The notes beneath the pieces are model-generated. The model was not told the DNA's origin. It ran no database searches and worked only from the letters and a program-made list of their open reading frames with translations. 64,000 nucleotides of DNA from Vicinamibacterales bacterium (lineage in GTDB: Bacteria > Acidobacteriota > Vicinamibacteria > Vicinamibacterales > UBA2999). A program made the position numbers and the translations under genes. Positions 1 through 64,000 of this stretch are shown piece after piece. Position 1 is the first letter of the stretch. Each line of letters opens with the position of its first letter. Location of the stretch: positions 97,166-161,165 of the forward strand of contig DAIRVG010000001.1 of NCBI GenBank assembly GCA_036802945.1. Reading direction: 5' to 3'.

Positions 1-2
1 AG

Positions 3-200
3 GCAAACAGCGCGCTCGTCTTTCTCAACTCGTCGGGGGCACACGGCGCATCGATTCCCGCCGACGCGGAGCCCGCCGACCTCGAGCGCTACGCGTACCA
101 GTTCAGAGTTGGTCCGACCCGCGACTCGATCGCCGCGTTGATGAAGCTGCTGCCTCAAGAGCGCCAGCCGGCGTGGGCAGGCAAACTCGTCGAAGCGTAG
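3..200 (+). CDS. 3' end of an upstream gene (about 65 C-terminal codons, product unknown)
   Basis: The frame is open from the window edge to TAG at 198-200. Third positions are GC-rich. No recognisable motif. Confidence 0.3.
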   Translation, partial: ANSALVFLNSSGAHGASIPADAEPADLERYAYQFRVGPTRDSIAALMKLLPQERQPAWAGKLVEA

Positions 201-282
201 CGGTCCACGCCGACCCACGGGGCCATTGTTGCGGCGACGATCCCTGCCGCGCAGAGCTGAGCGGGAGACGCGGGCGTTCGCG

Positions 283-312
283 TTGACAACGCAGATCCCC
301 GTCAGTGACAAT
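283..312 (+). promoter_or_regulatory. Putative sigma-70-like promoter of the regulator/locus
   Basis: TTGACA at 283-288, an 18-nt spacer, then GACAAT at 307-312. It lies about 130 bp upstream of the first gene of the array. Confidence 0.3.
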
Positions 313-318
313 GCCACG

Positions 319-351
319 TTCAGGATCTGAACAGTTTGTTCAGATCTTGAA
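319..351. promoter_or_regulatory. 15-bp inverted-repeat operator candidate
   Basis: TTCAGGATCTGAACA-gtt-TGTTCAGATCTTGAA, with 14 of 15 positions complementary. It sits immediately downstream of the putative -10 element. Confidence 0.45.
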
Positions 352-439
352 CGTCCCAGAGCCCAGCGACCCATCCGACGTCCCCTTGTGACCGAGAGGG
401 CGGTAGCCTGTACGCCGCCCCTTCCCCCTCGCTCGACCC

Positions 440-1054
440 ATGAACGCCGAATCCCAGCGCGATCTGCAGCTCCTCGAAGCTCTCGAGGAACAGTCGACTA
501 TTACCCAGCGCACGCTCGCCGCCCGCCTGGGTATCGCGCTCGGGCTGACAAACCTCTACGTCAAACGGCTCGTTCGCAAGGGATACGTCAAGTGCGTCAC
601 CGTTGCCCCGAATCGCCTCGCGTACCTCGTGACGCCTCAAGGGCTGGCCGTGAAGGCGCGGCTGACCTATGAGTTCATGAAGTACTCGCTCGATTTCTAT
701 CGGGATGTCAGGCGCCATCTCCAGCGAAGCCTGTCGTCGGGCGTCAACGGGCACCAGCGCGTCGCGGTGTACGGCACGGGAGAGGTCGCCGAGCTGGTGT
801 TTCTGTTGCTGAAGGAGATGGGGATCGACCTGGTCGCTGTCTTCAACGACCGCTCAGGTCGCTTCCTGGGCCTTCCAGTAATCGCGATTGCCGATCACCA
901 GGCGTCGGAGTACGACGTATTGATCGTCGCTGCCCTCGAGAAACCGGCCGCCGTGAAGAAGCGGCTGATTGCGGCCGGTGTTCCGGCTGCGAAGCTTCTG
1001 ACGCTGCAGGCAACGACGAATGCCCACGCCGCCGATACACCGACCCGTGTGTAA
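440..1054 (+). CDS. MarR/EPS-locus-type winged-helix transcriptional regulator with C-terminal Rossmann-like domain
   Basis: wHTH block ITQRTLAARLGIALGLTNLYVKRLVRKGYVKCV. C-terminal RVAVYGTGEVAELVFLL block. First gene of the co-directional array. Confidence 0.7.
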   Translation: MNAESQRDLQLLEALEEQSTITQRTLAARLGIALGLTNLYVKRLVRKGYVKCVTVAPNRLAYLVTPQGLAVKARLTYEFMKYSLDFYRDVRRHLQRSLSSGVNGHQRVAVYGTGEVAELVFLLLKEMGIDLVAVFNDRSGRFLGLPVIAIADHQASEYDVLIVAALEKPAAVKKRLIAAGVPAAKLLTLQATTNAHAADTPTRV

Positions 1055-1598
1055 TTCGCGGGGAAGCACGATCTTCCTGACCGGGCTCCCGGCCGCGGGT
1101 AAGACAACGATTGCGGGTGCGCTCGAGCAGTGGTTCGTCGCTCGTGATCTGACGGTGACAATGCTTGATGGCGATGTCGTGCGGACGAGCCTGTCGTCGG
1201 AACTCGGCTTCTCTCGCGTGGACCGCGATCTCAACATCCGTCGCGTCGGATTCGTCGCCGCGGAGGTGACAAGGCACGGCGGCATCGCGATCTGCGCCTG
1301 CGTCGCGCCGTACGACGAGGCGCGCAGGGCCGTCCGCCGGACGATTGAGCAGGTTGGAGCCTTCATCCTGGTGCATGTGGCCACCCGGCTCGACACGTGC
1401 GAAGCACGGGATCCGAAAGGCCTGTATGCCAGGGCCCGTAACGGGTTGCTGCCGCATTTCACCGGCGTCACGGATCCCTACGAGTCTCCGACTGACGCCG
1501 ACGTCGTAATCGACACCGACAAGCTCTCTGTTGACGCTGCGGTGCTCGAGATAGTGAACAGCCTGCGTGAGCGGGCAACCGGAATGGTATGGCCATAG
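1020..1598 (+). CDS. cysC: Adenylylsulfate (APS) kinase
   Basis: P-loop FLTGLPAAGKTT, LDGDVVRTSLSSELGFSRVDRDLNIRRVGF and RDPKGLYARARNGLLPHFTGVTDPYESP. An alternative GTG start at 1047 would remove most of the overlap with the regulator. Confidence 0.9.
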   Translation: MPTPPIHRPVCNSRGSTIFLTGLPAAGKTTIAGALEQWFVARDLTVTMLDGDVVRTSLSSELGFSRVDRDLNIRRVGFVAAEVTRHGGIAICACVAPYDEARRAVRRTIEQVGAFILVHVATRLDTCEARDPKGLYARARNGLLPHFTGVTDPYESPTDADVVIDTDKLSVDAAVLEIVNSLRERATGMVWP

Positions 1599-2740
1599 GA
1601 CGAATCGTTGATGCCACCCTGCGGCGGACCGGTGTGCTGGGTCGCCTGCAGCAGGTGTGGCGCCGTGACCTCGAGCGGGCCTCGACGAAGGACCGCCGCG
1701 ATTCACAGCGGGCGATGAAGCGGCTCGACGACCTCGCGAAAGGCATCACCGAGGAGCAGCGTGCCGGCGATACGCGCCTGCGAGCCATCGAGCGACGACT
1801 GGAGGAGGCGGAGCGTGCCGCCGCCGTGGTGACCGACGCGCGCATATCGGCGATCGAAAAAGGCGTCGCCCAGCTCGCGCTCGTATCCCAGACCAACGAT
1901 CGCCAGGCTCACCTCGTGGCCCAGTGGACGTCGCGATTCGACCCGCGGGATATCTGTGCGCACGTTGCGCGCGCGGTGTCCACCGCTCCGCTGGAGGCGG
2001 CGCCGTGCGCGCACCTGGCGATCGAGGGGCTGTTCCCCGCCGATTTCTACGAGCTCCTGATCGAGAGCCTCCCGACGCCCCAGTTCTTCCCGTCGCGCGA
2101 CCCGATCAAAATGAATCTGCGGCCCGCGAATTTCAAGGTAGTGCCCTCGCTCACGCGGCTGGTGTGGGAGTTCATCGATGCCGACGTCACGCGGACGATT
2201 GCCGAAGCCGCGCTGCAGCGGCTGACTCCTTTCATTCACGCGCGCTATCGCGCGATGTTCGGCGAGGAGGGGGCGGATACCGTCCTCGCGCTGCCGCATC
2301 GTGCGTTTGGCGGGCGGCTGATGTTGCGGCGTCCCGGCTATTCGCAGAAGCCCCACCTCGATCCCAAGAGAGCGTCCGCGACTGTCCTTATCTACGGAGC
2401 CAGACCCGGCGACCCTGAGGCCGTCGGGACGGCGTTGTATGCGCTGGCCAGCCCTGTCGTGCCGGTCGGCACCAGCACCTTCTATCCCCAGGACCATGGC
2501 ATCGCGTGCACGCCGGTCGCACACGTTCCGTTCCGTCCGAATACGGCGGTCGTATTCGTGAACGCGGAAGGTGCGCACGGCGCGGAAATTCCGAAGGACG
2601 TTGCGTCGGACGATCTGCGTCGATACGCGTTCATGCACTACATAGGGCCGGACGTGCCCCAGCTGCTCGAGTTCGTCTCGACCCTGCCTCCCGCCGATCA
2701 GCAGGGATGGCTTGGCCTCGCCGGGTGGGTCGACGAATGA
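1589..2740 (+). CDS. Hypothetical protein: N-terminal coiled coil plus C-terminal domain with a possible HxD...H (2OG/Fe(II)-oxygenase-like) signature
   Basis: Residues ~30-110 are heptad-like and charged (RLDDLAKGITEEQRAGDTRLRAIERRLEEAERAA). The C-terminal part carries KPHLDPK and EGAHGAEIP. Coding-like composition. The stop overlaps the next start. Confidence 0.5.
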   Translation: MAIGRIVDATLRRTGVLGRLQQVWRRDLERASTKDRRDSQRAMKRLDDLAKGITEEQRAGDTRLRAIERRLEEAERAAAVVTDARISAIEKGVAQLALVSQTNDRQAHLVAQWTSRFDPRDICAHVARAVSTAPLEAAPCAHLAIEGLFPADFYELLIESLPTPQFFPSRDPIKMNLRPANFKVVPSLTRLVWEFIDADVTRTIAEAALQRLTPFIHARYRAMFGEEGADTVLALPHRAFGGRLMLRRPGYSQKPHLDPKRASATVLIYGARPGDPEAVGTALYALASPVVPVGTSTFYPQDHGIACTPVAHVPFRPNTAVVFVNAEGAHGAEIPKDVASDDLRRYAFMHYIGPDVPQLLEFVSTLPPADQQGWLGLAGWVDE

Positions 2741-3678
2741 CGCATTTCCTCATCGTGTCGCTCTCGCGCAGTGGTGGGAAGCTGCTTCGGATGCTCCTTG
2801 ACGGTCATCCGAGCCTGAACGCGATCCCCTTCGAACACTGGAACCGATCGTCAAAGGGGGACTTCCCCGCGCGTCGTATCGACGCGTTCGCGCGGTTGTC
2901 GCTCGACCAGAAACTTGCGACGGCCGGTGCGCCGCATGTCGAGCGTAAGTTGCGCCGCTTTCATCCTGACTCACAGGTCGTGGACATCATGAGTCGATGG
3001 CGGGCGGCGAGCGTGGATGCGCAAACGCTCGCGGCGATGTACGAACGCTTCGCGACGAACTATTTCGCTGCTATCGGGAAGGATCCCGCGCGAATCGTTG
3101 TGAACCACTGCGGCAGCCTGTGCCGGTTGTCGCGTGAGCAGCTCGATGCGCTGTACGGGGAGGGACGCCACTTGCTGACGATCCGGGACCCGCGCGCCGT
3201 CTTTGCCTCGATGGAGGCGATGCTGTACCGGAAGTTCACGATCAAGCACGTCCAGAAGAGGAAGGTGTCGGAGACGATGCTCGAGCGGCACATTCAGAAG
3301 CTCGAGCTGATTGATGGCGTATCGACGTACGTGCGCGAGTTCTGTGCCGACTATCGCCACATGATGTCGCACCACGCCGCGCGTGCCGACGTGGTTCGCA
3401 TACGCTTCGAGGATCTGGTGACCTCGCCGGAGGCGGTCACGAAGCAGCTCGCCGCGCAGCTGGCAATCCCCTGGGACAAGTCTCTGTTGAAGCCAACGGA
3501 GTTTGGCGTGGCCCGTGCGGCGAACTCGTCCTTCGGCCGCCAGGGCGTCGGGATTCACAGCCGTGCCGCTGACGACTGGGTCACGCGCCTTTCGCCAGCG
3601 ACACGCCGGTACCTCGAGGAAAATCTGGAAGGCGAGATGGCCGCGCTCGGTTATCAGCCCCTGGCGGCGCAGGTATAG
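2737..3678 (+). CDS. PAPS-dependent sulfotransferase
   Basis: 5'-PSB-like IVSLSRSGGKLL and 3'-PB-like LLTIRDPRAVFAS. ATG at 2737 overlaps the upstream TGA. The longer ORF from 2506 is an out-of-gene extension. Confidence 0.8.
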   Translation: MTHFLIVSLSRSGGKLLRMLLDGHPSLNAIPFEHWNRSSKGDFPARRIDAFARLSLDQKLATAGAPHVERKLRRFHPDSQVVDIMSRWRAASVDAQTLAAMYERFATNYFAAIGKDPARIVVNHCGSLCRLSREQLDALYGEGRHLLTIRDPRAVFASMEAMLYRKFTIKHVQKRKVSETMLERHIQKLELIDGVSTYVREFCADYRHMMSHHAARADVVRIRFEDLVTSPEAVTKQLAAQLAIPWDKSLLKPTEFGVARAANSSFGRQGVGIHSRAADDWVTRLSPATRRYLEENLEGEMAALGYQPLAAQV

Positions 3679-3705
3679 GTCCTCGGCGCCAGCGGCGCGC
3701 GAAAC

Positions 3706-4860
3706 GTGAACACACCTCCGGCCGCGCCACGAATCGTCCTCGGGATGACGCTGCACAACAACGCGCGTCACCTGCGCGAAGCTGCCACGTCTCTCCTTGC
3801 CCAGACACGCACCGATTTCGTCCTGCTGATGCTCGATGACGCCTCGACCGACGCGACGGAAGCGATCGCACGGGAGTACGAACGGCATGACCCGCGCGTG
3901 CGCTACTTCCGGCACGAGCTCCGGCAAGGCATGGTCCGCACGTGGCGTGAGGTGGCTGAGCTGTCCTGGCGCGAATATCCCTCCGCTGAATACTTCGCCT
4001 GGACGAGTGATCACGATCGATGGGAGCCTGACTGGCTTGCCCGGCTCGCGCAGGAACTGGAGAGTCACCAGAACGTGGTGCTCGCATACCCGTTGTGCTC
4101 GTGGATCGACGACGAGGGAGAGCCCGTGGCCAAACGGCCGCGGCAGTTCGCGACACGTGGTCTGGCTGTTCTTCGAGAAAGATGGTCCCACTTCTGCCAC
4201 GACATCGTCGGAGCGGGCGACATGGTTTACGGCCTGATGCGCATCCCGGCGCTGCGTGCCGCGGGCGTCTTTCGCGTGGTCCTGCGCCCGGATCGGCTCC
4301 TCATGGCGCAGATGACCCTGCAGGGGGAGATCAGCCAGACCCAGGAGATTCTCTGGATACGCCGGCAGACGGGTACGGGCAGCGTGACGCGCCAGGGCCG
4401 GACGCTGGTTGCGACCCGGCGTCCGTGGTGGTTCTGGCTGCCTCCATGGACACAGCACGCGTTTGTGTTGTTGCGCGAGCACGGCGCGCCCAATGCCTCT
4501 CCCCGAATACCCCTCGCAACGCTGCTGTGGATGGTGGTCCTGTACCAGGCGACCTATACATGGCGGCACGTCAAGCGTGCCGGCCTTGCGCAGGGCATGG
4601 AGTCGTTCGTCAGCGGCTGCCAGTCGGTGAGGAAGAACGTCAGGCGGACGTATGGCGAGTCGCTGGTGTGGGCGCGTCTCGCTGGCCGCCACGCCGCCGG
4701 CCGGTTGCGCTGGCAGACGCGGCGCGCCCGTCACGAGTTGCCGTTGGCGACACGCGCGATGTCCGCCCGGGTTCGACGTGCCTGTCGCCACCGCGTTCGC
4801 GATGCGCTGGTCCTCACACGTCGTCTCGGTCTCCGGGGCAATTCATCTCCACGAGAATGA
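3706..4860 (+). CDS. Family-2 glycosyltransferase (paralog of the C-terminal half of 9546-11678)
   Basis: IVLGMTLHNNARHL, LLMLDDASTDAT and FAWTSDHDRWEPDWL. GTG start. Arg-rich C-terminal tail. Confidence 0.8.
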   Translation: MNTPPAAPRIVLGMTLHNNARHLREAATSLLAQTRTDFVLLMLDDASTDATEAIAREYERHDPRVRYFRHELRQGMVRTWREVAELSWREYPSAEYFAWTSDHDRWEPDWLARLAQELESHQNVVLAYPLCSWIDDEGEPVAKRPRQFATRGLAVLRERWSHFCHDIVGAGDMVYGLMRIPALRAAGVFRVVLRPDRLLMAQMTLQGEISQTQEILWIRRQTGTGSVTRQGRTLVATRRPWWFWLPPWTQHAFVLLREHGAPNASPRIPLATLLWMVVLYQATYTWRHVKRAGLAQGMESFVSGCQSVRKNVRRTYGESLVWARLAGRHAAGRLRWQTRRARHELPLATRAMSARVRRACRHRVRDALVLTRRLGLRGNSSPRE

Positions 4861-4930
4861 CGCTGCGACTGTACCGCGCCTGTCTCCCAGCACCGCGCTC
4901 GACGCAAGGCGCTGCGCGCCATTGGCACCC

Positions 4931-6097
4931 ATGAGAAAGGTCTGTGTCTTCATCGGCTCACGAGCCAACTACAGCAGCATCAAGTCGGTGATGCGCGCGG
5001 TGCAGCGACATTCGGAGCTTCACCTCCAGCTGATCGTCGGCGCGTCGGCACTGCTCGATCGATTCGGATCCGTCGTCGACGTGATCGAGGCTGACGGATT
5101 CAGGCCCGATGCCCGCGTCGCGATGATCGTGGAGGGGGAGACCCCGGCGACGATGGCGAAATCCACCGGGCTCGCACTCCTCGAGCTGCCGACAATGTTC
5201 GATCTCCTGAAGCCAGACATCGTCGTCTCGGTGGGCGACCGGTTCGAGACGATGGCGACCGCGATTGCCGCGGCGTACATGAACATTCCGGTTGCCCACA
5301 CGATGGGCGGAGAGGTGACCGGCACGATCGACGAGAGCATCCGGCATGCCGTGACGAAGCTGTCGCACGTGCACTTTCCGGCCAACACGGCCGCGGCGGA
5401 ACGGATCATCCGCATGGGCGAGCACCCCGATACGGTGCACCCGGTCGGCTGCCCTCGGATCGATCTTGTCAAGGAGATCGCGAGCGCCAGCGGTGGCTCG
5501 CCGCACGAAGACTGGCTGGAACGCGACGGCGTCGGCGCGCACGTCGACCTGTCGAAACCTTTCCTGCTCGTGAACCACCATCCCGTTACGACCGAATACG
5601 GTCAGGGCAAGGATCAAATCTGGGAAACGCTCTGGGCGCTGAACGAGTTGAAAATGCCGACGATCATGCTCTGGCCCAACGTCGATGCGGGCTCCGAGGA
5701 CATCGCGACCGGCATGCGGACGTTTCGCGAGAAGCTGAAGCCCGACTACATCCGGTTCTACAAGAACTTCCCGATCGAAACGTACGTGCGGCTCATGATG
5801 TTGTGCGCGTGTGCCGCAGGGAACTCGAGCGCGCCCATTCGGGAGGGGGCGTTCCTCGGTGTCCCCGCGGTGAACATCGGCACGAGGCAGACGGGGCGCG
5901 ATCGGGGCCCGAACGTGCGGGACGTCGGGTATTCGCGGGACGAAATTGCAGATGCCATCCGCGGACAGGTCGCGCACGGACGATTTCCATCCGATCAGTT
6001 GTACGGCGATGGACATGCCGGCGTGCGGGTGGCCGACGTGCTCGCACACGTCCCCTTGACGGTGCAGAAGCGTCTCGTGTTCATGCAACCCGCCTGA
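4931..6097 (+). CDS. neuC: UDP-sugar 2-epimerase, hydrolysing (NeuC/LegG type), copy 1
   Basis: KVCVFIGSRANYSS, GDRFETMA and HTMGGEVTGTIDESIRHAVTKLSHVHF. ATG at 4931 within the longer ORF 4652-6097. Confidence 0.85.
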   Translation: MRKVCVFIGSRANYSSIKSVMRAVQRHSELHLQLIVGASALLDRFGSVVDVIEADGFRPDARVAMIVEGETPATMAKSTGLALLELPTMFDLLKPDIVVSVGDRFETMATAIAAAYMNIPVAHTMGGEVTGTIDESIRHAVTKLSHVHFPANTAAAERIIRMGEHPDTVHPVGCPRIDLVKEIASASGGSPHEDWLERDGVGAHVDLSKPFLLVNHHPVTTEYGQGKDQIWETLWALNELKMPTIMLWPNVDAGSEDIATGMRTFREKLKPDYIRFYKNFPIETYVRLMMLCACAAGNSSAPIREGAFLGVPAVNIGTRQTGRDRGPNVRDVGYSRDEIADAIRGQVAHGRFPSDQLYGDGHAGVRVADVLAHVPLTVQKRLVFMQPA

Positions 6098-6801
6098 TGA
6101 AGGTCCTCGGTGTCATTCCTGCGCGCGGCGGATCGAAAGGCGTACCCGGCAAGAATCTGCGCTTCGTCGCCGGAAAGCCGTTGATCGCATACACAATCGA
6201 TGCGGCTCGCGCCAGCCGTCGGTTGAGCCGAGTGGTGTTGAGCACGGACGACCCCGCGATCGCGGACGCGGGGCGGGCGCTCGGCGCCGAGGTGCCGTTC
6301 ATGCGTCCCGCTGAACTTGCGTCCGACGACGCCGCCATACTGCCGGTGCTTCGCCACACGACTCACGAGATGGCGGTGCGCGGCTTCGAGGCGGATGCGG
6401 TGGTCCTGTTGCAACCGACGTCGCCGCTGCGCCGCGGCGAGCACATCGATGCCGCCATCGATCTGCTGGCGCAGACCGGTGCAGATTCAGTGGTGAGTAT
6501 TGTCGAGGTGCCGCATCAGTTCAGCCCCGGATCGCTGATGCAGCTCGACGGTGATCGACTGCGGCCGGTGACGGACGGTCCACTCGTCCTGCAGCGGCAG
6601 CACAAGCCTTCCGTTTATGCGCGCAACGGTCCAGCGGTGCTTGCCGTTCGCACCGCGCAGCTCGCGCGAGGGGCGCTCTATGGGAGCGACACGCGCGCCA
6701 TCGTCATGACCGCCGAAGAATCGCTCGACATCGACGCGCCCTGGGATCTCGAGCTGCTCGAGTTCATTCTCTCGCGCCGTATGGCACGTCATGCCGGCTG
6801 A
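6097..6801 (+). CDS. neuA: Acylneuraminate/nonulosonate cytidylyltransferase, copy 1
   Basis: VIPARGGSKGVPGKN and LLQPTSPLR. The ATG overlaps the neuC stop. Confidence 0.85.
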   Translation: MKVLGVIPARGGSKGVPGKNLRFVAGKPLIAYTIDAARASRRLSRVVLSTDDPAIADAGRALGAEVPFMRPAELASDDAAILPVLRHTTHEMAVRGFEADAVVLLQPTSPLRRGEHIDAAIDLLAQTGADSVVSIVEVPHQFSPGSLMQLDGDRLRPVTDGPLVLQRQHKPSVYARNGPAVLAVRTAQLARGALYGSDTRAIVMTAEESLDIDAPWDLELLEFILSRRMARHAG

Positions 6802-7825
6802 CGCGCTCGACCAACAGGCTACGATGCAGATTCCCTATCGGCGTGTCGCGGAGTACGAGCCGGTCGACGTGACGCAATTGCGGCCCGGAAGCTCGTACCA
6901 GCAGCTGATTGCGAAGCGAACGCACCCGATCGATGAACTGGTGCGCGTGCACGGCAAGATCCCGGAGGCCTTGCTCACTCCGCGCGTGTGTCCGACGTGC
7001 GGCAGCGAGCACGAGAAACTGGAGCTCGAGAAGGATCACATGCGGATCGTGCGGTGCACTGGGTGCGATCTCGTCTACGTCAGCCCGACGTTCGATGAAG
7101 CTCACTACAAGGCGGTGTACGCGTCGGCTGAGTACCAGGAGATCGTGCGCGATCTCGGCGCCAGGAGCCACGAGTACCGCGTCGCGAGGTTCGGTGCCGA
7201 GCGCGTGGCGCTGATGACGCAGCATGTGCGCGGGACGCGACCGCGGTACGTGGACGTCGGCTGCAGCACGGGGTTCGTCGTCGAGGCCGCCCGTGATGCC
7301 GGTTGGGACGCTGTCGGGATCGATCTAAACCCGTCCGCGATCGAGTTCGGTCGTGCACGCGGGCTCGACCTGCGTATCGCGGCGCTCGAGGATGCCGGCC
7401 TGGCGGCAGAGAGCTTTGACGCGGTGTCGCTTTTCGACGTGTTGGAGCATCTCCTCGATCCCGTTCGCACGCTGCGCGCCAGCATCCGCCTCCTGAAGGC
7501 CGGCGGCATCATCTTTCTCTATGTGCCGAACTACGATTCGGCTTCACGGCTGCTCATGGGGAGCGCCGCGCACTTCATCTGGCCGACCCACCACCTGAAC
7601 TACTACACGCCTGTCACGATTCGCGATCTCATGGCCCGTGAAGGGCTTGCGACGGAGTACGTCGCAACCGAGGGGCTCGACATCGTGGACTACCTCTGGT
7701 ACCGCCGTGAGGTTCTCGGCAAGGGAGACGAGGGTGTGGCGGAGATTGCCGACACACTGCAGTTCCTCACGAATGCCGGCGCTTACGGCAAGAATCTTCG
7801 AGTCATCGCCCGCAAGTGCGGATGA
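6791..7825 (+). CDS. Class I SAM-dependent methyltransferase with N-terminal Cys4 zinc ribbon
   Basis: CPTCGS...CTGCDLVYVSP, SAM motif VDVGCSTGFVV and DAVSLFDVLEHLLDP. Confidence 0.8.
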   Translation: MPADALDQQATMQIPYRRVAEYEPVDVTQLRPGSSYQQLIAKRTHPIDELVRVHGKIPEALLTPRVCPTCGSEHEKLELEKDHMRIVRCTGCDLVYVSPTFDEAHYKAVYASAEYQEIVRDLGARSHEYRVARFGAERVALMTQHVRGTRPRYVDVGCSTGFVVEAARDAGWDAVGIDLNPSAIEFGRARGLDLRIAALEDAGLAAESFDAVSLFDVLEHLLDPVRTLRASIRLLKAGGIIFLYVPNYDSASRLLMGSAAHFIWPTHHLNYYTPVTIRDLMAREGLATEYVATEGLDIVDYLWYRREVLGKGDEGVAEIADTLQFLTNAGAYGKNLRVIARKCG

Positions 7826-9549
7826 AGGTCCTCTTCTCGGGTCTGCACTTCGCGTACTTCAGGAACTTCGAATCCGCGATACGCGAGCTGGCTGCGCGCG
7901 GGCACTCGGTACATCTCTCAGCCGATGAGGTCGAGGCCCCGATAAACATGGGCGGCCAGCATCTGGTGGAGTGCCTGGCGGCGCAATGTCCCACGATCTC
8001 ATGGGACCTGGCGCCTTCGCTGGAGCAGGAAACCTGGTTCGATGCAGCCCGGCGTCTGCGGCTTGGCCTGGACTACGTGCGGGTGCTCGAGCCGGCGTAT
8101 GCATCGGCCTCGAAGCTTCGCATGCGCGCGCGCGCGCGCGCGCCGCGTGTCGTCCGATGGGCGGCCGCCGCGCCTGTTATCGGACGTCCGCTGGCGCGTG
8201 CCGGGCTCACAGGCGCCGAACGCGCGCTGCCGGCCAGCGAGGCGCTGAAGGACTACCTGCGGCGTCACGATCCGGACGTCGTCGTGCTCGTCTCGCTGAC
8301 CTATTCACGATCACAGCAGTTCGACCTCCTGAAGGCCGCGCGGGGCCTCGGGATCCCAGTGGCCGCGGCGATCATGAGCTGGGACCATCTGTCCAGCAAG
8401 GCGCTGCTCCACGTGGCTCCGGACATGATCATTGTCTGGAACGACCTGCAGCGTCAGGAAGCGGTGGAGATGCACGGCCTTCCCTCCGACCGCATCGTGG
8501 TCACCGGCGCCCAGTGTTACGACCAGTGGTTCAGCCGCACGCCCGAGCGAAGCCGGGAGGAGTTCTGTCGCGCGATGGGGTTGCGCGAGGATCGTCCATT
8601 CGTCCTGTGGGTGCACTCGGCCATGAGTCCAGTGCCCGACCCGCCTGAGCCCGTGCTCGTCACGCAGTGGCTCGACGCCCTCCGATCGAGTCACGATGCG
8701 CGGTTGCGCGATCTGGGTGTGCTGGTGCGGCCCCATCCCGAGCGATTGAAGGAATGGGCGGGCGTGGATCTGGGGCGTTTCGACAATGTCGTGTTCCGTG
8801 GCGGCAACCCGATCGACGCGCGCTCCAAGGAGGACTACTTCGACGCCCTGTACTACAGCAGGGCGGTGATCGGCCTCGTCACGAGCGCGTTTCTCGAGGC
8901 CGCGGTGGTCGGACGCCCGGTGTTCACGTTCACGCTGCCGGAATATCGCGTCCACCAGGAGGAGATGCTCCACTTCCGCTATCTCACGAGCGTGGCGGGC
9001 GGGCTGCTTTCGACGGCGCCCGACATTCCCACACACCTGGCGCAACTCGCCGATGCGATCGCCGAGCCCGAGGGGCGCGACCAGCGCAACCGGCGTTTTC
9101 TGACGGCGTTCGTTCGGCCCGCGGGACTCGACGTCCCGGCGACGCCCGCATTCGTCGACGCGATCGAGCGGTTGCACCGCGACGGGACGCGCGGCGATCC
9201 AGGTCTTCGTGGTGACTCCTGGATCACGCCCCTCGTGGTCGCCGCCGCGGGGGCGGCGCGGACCGGCGTCGGACGATGGCTGATGCTCGACGTCCGTGGC
9301 GACGAGACCGACGACCATCGCGATCGGAAGCAACGCATCATCAGCGCGCGGGCCGCCGCGAAAGCCACCCGGCAGCACGCAAAAGCGCGGCGGCGCGCCC
9401 GGCGGGCGCGTCGTGATGCCATCCTGCGGGGCGGCAAGGAAGTGAAAAGCGCGCTTCTTCTCATCCGCTATCACGCCGCCGTGGCCGTCCATCGAGCGCT
9501 CGCGCTCACCGGTTTCGATCGGAATCATCCGGGAGCCGGCAAGGAATGA
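7822..9549 (+). CDS. Family A uncharacterised GT-B-like protein, paralog 1 of 3
   Basis: MKVLFSGLHFAYFRNFESAIRELAARGH, MSWDHLSSKALL, VLVRPHPERLKEW and VTSAFLEAAVVGRPV. ATG 7822 overlaps the upstream TGA. Basic C-terminal tail. Confidence 0.75.
   Translation: MKVLFSGLHFAYFRNFESAIRELAARGHSVHLSADEVEAPINMGGQHLVECLAAQCPTISWDLAPSLEQETWFDAARRLRLGLDYVRVLEPAYASASKLRMRARARAPRVVRWAAAAPVIGRPLARAGLTGAERALPASEALKDYLRRHDPDVVVLVSLTYSRSQQFDLLKAARGLGIPVAAAIMSWDHLSSKALLHVAPDMIIVWNDLQRQEAVEMHGLPSDRIVVTGAQCYDQWFSRTPERSREEFCRAMGLREDRPFVLWVHSAMSPVPDPPEPVLVTQWLDALRSSHDARLRDLGVLVRPHPERLKEWAGVDLGRFDNVVFRGGNPIDARSKEDYFDALYYSRAVIGLVTSAFLEAAVVGRPVFTFTLPEYRVHQEEMLHFRYLTSVAGGLLSTAPDIPTHLAQLADAIAEPEGRDQRNRRFLTAFVRPAGLDVPATPAFVDAIERLHRDGTRGDPGLRGDSWITPLVVAAAGAARTGVGRWLMLDVRGDETDDHRDRKQRIISARAAAKATRQHAKARRRARRARRDAILRGGKEVKSALLLIRYHAAVAVHRALALTGFDRNHPGAGKE
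8124..8143. repeat. (GC)10 dinucleotide tract inside family A paralog 1
   Basis: A perfectly alternating G/C run of 20 nt that encodes RARARA. Confidence 0.9.
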
Positions 9550-11678
9550 TGACGGAGGACCCCGCGTTCGCGGCGTATCTGGACGCGCGCGAGGCGGTGG
9601 AGCGAATCAAAGGATCCGGCGCGCCATCCGGGGTCGCCCGCCCGAGCGCCTACTGGCTCGAAGAGCTCGAGCAGATCGACTATCTCGCGGACGCGTCGCC
9701 GCTGATCGTCCGCAAGCTGCGACACCACGCGTTCCACATCACCGGCATCCGTCCTTACGACTATCGTGAAAAGGGAGACGGCCGCAGGCAACGATTCGAG
9801 GGGAGGCTGCAGGCGCTGCGGGCTCTCGACCATGCCGGGTTGATGGTGCCTGAGTCGCCCGCCCTCGGTGGATTCGGCTACGAGATCGACGGCCACCTGT
9901 TCAACGTCGACACGCTGAAGTTCTACGAGGTGTTGATCGCGATGCAGCGCGGCGGCGTGCTCGACGCGATGCGCGGGATCGATCGGCCGCTCGTGTGCGA
10001 GATCGGCGCAGGATGGGGAGGGTTCGCCTATCAGTTCAAGACGCTGTTCCCGCGCGCCACGTACGTCATCGTCGATTTCGCGGAGCTGTTCCTCTTTTCG
10101 GCTACCTACCTGAAGACCGTTTTCCCGGACGCGACCCTCCGCTTCGTCGGCGAAGATTTCGATCTGACGTCCGGCGCCTGGCGCGACGCGGACTTCCTGT
10201 TTGTGCCGAACACGCTCGCGCATCTCGTCTCCTCGTTGCCGCTCGACCTCACGCTCAACATGGTCTCGTTCCAGGAGATGACCGAGGCTCAGGTGCGGAC
10301 GTACGTCGGTATGGCAGCAGACGCGCGGTGCCCGTTGCTTTACAGTCTCAACCGCGAACGTTCGTCATACAACAGCCAGCTGACCAGCGTCTCCGAAGTG
10401 TTGTCGGATCGTTACGAACTTGCTGAGGTGACGGTTCTCGACACTGATTACCCCACCGGACTGAAGAAACCGCCGAAGCCCGGCAAGACCGCCGAGCGGC
10501 CGGATCTTGCCTACCGCCATCAGGTGGGCAGGCTCAGTACGGGACCGGTGCGTTCGCTCGACTCCGCGGCCGAATTCGCCTCTGCACGTCACGCATCACG
10601 AGTCGTGCTCGGGATGACGCTCTACAACAATGCCGAGCACCTGCGGGGCGCACTCGATTCGCTCCTCGCTCAGACATGGCGCGACTTCACGCTCGTGTTG
10701 CTCGACGATGCGTCCAGCGACGACACTGAGCGAATCGCGCGGGAGTACGCCGGGCGTGATGCGCGCGTCCTCTACTTCCGCCACGCCGAGCGCAAGGCGA
10801 TGATCGCCACGTGGCGCGAAGTAGTCGTGCTGGCCGGCGAGGCGAGCCCGTCGGCGGTCTATTTCGCGTGGGTGAGTGACCACGATCGCTGGCACCCCCG
10901 ATGGCTCGAGGCCATGGTTGGCGAGCTCGATCGCGATCCTGGAGTCGTGCTCGCGTATCCCATCACGCGACGCATCGCACCGGATACCGGGATCGAGCTC
11001 GACAAGGGACCGCGGCTTTTCGAGACGATGGCGTTGCACGACGTCCGCAGCCGCTGGTCGTACTTCTGTCGTCACGCCGTGGGCTCCGGCGACATGGTGT
11101 ACGGCCTCATGCGACTGGATGCCCTGCGGCGGGCCGGAATCTTCCGCACGGTCCTGCGTCCCGATCGGTTGCTCATTGCCGAGTTGACGCTCGCCGGCCG
11201 CATACGTCAGGTGCCGGAGGTCCTCTGGTTCCGCCGGCAGTCAGCCGCGACGAGCGTCTCACGGCAGCGGCACACGCTGGTCCTGCCGCAAGAAGCGCCG
11301 CGATGGTTTGCCGCGCCGCCATGGCTCCAGCATGCGCTGGTGCTGTGGCGCGAGTACGTCACGCCCGATCCACGTCCGATTCCGTTGCCGACGTCGCAGT
11401 GGGCGCGGATGGTGGTGCTGTACCAGGTGCGCTACGGTTGGCGCCACCTGCGCAAGTCGGAGACGTCGCACGTCGTCGGCCGCGGTATCGACAACACGAT
11501 CTGGGCAAAGAAGATCACCCGCCACTACTACCATCACGCCATTTACCGCACGCTGGTTGGCACTCGCGCGGCGTGGGGCAAGCTGCGCCGGCTCGCGCGG
11601 CGCGGCGTGTATCACGTGCTCGTGCTCACGCACCGCGTGCGGCATCGCCGGGGCAGCGAGGAAACGCCGATCCGGTGA
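9546..11678 (+). CDS. Bifunctional protein: N-terminal putative sugar O-methyltransferase fused to a C-terminal GT2 domain
   Basis: N-terminal half CEIGAGWGGFAYQF ... NMVSFQEMTE. C-terminal half VVLGMTLYNNAEHL, LVLLDDASSDDT and FAWVSDHDRWHPRWL, co-linear with 3706-4860. Confidence 0.8.
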   Translation: MMTEDPAFAAYLDAREAVERIKGSGAPSGVARPSAYWLEELEQIDYLADASPLIVRKLRHHAFHITGIRPYDYREKGDGRRQRFEGRLQALRALDHAGLMVPESPALGGFGYEIDGHLFNVDTLKFYEVLIAMQRGGVLDAMRGIDRPLVCEIGAGWGGFAYQFKTLFPRATYVIVDFAELFLFSATYLKTVFPDATLRFVGEDFDLTSGAWRDADFLFVPNTLAHLVSSLPLDLTLNMVSFQEMTEAQVRTYVGMAADARCPLLYSLNRERSSYNSQLTSVSEVLSDRYELAEVTVLDTDYPTGLKKPPKPGKTAERPDLAYRHQVGRLSTGPVRSLDSAAEFASARHASRVVLGMTLYNNAEHLRGALDSLLAQTWRDFTLVLLDDASSDDTERIAREYAGRDARVLYFRHAERKAMIATWREVVVLAGEASPSAVYFAWVSDHDRWHPRWLEAMVGELDRDPGVVLAYPITRRIAPDTGIELDKGPRLFETMALHDVRSRWSYFCRHAVGSGDMVYGLMRLDALRRAGIFRTVLRPDRLLIAELTLAGRIRQVPEVLWFRRQSAATSVSRQRHTLVLPQEAPRWFAAPPWLQHALVLWREYVTPDPRPIPLPTSQWARMVVLYQVRYGWRHLRKSETSHVVGRGIDNTIWAKKITRHYYHHAIYRTLVGTRAAWGKLRRLARRGVYHVLVLTHRVRHRRGSEETPIR

Positions 11679-13282
11679 AGATTCTCTTCGTCGCGCGCCA
11701 CTTCACGTACTTCCGAAACTTCGATTCGGTCTTGCGGCTGCTTGCGTCCCACGGGCACGCGATTCACCTCGCGGTTGAGCGGGACGAGACGCAAGGGCTC
11801 GGCGGCGTGGCCCTCGTGGAGCGCCTGGCGGCGGACTATCCATCCATCACTTTCGGCGAGGCGCCGGGTCGAGAACCCGACGAATGGGCCCGGTTGTCGG
11901 CCAAGATCCGCCTGGCGTTCGACTACGTCAGATATCTCGATCCGCAATATGACGGTACGCCGCGGCTTCGTTCGCGCTCCGCGGAGCGCGCACCGGAGTT
12001 TGCGATCCGTTTTGGCCAGACCTCCCTGGCACGGCGCCGGCTGGCGCGCGCGGCGCTGCGACGGGTGCTGCGCGCGGCCGACGGGTCCCTGCCCCCGAGC
12101 AAACAGATCGAGGCGTTTCTGCGCGAGCAGCGTCCGGACGTGATGCTCATCACGCCGCTCATTGGCGTCGTCGGATCGCCGCAGCCCGACTACGTGCGCG
12201 CAGCCCGTGCCCTGGGGATCCCGACCGCGCTTGCCGTCTGGAGCTGGGATCATCTGTCGAGCAAGGCGCTCATCCGGGATCTGCCCGATCGCGTCTTCGT
12301 CTGGAACGAGGTCCAGCGATCGGAGGCGAAGCGGTTTCACGGCGTCCCGCGCGATCGCGTCGTCGTCACGGGCGCGCAGTGCTTCGATCACTGGTTCGAC
12401 CGCAAGGTGTCCCGCAGCCGCATCGAGTTCTGCGCTGACATGGGGTTGCCCGCCGATCGTCCACTGATCATGTACGTAGGGTCGGCGCTGTTTCGCGGCA
12501 GCCCCCCTGAAGTCGACTTCGTCATGGAATGGATCGCGCGCCTCCGCGCTAGCGCCGATCCCGCGCTCCGGAACGCGGCCATCCTGATTCGGCCGCATCC
12601 ACAGCGGATGGATGAATGGCGGAACGTGGACGTCGCGACGTTAGCGGACGTCGCCCTAAGAAGCGCGAACCCGGTGACCGAGGAGGCGCGCGCGGATTAT
12701 TTCGACGCGCTGTTTTTCAGCAGAGCCGTTGTCGGCCTCAATACGAGCGCATTCCTGGAAGCGGGCATCGTGGGCCGTCCGGTATTGGCGATTCTGCCGA
12801 CCGAGTACCACGACAATCAGGAGGGCACGCTGCACTTCCGCTACCTGACCGATGTCTCGGGCGGGCTCGTGCGCGTCAGCCGCTCGCTCGATGAGAACGA
12901 GGCGCAGCTGCGTCCCGTCCTCGCCGCCCCCGATGACGCCGCTGCGGTGCGCCGGTTCGTCGAGACTTTCCTGCGCCCGTACGGTCTCGACGTCCCTGCA
13001 ACGCCGAGATTTGCCGCCGCCGTCGAGGCGTTGCGGGATGTGCGGGTCCGACGCGGCAGTCGAATGCCGTCGCCGCTTGGGCGCGCCGCGCTCAACACGA
13101 TGGTGGCAATTGGCCAGTCTTCGCAGCATCGTGCGTGGATGTTCGACCAGGAAGAGCGCAACTACGAGGAGTGGCGCCGCCGGAAAGGCGAAATCCGCTC
13201 AAAGAACAGACGTGCGGGCCTCACCCCGGAACAGCAAGCCGAGGCCGAGCGAGAAATGCGCGCACATCGGGCGAACCCGTGA
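11675..13282 (+). CDS. Family A uncharacterised GT-B-like protein, paralog 2 of 3
   Basis: VKILFVARHFTYFRNFDSVLRLLASHGH, WSWDHLSSKALI, ILIRPHPQRMDEW and NTSAFLEAGIVGRPV. GTG 11675 overlaps the upstream TGA. Confidence 0.75.
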   Translation: MKILFVARHFTYFRNFDSVLRLLASHGHAIHLAVERDETQGLGGVALVERLAADYPSITFGEAPGREPDEWARLSAKIRLAFDYVRYLDPQYDGTPRLRSRSAERAPEFAIRFGQTSLARRRLARAALRRVLRAADGSLPPSKQIEAFLREQRPDVMLITPLIGVVGSPQPDYVRAARALGIPTALAVWSWDHLSSKALIRDLPDRVFVWNEVQRSEAKRFHGVPRDRVVVTGAQCFDHWFDRKVSRSRIEFCADMGLPADRPLIMYVGSALFRGSPPEVDFVMEWIARLRASADPALRNAAILIRPHPQRMDEWRNVDVATLADVALRSANPVTEEARADYFDALFFSRAVVGLNTSAFLEAGIVGRPVLAILPTEYHDNQEGTLHFRYLTDVSGGLVRVSRSLDENEAQLRPVLAAPDDAAAVRRFVETFLRPYGLDVPATPRFAAAVEALRDVRVRRGSRMPSPLGRAALNTMVAIGQSSQHRAWMFDQEERNYEEWRRRKGEIRSKNRRAGLTPEQQAEAEREMRAHRANP

Positions 13283-13287
13283 CACAG

Positions 13288-15963
13288 ATGAAGATTCTGT
13301 TCTTCGCGAGGCACTACTCGTATTTGCGGCTGTTCGAGTCGGCCATCCTGGAGCTCGCCCAGCGTGGCCACCACATTCACCTTGCCGCGGACCGCGAGGA
13401 AGCCATGGGCGGCCGCCGACTGGCGGAGCGGCTCGCCGAGAAGTACCCGAACGTGACGCTTGGCACGACGCCAGGGCGGGCGCCCGGCGCCTGGGCCGAG
13501 TTTGCGCGTCGTCTCCGCATGGGGATCGACTACCTGCGGTATCTCGATCCGCGGTACGAGGACACACCGCACCTGAAGGCGCGCGCGCGCGAACGCGCTC
13601 CCCGCAGCATCGTGACCCTCGCGGAACGTCTCCGCCCCGGCGGCGGCCGCCGCGCGCTCGCGAGTCTGCTGCGCACACTCGAGCGTGGCATTCCGACCAC
13701 GCGATCTCTCGAGAACTACATCCGCCAGCAGCATCCGGACGTCGTGCTGATCACGCCGCTGGTGGAGCTGGGCTCGCCTCAGATGGATCATCTGGCTGCC
13801 GCGAAAGCCCTCGGGATCCGCACTGCGTTGCCTGTCGCGAGCTGGGATCACCTTTCGAGCAAGGCGCTGGTGCGCAATTATCCAGACCTGCTGCTCGTCT
13901 GGAACGAGATTCAGAAGCGGGAAGCGGTCGAGATGCACGGCGTTGCGCCCGATCGGGTCGTTGTCACCGGCGCGCATTGCTACGATCAGTGGTTCGACCG
14001 CTCGCCGTCGAGGAGCCGCGAGAGCTTCTGCGCTCGCGTCGGGCTCCGGTCGGACAGGCCGCTGGTGCTCTATCTCTGTTCGTCGCTGTTCCGCGGGACC
14101 GCCAGCGAGGCGGCTGTCGTCGAACGCTGGGTCGAAGCAATCCGAACCAGCGACGATCCCCGCTTGAAAGACATCGGCATCCTGATCCGCCCGCATCCGG
14201 CCCGACTCGACGAATGGAAGCACGTCGATCTCTCCGGATACCGAAACATCGTGTTCTGGGGCGCGCATCCGGTCGATGCCGAGGCCAAGGACGACTATTT
14301 CGATTCGCTGTATTACAGCGCTGCGGTCGTCGGCCTGAATACGAGCGCCTTTCTCGAAGCAGCCGTGGTCGGCAAGCCGGTGCACACCGTGCTCGTCGAC
14401 GAGATCTCTCGGGTCAACCAGGAAGGGACAATTCATTTCCACTACCTGATGGAAGTGAACGGCGGGTTGCTGCGCGTCGCGCGGACGTTCGACGAGCATC
14501 TTCTGCTGCTGGCCGACTCGCTCGCGCCCGAAGGCGGCGGCGACACCAAAGCGCAACGCTTCGTCGAAGGATTCATCCGGCCGCTCGGCGCATCGGTTCC
14601 TGCGACGCCTCGCTTCGCGGACGCAATCGAGAGGCTTGCAGCGTCGCCTGCGCCGCATGCGCAGGGTGACGGGATCGTGGAGCGCGCCATCCGACTGGCG
14701 CTCTATCCCGCGGTCGGCGTTCTGCATGCGCTGCTCGCGACGCAGCCGCAACGGAAGCGGGTGCGACTGAAGTTCAGCAAGTGGCACCAGGACGGACGCC
14801 GCCGCGTCTTCGTGAAGCTGAAGCAGTTTGCGCAGAGCCAGCTTGGCGAGAAGGAGTTGACGGCCGCTCCCCTCGGTCCGCCGTCGGCGCTCACTCCAAA
14901 GCCGGGCCGTCAGCGGGATCCCGCGAAGAAGCTGGCCGGCTGGAATCTGCCCGAAGCAGAAGAAACGCGCGCGCTGATCAACTCGCTTGGTCGGGGTGGA
15001 CGACCGATCCTGATCGGACCATGGTTGTCGGAGGCCGGGTTCGAGCTGCTCTATTGGATTCCGTTCCTCGCGTGGGCGAAGGCATACGGCAACCTCGATC
15101 CGTCGCAGCTCGTGGTCATCTCTCGCGGGGGTGCGTTCTCCTGGTATCGCGACATCACGACCCAGTACGAGGATGTGTTGTCCTTCTTCACGCCAGACGA
15201 ATTCCGCGCTCGCAACGACGGGCGCATCATCGAGCAGCGCGGACGGATGAAGCACGTCGAAATCTCCAGCTTCGATCGGGAGATCATTGCGAAGGTGAGC
15301 GAGAAGCGCGGCTTGAGCGGCGTTCGCCTGCTGCATCCGTCGACGATGTACCGCCTGTTCGATCATTTCTGGTTCCAGCGCGTGCCGGTCACACTCATCG
15401 AAGCGTTCACGTCGTTCGGGCCGCTGCCGCCCGTTGAGATCGGCGACCTGCGAAGCCGGTTGCCGGAGCGCTACGCCGCCGCGAAGTTCTACGGCAACAC
15501 CGCGTTGCCGGACACCCCGGAGAATCAGGCGTTCGTGGCGTCGTATCTCGAGGAGTTGACGCGCCACATCGACGTCGTGCTCCTCAACACCGGACAACGG
15601 TTCGACGATCACGAGGACATGGCGCGGCTCAATCGCAGCCGCATTCATACCGTCGATCACCTGATGACGCCCGAGACCAATCTCGACGTCCAGACGCGGA
15701 TTATCGCGGGCGCCGAGGCGTACGTCGGCACCTATGGAGGGTTTTCGTACCTGGCTCCCTTTGTCGGCACGCACGCGCTGACGTTCTACTCGCACATCAC
15801 CGGCTTCCGGTTCGATCACCTCGAGGTGGCCAAGCGCGTCTTCTCCGGACTGCGGGAGGGAAGCTTCGTCGAGATCGATCTTCGCTCGATGGATCTGATG
15901 CGCCTCGGTCTTGGTGGCGCGTCACATACGACAGACGCGCTCGCGGGGGCGAGGCGAGGTTGA
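13288..15963 (+). CDS. Fusion protein: family A domain (about aa 1-450), basic linker, family B domain (about aa 560-891)
   Basis: N-terminal MKILFFARHYSYLRLFESAILELAQRGH, ASWDHLSSKALV and ILIRPHPARLDEW. C-terminal ILIGPWLSEAGFELLYWIPFLAW, LHPSTMYRLF and VGTYGGFSYLAPFVG. Confidence 0.8.
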   Translation: MKILFFARHYSYLRLFESAILELAQRGHHIHLAADREEAMGGRRLAERLAEKYPNVTLGTTPGRAPGAWAEFARRLRMGIDYLRYLDPRYEDTPHLKARARERAPRSIVTLAERLRPGGGRRALASLLRTLERGIPTTRSLENYIRQQHPDVVLITPLVELGSPQMDHLAAAKALGIRTALPVASWDHLSSKALVRNYPDLLLVWNEIQKREAVEMHGVAPDRVVVTGAHCYDQWFDRSPSRSRESFCARVGLRSDRPLVLYLCSSLFRGTASEAAVVERWVEAIRTSDDPRLKDIGILIRPHPARLDEWKHVDLSGYRNIVFWGAHPVDAEAKDDYFDSLYYSAAVVGLNTSAFLEAAVVGKPVHTVLVDEISRVNQEGTIHFHYLMEVNGGLLRVARTFDEHLLLLADSLAPEGGGDTKAQRFVEGFIRPLGASVPATPRFADAIERLAASPAPHAQGDGIVERAIRLALYPAVGVLHALLATQPQRKRVRLKFSKWHQDGRRRVFVKLKQFAQSQLGEKELTAAPLGPPSALTPKPGRQRDPAKKLAGWNLPEAEETRALINSLGRGGRPILIGPWLSEAGFELLYWIPFLAWAKAYGNLDPSQLVVISRGGAFSWYRDITTQYEDVLSFFTPDEFRARNDGRIIEQRGRMKHVEISSFDREIIAKVSEKRGLSGVRLLHPSTMYRLFDHFWFQRVPVTLIEAFTSFGPLPPVEIGDLRSRLPERYAAAKFYGNTALPDTPENQAFVASYLEELTRHIDVVLLNTGQRFDDHEDMARLNRSRIHTVDHLMTPETNLDVQTRIIAGAEAYVGTYGGFSYLAPFVGTHALTFYSHITGFRFDHLEVAKRVFSGLREGSFVEIDLRSMDLMRLGLGGASHTTDALAGARRG

Positions 15964-15982
15964 CGCGTCGCCCGCACCGGAC

Positions 15983-17014
15983 ATGCTGCGCGCGCTGAGA
16001 CGGCCTGTCCGCGAGATGCTGCGGCATCGAGCGGAGCTGCGCGAACAGCTGGACTGGTCGCGTACGGCGTGGCAGGTCGAGCGCGAAATCGACGACATCG
16101 CCGCCGGCAGCCGCACGCTCGTCGTCGGCCCGTGGCTCTCCGAGGTAGGGTACGAGGCCCTCTATTGGATCCCTTTTCTTCGCTGGGTGAAGGCCGCGTT
16201 TCGCATCGATGCGTCACGGGTTGTGGCGGTGTCACGCGGCGGGGTGGGCTCGTGGTACGAAGGAATCGCCGGCCGGTACGTCGAAATCTGGGATGAGTGC
16301 GACCCGGCGGAATTTGCCGTTCGCGCCGCGGAACGGGGCGCCACGAAGCAGCACGAGGTCTCGGCGTTCGATCGCGAGGTCATCGCGGCGGTCGAACGCC
16401 GGCTGGGCGAACGCGTGGATGTCCTCCATCCGTCGCTGATGTACCGGCTTTTCTCTCTGTTCTGGTCCGGTCAGAAGCCGCTGGGCTTTCTCGACGCGCA
16501 TACCCGCTTCGAGCCGGTGGCGCCCCCGCGGATCGTCGATGCCAGCCGTCTCCCGCGCGAATACGTCGCGGTGAAGTTCTATGCGGCGCGCTCGCTGCCG
16601 GATACGCCGGAAATCCGCCGCACGCTCGCGTGGTTTGTCGACAGCCTGGCCGAGCGCACCAACGTCGTGCTGCTCGAGACCGGACTCGTACTCGACGAAC
16701 ACACCGACTACACCTTCGGGTCCTCGGGGCGTGTCATCAGCGCGAAGCCGTGGATGACGCCGGCCAACAATCTGGGGGTGCAGACGCAGGTCATTGCCGG
16801 AGCGCAGGCGTTCCTCGGCACCTGCGGCAGCGTGGCGTGGCTTGCCCCGATGCTCGGTGTGAACACGTCGGCGGTGTACGTCGATCCCAAGTGGCTGCAC
16901 GCGCACCTCGGGGTCGCGCTGCGCGCCTGTCATCGCGCGGGCGCCGGCCGGTTTGCGGCGATGGACCTCCGGGCGCTCGATCCCCTCGGCATCCCGGTGC
17001 ACGTCCGTTCATGA
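15983..17014 (+). CDS. Family B uncharacterised protein (GPWLSEVGYE family), stand-alone copy 1
   Basis: VVGPWLSEVGYEALYWIPFLRW, VSRGGVGSWY, LHPSLMYRLF, YVAVKFY and LGTCGSVAWLAPMLG. The start is chosen as the first ATG after the upstream stop. Confidence 0.7.
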   Translation: MLRALRRPVREMLRHRAELREQLDWSRTAWQVEREIDDIAAGSRTLVVGPWLSEVGYEALYWIPFLRWVKAAFRIDASRVVAVSRGGVGSWYEGIAGRYVEIWDECDPAEFAVRAAERGATKQHEVSAFDREVIAAVERRLGERVDVLHPSLMYRLFSLFWSGQKPLGFLDAHTRFEPVAPPRIVDASRLPREYVAVKFYAARSLPDTPEIRRTLAWFVDSLAERTNVVLLETGLVLDEHTDYTFGSSGRVISAKPWMTPANNLGVQTQVIAGAQAFLGTCGSVAWLAPMLGVNTSAVYVDPKWLHAHLGVALRACHRAGAGRFAAMDLRALDPLGIPVHVRS

Positions 17015-18078
17015 CAGGCATGTCATTCAACTCGCATCCCGCGCTCGCCGGTCTCGGCTCCGGCCGGTGTCTCGTCATCGGCGAGGTCGCGCTCACCCAC
17101 GACGGCAGCCTCGGCCTGGCGCATGCGTTCGTCGATGCGATCGCGGACGCCGGCGCGGACGCGGTGAAATTCCAGACACACATCGCAGCCGGCGAGAGCA
17201 CGCCCTCGGAGCCCTTCCGCGTGAAGTTCAGCCGCCAGGACGAGACCCGCTACGACTACTGGAAGCGGATGGAGTTCTCCGAGGACCAGTGGCGCGGACT
17301 CGCGGATCACGCGCGCCACCGCGGCATGCTGTTTCTCTCGTCGCCCTTTTCGGTGCAGGCGATCGAGCTGCTCGATCGTATTGGCATGCCGCTGTGGAAG
17401 ATCGCATCGGGTGAAACCTCGAATATGATGCTGCTCGATCGCGTTCTCGACACACGCAAGCCCGTGCTGCTCTCGACCGGCATGAGCCCGATCGCGGAGA
17501 TCGATTCGGCGGTCGCCCGCGTGCGCGCGCGCGACGTCGACGTCGGGGTGTTCCAGTGCACGACCGCCTATCCATGCCCGGCGGAAAAGATCGGCCTCAA
17601 TCTCATCCCGTTTTACAGGGAGCGATATGGGTGCTGGGTGGGGCTGTCGGATCATTCGGCGACGATCTATCCGGGCCTCGCCGGGGCGGCGCTCGGCATG
17701 GACATGCTCGAAGTACACGTGGCGCTTTCGCGAGAGATGTTCGGACCGGACGTGATCGCGTCGGTCACCACCTCTGAATTGCGCCAACTGGTCGACGGTG
17801 TGCGCTTCATCGAGCGCATGCGCGCCAACCCGATCGACAAGAACGCGTCGGCGCAGGAAACCGCGCCACTGCGCAAGCTGTTCACCCGGAGCCTCGTGGC
17901 AAGCAGGGATCTGCCCGCGGGCACCGTCATCACGCGCGAACATCTGGCGGTCAAGAAACCGGGTACCGGTCTCTCGCCGGATCGCCTCGAGGAGCTCATT
18001 GGCCGGCGCCTTGCGCGCCCCGTTATTGCAGATCAACTCCTTGCGGTGGAGGATATCGAAGGACCCGCCCGCTCTTGA
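17011..18078 (+). CDS. neuB: N-acylneuraminate/nonulosonate synthase (bacterial NeuB/LegI type)
   Basis: VIGEVALTHDGSLGLAHAFVDAIADAGADAVKFQTH, KIASGE, GLSDHS and a C-terminal SAF-like LVASRDLPAGTVITREHLAVKKPG. The ATG overlaps the upstream TGA. Confidence 0.85.
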   Translation: MTGMSFNSHPALAGLGSGRCLVIGEVALTHDGSLGLAHAFVDAIADAGADAVKFQTHIAAGESTPSEPFRVKFSRQDETRYDYWKRMEFSEDQWRGLADHARHRGMLFLSSPFSVQAIELLDRIGMPLWKIASGETSNMMLLDRVLDTRKPVLLSTGMSPIAEIDSAVARVRARDVDVGVFQCTTAYPCPAEKIGLNLIPFYRERYGCWVGLSDHSATIYPGLAGAALGMDMLEVHVALSREMFGPDVIASVTTSELRQLVDGVRFIERMRANPIDKNASAQETAPLRKLFTRSLVASRDLPAGTVITREHLAVKKPGTGLSPDRLEELIGRRLARPVIADQLLAVEDIEGPARS

Positions 18079-19232
18079 CCAAACGAAAAATCTGCGTCGT
18101 CGTCACCGCCCGCCCCAGCTACTCCCGTATCCGCAGCGCCCTCAAAGCCGTCAACGAGCATCCCGATCTCCAGCTCCAGCTCGTCGTAGCCGCGTCCGCG
18201 CTGCTCGACCGTTACGGCAATGCGATCCAGGCGATCGAACGCGACGGGTTCGCGATCGAGCAGCGCGTCTACATGGTGCTCGAGGGCGAGAACCTCGTGA
18301 CCTCCGCAAAGTCCACAGGTATCGGGCTCTCGGAGCTCGCGACGGTGTTCGACAACCTCAAGCCGGACGCGGTCGTCACGGTCGCGGATCGCTACGAGAC
18401 GCTCGCGACCGCCGTCGCCGCGTCGTACATGAACATTCCCGTCGTGCACGTGCAGGGCGGGGAGGTGACCGGGTCGATCGATGAGAAGGTGCGCCACGCC
18501 GTCACGAAGCTCGCGAACCTGCACCTAGTGTCCACTCAGCTCGCCGCGGAGCGTGTCCGCCGACTCGGTGAGGAGCCCGACAGCATCTTCGTCACCGGAT
18601 GTCCGTCGATTGACATTGCTGCCGAAGTCGCGGCGCGGCCCGCAATGGATTTCGATCCGTTCGTGAAGTACGGGGGCGTCGGGCCGACCACCGACCTGTC
18701 CAGGGGTTACGTGGTGGTGATGCAGCACCCCGTGACGACTGAGTACGAAGAGGCGCGGCAGCAGGTCGACGAGACGCTGTATGCGGTGAAAAACTTCGGC
18801 GTGCCGGTGCTCTGGTTCTGGCCGAATGTCGACGCCGGATCGGACGGGACATCGAAAGGCATCCGCGTGTTCCGCGAGAAGGAAGATCCACCAAATTTCC
18901 ACCTGTTCCGCAACATGTCCCCGGAAGATTTCCTTCGCCTCCTTTGCGGCGCGACGGCGATTGTCGGCAACTCGAGCGTCGCAATCAGGGAATGCTCGTA
19001 CCTCGGCGTGCCGGCGGTGAACATCGGTAGTCGACAGCTTGGACGCGAACGCGGGCAGAACGTGATCGACGTTGACCACGATCGCAAGGAGATCTCCGAC
19101 GCAGTCCAGACCCACATCAGGCGCGGCAAGCCGACGCGCGATCTCCTGTACGGCGACGGCAAGGCGGGAGGCCGCATCGCCGATTGCCTCTCGAAAGTCG
19201 AGCTGAAGATCGAGAAGAGGTTGACGTATTGA
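18075..19232 (+). CDS. neuC: UDP-sugar 2-epimerase, hydrolysing (NeuC/LegG type), copy 2
   Basis: KICVVVTARPSYSR, ADRYETLA and HVQGGEVTGSIDEKVRHAVTKLANLHL. The TTG start overlaps the neuB stop. Confidence 0.85.
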   Translation: MTKRKICVVVTARPSYSRIRSALKAVNEHPDLQLQLVVAASALLDRYGNAIQAIERDGFAIEQRVYMVLEGENLVTSAKSTGIGLSELATVFDNLKPDAVVTVADRYETLATAVAASYMNIPVVHVQGGEVTGSIDEKVRHAVTKLANLHLVSTQLAAERVRRLGEEPDSIFVTGCPSIDIAAEVAARPAMDFDPFVKYGGVGPTTDLSRGYVVVMQHPVTTEYEEARQQVDETLYAVKNFGVPVLWFWPNVDAGSDGTSKGIRVFREKEDPPNFHLFRNMSPEDFLRLLCGATAIVGNSSVAIRECSYLGVPAVNIGSRQLGRERGQNVIDVDHDRKEISDAVQTHIRRGKPTRDLLYGDGKAGGRIADCLSKVELKIEKRLTY

Positions 19233-19240
19233 CCGTCACC

Positions 19241-20176
19241 ATGTCGTCGGATCGTCGGGCGCGGATCACTGCGCTCGACTACAACTACGCGTCACAGCCG
19301 AAGCTGGCGGTGACGTCCTGCAATTTGTGCGGGGCATCGGAGTTCGTCGTCCTGGCGCATCGCGATCGCTACGGCTATCCAGCCCAGGCGCACGCGTGCC
19401 GCCGCTGCGGCCTCGTCTTTCTCAATCCCCGGATGACGGCGGAGTCGTACGGCCGCTTCTACAACGGCATCTATCGTCCGCTCGTGAGCGCCTTCCACGG
19501 ACGCCTGATTGACGCCCAGACCATACAGGACGAGCAGCGCGAGTACGCCGCCGAGCGTGCCGAATTCATCCGCTCGTTCATGGCGAAGCCAGGCGGCAGG
19601 ACGATGCTCGACATCGGGGGGTCGACCGGTGTGGTCGCCCATCACTTCGCGCGTGAATTCGGCCTCAACAGCACGCTCATCGACCCCGCTCCGCTCGAGG
19701 TTGAACAAGCGGGGCGCCTTGGCCTCGAGACGATCACAGGGCTCGTCGAAGAACATGACTTCGGCAGCCGCCGCTTCGACGTTGTCATCATCTGCCAGAC
19801 GGTCGATCACCTCCTCGACGTCGCCGGCACGCTCGGGCGCGTGCGCCAGTTGTTGTCGGACAACGGTCTTTTCTTCATCGACATTGTGGACTTCCGCGCC
19901 GCGTACCTGCGCAACTGGTCGGTCGAGGACGCAGTGAAGATCGACCATCCGTACTACCTGACCGAGTCGACGATGGTGGCGTATTTGAGGAGCTCGGGGT
20001 TCGAGGTCCTCCGCAGCGACTACGCGGCCGATCATCTGCATGTGAGCTACGTCTGTCGATCCGGCACTGCGGACGCGGACGTCATGCCCGCGGCTGCTTC
20101 GGTCGACGAGTTGTTGCGCGAGGTTCGGTTTGTGCAGAACACTCGCGGACCTGAAAGGTCCGCGCCGCGTCCGTAG
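19241..20176 (+). CDS. Class I SAM-dependent methyltransferase with N-terminal Cys4 zinc ribbon (paralog-like to 6791-7825)
   Basis: CNLCGAS...CRRCGLVFLNP, LDIGGSTGVVA and VVIICQTVDHLLD. Confidence 0.75.
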   Translation: MSSDRRARITALDYNYASQPKLAVTSCNLCGASEFVVLAHRDRYGYPAQAHACRRCGLVFLNPRMTAESYGRFYNGIYRPLVSAFHGRLIDAQTIQDEQREYAAERAEFIRSFMAKPGGRTMLDIGGSTGVVAHHFAREFGLNSTLIDPAPLEVEQAGRLGLETITGLVEEHDFGSRRFDVVIICQTVDHLLDVAGTLGRVRQLLSDNGLFFIDIVDFRAAYLRNWSVEDAVKIDHPYYLTESTMVAYLRSSGFEVLRSDYAADHLHVSYVCRSGTADADVMPAAASVDELLREVRFVQNTRGPERSAPRP

Positions 20177-20193
20177 GTTCGCGCCGCATCTGA

Positions 20194-20886
20194 ATGTCTC
20201 TCGTCCTTGGAATCGTTCCGGCGCGTGGCGGATCGAAGGGTGTGCCGGGCAAGAACGTGCGGCCGCTCGCCGGGCTGACGCTCCTTGAGTACACCGCGCG
20301 CGCCGCGCGTGAGTCTGGCGTTCTCGATCGCGTGATCCTCAGTACAGATTCGGCGGAGATCGCCGACACGGGACGACGGGCGGGACTCGACGTCCCGTTC
20401 ATGCGGCCCGTGATGCTCGCCAGCGACGACACGCCGATGCTGCCGGTGATCCAGCATGCACTCGAGTCGCTTGCGCGCGACGGCTGGTCGGCAGACATGA
20501 TCGTCCTCCTCCAGCCGACGTCTCCGCTGCGGCGGCCGGATCACATCCGGGCCGCCGTCACGACGCTGCGCGACACCAAGGCGGATTCAGTCGTGACGGT
20601 TGTCGAGATTCCTCGACACCTGTCGCCGGACTACGTGATGCGCATCGACGGAGGGCGTCTCCAGCCGTTTCTGCCGGAAGGCGCGCGCGTGACGCGCCGC
20701 CAGGACGCACGTCCTGCGTACTGTCGCGATGGCACCGTCTACGCGTTCTGGCGCGCGACGATCGAGCGGTTCGGTGGTATTTACGGCGAGGATTGTCGCC
20801 CGCTGTTGATCGACGCGCGCGAATCGCTGAGCATCGACTCACCGGCGGACTGGGACGCGGCCGAACGGCTCCTCGCAGGTCGCTAG
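20194..20886 (+). CDS. neuA: Acylneuraminate/nonulosonate cytidylyltransferase, copy 2
   Basis: IVPARGGSKGVPGKN and LLQPTSPLRR. Confidence 0.85.
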   Translation: MSLVLGIVPARGGSKGVPGKNVRPLAGLTLLEYTARAARESGVLDRVILSTDSAEIADTGRRAGLDVPFMRPVMLASDDTPMLPVIQHALESLARDGWSADMIVLLQPTSPLRRPDHIRAAVTTLRDTKADSVVTVVEIPRHLSPDYVMRIDGGRLQPFLPEGARVTRRQDARPAYCRDGTVYAFWRATIERFGGIYGEDCRPLLIDARESLSIDSPADWDAAERLLAGR

Positions 20887-20903
20887 CGATGTCCATCGAG
20901 ACA

Positions 20904-20973
20904 GGCCACGGAGGCACGCAGGCACGGAGGACAATTGTGATTCCTAGCTCCGTGTCTCCGTGTCTCCGTGGCC
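20904..20973. repeat. Intergenic palindrome built from 3+3 tandem 8-mers
   Basis: Left arm GGCCACGGAGGCACGCAGGCACGGAGG, a 17-nt loop, right arm CTCCGTGTCTCCGTGTCTCCGTGGCC. About 23 of 26 positions are complementary. Confidence 0.8.
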
Positions 20974-20980
20974 CGTCGCA

Positions 20981-22021
20981 GTGACATCGTTTCGACATCT
21001 GATTCCGCGGCCGCTGCGCCTCGCCGCAAGCGCATATCTCGCGCGGCGCCACAGCGCGCAACTCCAGCGCGATCTCGCGGCGATCGCCGCTCGGCGGACG
21101 GTCATTGTCGCGGGACCATGGCTCGGCGAGGTGGGGTTCGAGCTGCTCTACTGGGTCCCGTTTCTCCGCTGGTTTGCCGAGCGCTTCAACGTGTCCCCGG
21201 AGCGCCTTATCGTCGTGTCCCGCGGAGGGACGTCGTCCTGGTATCGACCGTTTGCTGCGCAGTATTTCGACGCGTTCGACCAGGTAACCCCGGACACCTT
21301 CCGTGGCCAGCATGATGCACGCGTACGCGATCTCGGCGAGCAGAAGCAGACGCGCCTCACTGAATTCGATCGCGAGCTGATCGACGGCGCTACGCGGAGG
21401 GCGAATGTCTCCGACTGGTCACTGCTGCACCCCTCGCGCATGTACGACGTGCTCAACCCGTACTGGTGGGGCCACCTGTCGAGCGGCTGGGTGCATCAAC
21501 ACACGCGCTATGCGCGGCTGTCTGAGCCTGATCGCATGGCTGACGTCGACTTTCCGGAGCGGTATGTGGCGGTGAAGTTCTACTTCAACGATTGCTTCCC
21601 GGCCAACGCCCAGAATCGTGCGTTCGTGCGCGATGCCCTTCGGACGCTTGCGGGCCGTGGACCGGTCGTCGCGCTTTCGACCGGGTTGAACATAGACGAC
21701 CACGGCGGCATGCGCCTCGATGAGTACGGCGTGCGGCATCTTCCCGAAGGGATTGATCCGGCGCGCAACCTGCACGTACAGAGCACGCTGGTCTCACGCG
21801 CGCTGGCGTTTGTCGGTACTTACGGCGGGTTTTCCTACATGGCACCGTTCTACGGCGTCAGATCCCTGGCGTTCTACAGCGACCCGTCAGGCTTTTCGCA
21901 GAAGCATCTTCACATGGCGCGATCCGCGTTCGACGCGATCGGAACGACCGGCCTGCTGGACGTCCGCGATGCCGCGGCGGGTGCCGAAGCCGTGGATCAC
22001 GCGTGGGCGGCCGGCGCGTGA
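20981..22021 (+). CDS. Family B uncharacterised protein, stand-alone copy 2
   Basis: VAGPWLGEVGFELLYWVPFLRW, VSRGGTSSWY, LHPSRMYDVL, YVAVKFY and VGTYGGFSYMAPFYG. The GTG at 20981 is preferred because the 20960 start lies inside the repeat hairpin. Confidence 0.7.
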   Translation: MTSFRHLIPRPLRLAASAYLARRHSAQLQRDLAAIAARRTVIVAGPWLGEVGFELLYWVPFLRWFAERFNVSPERLIVVSRGGTSSWYRPFAAQYFDAFDQVTPDTFRGQHDARVRDLGEQKQTRLTEFDRELIDGATRRANVSDWSLLHPSRMYDVLNPYWWGHLSSGWVHQHTRYARLSEPDRMADVDFPERYVAVKFYFNDCFPANAQNRAFVRDALRTLAGRGPVVALSTGLNIDDHGGMRLDEYGVRHLPEGIDPARNLHVQSTLVSRALAFVGTYGGFSYMAPFYGVRSLAFYSDPSGFSQKHLHMARSAFDAIGTTGLLDVRDAAAGAEAVDHAWAAGA

Positions 22022-23271
22022 CTGAACGCGGCTGGGCGGCGGTCGACGCACGCGCCCGGACGGCGAAGCGCGCGGCATTCGCGGAGACCAAGCGCGGATT
22101 CAAGCTGGTACGGGAGCGTCTTCGCAACGCGATGATCGCCGCTGTCAACCTTTCGGCGAAGCAGCTGCGGCGCGCATCGTGGTTCGGCGCGCGTGTGCAG
22201 AAGCAGGTGCTCGAGCTCGGTGAAACGAAGAAACGCGTCGATACGTACCGCGCCGAGTGGGCGATCGAGCGCGACATCGCGCGTGTCGTTTCTGGTTCTG
22301 ATCCGATCATCGTCGGGCCGTGGCTCTCGGAAGTCGGGTACGAGGTTCTGTATTGGGTGCCGTTCGTGCGGTGGGTTCAGGCGGAGTTCCGGATTCCCGC
22401 CTCGCGCCTGGTCGTGGTGACGCGAGGAGGGGCCGCATCCTGGTATTCGGACATCACGACGAAGACCGTGGAGCTGTTCGATCTGATGACACCGGACGAC
22501 TACGCTTCGCGCAACGCGCAGCGCAGCGCCGAGGATCGCGGCACGCTCAAGCAGTTCGGCGTCTCGCCGATGGATCGCGAGATCGTCGCGGAGGTCGAGC
22601 GGCGGATTGGCGCAAGCCGGACGCGCCTCCTCCATCCGTCTCTGATGTACCAGCTGTTTCACCAGTTCTGGCTGGGACACCGGTCGCCGTCATTCCTCGA
22701 GAGGCGAACCAGATACCGGCTCATCTCGCCGCCCGATGTCGCGCTTCCGCCGCTTCCCGCGCAGTTCGTTGCGGTGAAGTTTTATACGGCTGCCTCGCTG
22801 CCGCCAACCGATCCGGTGCGCCGCGCGCTGAGATCGATTGTCCTTGGCCTGGCCGAGCAGATGCCTGTCGTGATGCTCGACACCGGGCTGGCGCTGGACG
22901 ACCACGAGGACTATTCGTTTGCGACCGCGTCGCGTATTCACAGCGTTCGCGAGTCGTTCCACCCGCGCGACAATCTCGCGGTGCAGACGGCGATCATCGC
23001 TCGCGCCTCGTCATTCGTCGGCACCTGCGGCGCGCTCGCATGGCTGGCGCCGATGCTTGGCATCGACACGACCGCCGTGCTCGCCGACGCGCGGTTCCTG
23101 CATGGACACCTGCAGGTCGCCCGCCGGGTCTACCAGGTGATAGAGGGCGGACGATTCTCGCCGCTCGACATTTCCGCGTTCGATCAGCTCGGCATCGAGC
23201 TGTCGCGCGCCAGGGGCTCCATGACCGAAGACCGTAGACCGCAGACCGTAGACGGCGGGAGCCGACCATGA
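22018..23271 (+). CDS. Family B uncharacterised protein, stand-alone copy 3
   Basis: IVGPWLSEVGYEVLYWVPFVRW, VTRGGAASWY, LHPSLMYQLF, FVAVKFY and VGTCGALAWLAPMLG. GTG 22018 overlaps the upstream TGA (alternative ATG at 22003). Confidence 0.7.
   Translation: MTERGWAAVDARARTAKRAAFAETKRGFKLVRERLRNAMIAAVNLSAKQLRRASWFGARVQKQVLELGETKKRVDTYRAEWAIERDIARVVSGSDPIIVGPWLSEVGYEVLYWVPFVRWVQAEFRIPASRLVVVTRGGAASWYSDITTKTVELFDLMTPDDYASRNAQRSAEDRGTLKQFGVSPMDREIVAEVERRIGASRTRLLHPSLMYQLFHQFWLGHRSPSFLERRTRYRLISPPDVALPPLPAQFVAVKFYTAASLPPTDPVRRALRSIVLGLAEQMPVVMLDTGLALDDHEDYSFATASRIHSVRESFHPRDNLAVQTAIIARASSFVGTCGALAWLAPMLGIDTTAVLADARFLHGHLQVARRVYQVIEGGRFSPLDISAFDQLGIELSRARGSMTEDRRPQTVDGGSRP
23229..23256. repeat. Tandem heptamer tract AGACCGY x4 inside the 3' tail of the family B gene
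   Basis: AGACCGT AGACCGC AGACCGT AGACGGC. It encodes the non-conserved tail RRPQTVDG. Confidence 0.8.
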
Positions 23272-24404
23272 GCATTCGTGACGTGCTCGTCACCGGTGGC
23301 GCCGGGTATATCGGCTCACACCTCGTCGACGCCCTCGTCGCGCGCGAGTACCGCGTGACCGTGCTCGACAACCTCGAGCCACAGGTACATCGCTCGGGCA
23401 CCTGGCCGTCCTACGCCAACCCCAAGGTGAAGTACGTGAAGGGCGACGTGCGCGATCGGTCGGTCTTCGAGCCGCTCGTCCTGGCGTCGCAGGCGGTCGT
23501 GCATTTCGGCGCCGCGGTGAGTATCGGCCAGAGCATGTACCAGGTCGATCGCTACGTGGACGTGAACACGCGCGGCACCGCGCTCCTGCTGGACATCCTC
23601 ATCAACACGAAGCACAAGGTGGAGAAGGTGCTCGTCGCGTCCTCGATCGGCGTGTACGGCGAAGGCGCGTACACATGCGCGACGCACGGTGCGGTCGCGC
23701 CGACAATCCGCCCGGAGCAGCAGCTCGCCTCGCGAGACTGGGAGCAGCACTGCCCCCAATGCGGCACACACGTGACATCGATCCCGACGCCGGAAGACAA
23801 GGCGCTCTACCGCGACAACATCTACTCGATGACGAAGTATCACCAGGAAGAAATGGTCCTGCTCATCGGAAAGACCTACGGCATCCCCTCGGTGGCGCCG
23901 CGCTTCTTCAACGTCTACGGCCCTCGCCAGAGCCTGAGCAATCCTTACGCGGGCGTCGCGGCCATCTGGTTGAGCCGGCTGTTGAATGGGAAACAGCCGG
24001 TTGTCTTCGAGGACGGCGGCCAGCTGCGCGACTTCGTGTCGATTCACGACGTGGTCGATTGCCTGATCCTGATGCTCGAGAAGCCCGGCGCCGATTACCT
24101 GCCGGTCAACGTCGGTTCTGGACAGACGGTGACGATCCTGGAGATCGCGAACATTCTCAGACGCCTGCTTGGGTCCTCCATCGAACCGCAGATCACGCAG
24201 AGCGGGCGCAAGTTCGACATCCGCCACAACACAGCCGACATCGCCCGCGCGCGCGAGACGCTCGGCTTCGCGCCCAGGGTCACACTCGATCAGGGCTTCT
24301 CCGAGTTGATCGAGTGGGCCAGGACGACGCCGGACGTGGCCGTCGATTTCTTCGACAAGGCGCTGCAGGAATTGCAGGACAAGGGACTCCTGGTCAAGTC
24401 ATGA
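23268..24404 (+). CDS. NAD-dependent nucleotide-sugar epimerase/dehydratase (extended SDR) with a Cys-containing insert
   Basis: VLVTGGAGYIGSHL and YSMTKYH (YxxxK). The insert reads CATHG...CPQCGTH. Confidence 0.75.
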   Translation: MSIRDVLVTGGAGYIGSHLVDALVAREYRVTVLDNLEPQVHRSGTWPSYANPKVKYVKGDVRDRSVFEPLVLASQAVVHFGAAVSIGQSMYQVDRYVDVNTRGTALLLDILINTKHKVEKVLVASSIGVYGEGAYTCATHGAVAPTIRPEQQLASRDWEQHCPQCGTHVTSIPTPEDKALYRDNIYSMTKYHQEEMVLLIGKTYGIPSVAPRFFNVYGPRQSLSNPYAGVAAIWLSRLLNGKQPVVFEDGGQLRDFVSIHDVVDCLILMLEKPGADYLPVNVGSGQTVTILEIANILRRLLGSSIEPQITQSGRKFDIRHNTADIARARETLGFAPRVTLDQGFSELIEWARTTPDVAVDFFDKALQELQDKGLLVKS

Positions 24405-24411
24405 GCGTTCT

Positions 24412-24858
24412 GTGATTCTCGAGTTCGAGCAGCTGAAGAACTACCGCAAGACAGTCGCAATGGTGGACGGCGCGTTCGATCCGCTGCACCGGGGGCACAT
24501 CGAGTATTTTCGCGCCGCTGCCGGGCAACTCGACGTGCCGCTGCTCTGCAACGTCGCCTCCGATCGCTACGTGCGGACCAAGCATCCACCGCTGCTTCCC
24601 GAGGACCATCGAGCGGCGGTGGTCGACGCCATCCGGTTCATCAGCTACACGCACATCAACCAGTTCGACACCGAGACGATCCTGCGCGAGCTGCAGCCGA
24701 AGTACTACGTCAAGGGTCGGGACTGGGAAGGACGCCTTCCACCCGACCAGCAGCGCATCTGCGCCGAGCACGGCATCCAGGTCGTCTACCTCGATACCGT
24801 CATCGATTCCTCGAGTCGAATTCTCAAGAACTACACGGAGCAGCAGATCCAGCGATGA
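24412..24858 (+). CDS. Small HxGH cytidylyl/adenylyltransferase-like nucleotidyltransferase (TagD / RfaE-domain-II type)
   Basis: VAMVDGAFDPLHRGHIEYF. 148 aa. GTG start. Confidence 0.7.
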   Translation: MILEFEQLKNYRKTVAMVDGAFDPLHRGHIEYFRAAAGQLDVPLLCNVASDRYVRTKHPPLLPEDHRAAVVDAIRFISYTHINQFDTETILRELQPKYYVKGRDWEGRLPPDQQRICAEHGIQVVYLDTVIDSSSRILKNYTEQQIQR

Positions 24859-25520
24859 ACATCACCGAGTTCGAACAGCGCGTCATCGATCAGAGACCGG
24901 TCGCATCTGGCCACTATGATTCCGAGTACTTCACCGGCGACTGGCGCGCCGAGGGGAACAATTACAACCTCGAAACACGCCGGCAAATTGAGGCGAGAAA
25001 CCCATTCCTGATCAGGGACGTCTTCCAGCCGAAAAAAGCGCTGGACCTCGGATGCGGTCCCGGCGCGTTGATGCACCTCCTATGGGAGCTCGGCGTCGAC
25101 GTCGAAGGGATCGACTTCGCCGAGAGCAGCAGGCAGCTTGCGACGCCGGAGGTCCGCGATCGCATCACCGTCGGCTACGTTGGAGACCCGACGGTGAAGC
25201 CCGCCAACAGCTACGACCTGGTCATCTGCCGCGAGGTGCTCGAGCACCTCACTGTGCTGCAGGTGAAGCAGACCGTCGCCAACATGGCGCGGATGACATC
25301 GAAGTTCATCTACGTGACGACGCGCTTTCATCCGAGCCCGGATGGCCTCCTCGACTTCACCACGCAGTTCGACGTCGATCCATCGCACATCACACTGCTG
25401 AACAAGGACATGCTCCGCCTGATGTTCGTGCTCGAGGGCTGCCGCTCGCGCCCGGACCTCGAGGGACGGATGGACTGGGGAAACAAGGGGCGCGTGCTCG
25501 TGCTCGAGAAGCTGTCGTAG
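24855..25520 (+). CDS. Class I SAM-dependent methyltransferase
   Basis: ALDLGCGPGALMHLL and DLVICREVLEHL. The ATG overlaps the upstream TGA. Confidence 0.8.
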   Translation: MNITEFEQRVIDQRPVASGHYDSEYFTGDWRAEGNNYNLETRRQIEARNPFLIRDVFQPKKALDLGCGPGALMHLLWELGVDVEGIDFAESSRQLATPEVRDRITVGYVGDPTVKPANSYDLVICREVLEHLTVLQVKQTVANMARMTSKFIYVTTRFHPSPDGLLDFTTQFDVDPSHITLLNKDMLRLMFVLEGCRSRPDLEGRMDWGNKGRVLVLEKLS

Positions 25521-25522
25521 AC

Positions 25523-28249
25523 ATGACCGCGGACGAGCCTGACTCGGCACGTCGTCTCGCCATCAATGTCGCGCTCGGGATCGCGGCGGTGATGGTCTGG
25601 ACGCTTCTGTCGCTCGTCACGGGCCGCATCAACGTCCACGACGGCCTCGGCTTCGACGGCGGCGAGTTCTCGTCGATGATCCGGGGCTTCACGCTCAAGG
25701 GCGGTGACCAGGCCACGCGCGTGTCTCCGTTGTTCCCCGCGCTTGCGTGGCTTCCGTACGCGCTCACCGGGGACGTCATTCGCAGTCTTGCCGTCGTCAA
25801 CGGCCTGTCGATCGCCGTGCTCGTGTTCGCCGCGTGTGTGCTCATGGACGGCCGGCGCAGCGAGACACCGTGGAAGGTCTTTGTCGCGTTGAATCTCACT
25901 CTGGCGATCGCGTTCAGCAAGGTGGCGGCGTTCGTACCGGGAAGCGCCGAGCTGTGTGCCATGGCGGCGCTGACGCTGGCGGTCGCCGCGTGTTCGGCTT
26001 CGCGGCCTCTTGTGACGGCCGGGACGCACGTTGCCGCGGTGATGGCGCTGCCGATTGGCCTGGTGGCCCCCCTCTACGGCGTCGTGCGGGCGACGCGACT
26101 GCGCGTGTCCGCGGCACGTACGGCGGTCATGTTCGCCCCGGCGGTTCTGATGTGGGTGTTCGTGCAATGGTGGGCGCGAGGAGGTGTCGCAGGTGCAGTC
26201 GAGGATTTCACGCCGCACGACCTGTTCGGCTCGACCGGCGTGTGGCTTCAGCCGCTGTTCCTCGCGATCGCCGCGTATTTCCTTGCGACGTCGGCCGGTG
26301 GGCTGAGCATCGTCGCCCTCGCGCAGCGGCACGCGTGGGGGCAGTTGGCGCGCCACTCGCCGGAGGCGATTGTTCTCCTCTGCGGCGTGCTGGCGTATGC
26401 GTTCGTCGCTGCTCCCGCCGCGCCCCTGGTCTTCGGGTTTCTGGCCCCGGTCTGGACTCTGCTCTGCGCCGAGTGGAGCCGCACGATCGATGTCCGCGCG
26501 CGATGGCAATGGTTCGCTGCCGGAGCGCTGTTGCTGCTGATCACCCAGCGTCCGCTCGCTCACATGGACCTGATGTCGTACTTCGTCGATTGGCATCCAT
26601 ACGACGTCTACCGTGGAAGCGCACCGGTGCAGTACGGGCAGCTGTGGGAGCATTGGATCCCCCGCTTCCTCGTCACGGCGGTCGCGGTCTGGATGATGTC
26701 GCTCGCGGCACGTTCGCGGGGGGCATTCGTCTCAGGCACTGCGCCCCCTGATGATGTGTTGCCGGGGCCCGCATCGCCGGAAGCGCCGCATCGTCAGGCC
26801 CGGACCGCGCGTACGTTCGCGTTGACGATCGCTCGCCGATGGATCACCCCCGTCGCGTACGTGTATGCCGTGCTGGTTGCTGCGGCCGCCGCGTACTTCC
26901 TGTTTGGCTTGCCGATCCAGCTTTCCGACAGCTTCGGGAATCTCCTCGCAATTCAGTCAGACTCCGTGTGGGAGGTGTTCAAGCGACAGCTCAGTCAGAG
27001 TGCTTACCTCCGGCCCCTGCTCCACGTCCAGCTGAAGATCGTTTACGAGCTCGCCGCGGGCAACTATTTCGGCTGGTTCAGAGGCCTGCAGGCCTTGCAG
27101 GTACTCGCTGCAGCTCTATTGACGGTCCGGCTGTTGCGGCCGCGCCGCGCGTCAGACCTGATGGTCGTCCCGTGCTGTCTCGCAATGGTGCTCGGTCTTC
27201 ACACGTTTGCCGGCGCTATCCGCGAGGCGTTTCCCATCAACACTTTTCTGACGCTCGTGCTGTGCTGCCTGGCCGCCGCCAACCTGGCGCAGACACGAGG
27301 GGGCTGGCTCGTCGAGGCGACCGCGGGAATGCTTCTGGCCTTTTCCCTCCTCACTCTTGAAACGGGGGTGCTGGTCTGGGTGATCTTCGTCGCCGCATAT
27401 CTGGCTGGATACAAGGGCGTATCGCGGCGGGGCCTTCTCGTCACGACCGCGGTTCTTGCCGCCTATTTCGTTCTGCGCGTGACTTTCCTGCACGTCGGCG
27501 CGCCAGCATTCGACGAGCGGTCGAGCGGATTCGGCTTTGCAGTCCTCGAGCCGTCGGAGCTCGTCGCACGCTTCAGCGGCAACCCGCTGCCTCTGTACCT
27601 CTATAACTACGCGTCCGCCGTTCTGACGGTCCTGTTCGCCGAACCCAGAGGCGGCGTCTGGCAGTTCGTTTCGGGTATCTCGCAGGGTTCGTTGCAGACG
27701 TGGAGCGTCGTCAATGTCCTCACTTCCACGCTGACCACCGCCGCGCTCGGCTGGTACGTGGCAGGTCGGGCGCGTGACTGGCTGCGCGGCAGCATTGCCG
27801 ACGACGATCGACCCGTGCTGCTGTTCCTCGCGATACTGCCCGCGAATGCGCTCCTGTGCGTCGTGTATGTCAAGGACGTTGTCATGAGCCCTGCGGGCGT
27901 GTTCTACGCATTGGCCGCGGCTGTCGCCTTGCGGGAGTGTGTCCAGAGAGCCACGCGAATGATGCCAGCACGGACGTCGATCTGGACCGTGGCCATGCTC
28001 GCAGTCATCTCGGCCGGATGGGGATGGAGGCTGCTTGGGATTCACTACAGCCTTCGCGCGGCGGCAGCGGATGTGCGCGCGGAATGGGCGTTCGAAGACG
28101 AATGGGAAGCCGCGAGTCACACCAGGATTAACACTCCGGAAGGGGTCTCGCTGAAGCAAACGCTGCTCGATGACGCCCTCTGGAGACGGCCGGCGCCGCC
28201 CCGGCTCGGCTTGCGGTGGCCGGAACACGCGTTCGATAAAACGCAATAG
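25523..28249 (+). CDS. Very large polytopic membrane protein (908 aa, two multi-TM modules), a GT-C / polymerase-like candidate
   Basis: Many hydrophobic helices are visible in both halves, for example INVALGIAAVMVWTLLSLV and VAYVYAVLVAAAAAYFLFGL. ATG 25523 follows the upstream stop by 2 nt. The 25052 extension overlaps the upstream gene. Confidence 0.65.
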   Translation: MTADEPDSARRLAINVALGIAAVMVWTLLSLVTGRINVHDGLGFDGGEFSSMIRGFTLKGGDQATRVSPLFPALAWLPYALTGDVIRSLAVVNGLSIAVLVFAACVLMDGRRSETPWKVFVALNLTLAIAFSKVAAFVPGSAELCAMAALTLAVAACSASRPLVTAGTHVAAVMALPIGLVAPLYGVVRATRLRVSAARTAVMFAPAVLMWVFVQWWARGGVAGAVEDFTPHDLFGSTGVWLQPLFLAIAAYFLATSAGGLSIVALAQRHAWGQLARHSPEAIVLLCGVLAYAFVAAPAAPLVFGFLAPVWTLLCAEWSRTIDVRARWQWFAAGALLLLITQRPLAHMDLMSYFVDWHPYDVYRGSAPVQYGQLWEHWIPRFLVTAVAVWMMSLAARSRGAFVSGTAPPDDVLPGPASPEAPHRQARTARTFALTIARRWITPVAYVYAVLVAAAAAYFLFGLPIQLSDSFGNLLAIQSDSVWEVFKRQLSQSAYLRPLLHVQLKIVYELAAGNYFGWFRGLQALQVLAAALLTVRLLRPRRASDLMVVPCCLAMVLGLHTFAGAIREAFPINTFLTLVLCCLAAANLAQTRGGWLVEATAGMLLAFSLLTLETGVLVWVIFVAAYLAGYKGVSRRGLLVTTAVLAAYFVLRVTFLHVGAPAFDERSSGFGFAVLEPSELVARFSGNPLPLYLYNYASAVLTVLFAEPRGGVWQFVSGISQGSLQTWSVVNVLTSTLTTAALGWYVAGRARDWLRGSIADDDRPVLLFLAILPANALLCVVYVKDVVMSPAGVFYALAAAVALRECVQRATRMMPARTSIWTVAMLAVISAGWGWRLLGIHYSLRAAAADVRAEWAFEDEWEAASHTRINTPEGVSLKQTLLDDALWRRPAPPRLGLRWPEHAFDKTQ

Positions 28250-28254
28250 GCCTC

Positions 28255-28788
28255 ATGCCCCTGGCCTCGGTAGTCGTCGCCTCGACAGGAGCCGATCGTG
28301 AAGATCGAGTCGCGCTCATTCCGGCTGTGGCACTTGCTGTTCCAGTGGTTTTGGCTTTCCTCGTCCTTGGTGCATTCGTGATCGCGGAGGCTGCCGGAGC
28401 GCGACCCTTTGCGGTGGCACCGGATGCGAACGTCGCGGAAGCGACGGCATTCGGGGACGCCGGGCAGGCGCTGGCGTTTATCGCTTCAGGACAGGATCCG
28501 AATCACCGCTGGACGGTGCGGCAGGACCTGGTGGATTCGCGCGGCGCATTGAACCTGACGGCCATACAGGCGGCGATCCTGGCGCGGCGCCCTGAACTCG
28601 TCGAACTCCTGCTGCGCCACGGTGCTCGCGCGGACGATCCGGAAGGGCTGGCGTGTCTCGCGCAGGCTGTCGGCAAGGGCGCCGAGCTACTCCCGTCCGT
28701 CTTCGGCGCAACGAACACCGACTACTATCACGGACCGCCGATCGGCGGCAGGGAGGCGCTCGCGCAGTGTGGCTTTCCGTTTGACTGA
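28255..28788 (+). CDS. Membrane-anchored protein with ankyrin-like repeat(s)
   Basis: TM segment IPAVALAVPVVLAFLVLGAFVI. Ankyrin-like LTAIQAAILARRPELVELLLRHGARADD. Confidence 0.45.
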   Translation: MPLASVVVASTGADREDRVALIPAVALAVPVVLAFLVLGAFVIAEAAGARPFAVAPDANVAEATAFGDAGQALAFIASGQDPNHRWTVRQDLVDSRGALNLTAIQAAILARRPELVELLLRHGARADDPEGLACLAQAVGKGAELLPSVFGATNTDYYHGPPIGGREALAQCGFPFD

Positions 28789-28795
28789 GGACCGC

Positions 28796-30508
28796 GTGGC
28801 TGACCAACGGGGACACGCTGGGGCCGATGTTGATGCTCGAAAGCCGCGAGTGGTGCGTTGGGGCACCTGGGCCACGGCAATCGTCCTGGGTGTCATCACC
28901 GCGATCGTGAGATTCCTCTCCGTCGTCGGGTTTCCCAACGATCACTACCTCCATCTGGCGGGAGCGCAGCAGATACTGTTCGGCGAATGGCCGACCCGCG
29001 ACTTCGTCGACCCGGGGATGCCCCTGATGTACGCCGCCTCTGCTGGTGCCCAGCTCCTGATAGGGCGCTCGCTCCTCGCCGAGGCCGTTCTCGTGAGCGT
29101 GGCGTTCGGGCTGGCAACCGCGCTTACCGTGTTCGCGGCGCGCCGGCTCTCGGGATCGCTGGCGATTGCGGTGCCGGCGGCCCTGGCGCAGCTGCTGATT
29201 TTTCCCCGCTCCTACGGCTACCCGAAGCTGCTGTTCTACGCGGCGGCGCCGCTCGTGGCGTGGTGGTATGCGGCCCGGCCATCCGTCGCGCGGCTCGCCG
29301 CGCTGTCGGCTCTCGTCGCGATTGCGTTTCTCTTCCGCCACGATCATGGGGTCTTCCTGGGTGTGGCCGCGTTCGTCGCGGTCGCGCTGACGCATGCGGC
29401 ACTCGGTCCGTGGCGCGCGCTGGCAAGAGCCGGCCTCATGGTGGCGTTCACGGTGCTATGGCTCGCGCCGTACGGACTCTACGTGATGCGTTATGCCGGT
29501 CTCGTTGACTACGTGCGCGTGGGCGCGGCCTACAGCCGGGCCGAGGCGGATCGGACGCGCATGGACATGCCTCGGCTCGTGCTTGGCGACGGCCTTACCG
29601 AGGCATGTGGCAAGGAGGGCGGCGGCCTGGCGTTCGCCAGGTGTGCAGCCAGGCACAACGCGGATGCGTGGATGTTCTACGGCTTCTACGCGCTGCCGCT
29701 CGCGGCGCTCGCGGTGGTGGGCGTTGCCGCCGGGCGGCGACGCGACTGGGACACTGCGGCGCTCGTGGCGCCCGTTGCGGTGCTGGCCCTGCTCGTAGAC
29801 TGGAGCTTCCTCCGCGATCCATTGGAATCGCGGTTGCCCGACGTGATCGTGCCAGCGGTGCTGCTTTTTGCGTGGCTTGCCGGCCGAGCCGTCCGTGTGG
29901 CTCCTTTCGTAGCGCGGCTTGTGCCTGTTGCCGGGCTCGCCCTCCTTGCGACGATCAGCGCCGAGGCGATCGCCGTTGTCGGCGACACCTATGAGCAGCT
30001 GGATCGGACCGGCCTGGCCGAGCACCCGGGGCGGGCGGCGGAGTTCGTGCGCGCGAAGTGGGCCGAGTTCGGCGATCCGTATTCACGCGAGCAGATGCCG
30101 GACGGCCGTGTCGAGCCGCTGGTGCCGTTCTTCCGCTACCTCCAGCGGTGCACGACACCCGACCAGCGTCTCCTCGTGACCGGAAACGCCCCCGAGCTGT
30201 ACGTCTTCGCCCGGCGCCCGTTCGCTGGAGGTCTGATCAGCTGGTTTCCAGGCTATTACGCAGCTGCGGACTCCGCCCTTGCGCAATCGCGGCTCGACGC
30301 GCAACGCGTCGCGTTCGTGCTGGTTCTCACCGACTGGTACGGCGAGTGGGTGCGCGCTTTTCCGCCTGTCGCCGCGTGGGTCTCTTCCCGGTTTATGCCG
30401 ATGACCGACATCCGGGTGAACGACGAGCGCACCGTCCACGTGCTCGTACATCGTGACTTTCTGGGCGCGGACCCCGACGCCAGCACCGGGTGGCCGTGCG
30501 CGCACTGA
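28796..30508 (+). CDS. Polytopic membrane protein, GT-C (ArnT/PMT)-like candidate with C-terminal soluble domain
   Basis: Multiple TM helices in the first ~400 aa, followed by a non-hydrophobic ~170-aa C-terminus. The GTG at 28796 is the first in-frame start after the upstream stop, so the start is uncertain. Confidence 0.55.
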   Translation: MADQRGHAGADVDARKPRVVRWGTWATAIVLGVITAIVRFLSVVGFPNDHYLHLAGAQQILFGEWPTRDFVDPGMPLMYAASAGAQLLIGRSLLAEAVLVSVAFGLATALTVFAARRLSGSLAIAVPAALAQLLIFPRSYGYPKLLFYAAAPLVAWWYAARPSVARLAALSALVAIAFLFRHDHGVFLGVAAFVAVALTHAALGPWRALARAGLMVAFTVLWLAPYGLYVMRYAGLVDYVRVGAAYSRAEADRTRMDMPRLVLGDGLTEACGKEGGGLAFARCAARHNADAWMFYGFYALPLAALAVVGVAAGRRRDWDTAALVAPVAVLALLVDWSFLRDPLESRLPDVIVPAVLLFAWLAGRAVRVAPFVARLVPVAGLALLATISAEAIAVVGDTYEQLDRTGLAEHPGRAAEFVRAKWAEFGDPYSREQMPDGRVEPLVPFFRYLQRCTTPDQRLLVTGNAPELYVFARRPFAGGLISWFPGYYAAADSALAQSRLDAQRVAFVLVLTDWYGEWVRAFPPVAAWVSSRFMPMTDIRVNDERTVHVLVHRDFLGADPDASTGWPCAH

Positions 30509-30597
30509 CCCGACCGGTGCTTCGGGGATGCGTCACGTTCGTTTCGCGCACCCGGCGGCGCTCGCGCCCGCGCCGACGTGTCCGGTAAGGAGTGCGA

Positions 30598-31068
30598 GTG
30601 GCCATTGCATCATCGGTTCGTCTCGGCAAAGATGTACAGATCTTCCAACCGGACCTCGTCAACCTGTACGGCTGCGAGGTCGGAGACGGCACGAAGATCG
30701 GCGCGTTCGTCGAGATTCAGAAAAATGCGTCGATCGGACGGCTGTGCAAGATTTCATCGCATACATTCGTGTGCGAAGGCGTGTCGATCGAAGACGAAGT
30801 GTTCATCGGTCATGGTGTGATGTTCATCAACGATCGTTTTCCGCGCGCAACGGCGGCCGGCGGGCTCCAGACCGAGTCGGACTGGCAGGTGGTACCGACG
30901 CGCGTACGCAGGGGTGCATCGATCGGCAGCGGTGCCGTCATCATGTGCGGCGTCACGATTGGCGCGCGGGCCATGGTGGGCGCGGGCGCCGTCGTCACCC
31001 GCGACGTTCCCGACGATGAGGTCGTGGCCGGTGTGCCGGCACGCGTCCGCGCAAGGGAGTCGCGGTGA
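30598..31068 (+). CDS. Left-handed beta-helix N-acetyltransferase (WbpD/WlbB/QdtC-like, 3-amino-sugar type)
   Basis: Hexapeptide repeats IGSGAVIMCGVTIGARAMVGAGAVVTRDVP. AAGGAG lies 5 nt upstream of GTG 30598 (the ORF track start 30592 overlaps the SD). Confidence 0.75.
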   Translation: MAIASSVRLGKDVQIFQPDLVNLYGCEVGDGTKIGAFVEIQKNASIGRLCKISSHTFVCEGVSIEDEVFIGHGVMFINDRFPRATAAGGLQTESDWQVVPTRVRRGASIGSGAVIMCGVTIGARAMVGAGAVVTRDVPDDEVVAGVPARVRARESR

Positions 31069-32102
31069 TCAATGTCGGCGTGATTGGTTACGGATACTGG
31101 GGCCCGAACCTCGTTCGCAATTTCGTGGAAACCGCCGGGGCGCGCGTCGGGTTCGTCAGCGAGACGCGGCCCGAACGCCTCGCGCAGGTGACGCTGCGCT
31201 ATCCGTCAACGAAGGTGTCGACGGACTACCGCGATCTGATCGCCGATACAGCCGTGGACGCCGTGGCGATCGCCACGCCCGTCTTCTCGCATTTCGACCT
31301 CGCGATGTCCGCGCTTCGCGCGGGCAAGCACGTGCTGGTCGAAAAGCCGATGACCGCGACGTCGGAGCAAAGCCAGCTGCTGATCGACGAAGCGGAGCGG
31401 CGGGGACTCGTCCTGATGGTCGACCATACGTTCGTCTACACGAACGCGGTCGCCAAGATTCGCGAACTGGTGGACGCCGGAGACCTCGGCGACATCTATT
31501 ACTTCGACTCGGTGCGCATCAATCTCGGTCTCTTTCAGCACGATGTCAACGTGCTCTGGGATCTCGCCGTTCACGATCTCTCGATCATGGATTTCGTGCT
31601 GGCGCGTTCCCCGGTGGCGGTTTCCGCGACCGGACTCTCGCACGTTCCCGGGACGCCGGAGAACATTGCCTACATGACGATGTTCTTCGAAGGCCGCCTG
31701 ATCGCGCATGTGCACGTGAACTGGCTCGCACCCGTCAAGGTGCGGCGCACGCTGCTCGGCGGCAGCCGGCGGATGATCGTCTTCGACGACCTCGAAGCCA
31801 GTGAGAAGATCAAGGTCTACGACCGGGGGATCTCGGTGAACCCGAGCCCCGAGAACGTGTACCAGATGATGGTTGGCTACCGGGCGGGCGACATGTGGGC
31901 GCCGCAGCTGGGCATTGCCGAGGCGCTGCACACCGAGGCGAAGCACTTCATCGAGTGCATCGACAAGAGGGCGACGCCCCGCAGCGACGGCCATGCCGGT
32001 CTTCGGGTGGTGCGGCTCCTAGAAGCCGCGACGCAATCGATGGCGCGACAGGGCCGCCCGATCCCGATCGCCGCGGCGATATCCGCCCCGTCTGGCACGT
32101 AA
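31065..32102 (+). CDS. Gfo/Idh/MocA-family nucleotide-sugar oxidoreductase (WbpB/WlbA-like)
   Basis: INVGVIGYGYWGPNLVRNF and VLVEKPMTAT. The GTG overlaps the upstream TGA. Confidence 0.8.
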   Translation: MINVGVIGYGYWGPNLVRNFVETAGARVGFVSETRPERLAQVTLRYPSTKVSTDYRDLIADTAVDAVAIATPVFSHFDLAMSALRAGKHVLVEKPMTATSEQSQLLIDEAERRGLVLMVDHTFVYTNAVAKIRELVDAGDLGDIYYFDSVRINLGLFQHDVNVLWDLAVHDLSIMDFVLARSPVAVSATGLSHVPGTPENIAYMTMFFEGRLIAHVHVNWLAPVKVRRTLLGGSRRMIVFDDLEASEKIKVYDRGISVNPSPENVYQMMVGYRAGDMWAPQLGIAEALHTEAKHFIECIDKRATPRSDGHAGLRVVRLLEAATQSMARQGRPIPIAAAISAPSGT

Positions 32103-32117
32103 CGCCGGCACTTATTC

Positions 32118-33218
32118 ATGATTCCGTTGGTCGACCTTCGGTCCCAGCTCCGCACCATCAGGAGCGAGATCGACGCCGCGATCGGGCGCGTGCTCGAGAG
32201 CACCCAGTTCGTCCTCGGGGATGAGGTCGCCGGCTTCGAGCGGGACTTCGCCGGGTACTGCCAGGCATCGGAGTGCGTGGGCGTGAACTCCGGCACGAGC
32301 GCCCTGCATCTCGCGTTGCTGGCCTCGGGCATCGGCGCCGGCGACGAGGTCATTACTGTTCCGTTCACCTTCGTCGCGACCGTCTCGGCTATCTGCTACA
32401 CCGGTGCGCGGCCGGTGTTCGTCGACATCGAACCCGAGTACTTCACGATCGACCCGGCGAAGATCGAAGCGGCCATCACTCCCCGGACCCGCGCCATTAT
32501 GCCCGTGCATCTGTACGGCCAGCCTGCCGACATGGATCCGATCGTCGACATCGCGCGCCGCCACAACCTGACGGTCATCGAAGACGCGTCGCAGGCGCAC
32601 GGTTCGGAGTACCACGGCCGTCGATGCGGATCGCTCGCGGAGGTGGCAGGTTTCAGCTTCTACCCGGGCAAGAACCTCGGCGCGTACGGCGAGGGCGGGG
32701 CGGTTGTCACGTTGCGCGCGGACGTCTCCGCGACCTGCCGGGCGCTCCGTGACTGGGGGCAGGAGACCCGGTACGTGCACCGCTGGAAAGGCTTCAACTA
32801 TCGAATGGACGGCATTCAGGGCGCGATCCTTCGCGTCAAGCTGCGCCACCTCGAGGCATGGACGAAGAAGCGGCGCCAGGTCGCCTCCTGGTACGGGGAG
32901 ACGCTGGACCGGGAAATCGTCCGCCTGCCGGAGGCGCGGCCGGGCTGCCGGCACGTCTATCACGTGTATGTCGTGCGCACCGACGACCGTGAGCGGTTAC
33001 GCGATGCGCTCGGGAGGCACGGCATACAAACGGGCATCCATTACCCGATACCCGTACATCTGCAGCCCGCTCACGCGGATCTCGGCTACGGCGCTGGCGA
33101 TTTTCCGCATGCAGAAGCTGCGGCGCGCGAAGTCTTGTCGCTGCCGCTGTTTCCAGAGATGACGCGCGATCAGGTCGAGACGGTGGCGGCCGGCGTGTCC
33201 GCCGCGGTGCGCGTCTGA
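32118..33218 (+). CDS. DegT/DnrJ/EryC1/StrS-family PLP aminotransferase (WbpE-like)
   Basis: ALHLALLASGIGAGDEVITVPFTFVAT, EDASQAHG and FSFYPGKNLGAYGEGG. Confidence 0.85.
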   Translation: MIPLVDLRSQLRTIRSEIDAAIGRVLESTQFVLGDEVAGFERDFAGYCQASECVGVNSGTSALHLALLASGIGAGDEVITVPFTFVATVSAICYTGARPVFVDIEPEYFTIDPAKIEAAITPRTRAIMPVHLYGQPADMDPIVDIARRHNLTVIEDASQAHGSEYHGRRCGSLAEVAGFSFYPGKNLGAYGEGGAVVTLRADVSATCRALRDWGQETRYVHRWKGFNYRMDGIQGAILRVKLRHLEAWTKKRRQVASWYGETLDREIVRLPEARPGCRHVYHVYVVRTDDRERLRDALGRHGIQTGIHYPIPVHLQPAHADLGYGAGDFPHAEAAAREVLSLPLFPEMTRDQVETVAAGVSAAVRV

Positions 33219-33233
33219 TCTCCTCCTTCAACG

Positions 33234-33926
33234 ATGACATCACCCGGCGCGCGCATTGTTCCGGCGATTCACGGGGTGAAGCCCGTCGAGCGCGACCCTG
33301 ACGCCGAGCTGACGCTCAGCGACGATCTCCGGCGATCGCATTCGCGCGATGCGTTGCTGCAGCTCGCGTCGCATCACGCGATCGGGGAGACTGATCTGGA
33401 CGCGCGGATGCGCCGGGCCGTGTGGCGCGCCCTTGCCAGGAGTTTCGGCCACGGAGTCAAAGTGGGGCGCGGGGCGATCGCCACCCATCTGGAGACATTC
33501 GAGATCGGCGATGGCGTGTTCATCGGTGAGCAGGCCTTCATCCAGGGCCGGTTCGAGGGACGATGCGTCATAAGCGATCACGTGTGGCTTGGCCCCCAGA
33601 GTTATCTCGATGCTCGGGACCTCGTGATCGAGGAGTACGTCGGATGGGGGCCCGGAGCGAAGGCCCTCGGATCGGAGCACACCGGTCATCCGCCTCACGT
33701 GCCTATCATCCAGACGGACCTGGAGATCAAGCCCGTCCGGATCGGCGCCTGGGCTGATATCGGGGTCAACGCCGTGATTCTTCCGGGCGTGACCGTTGGC
33801 AAAGGCGCGGTCGTTGGCGCAGGCGCAGTGGTCTCGCGGGATGTCGATCCGTTTGCCGTTGTGGCAGGCGTACCCGCGAGGTTTTTGCGGTGGCGCGACG
33901 GCCACGAGCCTTCACGGCCAGCATGA
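33234..33926 (+). CDS. Left-handed beta-helix acyl/acetyltransferase, second copy
   Basis: IGAWADIGVNAVILPGVTVGKGAVVGAGAVVSRDV. Confidence 0.7.
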   Translation: MTSPGARIVPAIHGVKPVERDPDAELTLSDDLRRSHSRDALLQLASHHAIGETDLDARMRRAVWRALARSFGHGVKVGRGAIATHLETFEIGDGVFIGEQAFIQGRFEGRCVISDHVWLGPQSYLDARDLVIEEYVGWGPGAKALGSEHTGHPPHVPIIQTDLEIKPVRIGAWADIGVNAVILPGVTVGKGAVVGAGAVVSRDVDPFAVVAGVPARFLRWRDGHEPSRPA

Positions 33927-35152
33927 GCCTTCCTATCGCGGCGCAGAATCTCGCGCGTGTTCTCTGGAACCGCACGGCGAAACTGTACCGACGTGGCCGC
34001 CATTGGACCCGCCGTCGGGCGAAGGACGTGCGAGAATCGGGCAAGCACGCGCGAGCACAAGTGAAGTCCGGCGGCGATCGCGGCCTCGACGCAGCGCACA
34101 CCGCCTACTCGGGCGTCATCCGCACGTCGAGATACTGGGACCGCCTGACCCGCCGGACATGGCCCGCGATCGCGCGCGACGTGGCGGTGCGGCGAACGTT
34201 GCGCTCGGCGGCGCGCGGCAACAATCGAATCTTCCTCGGGCCGTGGCTCTCGGAGGTCGGATACGAGACGCTGTACTGGGTGCCGTTCGTCCGGTGGTTC
34301 GTCAGGCACTACGATCTCGATCCCGATCGGATCGTCGCGATGTCGCGCGGCGGCGTGTCCGCCTGGTACGGAGGCATCGCGTCACAGTACGTTGAACAGT
34401 TCGAACTGTTTACACCTCAGGAATTTGCGGCGCGCAACGACGCCCGGCGCCGTGACACTGACCAGAAGCAGCTGGAACTCTCCGCCTTCGATGAGGAGAT
34501 CCTCGCTCGCACCCGCGCGCATCTGGCCGTCGACGGCGCGAGCGTCTGTCATCCCTCGACGATGTTCCGGCTGATGCGGCAGTTCTGGCTCGGCAATGAT
34601 TCGCTGCAGAGCGTGCTCGATTACACGGAGTACTCGCCCGTGACGACGATCGCGCCGGTGGGCCTTCCACCGCTGCCGAACGAGTTCGTCGCGGTGAAGT
34701 TCTACACGGGTCGCGCGTTGATGGATACACCTCGCCACCGCGAGCTGCTACGCGCATTGGTCGAGCGAATCAGCCGGCGGTATCCGATCGTGACGCTGAA
34801 CACGAACCTCGCGGTCGATGAGCATGAAGACTACGTGTTTCAGAACATTCCCGGCCTGATCACGCTCGATCGCTGGATGACCCCGCAGAACAACCTGGGC
34901 GTGCAGACCGAGGTGATCCGCCGGGCGTCGCGGTTTGTCGGAACGTGTGGAAGCCTGGCATGGCTGGCGCCAATGCTTGGCACCGAAACTCTCGCGGTAT
35001 ACGCCGACGATCATTTCCTCACATCACACCTGTATGCGGCGCGCCACGCGTACGCCTCAATGGAGGCCGCGCGCTTCACTACGTTGGATCTCGCGCTGCT
35101 CGATCAGATCGACGTGTTCGACCGTGCGGAAGGGTGGGTCTCCCGATCGTGA
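33923..35152 (+). CDS. Family B uncharacterised protein, stand-alone copy 4 (fifth family B domain in the window)
   Basis: FLGPWLSEVGYETLYWVPFVRW, MSRGGVSAWY, CHPSTMFRLM, FVAVKFY and VGTCGSLAWLAPMLG. ATG 33923 overlaps the upstream TGA. Confidence 0.7.
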   Translation: MSLPIAAQNLARVLWNRTAKLYRRGRHWTRRRAKDVRESGKHARAQVKSGGDRGLDAAHTAYSGVIRTSRYWDRLTRRTWPAIARDVAVRRTLRSAARGNNRIFLGPWLSEVGYETLYWVPFVRWFVRHYDLDPDRIVAMSRGGVSAWYGGIASQYVEQFELFTPQEFAARNDARRRDTDQKQLELSAFDEEILARTRAHLAVDGASVCHPSTMFRLMRQFWLGNDSLQSVLDYTEYSPVTTIAPVGLPPLPNEFVAVKFYTGRALMDTPRHRELLRALVERISRRYPIVTLNTNLAVDEHEDYVFQNIPGLITLDRWMTPQNNLGVQTEVIRRASRFVGTCGSLAWLAPMLGTETLAVYADDHFLTSHLYAARHAYASMEAARFTTLDLALLDQIDVFDRAEGWVSRS

Positions 35153-35222
35153 CGCGCCCTTCGTTCCCAGCCTGTGTGGACCATCACGCTGTGGCGGCCG
35201 AAACGGTCAGAGTGAGGATCAT

Positions 35223-36236
35223 GTGAGCGCCCGAGGGATCACCGTTGTGACGGGCGGGGCCGGGTTCATCGGCTCGGAACTGGTTCGCCAGCTGGCGGAG
35301 CGCGGCGCGCGCGTGGTCGTCATCGACAATCTGGTGAACGGGAGGCGCGACAATCTCGCTGGCCTTCCAGCCGATCGGGTCACGCTGCTCGAATACGACA
35401 TCCGCGACCTCGCCGCGTACGCTGCGCTTTTGCGCGAAGCCGACGTGGTCTATCACCTCGCGTGCCTCGGCGTCCGGCACGCTTTGCATTCGCCGATCGA
35501 GAACCACGAGGTGAACGCCGCCGGCACCTTGCGGCTCCTCGGCGCCAGCCGCGGAGCCGGCGTTCCGAAGTTCGTCTACATTTCGAGCTCCGAGGTGTAC
35601 GGCACCGCGCAGTGGGCGCCCTTGAACGAGGATCACCCGACGTTTCCTTGCACCGTGTACGGCGGTTCAAAGCTCGCGGGTGAGGCGTACGCGCGCGCCT
35701 TCCACCGGAGTTACGGATATCCCACGGTGGTAGTGCGTCCGTTCAATACCTACGGGCCACGGAGCCATCACGAAGGGGACAGTGGTGAAGTGATACCGAA
35801 GTTCCTGCTGCGATGCCTGGCGGGGAAGCCGATGGTGATCTTTGGTGACGGCACGCAGACCCGCGACTTTACGTACGTGTCCGACTCGGCGCGCGGCATC
35901 ATCCTCGCGGGCACGGAAGCCGCGGCGATCGGTCGCACGATAAACCTCGGGAGCGGCGCCGAAGTAACCGTCAACAATCTTGCCCGCGCGGTCGCGCAAA
36001 TCGCTGGGCGTGCGGATGCCGAAATCGTCCACGACGAGGGGCGTCCAGGGGACGTGTTGCGGCTGTGCGCCGATATGTCGACAGCTCGCACCCTGCTCGG
36101 CTACGAGGTGCTCGTTCCGCTTGCTGAAGGGCTGTCGCGGCTGCTCGAGTGGTATCGAGCGCAAGGCGTATCACCCGAGGAGCTGTTGCAGGACGAGGTC
36201 GTTCGCAACTGGGATGTGAAGCCGTTAGCGCAGTGA
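35223..36236 (+). CDS. NAD-dependent nucleotide-sugar dehydratase/decarboxylase/epimerase (extended SDR)
   Basis: VVTGGAGFIGSEL, YGGSKLAGE and FGDGTQTRDFTYVSD. GTG start 4 nt after GAGGA. Confidence 0.8.
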   Translation: MSARGITVVTGGAGFIGSELVRQLAERGARVVVIDNLVNGRRDNLAGLPADRVTLLEYDIRDLAAYAALLREADVVYHLACLGVRHALHSPIENHEVNAAGTLRLLGASRGAGVPKFVYISSSEVYGTAQWAPLNEDHPTFPCTVYGGSKLAGEAYARAFHRSYGYPTVVVRPFNTYGPRSHHEGDSGEVIPKFLLRCLAGKPMVIFGDGTQTRDFTYVSDSARGIILAGTEAAAIGRTINLGSGAEVTVNNLARAVAQIAGRADAEIVHDEGRPGDVLRLCADMSTARTLLGYEVLVPLAEGLSRLLEWYRAQGVSPEELLQDEVVRNWDVKPLAQ

Positions 36237-37438
36237 CCGTTCACACGACGATTCCGGTGGCGCGTCCCTGGATGGACGATCGTGAAGCCGAGGCGGCGCG
36301 CCGTGCCATCCTGTCCGGCTGGGTCACGCAAGGGCCAGAGGTTGCCGCCTTCGAGCGCGAGTTTGCCGCCGCGGTCGACGCCGATCACGCGTGTGCCGTC
36401 TCCAGCTGCACGACGGCCCTCCATCTGGCGCTGCTGTCGCTGGGCGTGGGCGCCGGTGACGAGGTCATCACCGTCAGCCACTCGTTCATTGCCACCACGA
36501 ACGCGATCCGTTACTGCGGCGCCACGCCAGTGTTTGTCGACGTCGAGCTGGCGACGTTCAACATCGATCCCGCGCTGGTCGAGGCGGCAATTTCTCCCCG
36601 CACGAAGGCGATCCTGGCCGTTCACCAACTCGGATTGCCGTGCGATCTCGCGGCGCTGATCTCGATCGCGAAGCGTCGCGGAGTGCCGGTTGTCGAGGAC
36701 GCCGCCTGCGCGATCGGCAGCGAGATCAACTGGCAGGGCGAGTGGGAGCGGATCGGCAGGCCGCGCGGCGACGTCGCGTGCTTCTCGTTCCATCCTCGCA
36801 AGCTGCTCTCGACCGGCGACGGCGGCATGCTGACGACGAGCAACCCCGAGCTCGATCGCACATTCCGACTCCTGCGGCAGCACGGCATGAGCGTCCCGGA
36901 TGCCGTTCGGCACGCGTCGGACCAGGTGATCTTCGAGGGGTATCCGGTGGTCGGCTACAACTACCGGATGACGGACATTCAGGGGGCCATAGGCCGCGAA
37001 CAGCTTCAGCGGCTCCCGGCGATCGTGGCAAGGCGACGTGAGCTTGCCGCCCGCTACGAGCAGCGCCTGCGGTCGATCGACGGCATCATCGTCCCGCGCG
37101 AGCCGCAGTGGGCACGCACCAACTGGCAGAGTTATGCGGTGCGCGTCGGCGCGTGGATCGACCAGCGCACCGTGATGCAGCGGATGCTTGATGCCGGCAT
37201 CGCCACCCGCAGGGGCGCTATGAACGTCCACCGGGAAGCGTCGTATCCACCGGGCACCTGGTATTGCGGCGTATCGATCGCTGCCTGTGAATGCGGAGGC
37301 CCTGGCGGCTGCGCCTGCCTGCGCCACGGCGAAGAAGCGCAGGAAACGGCGATCGTCCTGCCGCTCTACCATCAATTGACCGAGGCGGATCAGGATAGGG
37401 TGATCACGACGCTGGAAACGACCATTCGTGGTTTGTGA
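36233..37438 (+). CDS. DegT-family PLP aminotransferase (ArnB/LegC-like)
   Basis: ALHLALLSLGVGAGDEVITVSHSFIAT, EDAACAIG and FSFHPRKLLSTGDGG. The GTG overlaps the upstream TGA. Confidence 0.85.
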   Translation: MTVHTTIPVARPWMDDREAEAARRAILSGWVTQGPEVAAFEREFAAAVDADHACAVSSCTTALHLALLSLGVGAGDEVITVSHSFIATTNAIRYCGATPVFVDVELATFNIDPALVEAAISPRTKAILAVHQLGLPCDLAALISIAKRRGVPVVEDAACAIGSEINWQGEWERIGRPRGDVACFSFHPRKLLSTGDGGMLTTSNPELDRTFRLLRQHGMSVPDAVRHASDQVIFEGYPVVGYNYRMTDIQGAIGREQLQRLPAIVARRRELAARYEQRLRSIDGIIVPREPQWARTNWQSYAVRVGAWIDQRTVMQRMLDAGIATRRGAMNVHREASYPPGTWYCGVSIAACECGGPGGCACLRHGEEAQETAIVLPLYHQLTEADQDRVITTLETTIRGL

Positions 37439-37483
37439 TTCGTGATTGGCGATTCCAATCACCATTCACCGATCGCTAATCGC
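37435..37483. repeat. Intergenic imperfect palindrome built from about 7 heptamers
   Basis: GTGATTC GTGATTG GCGATTC CAATCAC CATTCAC CGATCGC TAATCGC. The core stem is GTGATTGG-cgatt-CCAATCAC at 37442-37462. Confidence 0.75.
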
Positions 37484-37491
37484 TCATCCTC

Positions 37492-38424
37492 ATGCTCTCC
37501 ATCCTGACTCCCGCGTTCAACGAGGCGACCAATCTGCCGGCGCTGTACGCCCGCCTCGTCGAGACGATGGGCGCGATCGGCGGCGAGTGGGAGTGGATCA
37601 TCGTCGATGATCACTCGCGCGACGAAACATTCGCGGTGATCGAAGGCCTCACATTGCGCGATGCGCGTGTGCGCGGGCTCAGGCTTGCACGCAACTCGGG
37701 CTCACACGTCGCGATTACGTGCGGGCTCCATCACGTGGATGGGGCCGCCGCGGTCATGATGGCGGCGGATCTCCAGGACCCGCCGGAGACGCTTACGGCG
37801 ATGCTCGACAAGTGGCGCAGGGGGGCGCAGGTGGTGTGGGCAGTCCGTCGCGCACAGCCGGGCCGGAAGTCGCACGCGGGATTCGCCGCGTTCTACTACT
37901 GGATCATGAGGCACGTGGTCGGCATGAAGGAGATGCCGGCGCGCGGCGCCGACTTCTTCCTCATCGATCGCGCGGTGATCGAGGCGTTCCGCCGATTCCC
38001 GGAGCGCAACGTCAGCGTGCTCGCGCTCATCACGTGGCTCGGCTTCCGCCAGGACTCCGTCGAGTACGACAAACAGCCGCGGGCGGCGGGACAGTCAGGA
38101 TGGACCCTGGCGCGAAAGATCACGCTTGTCATCGATTCAGTGACGTCGTTCTCCGACTTTCCGATCCGGCTCTGTGCGTACGGCGGCGCCTCGCTCATCG
38201 CGATCGCGCTGGTCATCCTGATCGTGTCGCTCATCCTTCTTCCGACCCTGCTCGCAGGTCTGCTGTTCGTGCTGTCGGTGCTCATCGGACTGGCAGGGCT
38301 TCAGCTGCTGGCGCTGGGGATCGTCGGCGAGTACGTGTGGCGCGCGCTCGATGAGGCACGGCGACGCCCAGCGTATCTGATCGAAGCGGTCGCGGGCCAG
38401 CCAGAACCCGCCAAGCTGCAGTAG
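37492..38424 (+). CDS. Polyprenyl-phosphate glycosyltransferase, GT2 (ArnC/GtrB/DPM1 type) with two C-terminal TM helices
   Basis: LSILTPAFNE, IIVDDHSRDET, MAADLQDPPE and a C-terminal LIAIALVILIVSLILL ... LLALGIVGEYVWR. Confidence 0.85.
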   Translation: MLSILTPAFNEATNLPALYARLVETMGAIGGEWEWIIVDDHSRDETFAVIEGLTLRDARVRGLRLARNSGSHVAITCGLHHVDGAAAVMMAADLQDPPETLTAMLDKWRRGAQVVWAVRRAQPGRKSHAGFAAFYYWIMRHVVGMKEMPARGADFFLIDRAVIEAFRRFPERNVSVLALITWLGFRQDSVEYDKQPRAAGQSGWTLARKITLVIDSVTSFSDFPIRLCAYGGASLIAIALVILIVSLILLPTLLAGLLFVLSVLIGLAGLQLLALGIVGEYVWRALDEARRRPAYLIEAVAGQPEPAKLQ

Positions 38425-38547
38425 AATGACGACTTCCGTTCGCCCGCACGGCTGGGCTCGAGCGGGTTTCCCTCAACTTGACGCTCTGACTGGCGACAGG
38501 AGCCGAGGTTTTGCCAAGGTTCGGTCCCTGAGCCCTGAGGCCTGTTT

Positions 38548-39471
38548 TTGATCGACTGTATCGCCGGGTATCACCTGAATCCATGGACGTGCGGCATCGC
38601 GAAGTTCAACGCGATTCTCGCGCGGCGTCTCGATGTGCCCGTCGTCGGGATCGGCACGGTGGACCTGAACGGTTACAAGCGACCACTCTTGTCGCTGAAG
38701 ATGTCCGAGTTCTCGGCGGAACATGCGCTTGCGCTCGATACGTGGATTGATCGTCACGCCGGCGAGTTCGAGCTCTTCCTGCACGCGTTCGACAACAGTG
38801 CGCTCGAGAAGCGGATGCTGGCGGCGGCGGCCAGGGTCTGCTGCGGAAATCGCGAGCTGTCCGAACAGCTGAAGCCGGCGCGTCCCGATATCGTCGAGCT
38901 ATTCTGCCCGGGAACGCTGCTCAATCCAGAGCGTTTCGACAGGACCGAGCTGTCCGTGTTCACCTTCGGCATGGCGCACAAGATTCGCGTGCCCCTCTAT
39001 CGGCGGCTCCGGGATCTGCTGGACGCAACGGGCAAGACCTACTCGGTCTACGTCTCGACGGCGCTTCACGAGAACACGAGCTTTGACGATTCGTTCGTCG
39101 TCCGGTTCGAGGAGCTGCAGTCGATTTTCAACCGGCAGGTATATTTCATGGGCTACCTGTCGGACACGGCGGTCTTCAATCATCTGGTCGACTGCACATT
39201 CGTCGCGGCATTCTTCGAGAAGGGGTTGCGCGCGAACAACACCACGGTTAACGCGGCGATGGAAGTCGGGTGCGCCGTCGTTACGAACCTCGACGATCAC
39301 TCGCCCGAGGGCCTCGTCCACATGAGGAACGTGATCGACATCAACCGGTGCGATCGCCTGCCAGAGGCGGCGGAGGCGGAAACAATTGGCCGCGCGGCGC
39401 GCGAGATCGCGCACGCGGACTACGGGTGGGACCAGCTCGTCGCGCAGCTGCGTCCCGTCGTTCAGATATAG
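38548..39471 (+). CDS. Hypothetical protein, possibly a divergent GT-B (GT4-like) C-terminal fold
   Basis: 307-aa ORF with a TTG start. The block YFMGYLSDTAVFNHLVDCTFVAAFFEKGLRANNTTVNAAMEVGCAVVT resembles a GT-B donor-binding region but lacks a clear EX7E. Codon third positions look less GC-biased than in the neighbours. Confidence 0.45.
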   Translation: MIDCIAGYHLNPWTCGIAKFNAILARRLDVPVVGIGTVDLNGYKRPLLSLKMSEFSAEHALALDTWIDRHAGEFELFLHAFDNSALEKRMLAAAARVCCGNRELSEQLKPARPDIVELFCPGTLLNPERFDRTELSVFTFGMAHKIRVPLYRRLRDLLDATGKTYSVYVSTALHENTSFDDSFVVRFEELQSIFNRQVYFMGYLSDTAVFNHLVDCTFVAAFFEKGLRANNTTVNAAMEVGCAVVTNLDDHSPEGLVHMRNVIDINRCDRLPEAAEAETIGRAAREIAHADYGWDQLVAQLRPVVQI

Positions 39472-39526
39472 GCGGGGCGCAAAGCCCCCGCCCTACATGT
39501 GTAGGGCGCCCCTTTACGGGGGCGCC
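39471..39526 (+). terminator. Three consecutive GC-rich stem-loops (terminator/processing-site candidate, no U-tract)
   Basis: GGCGGGG-cgcaaagc-CCCCGCC, CCTACA-tg-TGTAGG and GGCGCCCC-tttacg-GGGGCGCC. Confidence 0.4.
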
Positions 39527-39542
39527 GTGGGGAGACACGCCA

Positions 39543-40619
39543 TTGGCAGGGACTATCAGAATCGGCACCCACGAGATCGGCGACCACACCAAGTGCTATG
39601 TGATTGCCGAAATCGGCCACAACCACCAGGGCAGCCTCGAGAAGGCCCGAGAGCTGTTCCGCGAGGCGAAGCTGGCCGGCGCCAACGCGGTCAAGCTGCA
39701 GAAGCGCGATAACCGTGGCCTCTACACGCGAGCGGCGTACAACAAGCCGTACGACAACGAAAACAGCTTCGGGTCGACCTACGGCGAGCACCGCGAGTTC
39801 CTCGAGTTCGGCCTCAAGGAGTACCGCGCGCTGCAGGCGTACGCGCGCGAGCTCGATGTCGATTTCTTCTCGACCGCGTTCGATGTCGCCAGCGCCGATT
39901 TCCTGCGGCAGCTGGACGTCCCCGCCTACAAGATCGCGTCCGGCGATCTCAAGAGCACGCCGCTGCTGAAGCATGTCGCGAGGTTTGGCAAGCCGATGGT
40001 CATCTCCACCGGCGGCGCCGTGATCGAGGACGTGCAGCGCGCGTACGACACGATCATGCCAGTCAATCCGCAGCTGGCCATCCTGCAGTGCACCGCCGGG
40101 TATCCGGCAGCGTTCGAGGAGCTCGACCTGCGCGTCATCGACACGTACCGCGCGCGGTTCCCGGGCGCGGCGATCGGCTTCTCCAGCCACGACAACGGCA
40201 TTGCGATGCCGGTGGCCGCTTACATGCTCGGCGCGCGTATTGTCGAGAAACACTTCACGCTGAATCGTGCGATGAAGGGGACCGACCACGCGTTCTCCCT
40301 CGAGCCGGTCGGCTTGCGCAAGATGGTGCGCGACCTCGATCGCACGTACAAGGCGCTTGGCAATGGCATGAAGAAGATTTTCGACAGCGAGAAGGCGCCA
40401 ATCATCAAGATGGGCAAGAGCCTCGTCGTCGCGCGCGATCTTCCGGCCGGCCACGTGATTGGCGCGAATGACATCGTGATGAAGTCGCCCGCTGGCGGCA
40501 TTCCACCGTACGAGTTGAACAAGGTGATCGGCCGCGTGACGCTCAAGCCGCTGATGCAGGACGATTTCCTCACCTTCGAGGTGCTGAGCAAGCCCGACGC
40601 CGAGCTCGCCCGCTCGTGA
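39543..40619 (+). CDS. NeuB-family synthase of the NANS / sugar-phosphate-using type (ulosonate-9-phosphate synthase candidate)
   Basis: YVIAEIGHNHQGS, NKPYDNENSFGSTYGEHREFLEF, KIASGD, FSSHDNG and a C-terminal SAF-like LVVARDLPAGHVIGANDIVMKSP. The only in-frame start after the hairpins is TTG 39543, preceded by GGGGAGA. Confidence 0.8.
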   Translation: MAGTIRIGTHEIGDHTKCYVIAEIGHNHQGSLEKARELFREAKLAGANAVKLQKRDNRGLYTRAAYNKPYDNENSFGSTYGEHREFLEFGLKEYRALQAYARELDVDFFSTAFDVASADFLRQLDVPAYKIASGDLKSTPLLKHVARFGKPMVISTGGAVIEDVQRAYDTIMPVNPQLAILQCTAGYPAAFEELDLRVIDTYRARFPGAAIGFSSHDNGIAMPVAAYMLGARIVEKHFTLNRAMKGTDHAFSLEPVGLRKMVRDLDRTYKALGNGMKKIFDSEKAPIIKMGKSLVVARDLPAGHVIGANDIVMKSPAGGIPPYELNKVIGRVTLKPLMQDDFLTFEVLSKPDAELARS

Positions 40620-41425
40620 GCGGACGCTTCAGCCTCGATCACCAGATCGCAGTCGTCACCGGTGCGTGCGGCAGGCTTGGACCCATATGGGTCGAGGCGC
40701 TGCTCGACGCCGGTGCCCGCGTTGCGGCGCTTGAATTACCGGGCGCCCCGGTCTCGGCGGCGTTCCTCGCGCTCGCGGAACGGTCGCCGCTCACGCTCGA
40801 GCGGTTCGATTGCGACATTACCAGGCGCGAGTCGATTGAACGCGCGGCGGCGGCCGTGGCAAGCCGCATGGGCGCCGCCAGCGTGCTCGTCAACAACGCT
40901 GGCGTCGATCAGCCGCCCGACGCGGGCGGCAATCGATCGATCATCGACGATCTTCCAATCGAACAATTCCGGAAGATGATAGAGGTCAACCTCCTCGGCA
41001 CCTTCCAGGTGACCCAGGTGTTTGGCGGACAGATGGCGGCGCGCGGACACGGCTCGATCATCAACATCGGCTCGCTGTACGCATCGGTGTCGCCCGATCA
41101 GCGGTTCTACGATCACCTGCCCGGGGATGCGCCGTTTCTCAAGTCGCCGGCCTACGGCGCATCGAAGGCGGCGGTGGTCAATATGACGAAATACTTTTCG
41201 ACGCTGTGGGGCCGGCAGGGGATTCGCGTGAACACGTTGTCTCCCGGCGGCGTACTGGGCGGCCAGGACGACCAGTTCAGGTCGAAGTACGGCGCGCGGG
41301 TGCCGCTCGGGCGGATGGCGCAGGCGGACGATCTGAAAGGGCCTCTCGTGTTCCTCGCTTCGCCTGCGTCATCGTACGTCACGGGTCACGAGCTTCGCGT
41401 CGACGGAGGCTTCACGGCGTGGTGA
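40616..41425 (+). CDS. Short-chain dehydrogenase/reductase
   Basis: AVVTGACGRLG, NNAG and YGASKAAV. The GTG overlaps the upstream TGA. Confidence 0.8.
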   Translation: MSGRFSLDHQIAVVTGACGRLGPIWVEALLDAGARVAALELPGAPVSAAFLALAERSPLTLERFDCDITRRESIERAAAAVASRMGAASVLVNNAGVDQPPDAGGNRSIIDDLPIEQFRKMIEVNLLGTFQVTQVFGGQMAARGHGSIINIGSLYASVSPDQRFYDHLPGDAPFLKSPAYGASKAAVVNMTKYFSTLWGRQGIRVNTLSPGGVLGGQDDQFRSKYGARVPLGRMAQADDLKGPLVFLASPASSYVTGHELRVDGGFTAW

Positions 41426-41440
41426 ATCCGAATGTCTGTC

Positions 41441-41486
41441 GGGTTTGCTTGGGTTTTGGGTTTTGGGATTTGGGTTTTGGGGTTTG
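41441..41486 (+). repeat. Tandem TTGGGTT heptamers (x5) with a G-quadruplex-competent motif on the sense strand
   Basis: GGGTTTGCTTGGGTTTTGGGTTTTGGGATTTGGGTTTTGGGG holds six G3+ tracts with 4-7-nt loops. It ends 4 nt before the ALDH ATG. Confidence 0.85.
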
Positions 41487-41489
41487 ACG

Positions 41490-42995
41490 ATGATCACGAC
41501 TTCAGCGTCAAGGAGTAGCTCGATCGACCTGTCGTCCATCCCAGCCACAATCTCGAATCAGATCGGTAGCGACGAGATGCCGTCTGTGGACGGACGCACG
41601 TTCCGCAAGATGGATCCGGCGACCGGCCGAGCGCTGTGCGAGGTTGCGCGATCCACCGCCGCGGACGTGGAGCTCGCGGTCACGAAGGCGAAGGCGGCGC
41701 AGCCGGCGTGGGCCGCGCTGACGGTGGTCAAGCGCGGAGACATCCTGCGGCAGATTGCGCTGCTGATGCGCGAGCACCGCGACGCGATCGCGGCGCTCGT
41801 CGCAATGGAAACCGGCAAGTCCAGAAAGGACGCGCTGGGTGAGACCGACGCCGCGATCGAGATGGGCTTCTTTGTCGCCGGCGAAGGCCGCCGCTTCTAC
41901 GGCCAGACGACAACCAGCGCGGTGCCGAACAAGTCCGCAATGGTTGTTCGCCAGCCGCTTGGCGTCGCGGGCCTCATCATTGCGGCGAACACGCCGATCG
42001 CCAATGTGGCCTGGAAGGCGTTCCCCGCCCTGCTGTGCGGCAATGCGGCGATTCTGAAGGCGGCCGAGGATACGCCGCTCTCAGCGTGGGCGTTCGGGAT
42101 CCTCGCGCGCGAGGCAGGGGTTCCCGACGGCGTCTACACGACGCTTCACGGATTCGGTGAGGAGGCGGGTGCGCCGCTCGTCCAGCATCCCGAGGTGTCG
42201 GTCATCAGCTTCACCGGCTCGTGCGAGGTCGGCCGCTGGATCGCCGAGACTGCGGGCCGTCGGCTTGCGAAGGTCTGCCTCGAGCTCGGCGGCAAGAATC
42301 CGTTGATTGTTTGTGATGATGCGGATTTGCAGAATGCCGTGACGTGGACCGTGGGATCGGCGTTCAGCAACGCCGGTCAGCGGTGCGCGGCCGGGAGTCG
42401 CATCATCGTGTTCGACGCCGTGTACGACCAGTTCAAGTCGATGCTCGTCGAAGCCACCAGGAAGCTGAAGGTGGGGACGGGCGACACCGATGACTACGGA
42501 CCGGTCATCAACCAGGAGCAGATGACCAACATGCTTGCGGCCGTGGAGCGCGCGAAGCAGTCGGGGGCGGCAGTGCTCACCGGCGGCGAGCGGTTGACGG
42601 GCACGAGCTACGGGGACGGCTACTTCGTCGCGCCGACAATCGTGGAGCATGTCGGGCCGAACGATGACATCACGCGCAGCGAGCTGTTCGGGCCGATCAC
42701 CTGTCTCTACCGGGTCAAGGATTTCGAGGAGGCGATTACGCTGGCCAACGACTCGCCCTTCGGCCTGACGGCCTCGATTCACACGCAGAACATCAACCGG
42801 GCCATGACGTTCATCGGCCGGATCCAGTCGGGCGTGGCTGTCGTGAATGGCGGTACCTATGGCAGCGAACCACACCTGCCGTTCGGCGGCCTTCGTCACT
42901 CGGGCAACGGCTGGCGCGAGGCGGGGACGCAGGCGCTCGACGTGTACTCGGATCTCAAGACCGTTTACATCAATCACAATCCGCAGGCTGTATGA
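41490..42995 (+). CDS. NAD(P)-dependent aldehyde dehydrogenase
   Basis: FTGSCEVGRWI, ELGGKNPLIV and NAGQRCAAGSRIIV. ATG 41490 is preferred because the 41445 start would translate the repeat. Confidence 0.85.
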   Translation: MITTSASRSSSIDLSSIPATISNQIGSDEMPSVDGRTFRKMDPATGRALCEVARSTAADVELAVTKAKAAQPAWAALTVVKRGDILRQIALLMREHRDAIAALVAMETGKSRKDALGETDAAIEMGFFVAGEGRRFYGQTTTSAVPNKSAMVVRQPLGVAGLIIAANTPIANVAWKAFPALLCGNAAILKAAEDTPLSAWAFGILAREAGVPDGVYTTLHGFGEEAGAPLVQHPEVSVISFTGSCEVGRWIAETAGRRLAKVCLELGGKNPLIVCDDADLQNAVTWTVGSAFSNAGQRCAAGSRIIVFDAVYDQFKSMLVEATRKLKVGTGDTDDYGPVINQEQMTNMLAAVERAKQSGAAVLTGGERLTGTSYGDGYFVAPTIVEHVGPNDDITRSELFGPITCLYRVKDFEEAITLANDSPFGLTASIHTQNINRAMTFIGRIQSGVAVVNGGTYGSEPHLPFGGLRHSGNGWREAGTQALDVYSDLKTVYINHNPQAV

Positions 42996-43028
42996 CGCCT
43001 TCACACTTCGTGGTTCTCGCTTCTCTGT

Positions 43029-43116
43029 GTGTTCATGTTCGGTTCAGCGTTCGCGGTTCCTGGTTCCGCGTTCGCTTCGAACAATGAACGTCGAACCGCG
43101 AACCGAACATGAACAC
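43029..43116. repeat. Intergenic long imperfect hairpin built from GGTTC-type heptamers
   Basis: GTGTTCATGTTCGGTTC (43029-43045) is exactly complementary to GAACCGAACATGAACAC (43100-43116). Additional GCGGTTC/GAACCGC pairs lie inside. Confidence 0.8.
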
Positions 43117-43140
43117 GAACTGAGCACGTAGAAGGCAGAA

Positions 43141-43914
43141 GTGCGAACACCACGATCTCCGAGCGCCGTCGCCCTTGTCCCCGCACGACGAGGTTCCAAG
43201 CGGATCCCCGGAAAGAACGTCCGTCTGCTGCAAGGTCATCCGATGCTGGCGTACACGATCGCGCCAGCCATCGAGAGCGGCGTGTTCGACGCAGTGATAG
43301 TGTCAACCGACTCCGACGAGACCGCGGCGATCGCGCGCCACTATGGCGCCGAAGTGCCGTTTCTGAGGCCGGAGGAGTTTGCAGGCGACAGGTCGCCGGA
43401 CATCGAGTGGGTGCAGTACACGCTCGGAGAGCTGAAGCGCCGAGGCCGCAGCTGGGATTGTTTCTCGCTGCTCCGACCGACGAGTCCGTTTCGCACCGCG
43501 GACACGATCCGCCGGGCTTGGGAACGCTTTACGGCGCAGGACAGCGTGGATTCGCTGCGCGCCGTCGAGAAATGCGGGCAGCATCCCGCCAAGATGTGGG
43601 TTGTGCAGGGCGATCGGATGGTTCCACTGCTACAGCCGTCGGATCCGGCCGCGCCGCCGTGGCACAGCATGCCGTACCAGGCGCTGCCGCCGATTTATGT
43701 GCAGAATGCGTCACTGGAGATCGCTTGGACGCGTGTCGTCTCGGAGAAACGGACGATCGCCGGCGACGTGCTGGTGCCGTTCATCACGCAAGGCTACGAG
43801 GGGTTCGATGTCAACGACCCGCACGACTGGATGATTGCCGAGCGCCTGCTCGTGGATGGCACGGTCACGTTACCGCGCGTCGCGCAGGAGCCGTACGGCG
43901 CGGTGCGAGCGTGA
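43141..43914 (+). CDS. NeuA/KdsB-family cytidylyltransferase, copy 3
   Basis: ALVPARRGSKRIPGKN and LLRPTSPFR. GTG start. Confidence 0.8.
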   Translation: MRTPRSPSAVALVPARRGSKRIPGKNVRLLQGHPMLAYTIAPAIESGVFDAVIVSTDSDETAAIARHYGAEVPFLRPEEFAGDRSPDIEWVQYTLGELKRRGRSWDCFSLLRPTSPFRTADTIRRAWERFTAQDSVDSLRAVEKCGQHPAKMWVVQGDRMVPLLQPSDPAAPPWHSMPYQALPPIYVQNASLEIAWTRVVSEKRTIAGDVLVPFITQGYEGFDVNDPHDWMIAERLLVDGTVTLPRVAQEPYGAVRA

Positions 43915-43995
43915 CAACTCCCAACCTCCAACGCCCAACTCCCAAGAAGCCTCGCTTCGGGGCCTTGGGAGTTGGGATTTGGGTCTTGGGAATTG
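43915..43995. repeat. Intergenic hairpin with 4+4 heptamer arms; the G-rich arm is G4-competent
   Basis: CAACTCC CAACCTC CAACGCC CAACTCC CAAG, a 17-nt loop, then CTTG GGAGTTG GGATTTG GGTCTTG GGAATTG. Confidence 0.85.
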
Positions 43996-44004
43996 AATTG
44001 ACGA

Positions 44005-45960
44005 ATGGGTGATTTACAGACAGACCAAGGCGAAAGTCTAGACCTTCGCTACGTGCCCGTGTCGGAGTTCACACGGGTCGTGGGTGCCAAGGCTGATGCG
44101 GCCGCGCGTGCGGAGGCATTCGCGGCGCTCGCGCGGATCAATACGCTGTACATGATCGCAGGCGCATGGTCGGGTCACATCGGGACGAGTTTCAGCTCGA
44201 TCGAGATCATGAGCTGGCTGTTTCTCAACGAATTGCGCGACCTCGGAAAGGGGCCCGACGACTGCGATGTCTTCTTTTCATCAAAAGGTCACGACGCGCC
44301 GGCCCTCTATGCGGTCCTGATCGGCCTCGGCCTGCTTCCTGCCGATAAGCTCCATCAGCTTCGGCGGCTTGGCGGACTTCCCGGACATCCGCACGTCGAG
44401 ACGCCGTACATCCAGGCGAACACCGGGTCGCTCGGCATGGGAATCTCGAAGGCGAAGGGGATGGCGCTGGCGAACCGTCTGGCCGGCAGGCCGCGCCGCA
44501 TTTTCGTGCTGACGGGCGATGGTGAGCTGCAGGAGGGGCAGTTCTGGGAGTCGCTCGGCTCCGCGGCGAACATGGGGCTCGGTGAGATCGTCGCGATTAT
44601 CGACCACAACAAGATCCAGTCGGACACGTGGGTCAGGAAAGTCAGTGACCTCGGCGACATCCAGGCCAAGCTGAGCGCCTTCGGCTGGCACGTGAGCCGC
44701 TGCGACGGCCACGACGTGCGCGCGCTCGAGCGCACGTTCCGCGCGCTTGACGCCGTTACGGATCGCCCGAAAGTCATCATCGCGGACACGGTAAAAGGTC
44801 GAGGTGTCTCGTTCATGGAAGGTCCCGCCGCGCTGAAGGCGAGCGATCTGTACCTGTTCCACTCAGGCGCGCCGCCCGAACAGCAGTACCTCGATGGCTT
44901 CCAGCAACTGCTGGCGATCGCCGAGCGCGCGTGTGCTGGTCTCGGGCTCGGTTCGCTGAAGACAGAAACGCGAACGCGCAATCCGCGCCGCGAGCCGCGT
45001 GACACGCAGAACCTCGTGGCGGCGTACGGGAAGGCGCTCGTGCAGCAGGCCGATCGCCATCCCCGGCTGGTCGTGCTCGACGCGGACCTGATCAAGGATT
45101 GCGGTCTGCTCGAGTTCGCCGCGAAGTATCCGCAGCGCTTCATCGAATGCGGGATTGCGGAACAGGACATGGCGTCGATGGCGTGCGGCATGGCGCGCCG
45201 CGGTGTGCTTCCAGTCGCGCATTCGTTCGCGTGCTTCCTCTCTACGCGGCCGAACGAGCAGATCTACAACCAGTGCAGCGAGGGGTCGAAGGCGATCTAC
45301 GTCGGGTCGCTTGCAGGCGTCCTGCCTGGCGGCCCCGGCCACTCGCACCAGTCAGTCCGCGACATCAGCGCGCTGAGCGCTGTGCCGAACCTGCTGATGG
45401 CTGAACCCGCGGCGGAAGCCGAGGTGCAGGCGGTGTTCGAGTACCTCGTGAACGACGCGACGGAGAGCGCCTACCTGCGACTCGTGTCGGTGAAATGGCC
45501 GCTGCCGTTCTCGTACCCGTCGAGCGTTCGCGTCGAGCCCGGCAAGGGATGGATCGTCCGCCCGGGAAACGACGCCGTGGTCTTCGGGTACGGACCGTGG
45601 ATGTTGTCCAACGCCTGGCACGCTGCCGAAGAGATTGAGCAGACGACCGGCTCTCGGCTGCGCATCGTCAACCTGCCGTGGCTCAATCGAGTGGATGCTG
45701 CGTGGCTGAAGGAAACGATCGGCCCTTGCCGCGCGATCATCACGCTCGATAACCACTACCTCCACGGCGGGCAGGGGGAGATGCTCGGCGCGGCGGTCGC
45801 GGAGCTCGGCCTCGATCCGGCGGCGCGCGTCTCGCGCATCGGCGTCACCGAGCTGCCCGAGTGCGGCACCAACGACGAAGTGCTCGCATATCACGGGCTC
45901 GACATCGCCGGGCTCGTCCGGCAGTTCAGCGCCGCCATGCGGCAGCACACTTTTCAATGA
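44005..45960 (+). CDS. Transketolase-family ThDP enzyme, N- and C-terminal halves fused in one chain
   Basis: SGHIGTSFSSIEI, VLTGDGELQEGQFWES, IIDHNKIQ and a C-terminal FIECGIAEQDMASMACGMA. Confidence 0.85.
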   Translation: MGDLQTDQGESLDLRYVPVSEFTRVVGAKADAAARAEAFAALARINTLYMIAGAWSGHIGTSFSSIEIMSWLFLNELRDLGKGPDDCDVFFSSKGHDAPALYAVLIGLGLLPADKLHQLRRLGGLPGHPHVETPYIQANTGSLGMGISKAKGMALANRLAGRPRRIFVLTGDGELQEGQFWESLGSAANMGLGEIVAIIDHNKIQSDTWVRKVSDLGDIQAKLSAFGWHVSRCDGHDVRALERTFRALDAVTDRPKVIIADTVKGRGVSFMEGPAALKASDLYLFHSGAPPEQQYLDGFQQLLAIAERACAGLGLGSLKTETRTRNPRREPRDTQNLVAAYGKALVQQADRHPRLVVLDADLIKDCGLLEFAAKYPQRFIECGIAEQDMASMACGMARRGVLPVAHSFACFLSTRPNEQIYNQCSEGSKAIYVGSLAGVLPGGPGHSHQSVRDISALSAVPNLLMAEPAAEAEVQAVFEYLVNDATESAYLRLVSVKWPLPFSYPSSVRVEPGKGWIVRPGNDAVVFGYGPWMLSNAWHAAEEIEQTTGSRLRIVNLPWLNRVDAAWLKETIGPCRAIITLDNHYLHGGQGEMLGAAVAELGLDPAARVSRIGVTELPECGTNDEVLAYHGLDIAGLVRQFSAAMRQHTFQ

Positions 45961-46682
45961 CTATTCTGTTTTGGGATATCGACGGGACACTGCTCACGAC
46001 CGGCAAGGCCGGTGTGCCCGCCTGGGAAGGGGCCGTTCGCGAGACAACGGGGAAGGAATTCCAGTTGTCGTCGATTCGCGTGCCCGGGCTGACGGACTAC
46101 CAGATCGCGGCGCGAACCTTCGAGTTGCTGGGCGTCCCCACGACCGGCGACGTGCTCAAGCGGATGGTGACACGCTATGAGGAGCTGCTGCCCTCGACGC
46201 TTCCCTTGAAGCAAGGGCACGTGCTGCCCAATGTGCGCGAGATTCTCGAGGCGCTGCGCGCGAGGACGGACATCCGTTCGTACTTGTTGACCGGCAACAC
46301 GCGCGCGGGCGCGCGGGCAAAGCTGACACACTACGACCTGTTGAAATACTTTCCCGACGGAGGGTTCGCCGAGGATCAGGGAAACCGGTCGACGATCGCG
46401 AAGCGCGCGCTGGAACTGGCGCGCCGCAGCGGTCCGGTGACGGCCGATCGGATCTTCGTGATTGGCGATACGCCGCACGACATCGAGTGCGCGGCGCCGA
46501 TCAACGCCCGCACGATCGCGGTTGCCACGGGCGGCTTCACCGTCGAAGAGTTGTCGGCATATCACCCCTGGCGCGTATTCGCCGAACTGCCGCCGCCGTC
46601 TGAGTTCCTGCGGCTCATCGAAGAGCCCGCTCAAGCCGGCCCCCATGTACCGTCGATGCCCGCTGATCCCGTCCGCGCATGA
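45957..46682 (+). CDS. HAD-superfamily phosphatase (capped, HAD-IA-like)
   Basis: LFWDIDGTLL (DxDxT), LLTGN and VIGDTPHDI. The ATG overlaps the upstream TGA. Confidence 0.8.
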   Translation: MTILFWDIDGTLLTTGKAGVPAWEGAVRETTGKEFQLSSIRVPGLTDYQIAARTFELLGVPTTGDVLKRMVTRYEELLPSTLPLKQGHVLPNVREILEALRARTDIRSYLLTGNTRAGARAKLTHYDLLKYFPDGGFAEDQGNRSTIAKRALELARRSGPVTADRIFVIGDTPHDIECAAPINARTIAVATGGFTVEELSAYHPWRVFAELPPPSEFLRLIEEPAQAGPHVPSMPADPVRA

Positions 46683-48415
46683 GGCACTTCATCCGGCACT
46701 TCCCGGCGCTCTGGCGGGCGAGCCGGCTTGCGCGCCGGTGGTATTACGCCCGGCGGAACGCCTACCCGGACTGGCGGCAGGCATTGGCTGCGGATCGGGG
46801 TTTGTGGGACTCGGCCCGCAACGCGGCACAGGGCGGGCCGCGGGTGCTGATGGCAACCGCGATTGGGTCATATGCGCATGCTGTGACGCTCGAGAGCGCG
46901 CTTGCGGCCGCGTTGACGTTCCGTGGCGCGGAAGTGCACGCGCTGCTGTGCGACGGCACCATGACCGCCTGCGCCGAATGCGAGGCGTCGCTGTATCCGA
47001 ATCTTCGCCATTTCGTTGATCACGGCCCTTCGCGCGATCTATGCCGCGACTGCCGGTGGCCCGCCGAGCGTGTCTATCAGCAGCTCGGGCTGAAGGTGCA
47101 CCTCATGGGCGACTCGTTGACGCCCGCCGATCGTGCCGAGGCAAGCCGCATCGCATCGTCATTGCCGCTGGATCAGATCGAAGACTTCGTCCTGGACGGA
47201 CTGGCGATCGGCGAGCATGCGCACGCCGGTGCACTGCGATTTTTTGCGACCGGTTCATTGGACCAAGAGCCCCACGCGGAACCGATCCTGCGCCGCTACC
47301 TGGAATCGGCGTTGCTGACGGCGTCTGCCACGCGTCGCCTGATGCGCGAGGTGCAATTCTCGTCGGCGGTCTTCACGCACGGCATCTACGTGCCGTGGGG
47401 AATTGTCGGCGAGGTTGCGCGCCACGAGGGCGTGCGCGTGTCCAACTGGAACGTTGCCTACCGCAAGCGGCGGTTCATCTTCAGCCACGGCCACACCTAC
47501 CATCACACGCTCCTGAGCGAGCCGCGCGAACACTGGGAACATCTCGACCTCTCGGCGTCACGGGAGCGCGAGCTGATGCAGTACCTCGCGAGCCGTCGCG
47601 AGGGGATGTTCGACTGGATCGTCTTCCATCGCCCTACGAAGCAGGACCCGCAAGAGATCGCCAGGAAGATCGGCCTCGACCCGTCGAAGCCCGCCATCGG
47701 CCTGCTCACCAACGTTGCGTGGGACGCGCAGCTTCACTATCCGGCCAACGCGTTCCCCAACATGCTCGAGTGGCTCGTGCAGACGTGCGAGTACTTCGCC
47801 ACGCGGCCGGATTTGCAGCTGCTGATCCGGGTCCACCCCGCGGAAATCAGCGGCTTCCCGCCGTCGCGCCAGCCGATCCTCGCCGAGCTTCGCAAGCGCC
47901 TCCCGCGCCTCGCGTCCAACATCATCGTCGTCCCCCCCGAAAGCGGCCTCGGCACATATGCGCTGATGTCGCTCTGTAACTCTGCCATCATCTACGGCAC
48001 CAAGATGGGCGTAGAGCTGACGAGCGTCGGGCTGCCAGTGATCGTCGCCGGCGAAGCGTGGATCCGCAACAAGGGGATCACGCTGGATGCGAGCACGCCT
48101 GACGAGTATTTCCGGCTGCTCTCGCTGCTGCCGTTCGCCGAACGCCTCTCACCGCCGCAGCTCTCGCGAGCGAGGCGCTATGCGTACCACTTCTTCTTCA
48201 ATCGCATGATCCCGCTGCCGTTCATCGAGCCCAAAGCGGGCTATCCGATCTACCGGCTGAAGCTCGAGCGGCTGCAGCAGTTACTGCCTGGCGCCTCACA
48301 CGGCCTGGATACGATCTGCGACGGCATCCTTGCACAAGGGCCCTTCGTTCTGCGCGACAAGGCCAGCAGGACCCCGGCCATCATCGCGGCGCCAGAACCG
48401 TCCGCGGTTCAGTGA
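46679..48415 (+). CDS. Capsule-synthesis (KpsC/KpsS)-like GT-B transferase candidate with an N-terminal Cys cluster
   Basis: LLIRVHPAE, AIIYGTKMGVELTSVGLPVIVAG and the Cys cluster CDGTMTACAECE...CRDCRW. The ATG overlaps the upstream TGA. Confidence 0.55.
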   Translation: MRHFIRHFPALWRASRLARRWYYARRNAYPDWRQALAADRGLWDSARNAAQGGPRVLMATAIGSYAHAVTLESALAAALTFRGAEVHALLCDGTMTACAECEASLYPNLRHFVDHGPSRDLCRDCRWPAERVYQQLGLKVHLMGDSLTPADRAEASRIASSLPLDQIEDFVLDGLAIGEHAHAGALRFFATGSLDQEPHAEPILRRYLESALLTASATRRLMREVQFSSAVFTHGIYVPWGIVGEVARHEGVRVSNWNVAYRKRRFIFSHGHTYHHTLLSEPREHWEHLDLSASRERELMQYLASRREGMFDWIVFHRPTKQDPQEIARKIGLDPSKPAIGLLTNVAWDAQLHYPANAFPNMLEWLVQTCEYFATRPDLQLLIRVHPAEISGFPPSRQPILAELRKRLPRLASNIIVVPPESGLGTYALMSLCNSAIIYGTKMGVELTSVGLPVIVAGEAWIRNKGITLDASTPDEYFRLLSLLPFAERLSPPQLSRARRYAYHFFFNRMIPLPFIEPKAGYPIYRLKLERLQQLLPGASHGLDTICDGILAQGPFVLRDKASRTPAIIAAPEPSAVQ

Positions 48416-50199
48416 TTTACTCTTCCCTCGCATTTCTGATGTCGATGCTGGCGTGCGTGGCGCTGTGCGCGCTCGTCCGCCGGACGGCACCGGCGATCGG
48501 CGCGGTCGTGCCGCCTCGCGCCGATCGCTGGCACAGCGAGCCGACGCCGACGATGGGGGGTGTCGCGATCGCGGCTGCGGCGGTGCTGGGGTCCGGAGTC
48601 ATCGTCGGCCAGGCGCACGCGGTGATTCCTCCCGCCGCGTGGCTGCCGATCCCGCTCGCCGCGATCGCGATGTTCGTCGTCGGCGTCCTCGACGATCGGT
48701 TCCAGCTGTCGCCGCTCGCCAAGCTCGTCGCGTCGCTCATCATCGGCGCCTTTCTGGTGTTTTCGCTGACGAGAAGTCCCGGCACGGCGCTGCCATGGAC
48801 CCATACGCTGGTCGCGACGATCTGGTTTGCCGGTGTGTGCCACGCCTTCAACCTGCTCGACAACATGGATGGTCTCGCCGCCGGCGTGGCGTTGATTGCG
48901 GCGGGATTCATGGCATGGCTGCTCGCCCCGTGGCTCGGCGCGCCTATCGCGCTGTTGCTCGTCGCCTTGTGCGGGGCGCTGCTTGGGTTTCTGTACTGGA
49001 ACCGTCCACCCGCGCGGCTCTTCATGGGCGACTGTGGGAGCCTCTTTGTCGGGGCTGTACTTGCCGGCGCATCGCTGATGCCGGTGCTGCAGGAGCGTAC
49101 CGTGTTTCCGTGGACGTCCGTGCTGGTGGTGCTGATTCTCGTGGTCCCGCTGTTCGATACCGGTTTCGTGCTCGTCCTTCGGAGGTTCGCGGGCCGAAGC
49201 GCCACGCGAGGCGGCACGGACCACGTGTCGCACCGCCTCGTGTCGCTTGGCTTCTCCGAGCGGAGCGCGGTGCGGATCCTGTATCTCCTCGCCATCATCG
49301 GCGGATGCGTGGCGTGGGCGCTGGTCAACGGCGGCATCGAGCAGATGTTTCCGCTGGCCGCGCTTCTGGCTGTTGTGGTCACGCTCATTGGCATCTACCT
49401 CGCGCGTGTACCCGCGTACAACGCGCAGGATTTCACCGCGCTCGAGAGCTCGTCGTTTGCTCCGCTGCTCAAAGACCTGACGTTCCGCTGGCACGCCGGC
49501 GAAGTGATGCTCGATCTGGTGCTGATCGCGGCGTGCTACTACTTTGCGTACCGCTTGCGGTTCGAAGGCGAGAGTCTCGATCACTTCCTGCCATACTTCA
49601 CGGCGTCGCTTCCGGTTGTGCTCGGCTGCAAGCTCGCTTCGCTGTACGGCTCCGGGCTGTATCAGCGGTCGTGGGAAACGTTCGGTCTTCGTGACGTCAG
49701 CGTCGTCCTTCGCGGTGTGGTGATGGGTTCCCTCTTGTCGGTGCTGGCGGCAGCATACTTCTACCGGCTCGAGGGTTTCTCACGCGTGGTGTTCATGCTG
49801 GATGCATTGCTGCTCACGGTAGCGATCATCGGCACGCGGGCATCGTTTCGGAGCATGAGCCTCATCGCCGCGTCGCGCAGCAAGCGGAGCCGCCGCGTGC
49901 TCGTGTATGGCGCCGGGGCGTACGGCCAGATGATCGTGCGCGAGATGCGGGCCAACCCCCAATGGCACATGAACCCCGTTGCGTTCATCGACGACGACCC
50001 GATGAAAGCGCACCGCTGGATCCTGGGTGTGCCCGTCCGCGGCACCCTGGAGCAGCTGGACACGACGATGCGCCGCTACTCTGTGGACGAAGTCATCCTC
50101 AGCAGCCCGCTGATCAACGGTCAGATTGAACACCGGATTCGCGAGGTGTGCACCGATCTCGATCGTCCCGTGCGGCGGCTGCACATGAGCATCCAGTAA
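48412..50199 (+). CDS. WecA/MraY-family polyprenyl-phosphate N-acetylhexosamine-1-phosphate transferase fused to a C-terminal 4-TM + Rossmann-like module
   Basis: DDRFQLSPLAKL and NLLDNMDGLAAG. The C-terminal RVLVYGAGAYGQMIVREM...VAFIDDDP...VDEVILS resembles the N-terminal module of WbaP/PglF-type proteins. Confidence 0.8.
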   Translation: MIYSSLAFLMSMLACVALCALVRRTAPAIGAVVPPRADRWHSEPTPTMGGVAIAAAAVLGSGVIVGQAHAVIPPAAWLPIPLAAIAMFVVGVLDDRFQLSPLAKLVASLIIGAFLVFSLTRSPGTALPWTHTLVATIWFAGVCHAFNLLDNMDGLAAGVALIAAGFMAWLLAPWLGAPIALLLVALCGALLGFLYWNRPPARLFMGDCGSLFVGAVLAGASLMPVLQERTVFPWTSVLVVLILVVPLFDTGFVLVLRRFAGRSATRGGTDHVSHRLVSLGFSERSAVRILYLLAIIGGCVAWALVNGGIEQMFPLAALLAVVVTLIGIYLARVPAYNAQDFTALESSSFAPLLKDLTFRWHAGEVMLDLVLIAACYYFAYRLRFEGESLDHFLPYFTASLPVVLGCKLASLYGSGLYQRSWETFGLRDVSVVLRGVVMGSLLSVLAAAYFYRLEGFSRVVFMLDALLLTVAIIGTRASFRSMSLIAASRSKRSRRVLVYGAGAYGQMIVREMRANPQWHMNPVAFIDDDPMKAHRWILGVPVRGTLEQLDTTMRRYSVDEVILSSPLINGQIEHRIREVCTDLDRPVRRLHMSIQ

Positions 50200-50275
50200 T
50201 GCAAAATGCAAAAGTCAAAATGCAAACGCTGACGCCGCAAACGCATTCTGTTTGCATTTTGCATTTTGCATTTTG
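50200..50275. repeat. Intergenic hairpin with 4+4 TGCAAAA heptamer arms
   Basis: TGCAAAA TGCAAAA GTCAAAA TGCAAAC, a 22-nt loop, then GTTTGCA TTTTGCA TTTTGCA TTTTG. Confidence 0.9.
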
Positions 50276-51397
50276 AGTTACACGAGCACGCTCCGCATCG
50301 GATTCGACGGTCACGGCTTCAGCTCCCCCGCCGCCGGCATCCGCCGCTATTCGATCGAGCTGGTTCGCGCGCTCCGGTCGCTCGGAGAGCCGATCGAGAT
50401 CATCGCGCTCGGGGGCAGGCGGGAGTGCATTCCCGCCGGCATCGAGCGCGTGTCCGAGTCGGCCCATCCCCGCAGTAACGCCGGCTGGGCGCTGGTCGGG
50501 CTGCCGCGCACCGCGTCGCGCGCACGCGTCGATCTCATTCACGCCCCCGCCTACACCGCCCCTTTCTGGGCCGGCGTTCCCGTCGTGCTCACGATCCACG
50601 ACGTCAGCTACGAAATTCATCCGGAGTGGTATCCGTACCGGCGCGACTGGCTGCGGCGGTACTTTTACCGGCGCAGCGCAACCGCCGCGGCGCGCGTGTT
50701 GACCGTCTCGGCGTTTTCCGCGTCGGAGATTGCGTCCGCGTATGGCGTCGAGCGATCGCGGATCACGGTCACCCCGCTCGGGGTACACGCGACGTTCGGG
50801 GCGGGAGACCCGAACCTGGCGCCGGACCTGCCGGCAAATGTGACGACGCCGTTTCTCCTGCACGTCGGCGACCTGCACCAGCGGCGCAACTTGCCGATGC
50901 TCGTCGATGCGATGCTGGCCGCGCGCCGTCATTTCGGCGCAGTTGCCGCGCTGTCGCTCGTGGTGGCTGGCGTCGACCGGGGCGTCAGCGACGGCTTGTG
51001 CGCGATGGCTGCGGAGGCAGGGGCGCCCGACGCGGTTGTCGTGCTTGGCGTAGTCGACGAGGACCGGCTCCGCGCGCTCTACCGCGGCGCCATGGCGTTG
51101 GTGTACCCGTCCTTGTACGAAGGATTTGGGTTGCCGCTGATCGAAGCGATGGCCAGCGGCACGCCGGTGCTGGCCTCGCACGAAGCGTCGATCCCTGAGG
51201 TGCTCGGCGGCGCCGGCTTGCTGCTCGACCCTCATGATGTATCCGCATGGCGGGACGCGATCATCCGCGTGGTTAACGACGAGTCGCTGCGTGACGACCT
51301 GCGCGCGCGCGGGCTCGCGCGCGCGGCTACCTTCACGTGGCAGCGCACGGCGCGGCTGACGCTTGAGGTCTATCGAGAGGCGATCCGTGCAGCCTGA
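50273..51397 (+). CDS. GT4-family (GT-B) glycosyltransferase
   Basis: LRIGFDG and [18 protein letters not shown] (EX7E). The start is uncertain. TTG 50273 is used because 50252 lies within the hairpin arm. Confidence 0.75.
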
Positions 51398-52388
51398 CGT
51401 CTCTATTGTGATCGTGTCGTGGAACGGGCGGCAACACCTCGAGCCGTGCCTCGCGGGCGTGGCGGCTCAGACCGGCGTGGCGAGCGAAACGATCCTCGTT
51501 GACAACGGTTCTTCCGATGGCACGGGGGAGTTCGTGCGCGAGCGATTTCCATGGGTCAGGCTCGTGCAGCTTCCGGAGAACCTGGGCTTCGCCGGGGGGA
51601 ACAATGCGGGCGTCCGGCATGCTCGCGGGCGCTACGTCGCGCTGCTCAACAACGACACCTCGGCGGATCCCGGATGGCTGCGCGCGTTGCTCAGCGGCGT
51701 CGACGAGGGCGCCGGCTACGTGCTCACGACGTCGCGCATCGTCTACATGCACGACCCCGAGGTGATCGACAGCGCGGGCGACGGCCTTCTGCGGTGGGGT
51801 GGCGCGTTCAAGCGGCACCATGGTGAGTCCGCATCGGCCGCGGCCGTGACCGAAGAGGTCTTCGGCGTCTGCGGCGCCGCCTGCCTGATGCCGAAAGCGG
51901 TGTTCGACGAGCTTGGCGGCTTCGACGAAGAGTTCTTTGCGTCGCACGAGGACGTCGACCTCTCGTATCGCGCGAGGCTTCGCGGATACCGCTGTCGCTA
52001 TGTCGCCAACGCGGTCGTCCGCCACGTCGGCAGTGCGACGCTCGGCACCGTGAGTCCGTTCTCCGTGTTCCACGGACAGCGCAACCTGGAATGGGTGTAC
52101 GTGAAGGACACGCCGGCGAGTCTCCTGGTTCGGACGCTACCCGGCCACGTGGTCTATGACATCGCGGCGGCAGTGCATTTCGCGCGTATCGGCATGCTGC
52201 GTCCGTACATCCGCGCCAAGGCCGCGGCGTTTGCGGGGCTGCCGCGGATGCTCGGAAAGCGCGCCGCGATTCAGCGCGGCCGCCGCGTCGGCGCTGCCGC
52301 TATCGCTCCACTGCTCGATACGCGCTGGCTCTCCACGAAGTTGCGCGAGAAGCGCTTCGATGGGCGACTGGCGGCGGGGGCGCCATGA
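51387..52388 (+). CDS. GT2-family glycosyltransferase
   Basis: VSIVIVSWNG, LVDNGSSDGT, ENLGFAGGNN and LLNNDT. Confidence 0.85.
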   Translation: MQPDVSIVIVSWNGRQHLEPCLAGVAAQTGVASETILVDNGSSDGTGEFVRERFPWVRLVQLPENLGFAGGNNAGVRHARGRYVALLNNDTSADPGWLRALLSGVDEGAGYVLTTSRIVYMHDPEVIDSAGDGLLRWGGAFKRHHGESASAAAVTEEVFGVCGAACLMPKAVFDELGGFDEEFFASHEDVDLSYRARLRGYRCRYVANAVVRHVGSATLGTVSPFSVFHGQRNLEWVYVKDTPASLLVRTLPGHVVYDIAAAVHFARIGMLRPYIRAKAAAFAGLPRMLGKRAAIQRGRRVGAAAIAPLLDTRWLSTKLREKRFDGRLAAGAP

Positions 52389-53260
52389 ATCCCCCCGAGA
52401 TCGCGGCGATCCTCGTGAACTACAACGCCGGTGGCGAGCTCGCGCGGGCCCTTCGATCGATCGCCGATGAGATGGTCGGCCGTTCGTGGGAAGCGTTCGT
52501 CGTCGACAACGCCTCGAGTGATGGGAGCGGGGCATCGGTCGCCGACTATGCGCCGATGGTGAAGCTCGTGCAGAACACGGCAAATGTCGGCTTCTCGCGC
52601 GGCGTCAACCAGGGGCTTGCCGCATCGACGGCACCGCTCGTCCTCATCATGAATCCCGACTGCAGGCTGGTCGCGGGGGCGGTCGCTACGCTGCGTAGCG
52701 TCCTCGACGCGCGCCCGGACTGCGCGATCGTCGGACCGCGGATTCTCAACCCGGACGGATCGGTGCAGGGAAGCGCGCGTGGCGATCCCGACATGTTGAC
52801 CGGCCTTTTCGGGCGCACGGCGCTGCTGGGCAGGCTCGTGCCGTTCCTCCCGGTCGCGAAGCGCAACGTCGTCGCAGAAGAGGCCATCCGGAGCGGGGAA
52901 CAGAGCGTGGTGGTGGACTGGCTGTCTGGCGCGTGCATGCTCGCTCGTCGGACGGCGCTCGAACAGGTGGGCGGCTTCGACGAGCGGTTTTTCCTGTACT
53001 GGGAGGATGCGGACCTATGCCGGCGGTTGAGATTGCGCGGTCATCACGTGCGGTATGTGCCGCCCGCGACCGCCATCCATCGCGTAGGCCAGTCGAGCCG
53101 CACCGCGCGGACGTTCGCGATCCGCGCGTTCCACAGGAGTGCGTATCTGTACTACGCGACGCACGTGGCGCCGGCGCCGCTGAACCCGAAGCGCGCGCTC
53201 GCGCGCGCCATTCTGAATACGCGGTGCTGGCTTCAGGTGGTTACGGATGGATTCCGGTGA
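52385..53260 (+). CDS. GT2-family glycosyltransferase
   Basis: IAAILVNYNAG, VVDNASSDGS, ANVGFSRGVN and WEDADLCRR. The ATG overlaps the upstream TGA. Last gene of the plus-strand array. Confidence 0.85.
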   Translation: MNPPEIAAILVNYNAGGELARALRSIADEMVGRSWEAFVVDNASSDGSGASVADYAPMVKLVQNTANVGFSRGVNQGLAASTAPLVLIMNPDCRLVAGAVATLRSVLDARPDCAIVGPRILNPDGSVQGSARGDPDMLTGLFGRTALLGRLVPFLPVAKRNVVAEEAIRSGEQSVVVDWLSGACMLARRTALEQVGGFDERFFLYWEDADLCRRLRLRGHHVRYVPPATAIHRVGQSSRTARTFAIRAFHRSAYLYYATHVAPAPLNPKRALARAILNTRCWLQVVTDGFR

Positions 53261-53557
53261 TCTTCATCGCCGCGGCCAGCACCCGATCGCGCGTTGATTG
53301 TCAGCGTCCGCGCACGTCGTGCCTGCTTCTGAACCTTCTTGAAAACTCCCTCCCCGCCCTGGTCAGCCCACAACTTCCGTGAGGTAGCGGAAGCGAATCG
53401 TTCCTGCCTGCGTCTCTGAAAATCGTCGGCCAGGATCGCGCAAACCGGCCGGCCCGATAATTGCCGCTTCGATGAATACTCCAGGTTGGTACCGACGACG
53501 GCGGAGCTGTGACAGGGCACGTTCGAAGTACCCTGCTCTGGAACGTCATCGATCGCG

Positions 53558-54652
53558 TTACTGCAGCAGTTCGTCGACCAGCCGCGCCACCTGCTCCCCG
53601 ATGGCGAGACAGGCGGTGAGTCCCGGTGATTCAATTCCCGCGGCCTGGATCAGTCGTGGACACGCTTCGTCTCTGCCAATCAGAAAGTCAGCGAATGTCG
53701 TCTCGGGTCCATGAAGCTTGGGACGGATACCGCTGCCGCCAAGGCGGAGATCCGAGAGTTGCAATGAGGGAAGGAGCCGCCGCGCCGGGTCGAGAAAGGC
53801 ATCAACAGGAAGACGCGCGTCTTCGTAGTCGTCCTTGCGACTCTGAAATCGCGTGGTCGGTCCGAGTGTCACGTTGCCGTGAATCGTCTTGCTCAAGTGC
53901 GTGCCGAGGCTGTGGGTGTGGGGAAGCGGATAGACGAGGCCGTTGACCAGCGCGCGTTTCGACGGCACGAGTTCCGCGTATTCACCCCGGCACGGAAAGA
54001 TGCGAAATGACGATCCTCCGAGTGCCGTAGAGATCTCGTCGGCATAGAGGCCGGCCGCGTTGACGACGGAACGAGCGTCGATCCGCTCCGACGCAGTCGC
54101 GATTTCGATCGAGCGGTCGCGCTGTTCGGCGCCTGTCAGCTCTGTTCCGGGCAACAGGAAGACACCTTGTTCTGCGCCGAGGCGCGCGAGCGTCCTGACA
54201 AGTGCTTCCGCTTCGAGAATCCCCGTATTCGGCGAGATGAGCGCGGCCACGGCCTGGACGTTCGGCTCGCGTGCGCGGACGTACGCGGCGTCCACCACCT
54301 CGAGGCCTTGAACGCCATTCGCGATCCCTTTGGCACGCAATCCTTCAAGCGCCGGGATTTCCGTGTCGTCGTGCGCGACGATCAGCTTCCCGCAGCGGCG
54401 GTGCGGCACGCCATGCGCCGCGCAGAATTCGTATAGCAAACGCGCGCCTTCCACGCAGTGTCTCGCCTTGAGCGACCCGGGCGGATAGTAGATGCCCGCG
54501 TGAATCACCTGGCTGTTGTGCGTGCTGGTGCCCATGCCGGGGCGCGGCTCCCTTTCGAGGACGCACACGCTGCGCCCCCGTCGCGCCAGGGCCAGGGCCG
54601 CGGCAAGTCCGACGACGCCCCCTCCGATGACCGCCGTATCGATCTGTTCCAT
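53558..54652 (-). CDS. FAD-dependent oxidoreductase (L-2-hydroxyglutarate oxidase/DAO-like)
   Basis: [20 protein letters not shown] and [15 protein letters not shown]. Confidence 0.75.
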
Positions 54653-54759
54653 CGCTCAGCCAAGGCGGGCCGTTCCATCCGGCCCTGCGTTGTGCATCAC
54701 CAGGTCATGAAGTACGATCGTCGATTGTGCGCGCGCCGCAGGTTCACACCGACGAACAG

Positions 54760-55865
54760 ATGCAGGTTCCGTTACTTGATCTCCAGCTCCAGTACGCGTC
54801 GATACGCGAGGACATCCTGTCCGCTGTCACGCGCGTCTGCGATTCGCAACAGTTCATTATGGGACCGGAGGTGGAACGGTTGGAATCGGAGGTGGCGGCT
54901 GTCATCGGCGTTCCACATGCCATCGCGGTATCGTCGGGGACCGACGCGCTGCTCGTCGCGTTGATGGCTCTGGGCATCGGTCAGGGCGACGAGGTGATCA
55001 CGCCGACGTTCTCGTTCTTCGCGACGGCCGGGTCGGTGGCGCGCCTGGGCGCGCGACCAGTGTTTGTCGACGTCGATCCCGAAACACTGATGCTGGACAT
55101 CGACCGTGTGCGCACCGCGATCACGCCGCGCACCAGGGCAATTATGCCGGTCCATTTGTACGGTCTCTGTGCCGACGTCGATGCGCTCAAGGCGGTGGCG
55201 GGTCCTGGCGTTCACATCATCGAGGATGCTGCGCAGGCGATCGGCGCCACCTATCATGGTCGTGCCTCTGGGACGCTCGGGACCATCGGGTGCTTTTCGT
55301 TTTTTCCGACGAAGAACCTTGGCGGGTTTGGCGACGGCGGTCTCGTGACGACGACCGACGCGGCAATCGCCGACCACGTGCGACTGCTTCGAAATCACGG
55401 CGCGCATCCGAAATACGTCCACCGGGAGATTGGCGGCAATTTCAGGCTCGACGCGCTCCAGGCGGCGGTCCTGCGCGTGAAGCTTCCTCACCTGAGCGAA
55501 TGGAACTCGAAACGGCGCGCAAACGCCGCACGCTACCGCGAACTGTTCACGAAGGCGGGTCTCGCCGGCCTCATCGGGCTTCCCGTGGAACCTCCTGGGC
55601 GAACGCATGTGTACCACCAGTTCGTGATCCGCGTGCCCGATCGTGACGCCGTGCGCGCGCATCTGGCGACGAGAGGCGTCGGAACGGAGGTGTATTACCC
55701 GGTTCCGTTCCATCGACAGCAGTGCTTTGCAAACCTGGGGCACGCGCTCGACGCATTTCCGAATGCCGACGCCGCGGCGTCCGACGTACTCGCGCTCCCG
55801 ATCTATCCCGAGCTGACACGCGAACAGCAAGAATACGTGGTGGCAAGCATCGCTGAGCGCGTCGC

Positions 55866-55869
<4 letters not shown>
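54760..55869 (+). CDS. DegT-family PLP aminotransferase (perosamine-synthase-like)
   Basis: [35 protein letters not shown] and [19 protein letters not shown] 54760 lies within the longer ORF from 54727. Confidence 0.85.
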
Positions 55870-57735
<1,866 letters not shown>

Positions 57736-57750
57736 AACATCGGAGAGAAC

Positions 57751-59043
57751 TTGGATCTCAAGGACAAGATACGAAACCGCCAGGCCCGGATCGGCATCAT
57801 CGGTCTCGGGTATGTCGGCCTGCCGCTCGCCGTGGAGTTTTCAAAAGCGGGCTTTGAAGTCACCGGCTTCGATGTCGATCTCGCCAAGGTCGACGCCATC
57901 AACAAGGGCCACAGCTACATCGGCGACGTGAGCAGCGAGGATGTCTCCGCGGCGTCGAAGGCGGGTAAGTTGTCGGCGACCGCCGACATGTCCCGTCTCC
58001 ACGACATGGACGCGATCGACATCTGCGTGCCGACGCCGCTCCGGAAGACGCGCGACCCGGACCTCTCCTACGTCGTGCTCGCGGTCGACGCCGTGCGCGC
58101 CCAGCTGCGCGCCGGACAGCTCGTGATTCTCGAGTCCACGACCTACCCCGGCACGACGGACGAAGTCGTCCAGCCCGCGCTTGAGGAGAGCGGTCTCAAA
58201 GCGGGGAAGGACTTCCATCTCGCGTTTTCGCCGGAGCGCGTCGATCCGGGGAACGTCACGCACACGACGCGCAGCATCCCGAAGGTGGTCGGGGGGGTCA
58301 ACGAGGCGAGCACCGAGCTGGCAGCGGAGCTGTACGGGTCGATCATCAGCACAATCGTGCCGGTGAGCTCGACGCAGGTCGCCGAGATGGTGAAGCTGCT
58401 GGAGAACACTTTCCGCGCCGTGAACATCGGCTTGGTCAATGAGATCGCGTTGATGTCGCACCGGATGAACATCGACGTATGGGAAGTGATCGAGGCGGCC
58501 AGCACCAAGCCGTTCGGGTTCATGCCGTTCTACCCGGGGCCTGGTCTCGGTGGCCACTGCATTCCGATCGATCCGTTCTATCTGTCATGGAAGGCGCGGC
58601 AGAACGGCTTCGAGTGCCGCTTCATCGAGCTCGCCGGCCATGTCAACGGCTCGATGCCCGCCTTCGTCGTCGAGCGGGTTGGCGAGGCGCTCAATTCGCA
58701 GAAGAAATCGATCAACGGATCGCGCATTCACGTGTTTGGCGTGGCCTACAAGAAAGACGTCAGCGACATGCGCGAGTCGCCCGCGCTCGACGTCATCGAG
58801 CTGCTGCACCGCCGTGGAGCCGTGCTCAGCTACACCGACCCGCATGTGCCCACGCTCGACCACGGCGGGCTCACGCTCAAGTCGGTGCCCGAGCGCGACG
58901 CCGCCAAAAAAGTCGACTGTGCGGTGATCTGCACCAATCACGCAGTGTTCACCTATGCCGATATGCCCAAGCGGTTTCCGCTGGTCGTCGACACACGCAA
59001 CGCGCTCAAGGGCATGGCCGGCGAGAACATCTTTCGGTTGTAG
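57751..59043 (+). CDS. Nucleotide-sugar 6-dehydrogenase (UDP-GlcNAc/ManNAc dehydrogenase-like, WbpA/WecC type)
   Basis: IGIIGLGYVGLPLA and GLGGHCIPIDP. TTG start. Confidence 0.85.
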   Translation: MDLKDKIRNRQARIGIIGLGYVGLPLAVEFSKAGFEVTGFDVDLAKVDAINKGHSYIGDVSSEDVSAASKAGKLSATADMSRLHDMDAIDICVPTPLRKTRDPDLSYVVLAVDAVRAQLRAGQLVILESTTYPGTTDEVVQPALEESGLKAGKDFHLAFSPERVDPGNVTHTTRSIPKVVGGVNEASTELAAELYGSIISTIVPVSSTQVAEMVKLLENTFRAVNIGLVNEIALMSHRMNIDVWEVIEAASTKPFGFMPFYPGPGLGGHCIPIDPFYLSWKARQNGFECRFIELAGHVNGSMPAFVVERVGEALNSQKKSINGSRIHVFGVAYKKDVSDMRESPALDVIELLHRRGAVLSYTDPHVPTLDHGGLTLKSVPERDAAKKVDCAVICTNHAVFTYADMPKRFPLVVDTRNALKGMAGENIFRL

Positions 59044-59065
59044 ACGAGACGGCTGTCTTGCTTAA

Positions 59066-60331
59066 TTACGCCCGTTTTCCGATGGCTGCGTAATCGAGGT
59101 AGGTGAACAGCAGGCGGTTGATCTTTTCGACGTTCTCGTTCAGCGTGGCGACCAGATTCTCAAAGCCGGCTGGCGGCTGCGCTGCAAGCGACTGCAATTT
59201 ATCGCTCTCCGGATAGGGCGCCCGATACCGAATCTCCACGTGCTGAAAGCCCGTGGCGATGAGCAGGTACTTCAATGTGTCTGGATGGACGGGACGCACG
59301 TGCGTCAGGTCGCGGATGTAGCTTTCGAAGAACGCGAACCAGCAGGCGGGATTGATCGTCTCGAGCACGATCGGCGCCCCCGGACGCAGCTTGTCGAACG
59401 CCGCATCGAGCAGCTGCATCAGGTAGCGCGGTTCGAGATGCTCGACGACCTGGGCCGCAAACAATCCCCCTAACGATCCGTCCGGCAGGCCGCGCAGGTA
59501 CGTGAGCGCGTCAGCGGTGACCGCATCGAGCCCGTGCGCGCAGCACACGTCCACCATCGCGGGGTTCACATCGATGCCGCGGGCGGTGATGCCCTGGTCG
59601 CGGAGCAACTCGAGGAACTCGCCGCGGCCGCAGCCGACGTCGAGGACGTCGCTCGCTTTGATCCCCGATCCCTGATCCCCGATTCCCAGGAACATCGGCA
59701 GATACTCGGCGACTCGCCGCTGGATATCTTCGGGCGAGCCACGGAACTGATCCTCGAAGCCGACGTACTTGTGGCTGTCGAGGTCATCGAACTGGTTGCC
59801 AGGGACTGTGTCGGCGGCGCTGCCAGGTGCGGCGTTCGCCTTGGGAGTTGGGAGTTGGGAATTGGAAGCTGGCGGCGCACCCGCTGCCAGCCTGGAGACC
59901 TCGCGTTTCAGGTTCTGTGCCGCCTGCTGCAGCACGCTGACGGCGGAGCGTAGCTCGTCGTGCTGTGCCGCAAGCGCGGCAATCGAGGTGTCGTTGCGCC
60001 GGTCGCGCGCTAGCAGGCTTTCGGTATGCCGGCGGATTCCGTCCCACTGGTTGATCGCGCCGCCAATCCACTCGATCGTCCTGAGGCTGGCCTCGTGGGC
60101 CTCGACCGCGACGGCTGCGTCGCGATTGAGGTGATCGACCAACGCGGCGTTGAACTCCTGCTGGCGTGACAGCACTCGTCCCAGGAGGCGCCGCGCCGTC
60201 GACGCCAGCCGGGACTTCAGCCCGCCTCCAGCCGGCGCATCGATGATTTGATACAGGCTGTTGAGGCGCTCGATCTGGTGGCGATCGGGTTGCGGAATCG
60301 GCGAAGGCTGCGGTCCCGTACGGTCGGACAT
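59066..60331 (-). CDS. Coiled-coil + class I SAM-dependent methyltransferase
   Basis: VLDVGCGRGEFL and LFAAQVVEHLEP. The N-terminal ~170 aa are helical and heptad-like. The linker is encoded by heptamer repeat tracts. Confidence 0.75.
   Translation of the reverse strand: MSDRTGPQPSPIPQPDRHQIERLNSLYQIIDAPAGGGLKSRLASTARRLLGRVLSRQQEFNAALVDHLNRDAAVAVEAHEASLRTIEWIGGAINQWDGIRRHTESLLARDRRNDTSIAALAAQHDELRSAVSVLQQAAQNLKREVSRLAAGAPPASNSQLPTPKANAAPGSAADTVPGNQFDDLDSHKYVGFEDQFRGSPEDIQRRVAEYLPMFLGIGDQGSGIKASDVLDVGCGRGEFLELLRDQGITARGIDVNPAMVDVCCAHGLDAVTADALTYLRGLPDGSLGGLFAAQVVEHLEPRYLMQLLDAAFDKLRPGAPIVLETINPACWFAFFESYIRDLTHVRPVHPDTLKYLLIATGFQHVEIRYRAPYPESDKLQSLAAQPPAGFENLVATLNENVEKINRLLFTYLDYAAIGKRA
59660..59687. 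repeat. Tandem heptamer tract GATCCCY x4 inside the methyltransferase CDS (G4-competent on the sense/minus strand)
   Basis: GATCCCC GATCCCT GATCCCC GATTCCC. The minus strand reads GGGAATCGGGGATCAGGGATCGGGG and encodes GIGDQGSGI. Confidence 0.85.
59842..59869. repeat. Tandem heptamer tract TTGGGAG x4 inside the methyltransferase CDS
   Basis: TTGGGAG TTGGGAG TTGGGAA TTGGAAG. This is the same heptamer as the right arm of the 43915-43995 element. It encodes SNSQLPTPK on the minus strand. Confidence 0.85.
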
Positions 60332-60335
60332 CGGA

Positions 60336-61118
60336 TCAGCGGCCGACGAGACCTTCAGCCGGGCTGCTCGCCGTCGCGTACATCTTCTTCGGAATGCGTC
60401 CGGCGAGGTGCGCGAGCCGGCCCGCGATGACGGCGTGCTTCATCGCGTCGGCCATGGCGACCGGTTCCCGGGCGCCGGCAATCGCGGTGTTCATCAGCAC
60501 CCCATCGGCGCCGAGCTCCATGGCCAGCGCCGCATCCGACGCCGTGCCGACCCCTGCGTCGACGATGACCGGGACGCGCGAGAACTCGCGGATGATGCGG
60601 ATGTTGTTGACGTTCTGGATGCCGAGGCCCGAGCCGATCGGCGCGCCGAGCGGCATGACCGCCGCCGCGCCCGCATCCTCGAGCTTCCGGCACGCGATCG
60701 GATCGTCGTTGGTGTAGGGCAGCACGACAAAGCCTTCTTTGACGAGCACGCGGGTTGCTTCGATCAGCGCCTCGTTGTCGGGGAAGAGCGTGCGCTCGTC
60801 GCCGATGACCTCGAGCTTGACCCAGTGCGACAGGCCTGCCTCGCGCCCGAGCCGCGCGGTGCGGACGGCTTCGTCGGCGGAATAGCACCCTGCGGTGTTC
60901 GGGAGGATGAACATCCGCGCCGTGTCGATGTAGTCGAGCAGTGACTCGCGTGTGCGATCGGAGATGTTCACGCGCCGCACCGCGACCGTCACCATGTCGG
61001 CGCCCGAGGCCTCGTGCGCCTGCGCCATGACGGCGTGCGACGAGTACTTGCCGGTGCCGACGATCAGCCGCGACCTGAACGTGCGGCCCGCGATCGTGAA
61101 AGGGGTATCAATTGCCAC
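60336..61118 (-). CDS. thiG: Thiazole synthase
   Basis: [25 protein letters not shown] and [14 protein letters not shown]. Confidence 0.9.
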
Positions 61119-61158
61119 AACGCGCCTCTGTGTTTCTGTGTCTGGGTGGCCGTCTCCG

Positions 61159-61359
61159 CTAGCCGCCGCCGACGAAGTTCACGATCTCCACGCGGTCGCC
61201 ATCGCCGACGAGCGTGGCGGCGAACGCGTGGCGCTTGAGAATCACGAGATTGTGCTCGACGGCGACGCGCCGCGGATCGATCGCGAGCCTCTGCAGCAAT
61301 TCTTCGACCGACAACGGCTGGTCGAGCTCGAAGGATTCCCCGTTGAGCGTGATGAGCAC
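61159..61359 (-). CDS. thiS: Sulfur-carrier protein ThiS
   Basis: 66-aa product [14 protein letters not shown]...[10 protein letters not shown] with a C-terminal GG. The GTG start lies within the longer 99-aa ORF. Immediately upstream of thiG. Confidence 0.75.
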
Positions 61360-61433
61360 CGGCGTGGCCGCGCAGAATTGTACCTGAGTCTGGCACTGCG
61401 ACGCGCGGCACGCAATTGGCGTCTCAGTGACGT

Positions 61434-62792
61434 ATGCTCCGAAGTATCTCGACAGCACCTCCAGCGTTCAATCGGTCCGCGGCCCTCGATCGGTTCCGCC
61501 GCGCGCGCGCACGGACTCGTGCGCTGTTCGACCTGCTCGATCCGGCGGCCTATTTCGAGAAGCCGATCGCGCTGCGCAATCCCATCGTGTTCTACGAAGG
61601 CCATCTCCCCGCATTCGCGGTCAACACATTGATCAAGAAAGGGCTTGGCCGTCCCGGTGTGGACGATCACCTGGAAACGATCTTCGCTCGCGGCATTGAT
61701 CCCGAGGCGGAAGCGGCGGCCGTCGCGCGCGGCAACCCGGCCTGGCCCGGCCGCGATGTCGTCCTCGCGTACGCCCGCGCGGCGGACGCACTCCTCGAGG
61801 ACGCTATCGCCGGCGGCGACCTGGTGCGGGACGATCATCCGTTGCTGCGCGACGCGCAGGCAGTATGGGCGATCGTCGAACACGAAGAGATGCACCAGGA
61901 AACGCTCGCCTACATGTGGCATCGGCTCCCGTATCGATCGAAGTCGAAACCGGAGCACTATCTCACGCTGCCTCCACGGCTGTCGGCGGGTTCGCCGCGA
62001 GCAGGGCGCGTCAGGATCCCGGAGGGCACCGCGCCGCTTGGGACCCGCGTCGACGCCAGGACATTCGCCTGGGACAACGAGCTCCCTGCGCATCGCGTCG
62101 ACGTTCGGGCATTTGAGGTTGACGTCCTCAACGTCACCAATGCCGATTTCATGGCGTTTGTCGACGCCGGCGGCTATGGTGATCCCCGCTGGTGGCGTGA
62201 GGAAGACTGGGCCTGGGTGCAGGAGGAGCGCGTCATGCACCCGGCGTTCTGGGAGCGCGATAGCGCCGGGTGGCACTGGCTCGCCATGTTCGAGCGTGTG
62301 CCGCTGCCGCCAGACTGGCCCGTGTACGTCACGTGGGCGGAGGCTCACGCCTACGCGCGATGGCGTGAGAGGCGGTTGATGACCGAAGCAGAGTTTCATC
62401 GCGCGGCATTCGCGACCCCTGCGGGACGCGACCGCCGGTTCCCCTGGGGCGAGACGCTCGATCGCGCGGCGGAACACGGCAACTTCGACTTCGCCCGCTT
62501 TGATCCGCTGCCGGTCGGTGCCTTTCCGGGCGGTGCCAGCGCATTCGGTGTTCAGGACCTCGTCGGCAACGGATGGGAGTGGACCTCGGATGTCTTCGCG
62601 CCGTTCGATGGCTTCACGCCCCTTCCCTCGTACCCTGAATACTCTGCCGATTTCTTCGATGGTCAGCATTTCGTGCTCAAGGGTGCGTCACCGATGACTG
62701 CGCGGGGGCTCGTGAGGCCCGGCTTTCGCAATTGGTTCCGGCCGCGATATCCCTACGTCTACGCCACGTTCCGCTGCGCGCAGGACGCCTAA
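61434..62792 (+). CDS. egtB: Ergothioneine-pathway sulfoxide synthase (EgtB-like: DinB-type N-domain + FGE-sulfatase-like C-domain)
   Basis: VFYEGHLPAF, HEEMHQETL, YVTWAEAHAYARW and GNGWEWTSD, ending in RCAQD. Confidence 0.8.
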   Translation: MLRSISTAPPAFNRSAALDRFRRARARTRALFDLLDPAAYFEKPIALRNPIVFYEGHLPAFAVNTLIKKGLGRPGVDDHLETIFARGIDPEAEAAAVARGNPAWPGRDVVLAYARAADALLEDAIAGGDLVRDDHPLLRDAQAVWAIVEHEEMHQETLAYMWHRLPYRSKSKPEHYLTLPPRLSAGSPRAGRVRIPEGTAPLGTRVDARTFAWDNELPAHRVDVRAFEVDVLNVTNADFMAFVDAGGYGDPRWWREEDWAWVQEERVMHPAFWERDSAGWHWLAMFERVPLPPDWPVYVTWAEAHAYARWRERRLMTEAEFHRAAFATPAGRDRRFPWGETLDRAAEHGNFDFARFDPLPVGAFPGGASAFGVQDLVGNGWEWTSDVFAPFDGFTPLPSYPEYSADFFDGQHFVLKGASPMTARGLVRPGFRNWFRPRYPYVYATFRCAQDA

Positions 62793-63766
62793 TGCAGCCG
62801 ACGCCCGCTCTCGACGATCGCGCCGCGTTCACCGCTGCATTTGCCGCCGACCTTGCCGACACCCTCCGCCGGCAGCCACGGCAGATTCCGTCCAAGTACC
62901 TGTACGACGAGCTCGGCTCAGCGCTGTTCGAAGCGATCTGCCGATTGCCGTGGTACCGGATCACGCGCGCGGAATCGTCGATGCTCGTTCGCTACTCCCG
63001 CGAGATTTTCCGTCCGCTCCGGCGGCCGGTCAGCCTCGCCGAGCTCGGGTGCGGCAGCGGAGAAAAAATCGCGCTGCTGGCGAGCGCGGCAGGTGAGCGG
63101 TTCCCGCTCATTCAGCTGATCGACATTTCGCAGGCCGCGCTCGATATGGCGCGCTATCGCCTCGAGGCGATCGGGATGCGCGCCGTGCTCGCGCACCATG
63201 TGCCCTATGAACAGGGAATCGTCCTGGCGGCACAGCAGCGGCCTCGCGAGGGATCGCTCGTGATGCTGTTTCTCGGATCCAACATCGGGAATTTCACGCC
63301 CACCGTGTCGCGCGATTTGCTCGCGCGCATCCGGCGTTCGTTGCGTCCTGGTGACGCGCTGCTCCTTGGCGCCGACCTCGTCAAACCGGAGCGTGAGTTG
63401 CTGCTCGCGTACGACGATCCGCTCAAGGTCACCGCGGTGTTCAACCGGAATCTGCTTCGGAGGATCAACGACGAGCTCGGTGGAAACTTCAATCTCGACG
63501 GGTTCACCCACCACGCGACATGGAATGCCTCGGAGCGACGTGTCGAGGTGCATCTGGTCAGCGTCAGAGCCCAGCGGGTCACCATCCCGGCAGTACCGAT
63601 CGAGTTCGACTTGAATGAAGGTGAAGCGATCTGGACCGAGAGCTCGCACAAGTATGAGCCGGCGCAGGTGCTGGAGGAAGGCATCGCCGCCGGGTTCAGC
63701 GGCGGTGAGCAATGGATCGATCAGGATGCGAAGTTTGCGTTGACGCGCTTCAGCGTGGCTGAGTAG
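62792..63766 (+). CDS. egtD: L-histidine N-alpha-methyltransferase
   Basis: KYLYDELGSALFEAICRLPWYRITRAE, ELGCGSGEK and FLGSNIGNF. The ATG overlaps the egtB TAA. Confidence 0.85.
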   Translation: MQPTPALDDRAAFTAAFAADLADTLRRQPRQIPSKYLYDELGSALFEAICRLPWYRITRAESSMLVRYSREIFRPLRRPVSLAELGCGSGEKIALLASAAGERFPLIQLIDISQAALDMARYRLEAIGMRAVLAHHVPYEQGIVLAAQQRPREGSLVMLFLGSNIGNFTPTVSRDLLARIRRSLRPGDALLLGADLVKPERELLLAYDDPLKVTAVFNRNLLRRINDELGGNFNLDGFTHHATWNASERRVEVHLVSVRAQRVTIPAVPIEFDLNEGEAIWTESSHKYEPAQVLEEGIAAGFSGGEQWIDQDAKFALTRFSVAE

Positions 63767-63789
63767 TGCCGCGCACGACCTTCCCAGTC

Positions 63790-64000
63790 ATGACTGTGGG
63801 GCTGCTGATCGCATCGACCGCCCTCTGCTTCATCTCGATCTGGATCGTGCTTCCACCGCCGCACGCGAGCCTGCTGCCGCTTGCGGTTGGCGCGCCCGAG
63901 CTCAGCCCATGGCTCCTGCTCGTGTCGCTGATCCTGTGCGCGATTGCTTTCCGCACGACCGGCGTTGATGTCACGGCGCGAGTGGTCTTCAGCCTTGCCG
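63790..64000 (+). CDS. 5' fragment of a gene for a membrane or secreted protein (truncated by the window end)
   Basis: ATG at 63790. The frame is open to the window end. Two hydrophobic segments, LLIASTALCFISIWIVL and WLLLVSLILCAIAF. Confidence 0.4.
   Translation, partial: MTVGLLIASTALCFISIWIVLPPPHASLLPLAVGAPELSPWLLLVSLILCAIAFRTTGVDVTARVVFSLA

Follow-up and report, generated by a model that had tools for sequence, protein, structure and literature searches.

The 64-kb window (64,000 nucleotides of a metagenome contig from a soil acidobacterium of the Vicinamibacterales, Acidobacteriota) harbours a large glycan locus, within which positions 39543-48415 of the + strand carry seven intact genes, with 4-bp overlaps, an arrangement of translational coupling, at four of their junctions. 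A preliminary description had placed a seven-gene block here, and all seven genes were recovered at these positions, as were the motifs it cited, namely NKPYDNENSFGSTYGEHREFLEF in the synthase and DIDGT and GDTPHD in the HAD phosphatase. Its designation of the block as the third ulosonic-acid pathway of the window holds in part: three CTP_transf_3 genes and two NeuC-like epimerases are present, but just two NeuB-family synthases.

The first gene (39543..40619, +) starts with TTG behind a GGGAGA ribosome-binding site and encodes a 358-aa NANS-type (sugar-phosphate-type) ulosonate synthase with NeuB and SAF domains, as identified with Pfam, NCBIfam and phmmer. Matches to PF03102 (256.5 bits, 241 of 241 profile positions) and SAF (41.8 bits) place the protein in the NeuB family, with scores below the equivalog cutoffs of both TIGR03569 (NeuB/NnaB, 290.8 bits against 399.65) and TIGR03586 (PseI, 232.3 bits against 340.25). 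Human NANS, the sequence of which was verified exactly, aligned in phmmer at 279 bits with 39% identity and one gap, compared with 134.5 bits for NmNeuB, 137.7 for PseI and 169.3 for SpsE, bacterial free-sugar enzymes of solved structure, and 149 for the in-window NeuB2. Reciprocally, when human NANS was compared with them, block-type synthases reached 253-324 bits and the bacterial enzymes in the PDB 135-147 bits. Beside this closeness to animal NANS, the synthase contains the PY..S.G.TYGEH...LEF block. The reciprocal scores and the single gap bear out its proposed position on the animal NANS branch and not among the free-sugar NeuB/PseI enzymes; the synthase would condense PEP with a sugar phosphate rather than with a free sugar.

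Overlapping the synthase stop by 4 bp is the gene for a 269-aa classical SDR oxidoreductase (40616..41425, +; adh_short_C2, 145.7 bits), with the motifs TGACGRLG, NNAG and YGASK intact. The closest NCBIfam models, all scoring under their cutoffs, are mannonate oxidoreductase, gluconate 5-dehydrogenase and KduD, enzymes of oxidation at the omega-1 carbon of sugar acids. The 472-aa aldehyde dehydrogenase that follows (ALDH; 41577..42995, +, with an alternative TTG start at 41445) matches PF00171 at 512 bits and belongs to the ALDH superfamily by its catalytic motifs ELGG (Glu236) and GQRCAA (Cys270). It reaches no specific equivalog cutoff in NCBIfam, the closest models being 2,5-dioxovalerate dehydrogenase and alpha-ketoglutarate-semialdehyde dehydrogenase (420 bits, under cutoff). 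These nearest models describe enzymes that oxidise 2-keto-3-deoxy acids at the terminal aldehyde group. Roles suggested below for the SDR and ALDH are thus drawn from sub-threshold neighbours, in families where sequence is a poor predictor of specificity.

The fourth gene (43141..43914, +, GTG start) encodes a 257-aa CMP-ulosonate cytidylyltransferase of the NeuA/PseF/KdsB family. The preliminary assignment to a NeuA/KdsB type is confirmed by the match to PF02348 (CTP_transf_3, 73.3 bits) and by the intact N-terminal motif, ALVPARRGSKRIPGKN, which conforms to PARxGSKxxPxKN and lies in frame from the GTG at 43141; the PseF model scored 136.7 bits against an equivalog cutoff of 205.7. On the public contig the gene is called at 223 aa, too short to include the motif ALVPARRGSKRIPGKN.

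Next lies a 651-aa single-chain transketolase-like ThDP enzyme (44005..45960, +), in which Pfam finds all three transketolase domains (N, pyrimidine-binding and C). Its top NCBIfam score (386.7 bits against a cutoff of 488) leaves it under every transketolase cutoff there, and the closest structure is human TKT (211 bits). Like the canonical enzymes (human TKT, E. coli TktA), it retains the three-domain fold, the ThDP/metal motifs and the catalytic histidines: His37, His77, His110, Asp155, Asn185, His258 and Glu366 (human TKT numbering) are invariant among 13 family members, and Lys244 is retained as read by eye from the human TKT alignment. The two differ in genomic setting, here a glycan operon, and in the substrate channel, which is non-canonical. 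The transketolase phosphate-binding set of Arg318, Ser345, His416 and Arg474, listed together with Asp424 in PMC8016368, is replaced in all 13 members, Arg318 by V/S/Q/A/I/P/F, His416 by L/Y, Arg474 by S/I, and Ser345 and Asp424 invariably by Asp and Pro, respectively. A phosphorylated substrate is therefore unlikely, and the replacements argue for a non-phosphorylated ketol donor. With its catalytic core intact and its substrate channel rebuilt, this subfamily offers a clean target for enzymology.

The sixth gene (45957..46682, +) encodes a 241-aa capped HAD-superfamily phosphatase (HAD_2, 50.8 bits; DIDGT, GDTPHD). The structure closest to it, 2hcf, is of unknown function, and no kinship by sequence was found to NANP, KdsC or any characterised ulosonate phosphatase; it is not of the small capless KdsC/BT1713 type. 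In three distant loci (L061, L078 and L084), however, the capped enzyme is replaced by a small HAD of the KdsC/YrbI family (~92 bits against KdsC structures, 69 bits against BT1713 entries), encoded directly 3' of the synthase. This position supports the sugar-phosphate route and places dephosphorylation after condensation. The phosphatase step that had been anticipated for the pathway is thus found both in the window and in these loci, and we infer that the capped HAD could act as an ulosonate-phosphate phosphatase.

The last gene (46679..48415, +) encodes a 578-aa GT-B-like protein, a candidate CMP-sugar transferase. It had been described as KpsC/S-like, a label of which the GT-B-like candidate stands but the KpsC/S likeness is weak. 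A Pfam search of the protein returned nothing above threshold: PF05159, the family of the KpsC/KpsS beta-Kdo transferases, scored 12.7 bits (E 0.089, residues 366-472) against a cutoff of 20, compared with 25.4 bits for the 80%-identical homologue P0226. A profile search of PDB sequences gave no match. Foldseek comparison of an AF2 model (pLDDT 64.8) matched GT-B proteins, with KpsC (6mgd) at rank 49 and a low TM-score. The likeness to KpsC/KpsS therefore consists of the weak domain match, the GT-B-like model and a position just downstream of a CMP-sugar pathway, set against a sub-cutoff window copy, an empty PDB search and a low KpsC match; on this modelled fold the protein is a candidate for transferring the CMP-sugar.

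Two flanking genes accompany the block. Upstream of the synthase, 38548..39471 (+) encodes a 307-aa protein without a Pfam or NCBIfam family match, a candidate divergent GT-B (GT1/GT4-type) transferase. Its family comprises 421 representatives; among 33 diverse members, six match Glyco_trans_1_4 and three are longer, with a CTP_transf_like fusion. Downstream, 48412..50199 (+) encodes a polyprenyl-phosphate sugar-1-phosphate transferase of the WecA/MraY type that also contains CoA_binding_3 (Glycos_transf_4, 106 bits; CoA_binding_3, 59 bits; also matching WecA and EPS_sugtrans in NCBIfam), which by its sequence is likely the glycan-initiating enzyme.

Conservation was counted over 60 genome loci with sufficient flank. 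The synthase is adjoined by the SDR in 56 loci and by SDR, ALDH and transketolase together in 45, in at least four phyla (Acidobacteriota, Chloroflexota, Desulfobacterota and Alphaproteobacteria), which answers in the affirmative the preliminary proposal to look for co-conservation of the trio with the synthase. Individually, ALDH is present in 50, the cytidylyltransferase in 48, the transketolase-like gene in 47 and the 578-aa gene in 34 of the 60 loci, the last including Pyrinomonadaceae and Roseospira. The 307-aa gene lies upstream of the synthase in 42 loci (51-98% identity), as a syntenic partner in Vicinamibacterales, and the WecA-type gene, likewise co-conserved in Vicinamibacterales, follows the 578-aa gene in ~35. 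The same gene order in dozens of genomes of several phyla indicates more than a chance neighbourhood. Departures from it occur in two Anaerolineales loci, where synthase, ALDH, cytidylyltransferase and transketolase are present with no SDR within 10 kb, and in a monophyletic subclade of eight loci that keeps synthase and SDR and nothing else of the block; the SDR may therefore serve a purpose of its own, apart from the transketolase. No published description of the cluster was found in the literature, and the view that a transketolase/ALDH/SDR combination falls outside known pathways holds, no described pathway having matched. We are fairly confident that the block represents a genuine, conserved route to a CMP-ulosonic acid outside the standard set; most likely the operon yields a new acidic sugar, activated with CMP and destined for the cell surface.

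The pairing of the transketolase subfamily with such a synthase extends to actinomycetes. There, aminotransferases and alcohol dehydrogenases take the place of ALDH after the synthase-SDR-transketolase trio, and the cytidylyltransferase is absent. Such a replacement would be anticipated were an aldehyde the output of the trio. In many cultured Streptomyces and Micromonospora, the subfamily is the hallmark of a cassette that is as yet uncharacterised.

We postulate that the block remodels the tail of an ulosonate. For some steps there is backing from sequence and synteny: the NANS-type synthase would join PEP to a phosphorylated sugar, for which a hexose 6-phosphate (mannose 6-phosphate, for example) is the simplest candidate; the HAD phosphatase would release the free ulosonate; the NeuA/PseF-type cytidylyltransferase would convert the acid to its CMP-sugar; and the 578-aa protein would be the candidate transferase, with a lipid-linked glycan begun by the WecA-type enzyme. 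For the chemistry in between, we infer that the SDR may oxidise the free nonulosonate at its penultimate carbinol, giving a terminal HOCH2-CO- (omega-1) ketol, from which the transketolase-like enzyme, having the ketol machinery and no phosphate pocket, could remove a two-carbon unit. The resulting C7 aldehyde would be oxidised to the carboxylate by ALDH. The predicted product is 3-deoxy-hept-2-ulosaric acid (C7H10O8), a Dha-type dicarboxylic sugar that would be used as its CMP derivative. The omega-1 oxidising models nearest to the SDR and the terminal-aldehyde models nearest to ALDH count for this scheme; the two SDR-less Anaerolineales loci and the eight loci with synthase and SDR only count against it. 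Read from the tail, C7 and C6 of Kdn would, from known stereochemistry, have the D-threo geometry needed in transketolase donors. That the block serves to make, activate and probably also transfer an ulosonic acid with a remodelled side chain is a tentative reading, one we put somewhat short of even; two-carbon trimming to an ulosaric acid specifically is, if anything, a shade more tentative.

The preliminary description proposed that the three interposed enzymes could act upstream of the synthase, where two-carbon transfer and oxidation would yield an uncommon aldose phosphate for condensation with PEP. The AHBA/rifamycin pathway, in which a dedicated transketolase supplies a PEP-condensing synthase, is a precedent for such an order, the SDR, aminotransferase, HAD and transketolase of the actinomycete cassette resemble its logic, and the HAD shows a faint match (25 bits) to an AHBA-associated phosphatase model. 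Yet Arg318, Ser345, His416 and Arg474 are lost in every transketolase member examined (n=13), an ALDH acting before condensation would consume the very aldehyde that the synthase requires, and the KdsC-family phosphatases just after the synthase put dephosphorylation downstream of condensation. We therefore consider precursor building unlikely, and action of SDR, transketolase and ALDH after condensation and dephosphorylation is probably the better fit. Less probable again is that the transketolase runs in the opposite sense, adding a two-carbon ketol to an ulosonate aldehyde with subsequent reduction of the ketone by the SDR to a C10-C11 ulosonic acid; transketolases are reversible, the ketol-handling residues are intact and the SDR could be a ketoreductase, but ALDH, present in 50 of the 60 loci, would be left without a role and the source of the acceptor aldehyde is unexplained.

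An ordinary Kdn/Neu5Ac pathway to CMP-Kdn, with transketolase, ALDH and SDR as unrelated neighbours or makers of a separate substituent such as glycolate, appears the most improbable of these readings. Synthase, HAD and cytidylyltransferase alone would fit the Bacteroides/animal Kdn/Neu5Ac logic, which in Bacteroides consists of synthase, phosphatase and cytidylyltransferase (PMC6200933). However, the three additional genes are interleaved among synthase and cytidylyltransferase in the same order in several phyla, the block genes are translationally coupled, the transketolase is a distinct subfamily tied to this synthase type, actinomycetes included, and the block has no conserved acyl-activating enzyme or acyltransferase.

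Ulosonic acids (sialic acids, Kdo and relatives) shape cell-surface recognition, and in every pathway known to us the carbon chain stays intact after PEP condensation. Remodelling of the tail as postulated here would, if true, represent a new type of tailoring, by transketolase carbon-carbon cleavage, as well as a new acidic surface sugar, in a module conserved not only in abundant Acidobacteria of soils but also in several further phyla. That the operon is the first known route to a CMP-activated Dha-type acid via a phosphate-independent transketolase, with the module reused by actinomycetes for small molecules, is an attractive but doubtful extension.

Among known systems, the Kdn/Neu5Ac 9-phosphate route (NANS-NANP-CMAS in animals; Kdn-9-P synthase, its phosphatase and a CMP-Kdn synthetase in Bacteroides thetaiotaomicron and Prymnesium) shares with the block a NANS-type synthase, a phosphatase step, CTP_transf_3 activation and, in three related loci, a KdsC/BT1713-family phosphatase; the block differs in its capped HAD in the window and in the interleaved, co-conserved SDR, ALDH and transketolase-like genes. 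Sulfoglycolytic transketolases, which remove two-carbon units from sugars that are anionic but not phosphorylated, are a precedent for the family acting on such substrates. In Shewanella, the tail of Kdo is oxidised by KdnB and transaminated by KdnA to give Kdo8N, a shared logic in which the free end of the ulosonic-acid tail becomes a carbonyl and is then converted prior to incorporation, and aminotransferases recur in the actinomycete variant of the module. KdnB, though, is a metal-dependent alcohol dehydrogenase where the block has an SDR, the block adds a transketolase and ALDH, and the carbon-carbon cleavage proposed here is absent from the Shewanella pathway. How plants make Dha, and from which nucleotide donor, is still entered as unknown in PMC12168206. 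Although a product derived from mannose 6-phosphate would not be D-lyxo, unlike natural Dha, the predicted product would share its formula with Dha and, like it, be a dicarboxylic 2-keto-3-deoxy sugar of seven carbons, and a heptulosaric acid made in this way would be the first precedent in enzymology for sugars of the Dha type.

With a G+C content of 65%, the window is almost wholly a single glycan-biosynthesis locus on the + strand. The identical sequence is also present in an ENA metagenome contig of 59 kb, and the nearest relatives bearing names are Vicinamibacterales (Acidobacteriota) MAGs. The block under study consists of seven + strand genes, for a NeuB+SAF synthase (39543-40619), an SDR (40616-41425), an ALDH (41577-42995), a CTP_transf_3 cytidylyltransferase (43141-43914), a single-chain transketolase (44005-45960), a HAD protein (45957-46682) and a 578-aa protein without family (46679-48415), exactly at the coordinates assigned to them in the preliminary description. 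Four gene junctions of the block have a 4-bp overlap, and the catalytic motifs of the SDR, ALDH and HAD are intact. The canonical ALVPARRGSKRIPGKN motif of the cytidylyltransferase is present when the gene is read from the GTG at 43141; the call on the public contig (223 aa) begins 34 codons late (region 43141-43245) and drops the essential PARxGSKxxPxKN motif. The spacer between ALDH and cytidylyltransferase (42996-43140) holds a long near-perfect hairpin (arms including GTTCATGTTCGGTTC at 43031-43045 and 43100-43114; fold energy -63.9 kcal/mol, z = -5.8) that is missing from all related loci, even the 95%-identical L005. The 72-bp spacer that separates the synthase from the upstream gene for a 307-aa protein is taken up by two G+C-rich hairpins without T-tract (39471-39526; -45.6 kcal/mol, z = -3.6), which are not scored as intrinsic terminators.

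The synthase had been proposed to be of the NANS type, and alignment, phmmer scores and a neighbour-joining tree all bear this out. The human NANS sequence used is exactly database entry NP_061819.2; it aligns to the block synthase at 39% identity with one gap, and the segment quoted in the proposal lies inside the alignment. Scored by phmmer throughout, the block synthase reaches 279 bits against human NANS, compared with 169 against SpsE, 149 against the window's second NeuB, 138 against PseI and 135 against Neisseria meningitidis NeuB. Human NANS itself scores 253-324 bits against block-type synthases and 135-147 bits against solved bacterial enzymes. In the tree it adjoins the block-type clade, far from free-sugar NeuB, and the block synthase does not reach the NCBI NeuB and PseI cutoffs. 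Judged by sequence, the block synthase is a NANS-type enzyme.

Scanning one genome for each species gave 80 loci; our counts cover the 60 in which 7.5 kb or more follow the synthase. The SDR is found in 56 of these, the ALDH in 50, the cytidylyltransferase in 48 and the transketolase in 47; SDR, ALDH and transketolase occur together in 45/60, so that the three extra enzymes are indeed co-conserved with the synthase. Where the contig extends far enough, all loci with a synthase of at least 77% identity carry the complete block. Anaerolineales, Desulfuromusa, a deltaproteobacterium and Roseospira have the core as well; in two Anaerolineales loci, no SDR lies within 10 kb. In a monophyletic subclade of eight loci, the SDR is the sole partner left to the synthase. 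Loci with this pattern are L046, L048-L051, L054, L065, L068, L069 and L082 (synthases 64-69% identical), with no ALDH, transketolase or CTP_transf_3 gene near the pair. L082 additionally has, 7 kb from the pair, a separate 307-aa gene followed by the ALDH.

Many cultured actinomycetes, among them Streptomyces, Micromonospora, Nonomuraea and Amycolatopsis, also have the transketolase subfamily of the block, encoded once more after a NANS-type synthase and an SDR. The next genes encode RraA-like and RmlD-like proteins, an FAD oxidase (ALO), a HAD, an aminotransferase and alcohol dehydrogenases (Zn-ADH), often with ATP-grasp ligases nearby; none of the actinomycete loci examined has a cytidylyltransferase. 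This cassette (L085, 10126-17440; L086, 7998-17604; L087/L088, 8091-17541) is conserved and apparently uncharacterised. Since synthase, SDR and transketolase recur here with other partners, the trio forms a portable module. Its downstream partners all handle aldehydes: ALDH in the glycan loci, aminotransferases and reductases in actinomycetes. A tblastn search of plasmids for cultured carriers of the transketolase returned only generic split transketolases and one Streptomyces match.

The window HAD is a capped enzyme whose closest structure has no known function. In three distant loci, L061 (Pyrinomonadaceae), L078 and L084 (Deltaproteobacteria), a HAD of 174-196 aa lies directly between synthase and SDR; it is a KdsC/YrbI-family protein, with scores of ~92 bits against KdsC structures and 69 bits against Bacteroides BT1713 entries. 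The recruitment of two unrelated phosphatases to the same operon argues that the synthase product is probably phosphorylated and that a phosphatase is part of the pathway. We also considered, and rejected, an orthologous relationship between the window HAD and the HAD of actinomycetes, because the similarity between them is not significant.

The key clue to the pathway is the transketolase, for which the human enzyme is the closest structure (211 bits). We aligned 13 family members from six lineages; the residues kept and those replaced are the ones around the xylulose 5-phosphate adduct in the human enzyme (PMC8016368). His37, His77, His110, Asp155, Asn185, His258 and Glu366 are invariant in all 13, and Lys244 is retained in the window protein on a by-eye reading of its alignment with human transketolase. 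Arg318, Ser345, His416, Asp424 and Arg474 are replaced in all 13, Ser345 by Asp and Asp424 by Pro. Those replaced are known to bind the phosphate and the hydroxyl at C4. With the catalytic set kept and these residues lost, the block transketolase should still take a hydroxymethyl-ketone donor and not a sugar phosphate.

From the gene identities, synteny and residue patterns observed, we infer the following chemistry. The synthase would condense PEP with a hexose 6-phosphate to a nonulosonate 9-phosphate, and the phosphatase would free the ulosonate. The SDR, whose closest models are mannonate oxidoreductase, gluconate 5-dehydrogenase and KduD, enzymes of omega-1 oxidation of sugar acids, would then oxidise C8 to give a terminal ketol, from which the transketolase would take off C8-C9. 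In Kdn, C7 and C6 show the D-threo arrangement needed in a transketolase donor, and as C6 bears the ring oxygen, Asp424 would be unnecessary. The new C7 aldehyde would be oxidised by the ALDH, whose closest models are alpha-ketoglutarate-semialdehyde dehydrogenases, and the cytidylyltransferase would activate the resulting 3-deoxy-heptulosaric acid. Under such trimming, no conserved gene is left without a role.

The preliminary description had instead placed transketolase, SDR and ALDH ahead of the synthase, as builders of an aldose-phosphate precursor. This order is unlikely, as it conflicts with the loss of the transketolase phosphate pocket and would have the ALDH act before a condensation that depends on an aldehyde. 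Extension of the ulosonate chain by the transketolase, in place of its trimming, would leave the ALDH idle, and we regard it as highly improbable. Three further schemes were rejected. Trimming from an eight-carbon (Kdo-type) start would yield a six-carbon diacid, for which no pyranose is possible for CMP activation. A transketolase acting as 2-oxo-acid decarboxylase on the ulosonate would destroy the group that the cytidylyltransferase needs, and the conserved His37 and His258 point instead to a hydroxymethyl-ketone donor. As a source of N-glycolyl or glycolate groups, it would lack partners, since the core has no conserved aminotransferase, ligase or acyltransferase.

The 578-aa protein matches PF05159 below threshold, and an 80%-identical homologue matches it above. 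Its moderate-confidence AF2 model (pLDDT 64.8) resembles GT-B enzymes, the fold matches indicating a GT-B-like architecture, nothing finer. A WecA-type initiating enzyme is encoded next. The family of the 307-aa protein (38548..39471) has 421 representatives; some match GT1-type domains and some are fused to a cytidylyltransferase-like domain. The single-sequence AF2 model of the 307-aa protein (pLDDT 39.5) is unusable. Profile searches of PDB sequences with both families gave chance matches only. The fused domain is that of a TagD-like cytidylyltransferase, which in the window is encoded separately from a methyltransferase (24412-25520); in relatives (L068, 8712-9956; L074, 7869-9011) the two are fused, directly upstream of the synthase or the 307-aa gene.

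Elsewhere, 17023-20886 encodes a separate, more conventional nonulosonate pathway. Its NeuB is of the free-sugar type and shares 32% identity with the block synthase; the other genes are for a NeuC-like UDP-GlcNAc 2-epimerase, a methyltransferase and the second cytidylyltransferase. At 4652-6801, a further NeuC-like epimerase and the third CTP_transf_3 cytidylyltransferase adjoin no NeuB-family synthase. The block had been counted as a third ulosonic-acid pathway, which is right only in part: cytidylyltransferases of this type number three, but NeuC-like epimerases two and NeuB-family synthases only two. The locus starts with an APS kinase and a sulfotransferase (1020-3678), which suggests a sulfated glycan. 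Large ORFs without Pfam family, up to 1065 aa, lie at 7816-9549, 13135-15963, 20960-23271, 25052-28249 and 28622-30508; homologues of the 942-aa and 628-aa ORFs form multiple tandem paralogues in L046, L057, L068 and other loci. At 26-30 kb the AT skew is strongly negative, which suggests that the ORFs there encode membrane proteins. The far end (53558-54652 and 59066-63766) no longer concerns glycan synthesis, and carries ThiG with a small ThiS-sized ORF, a DAO/ThiO-like oxidase and an EgtB-EgtD pair for ergothioneine (FGE-sulfatase+DinB_2, Methyltransf_33).

The frame of the block pathway is the known Kdn/Neu5Ac 9-phosphate route. In the literature searched, we found no described counterpart in which SDR, ALDH and transketolase tailoring is interleaved with a route of this type. 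The natural 3-deoxy-heptulosaric acid, Dha, occurs in plant RG-II and some LPS cores, and its biosynthesis is listed as unknown (PMC12168206). We hypothesise that the block product is linked to Dha, though its stereochemistry may differ.
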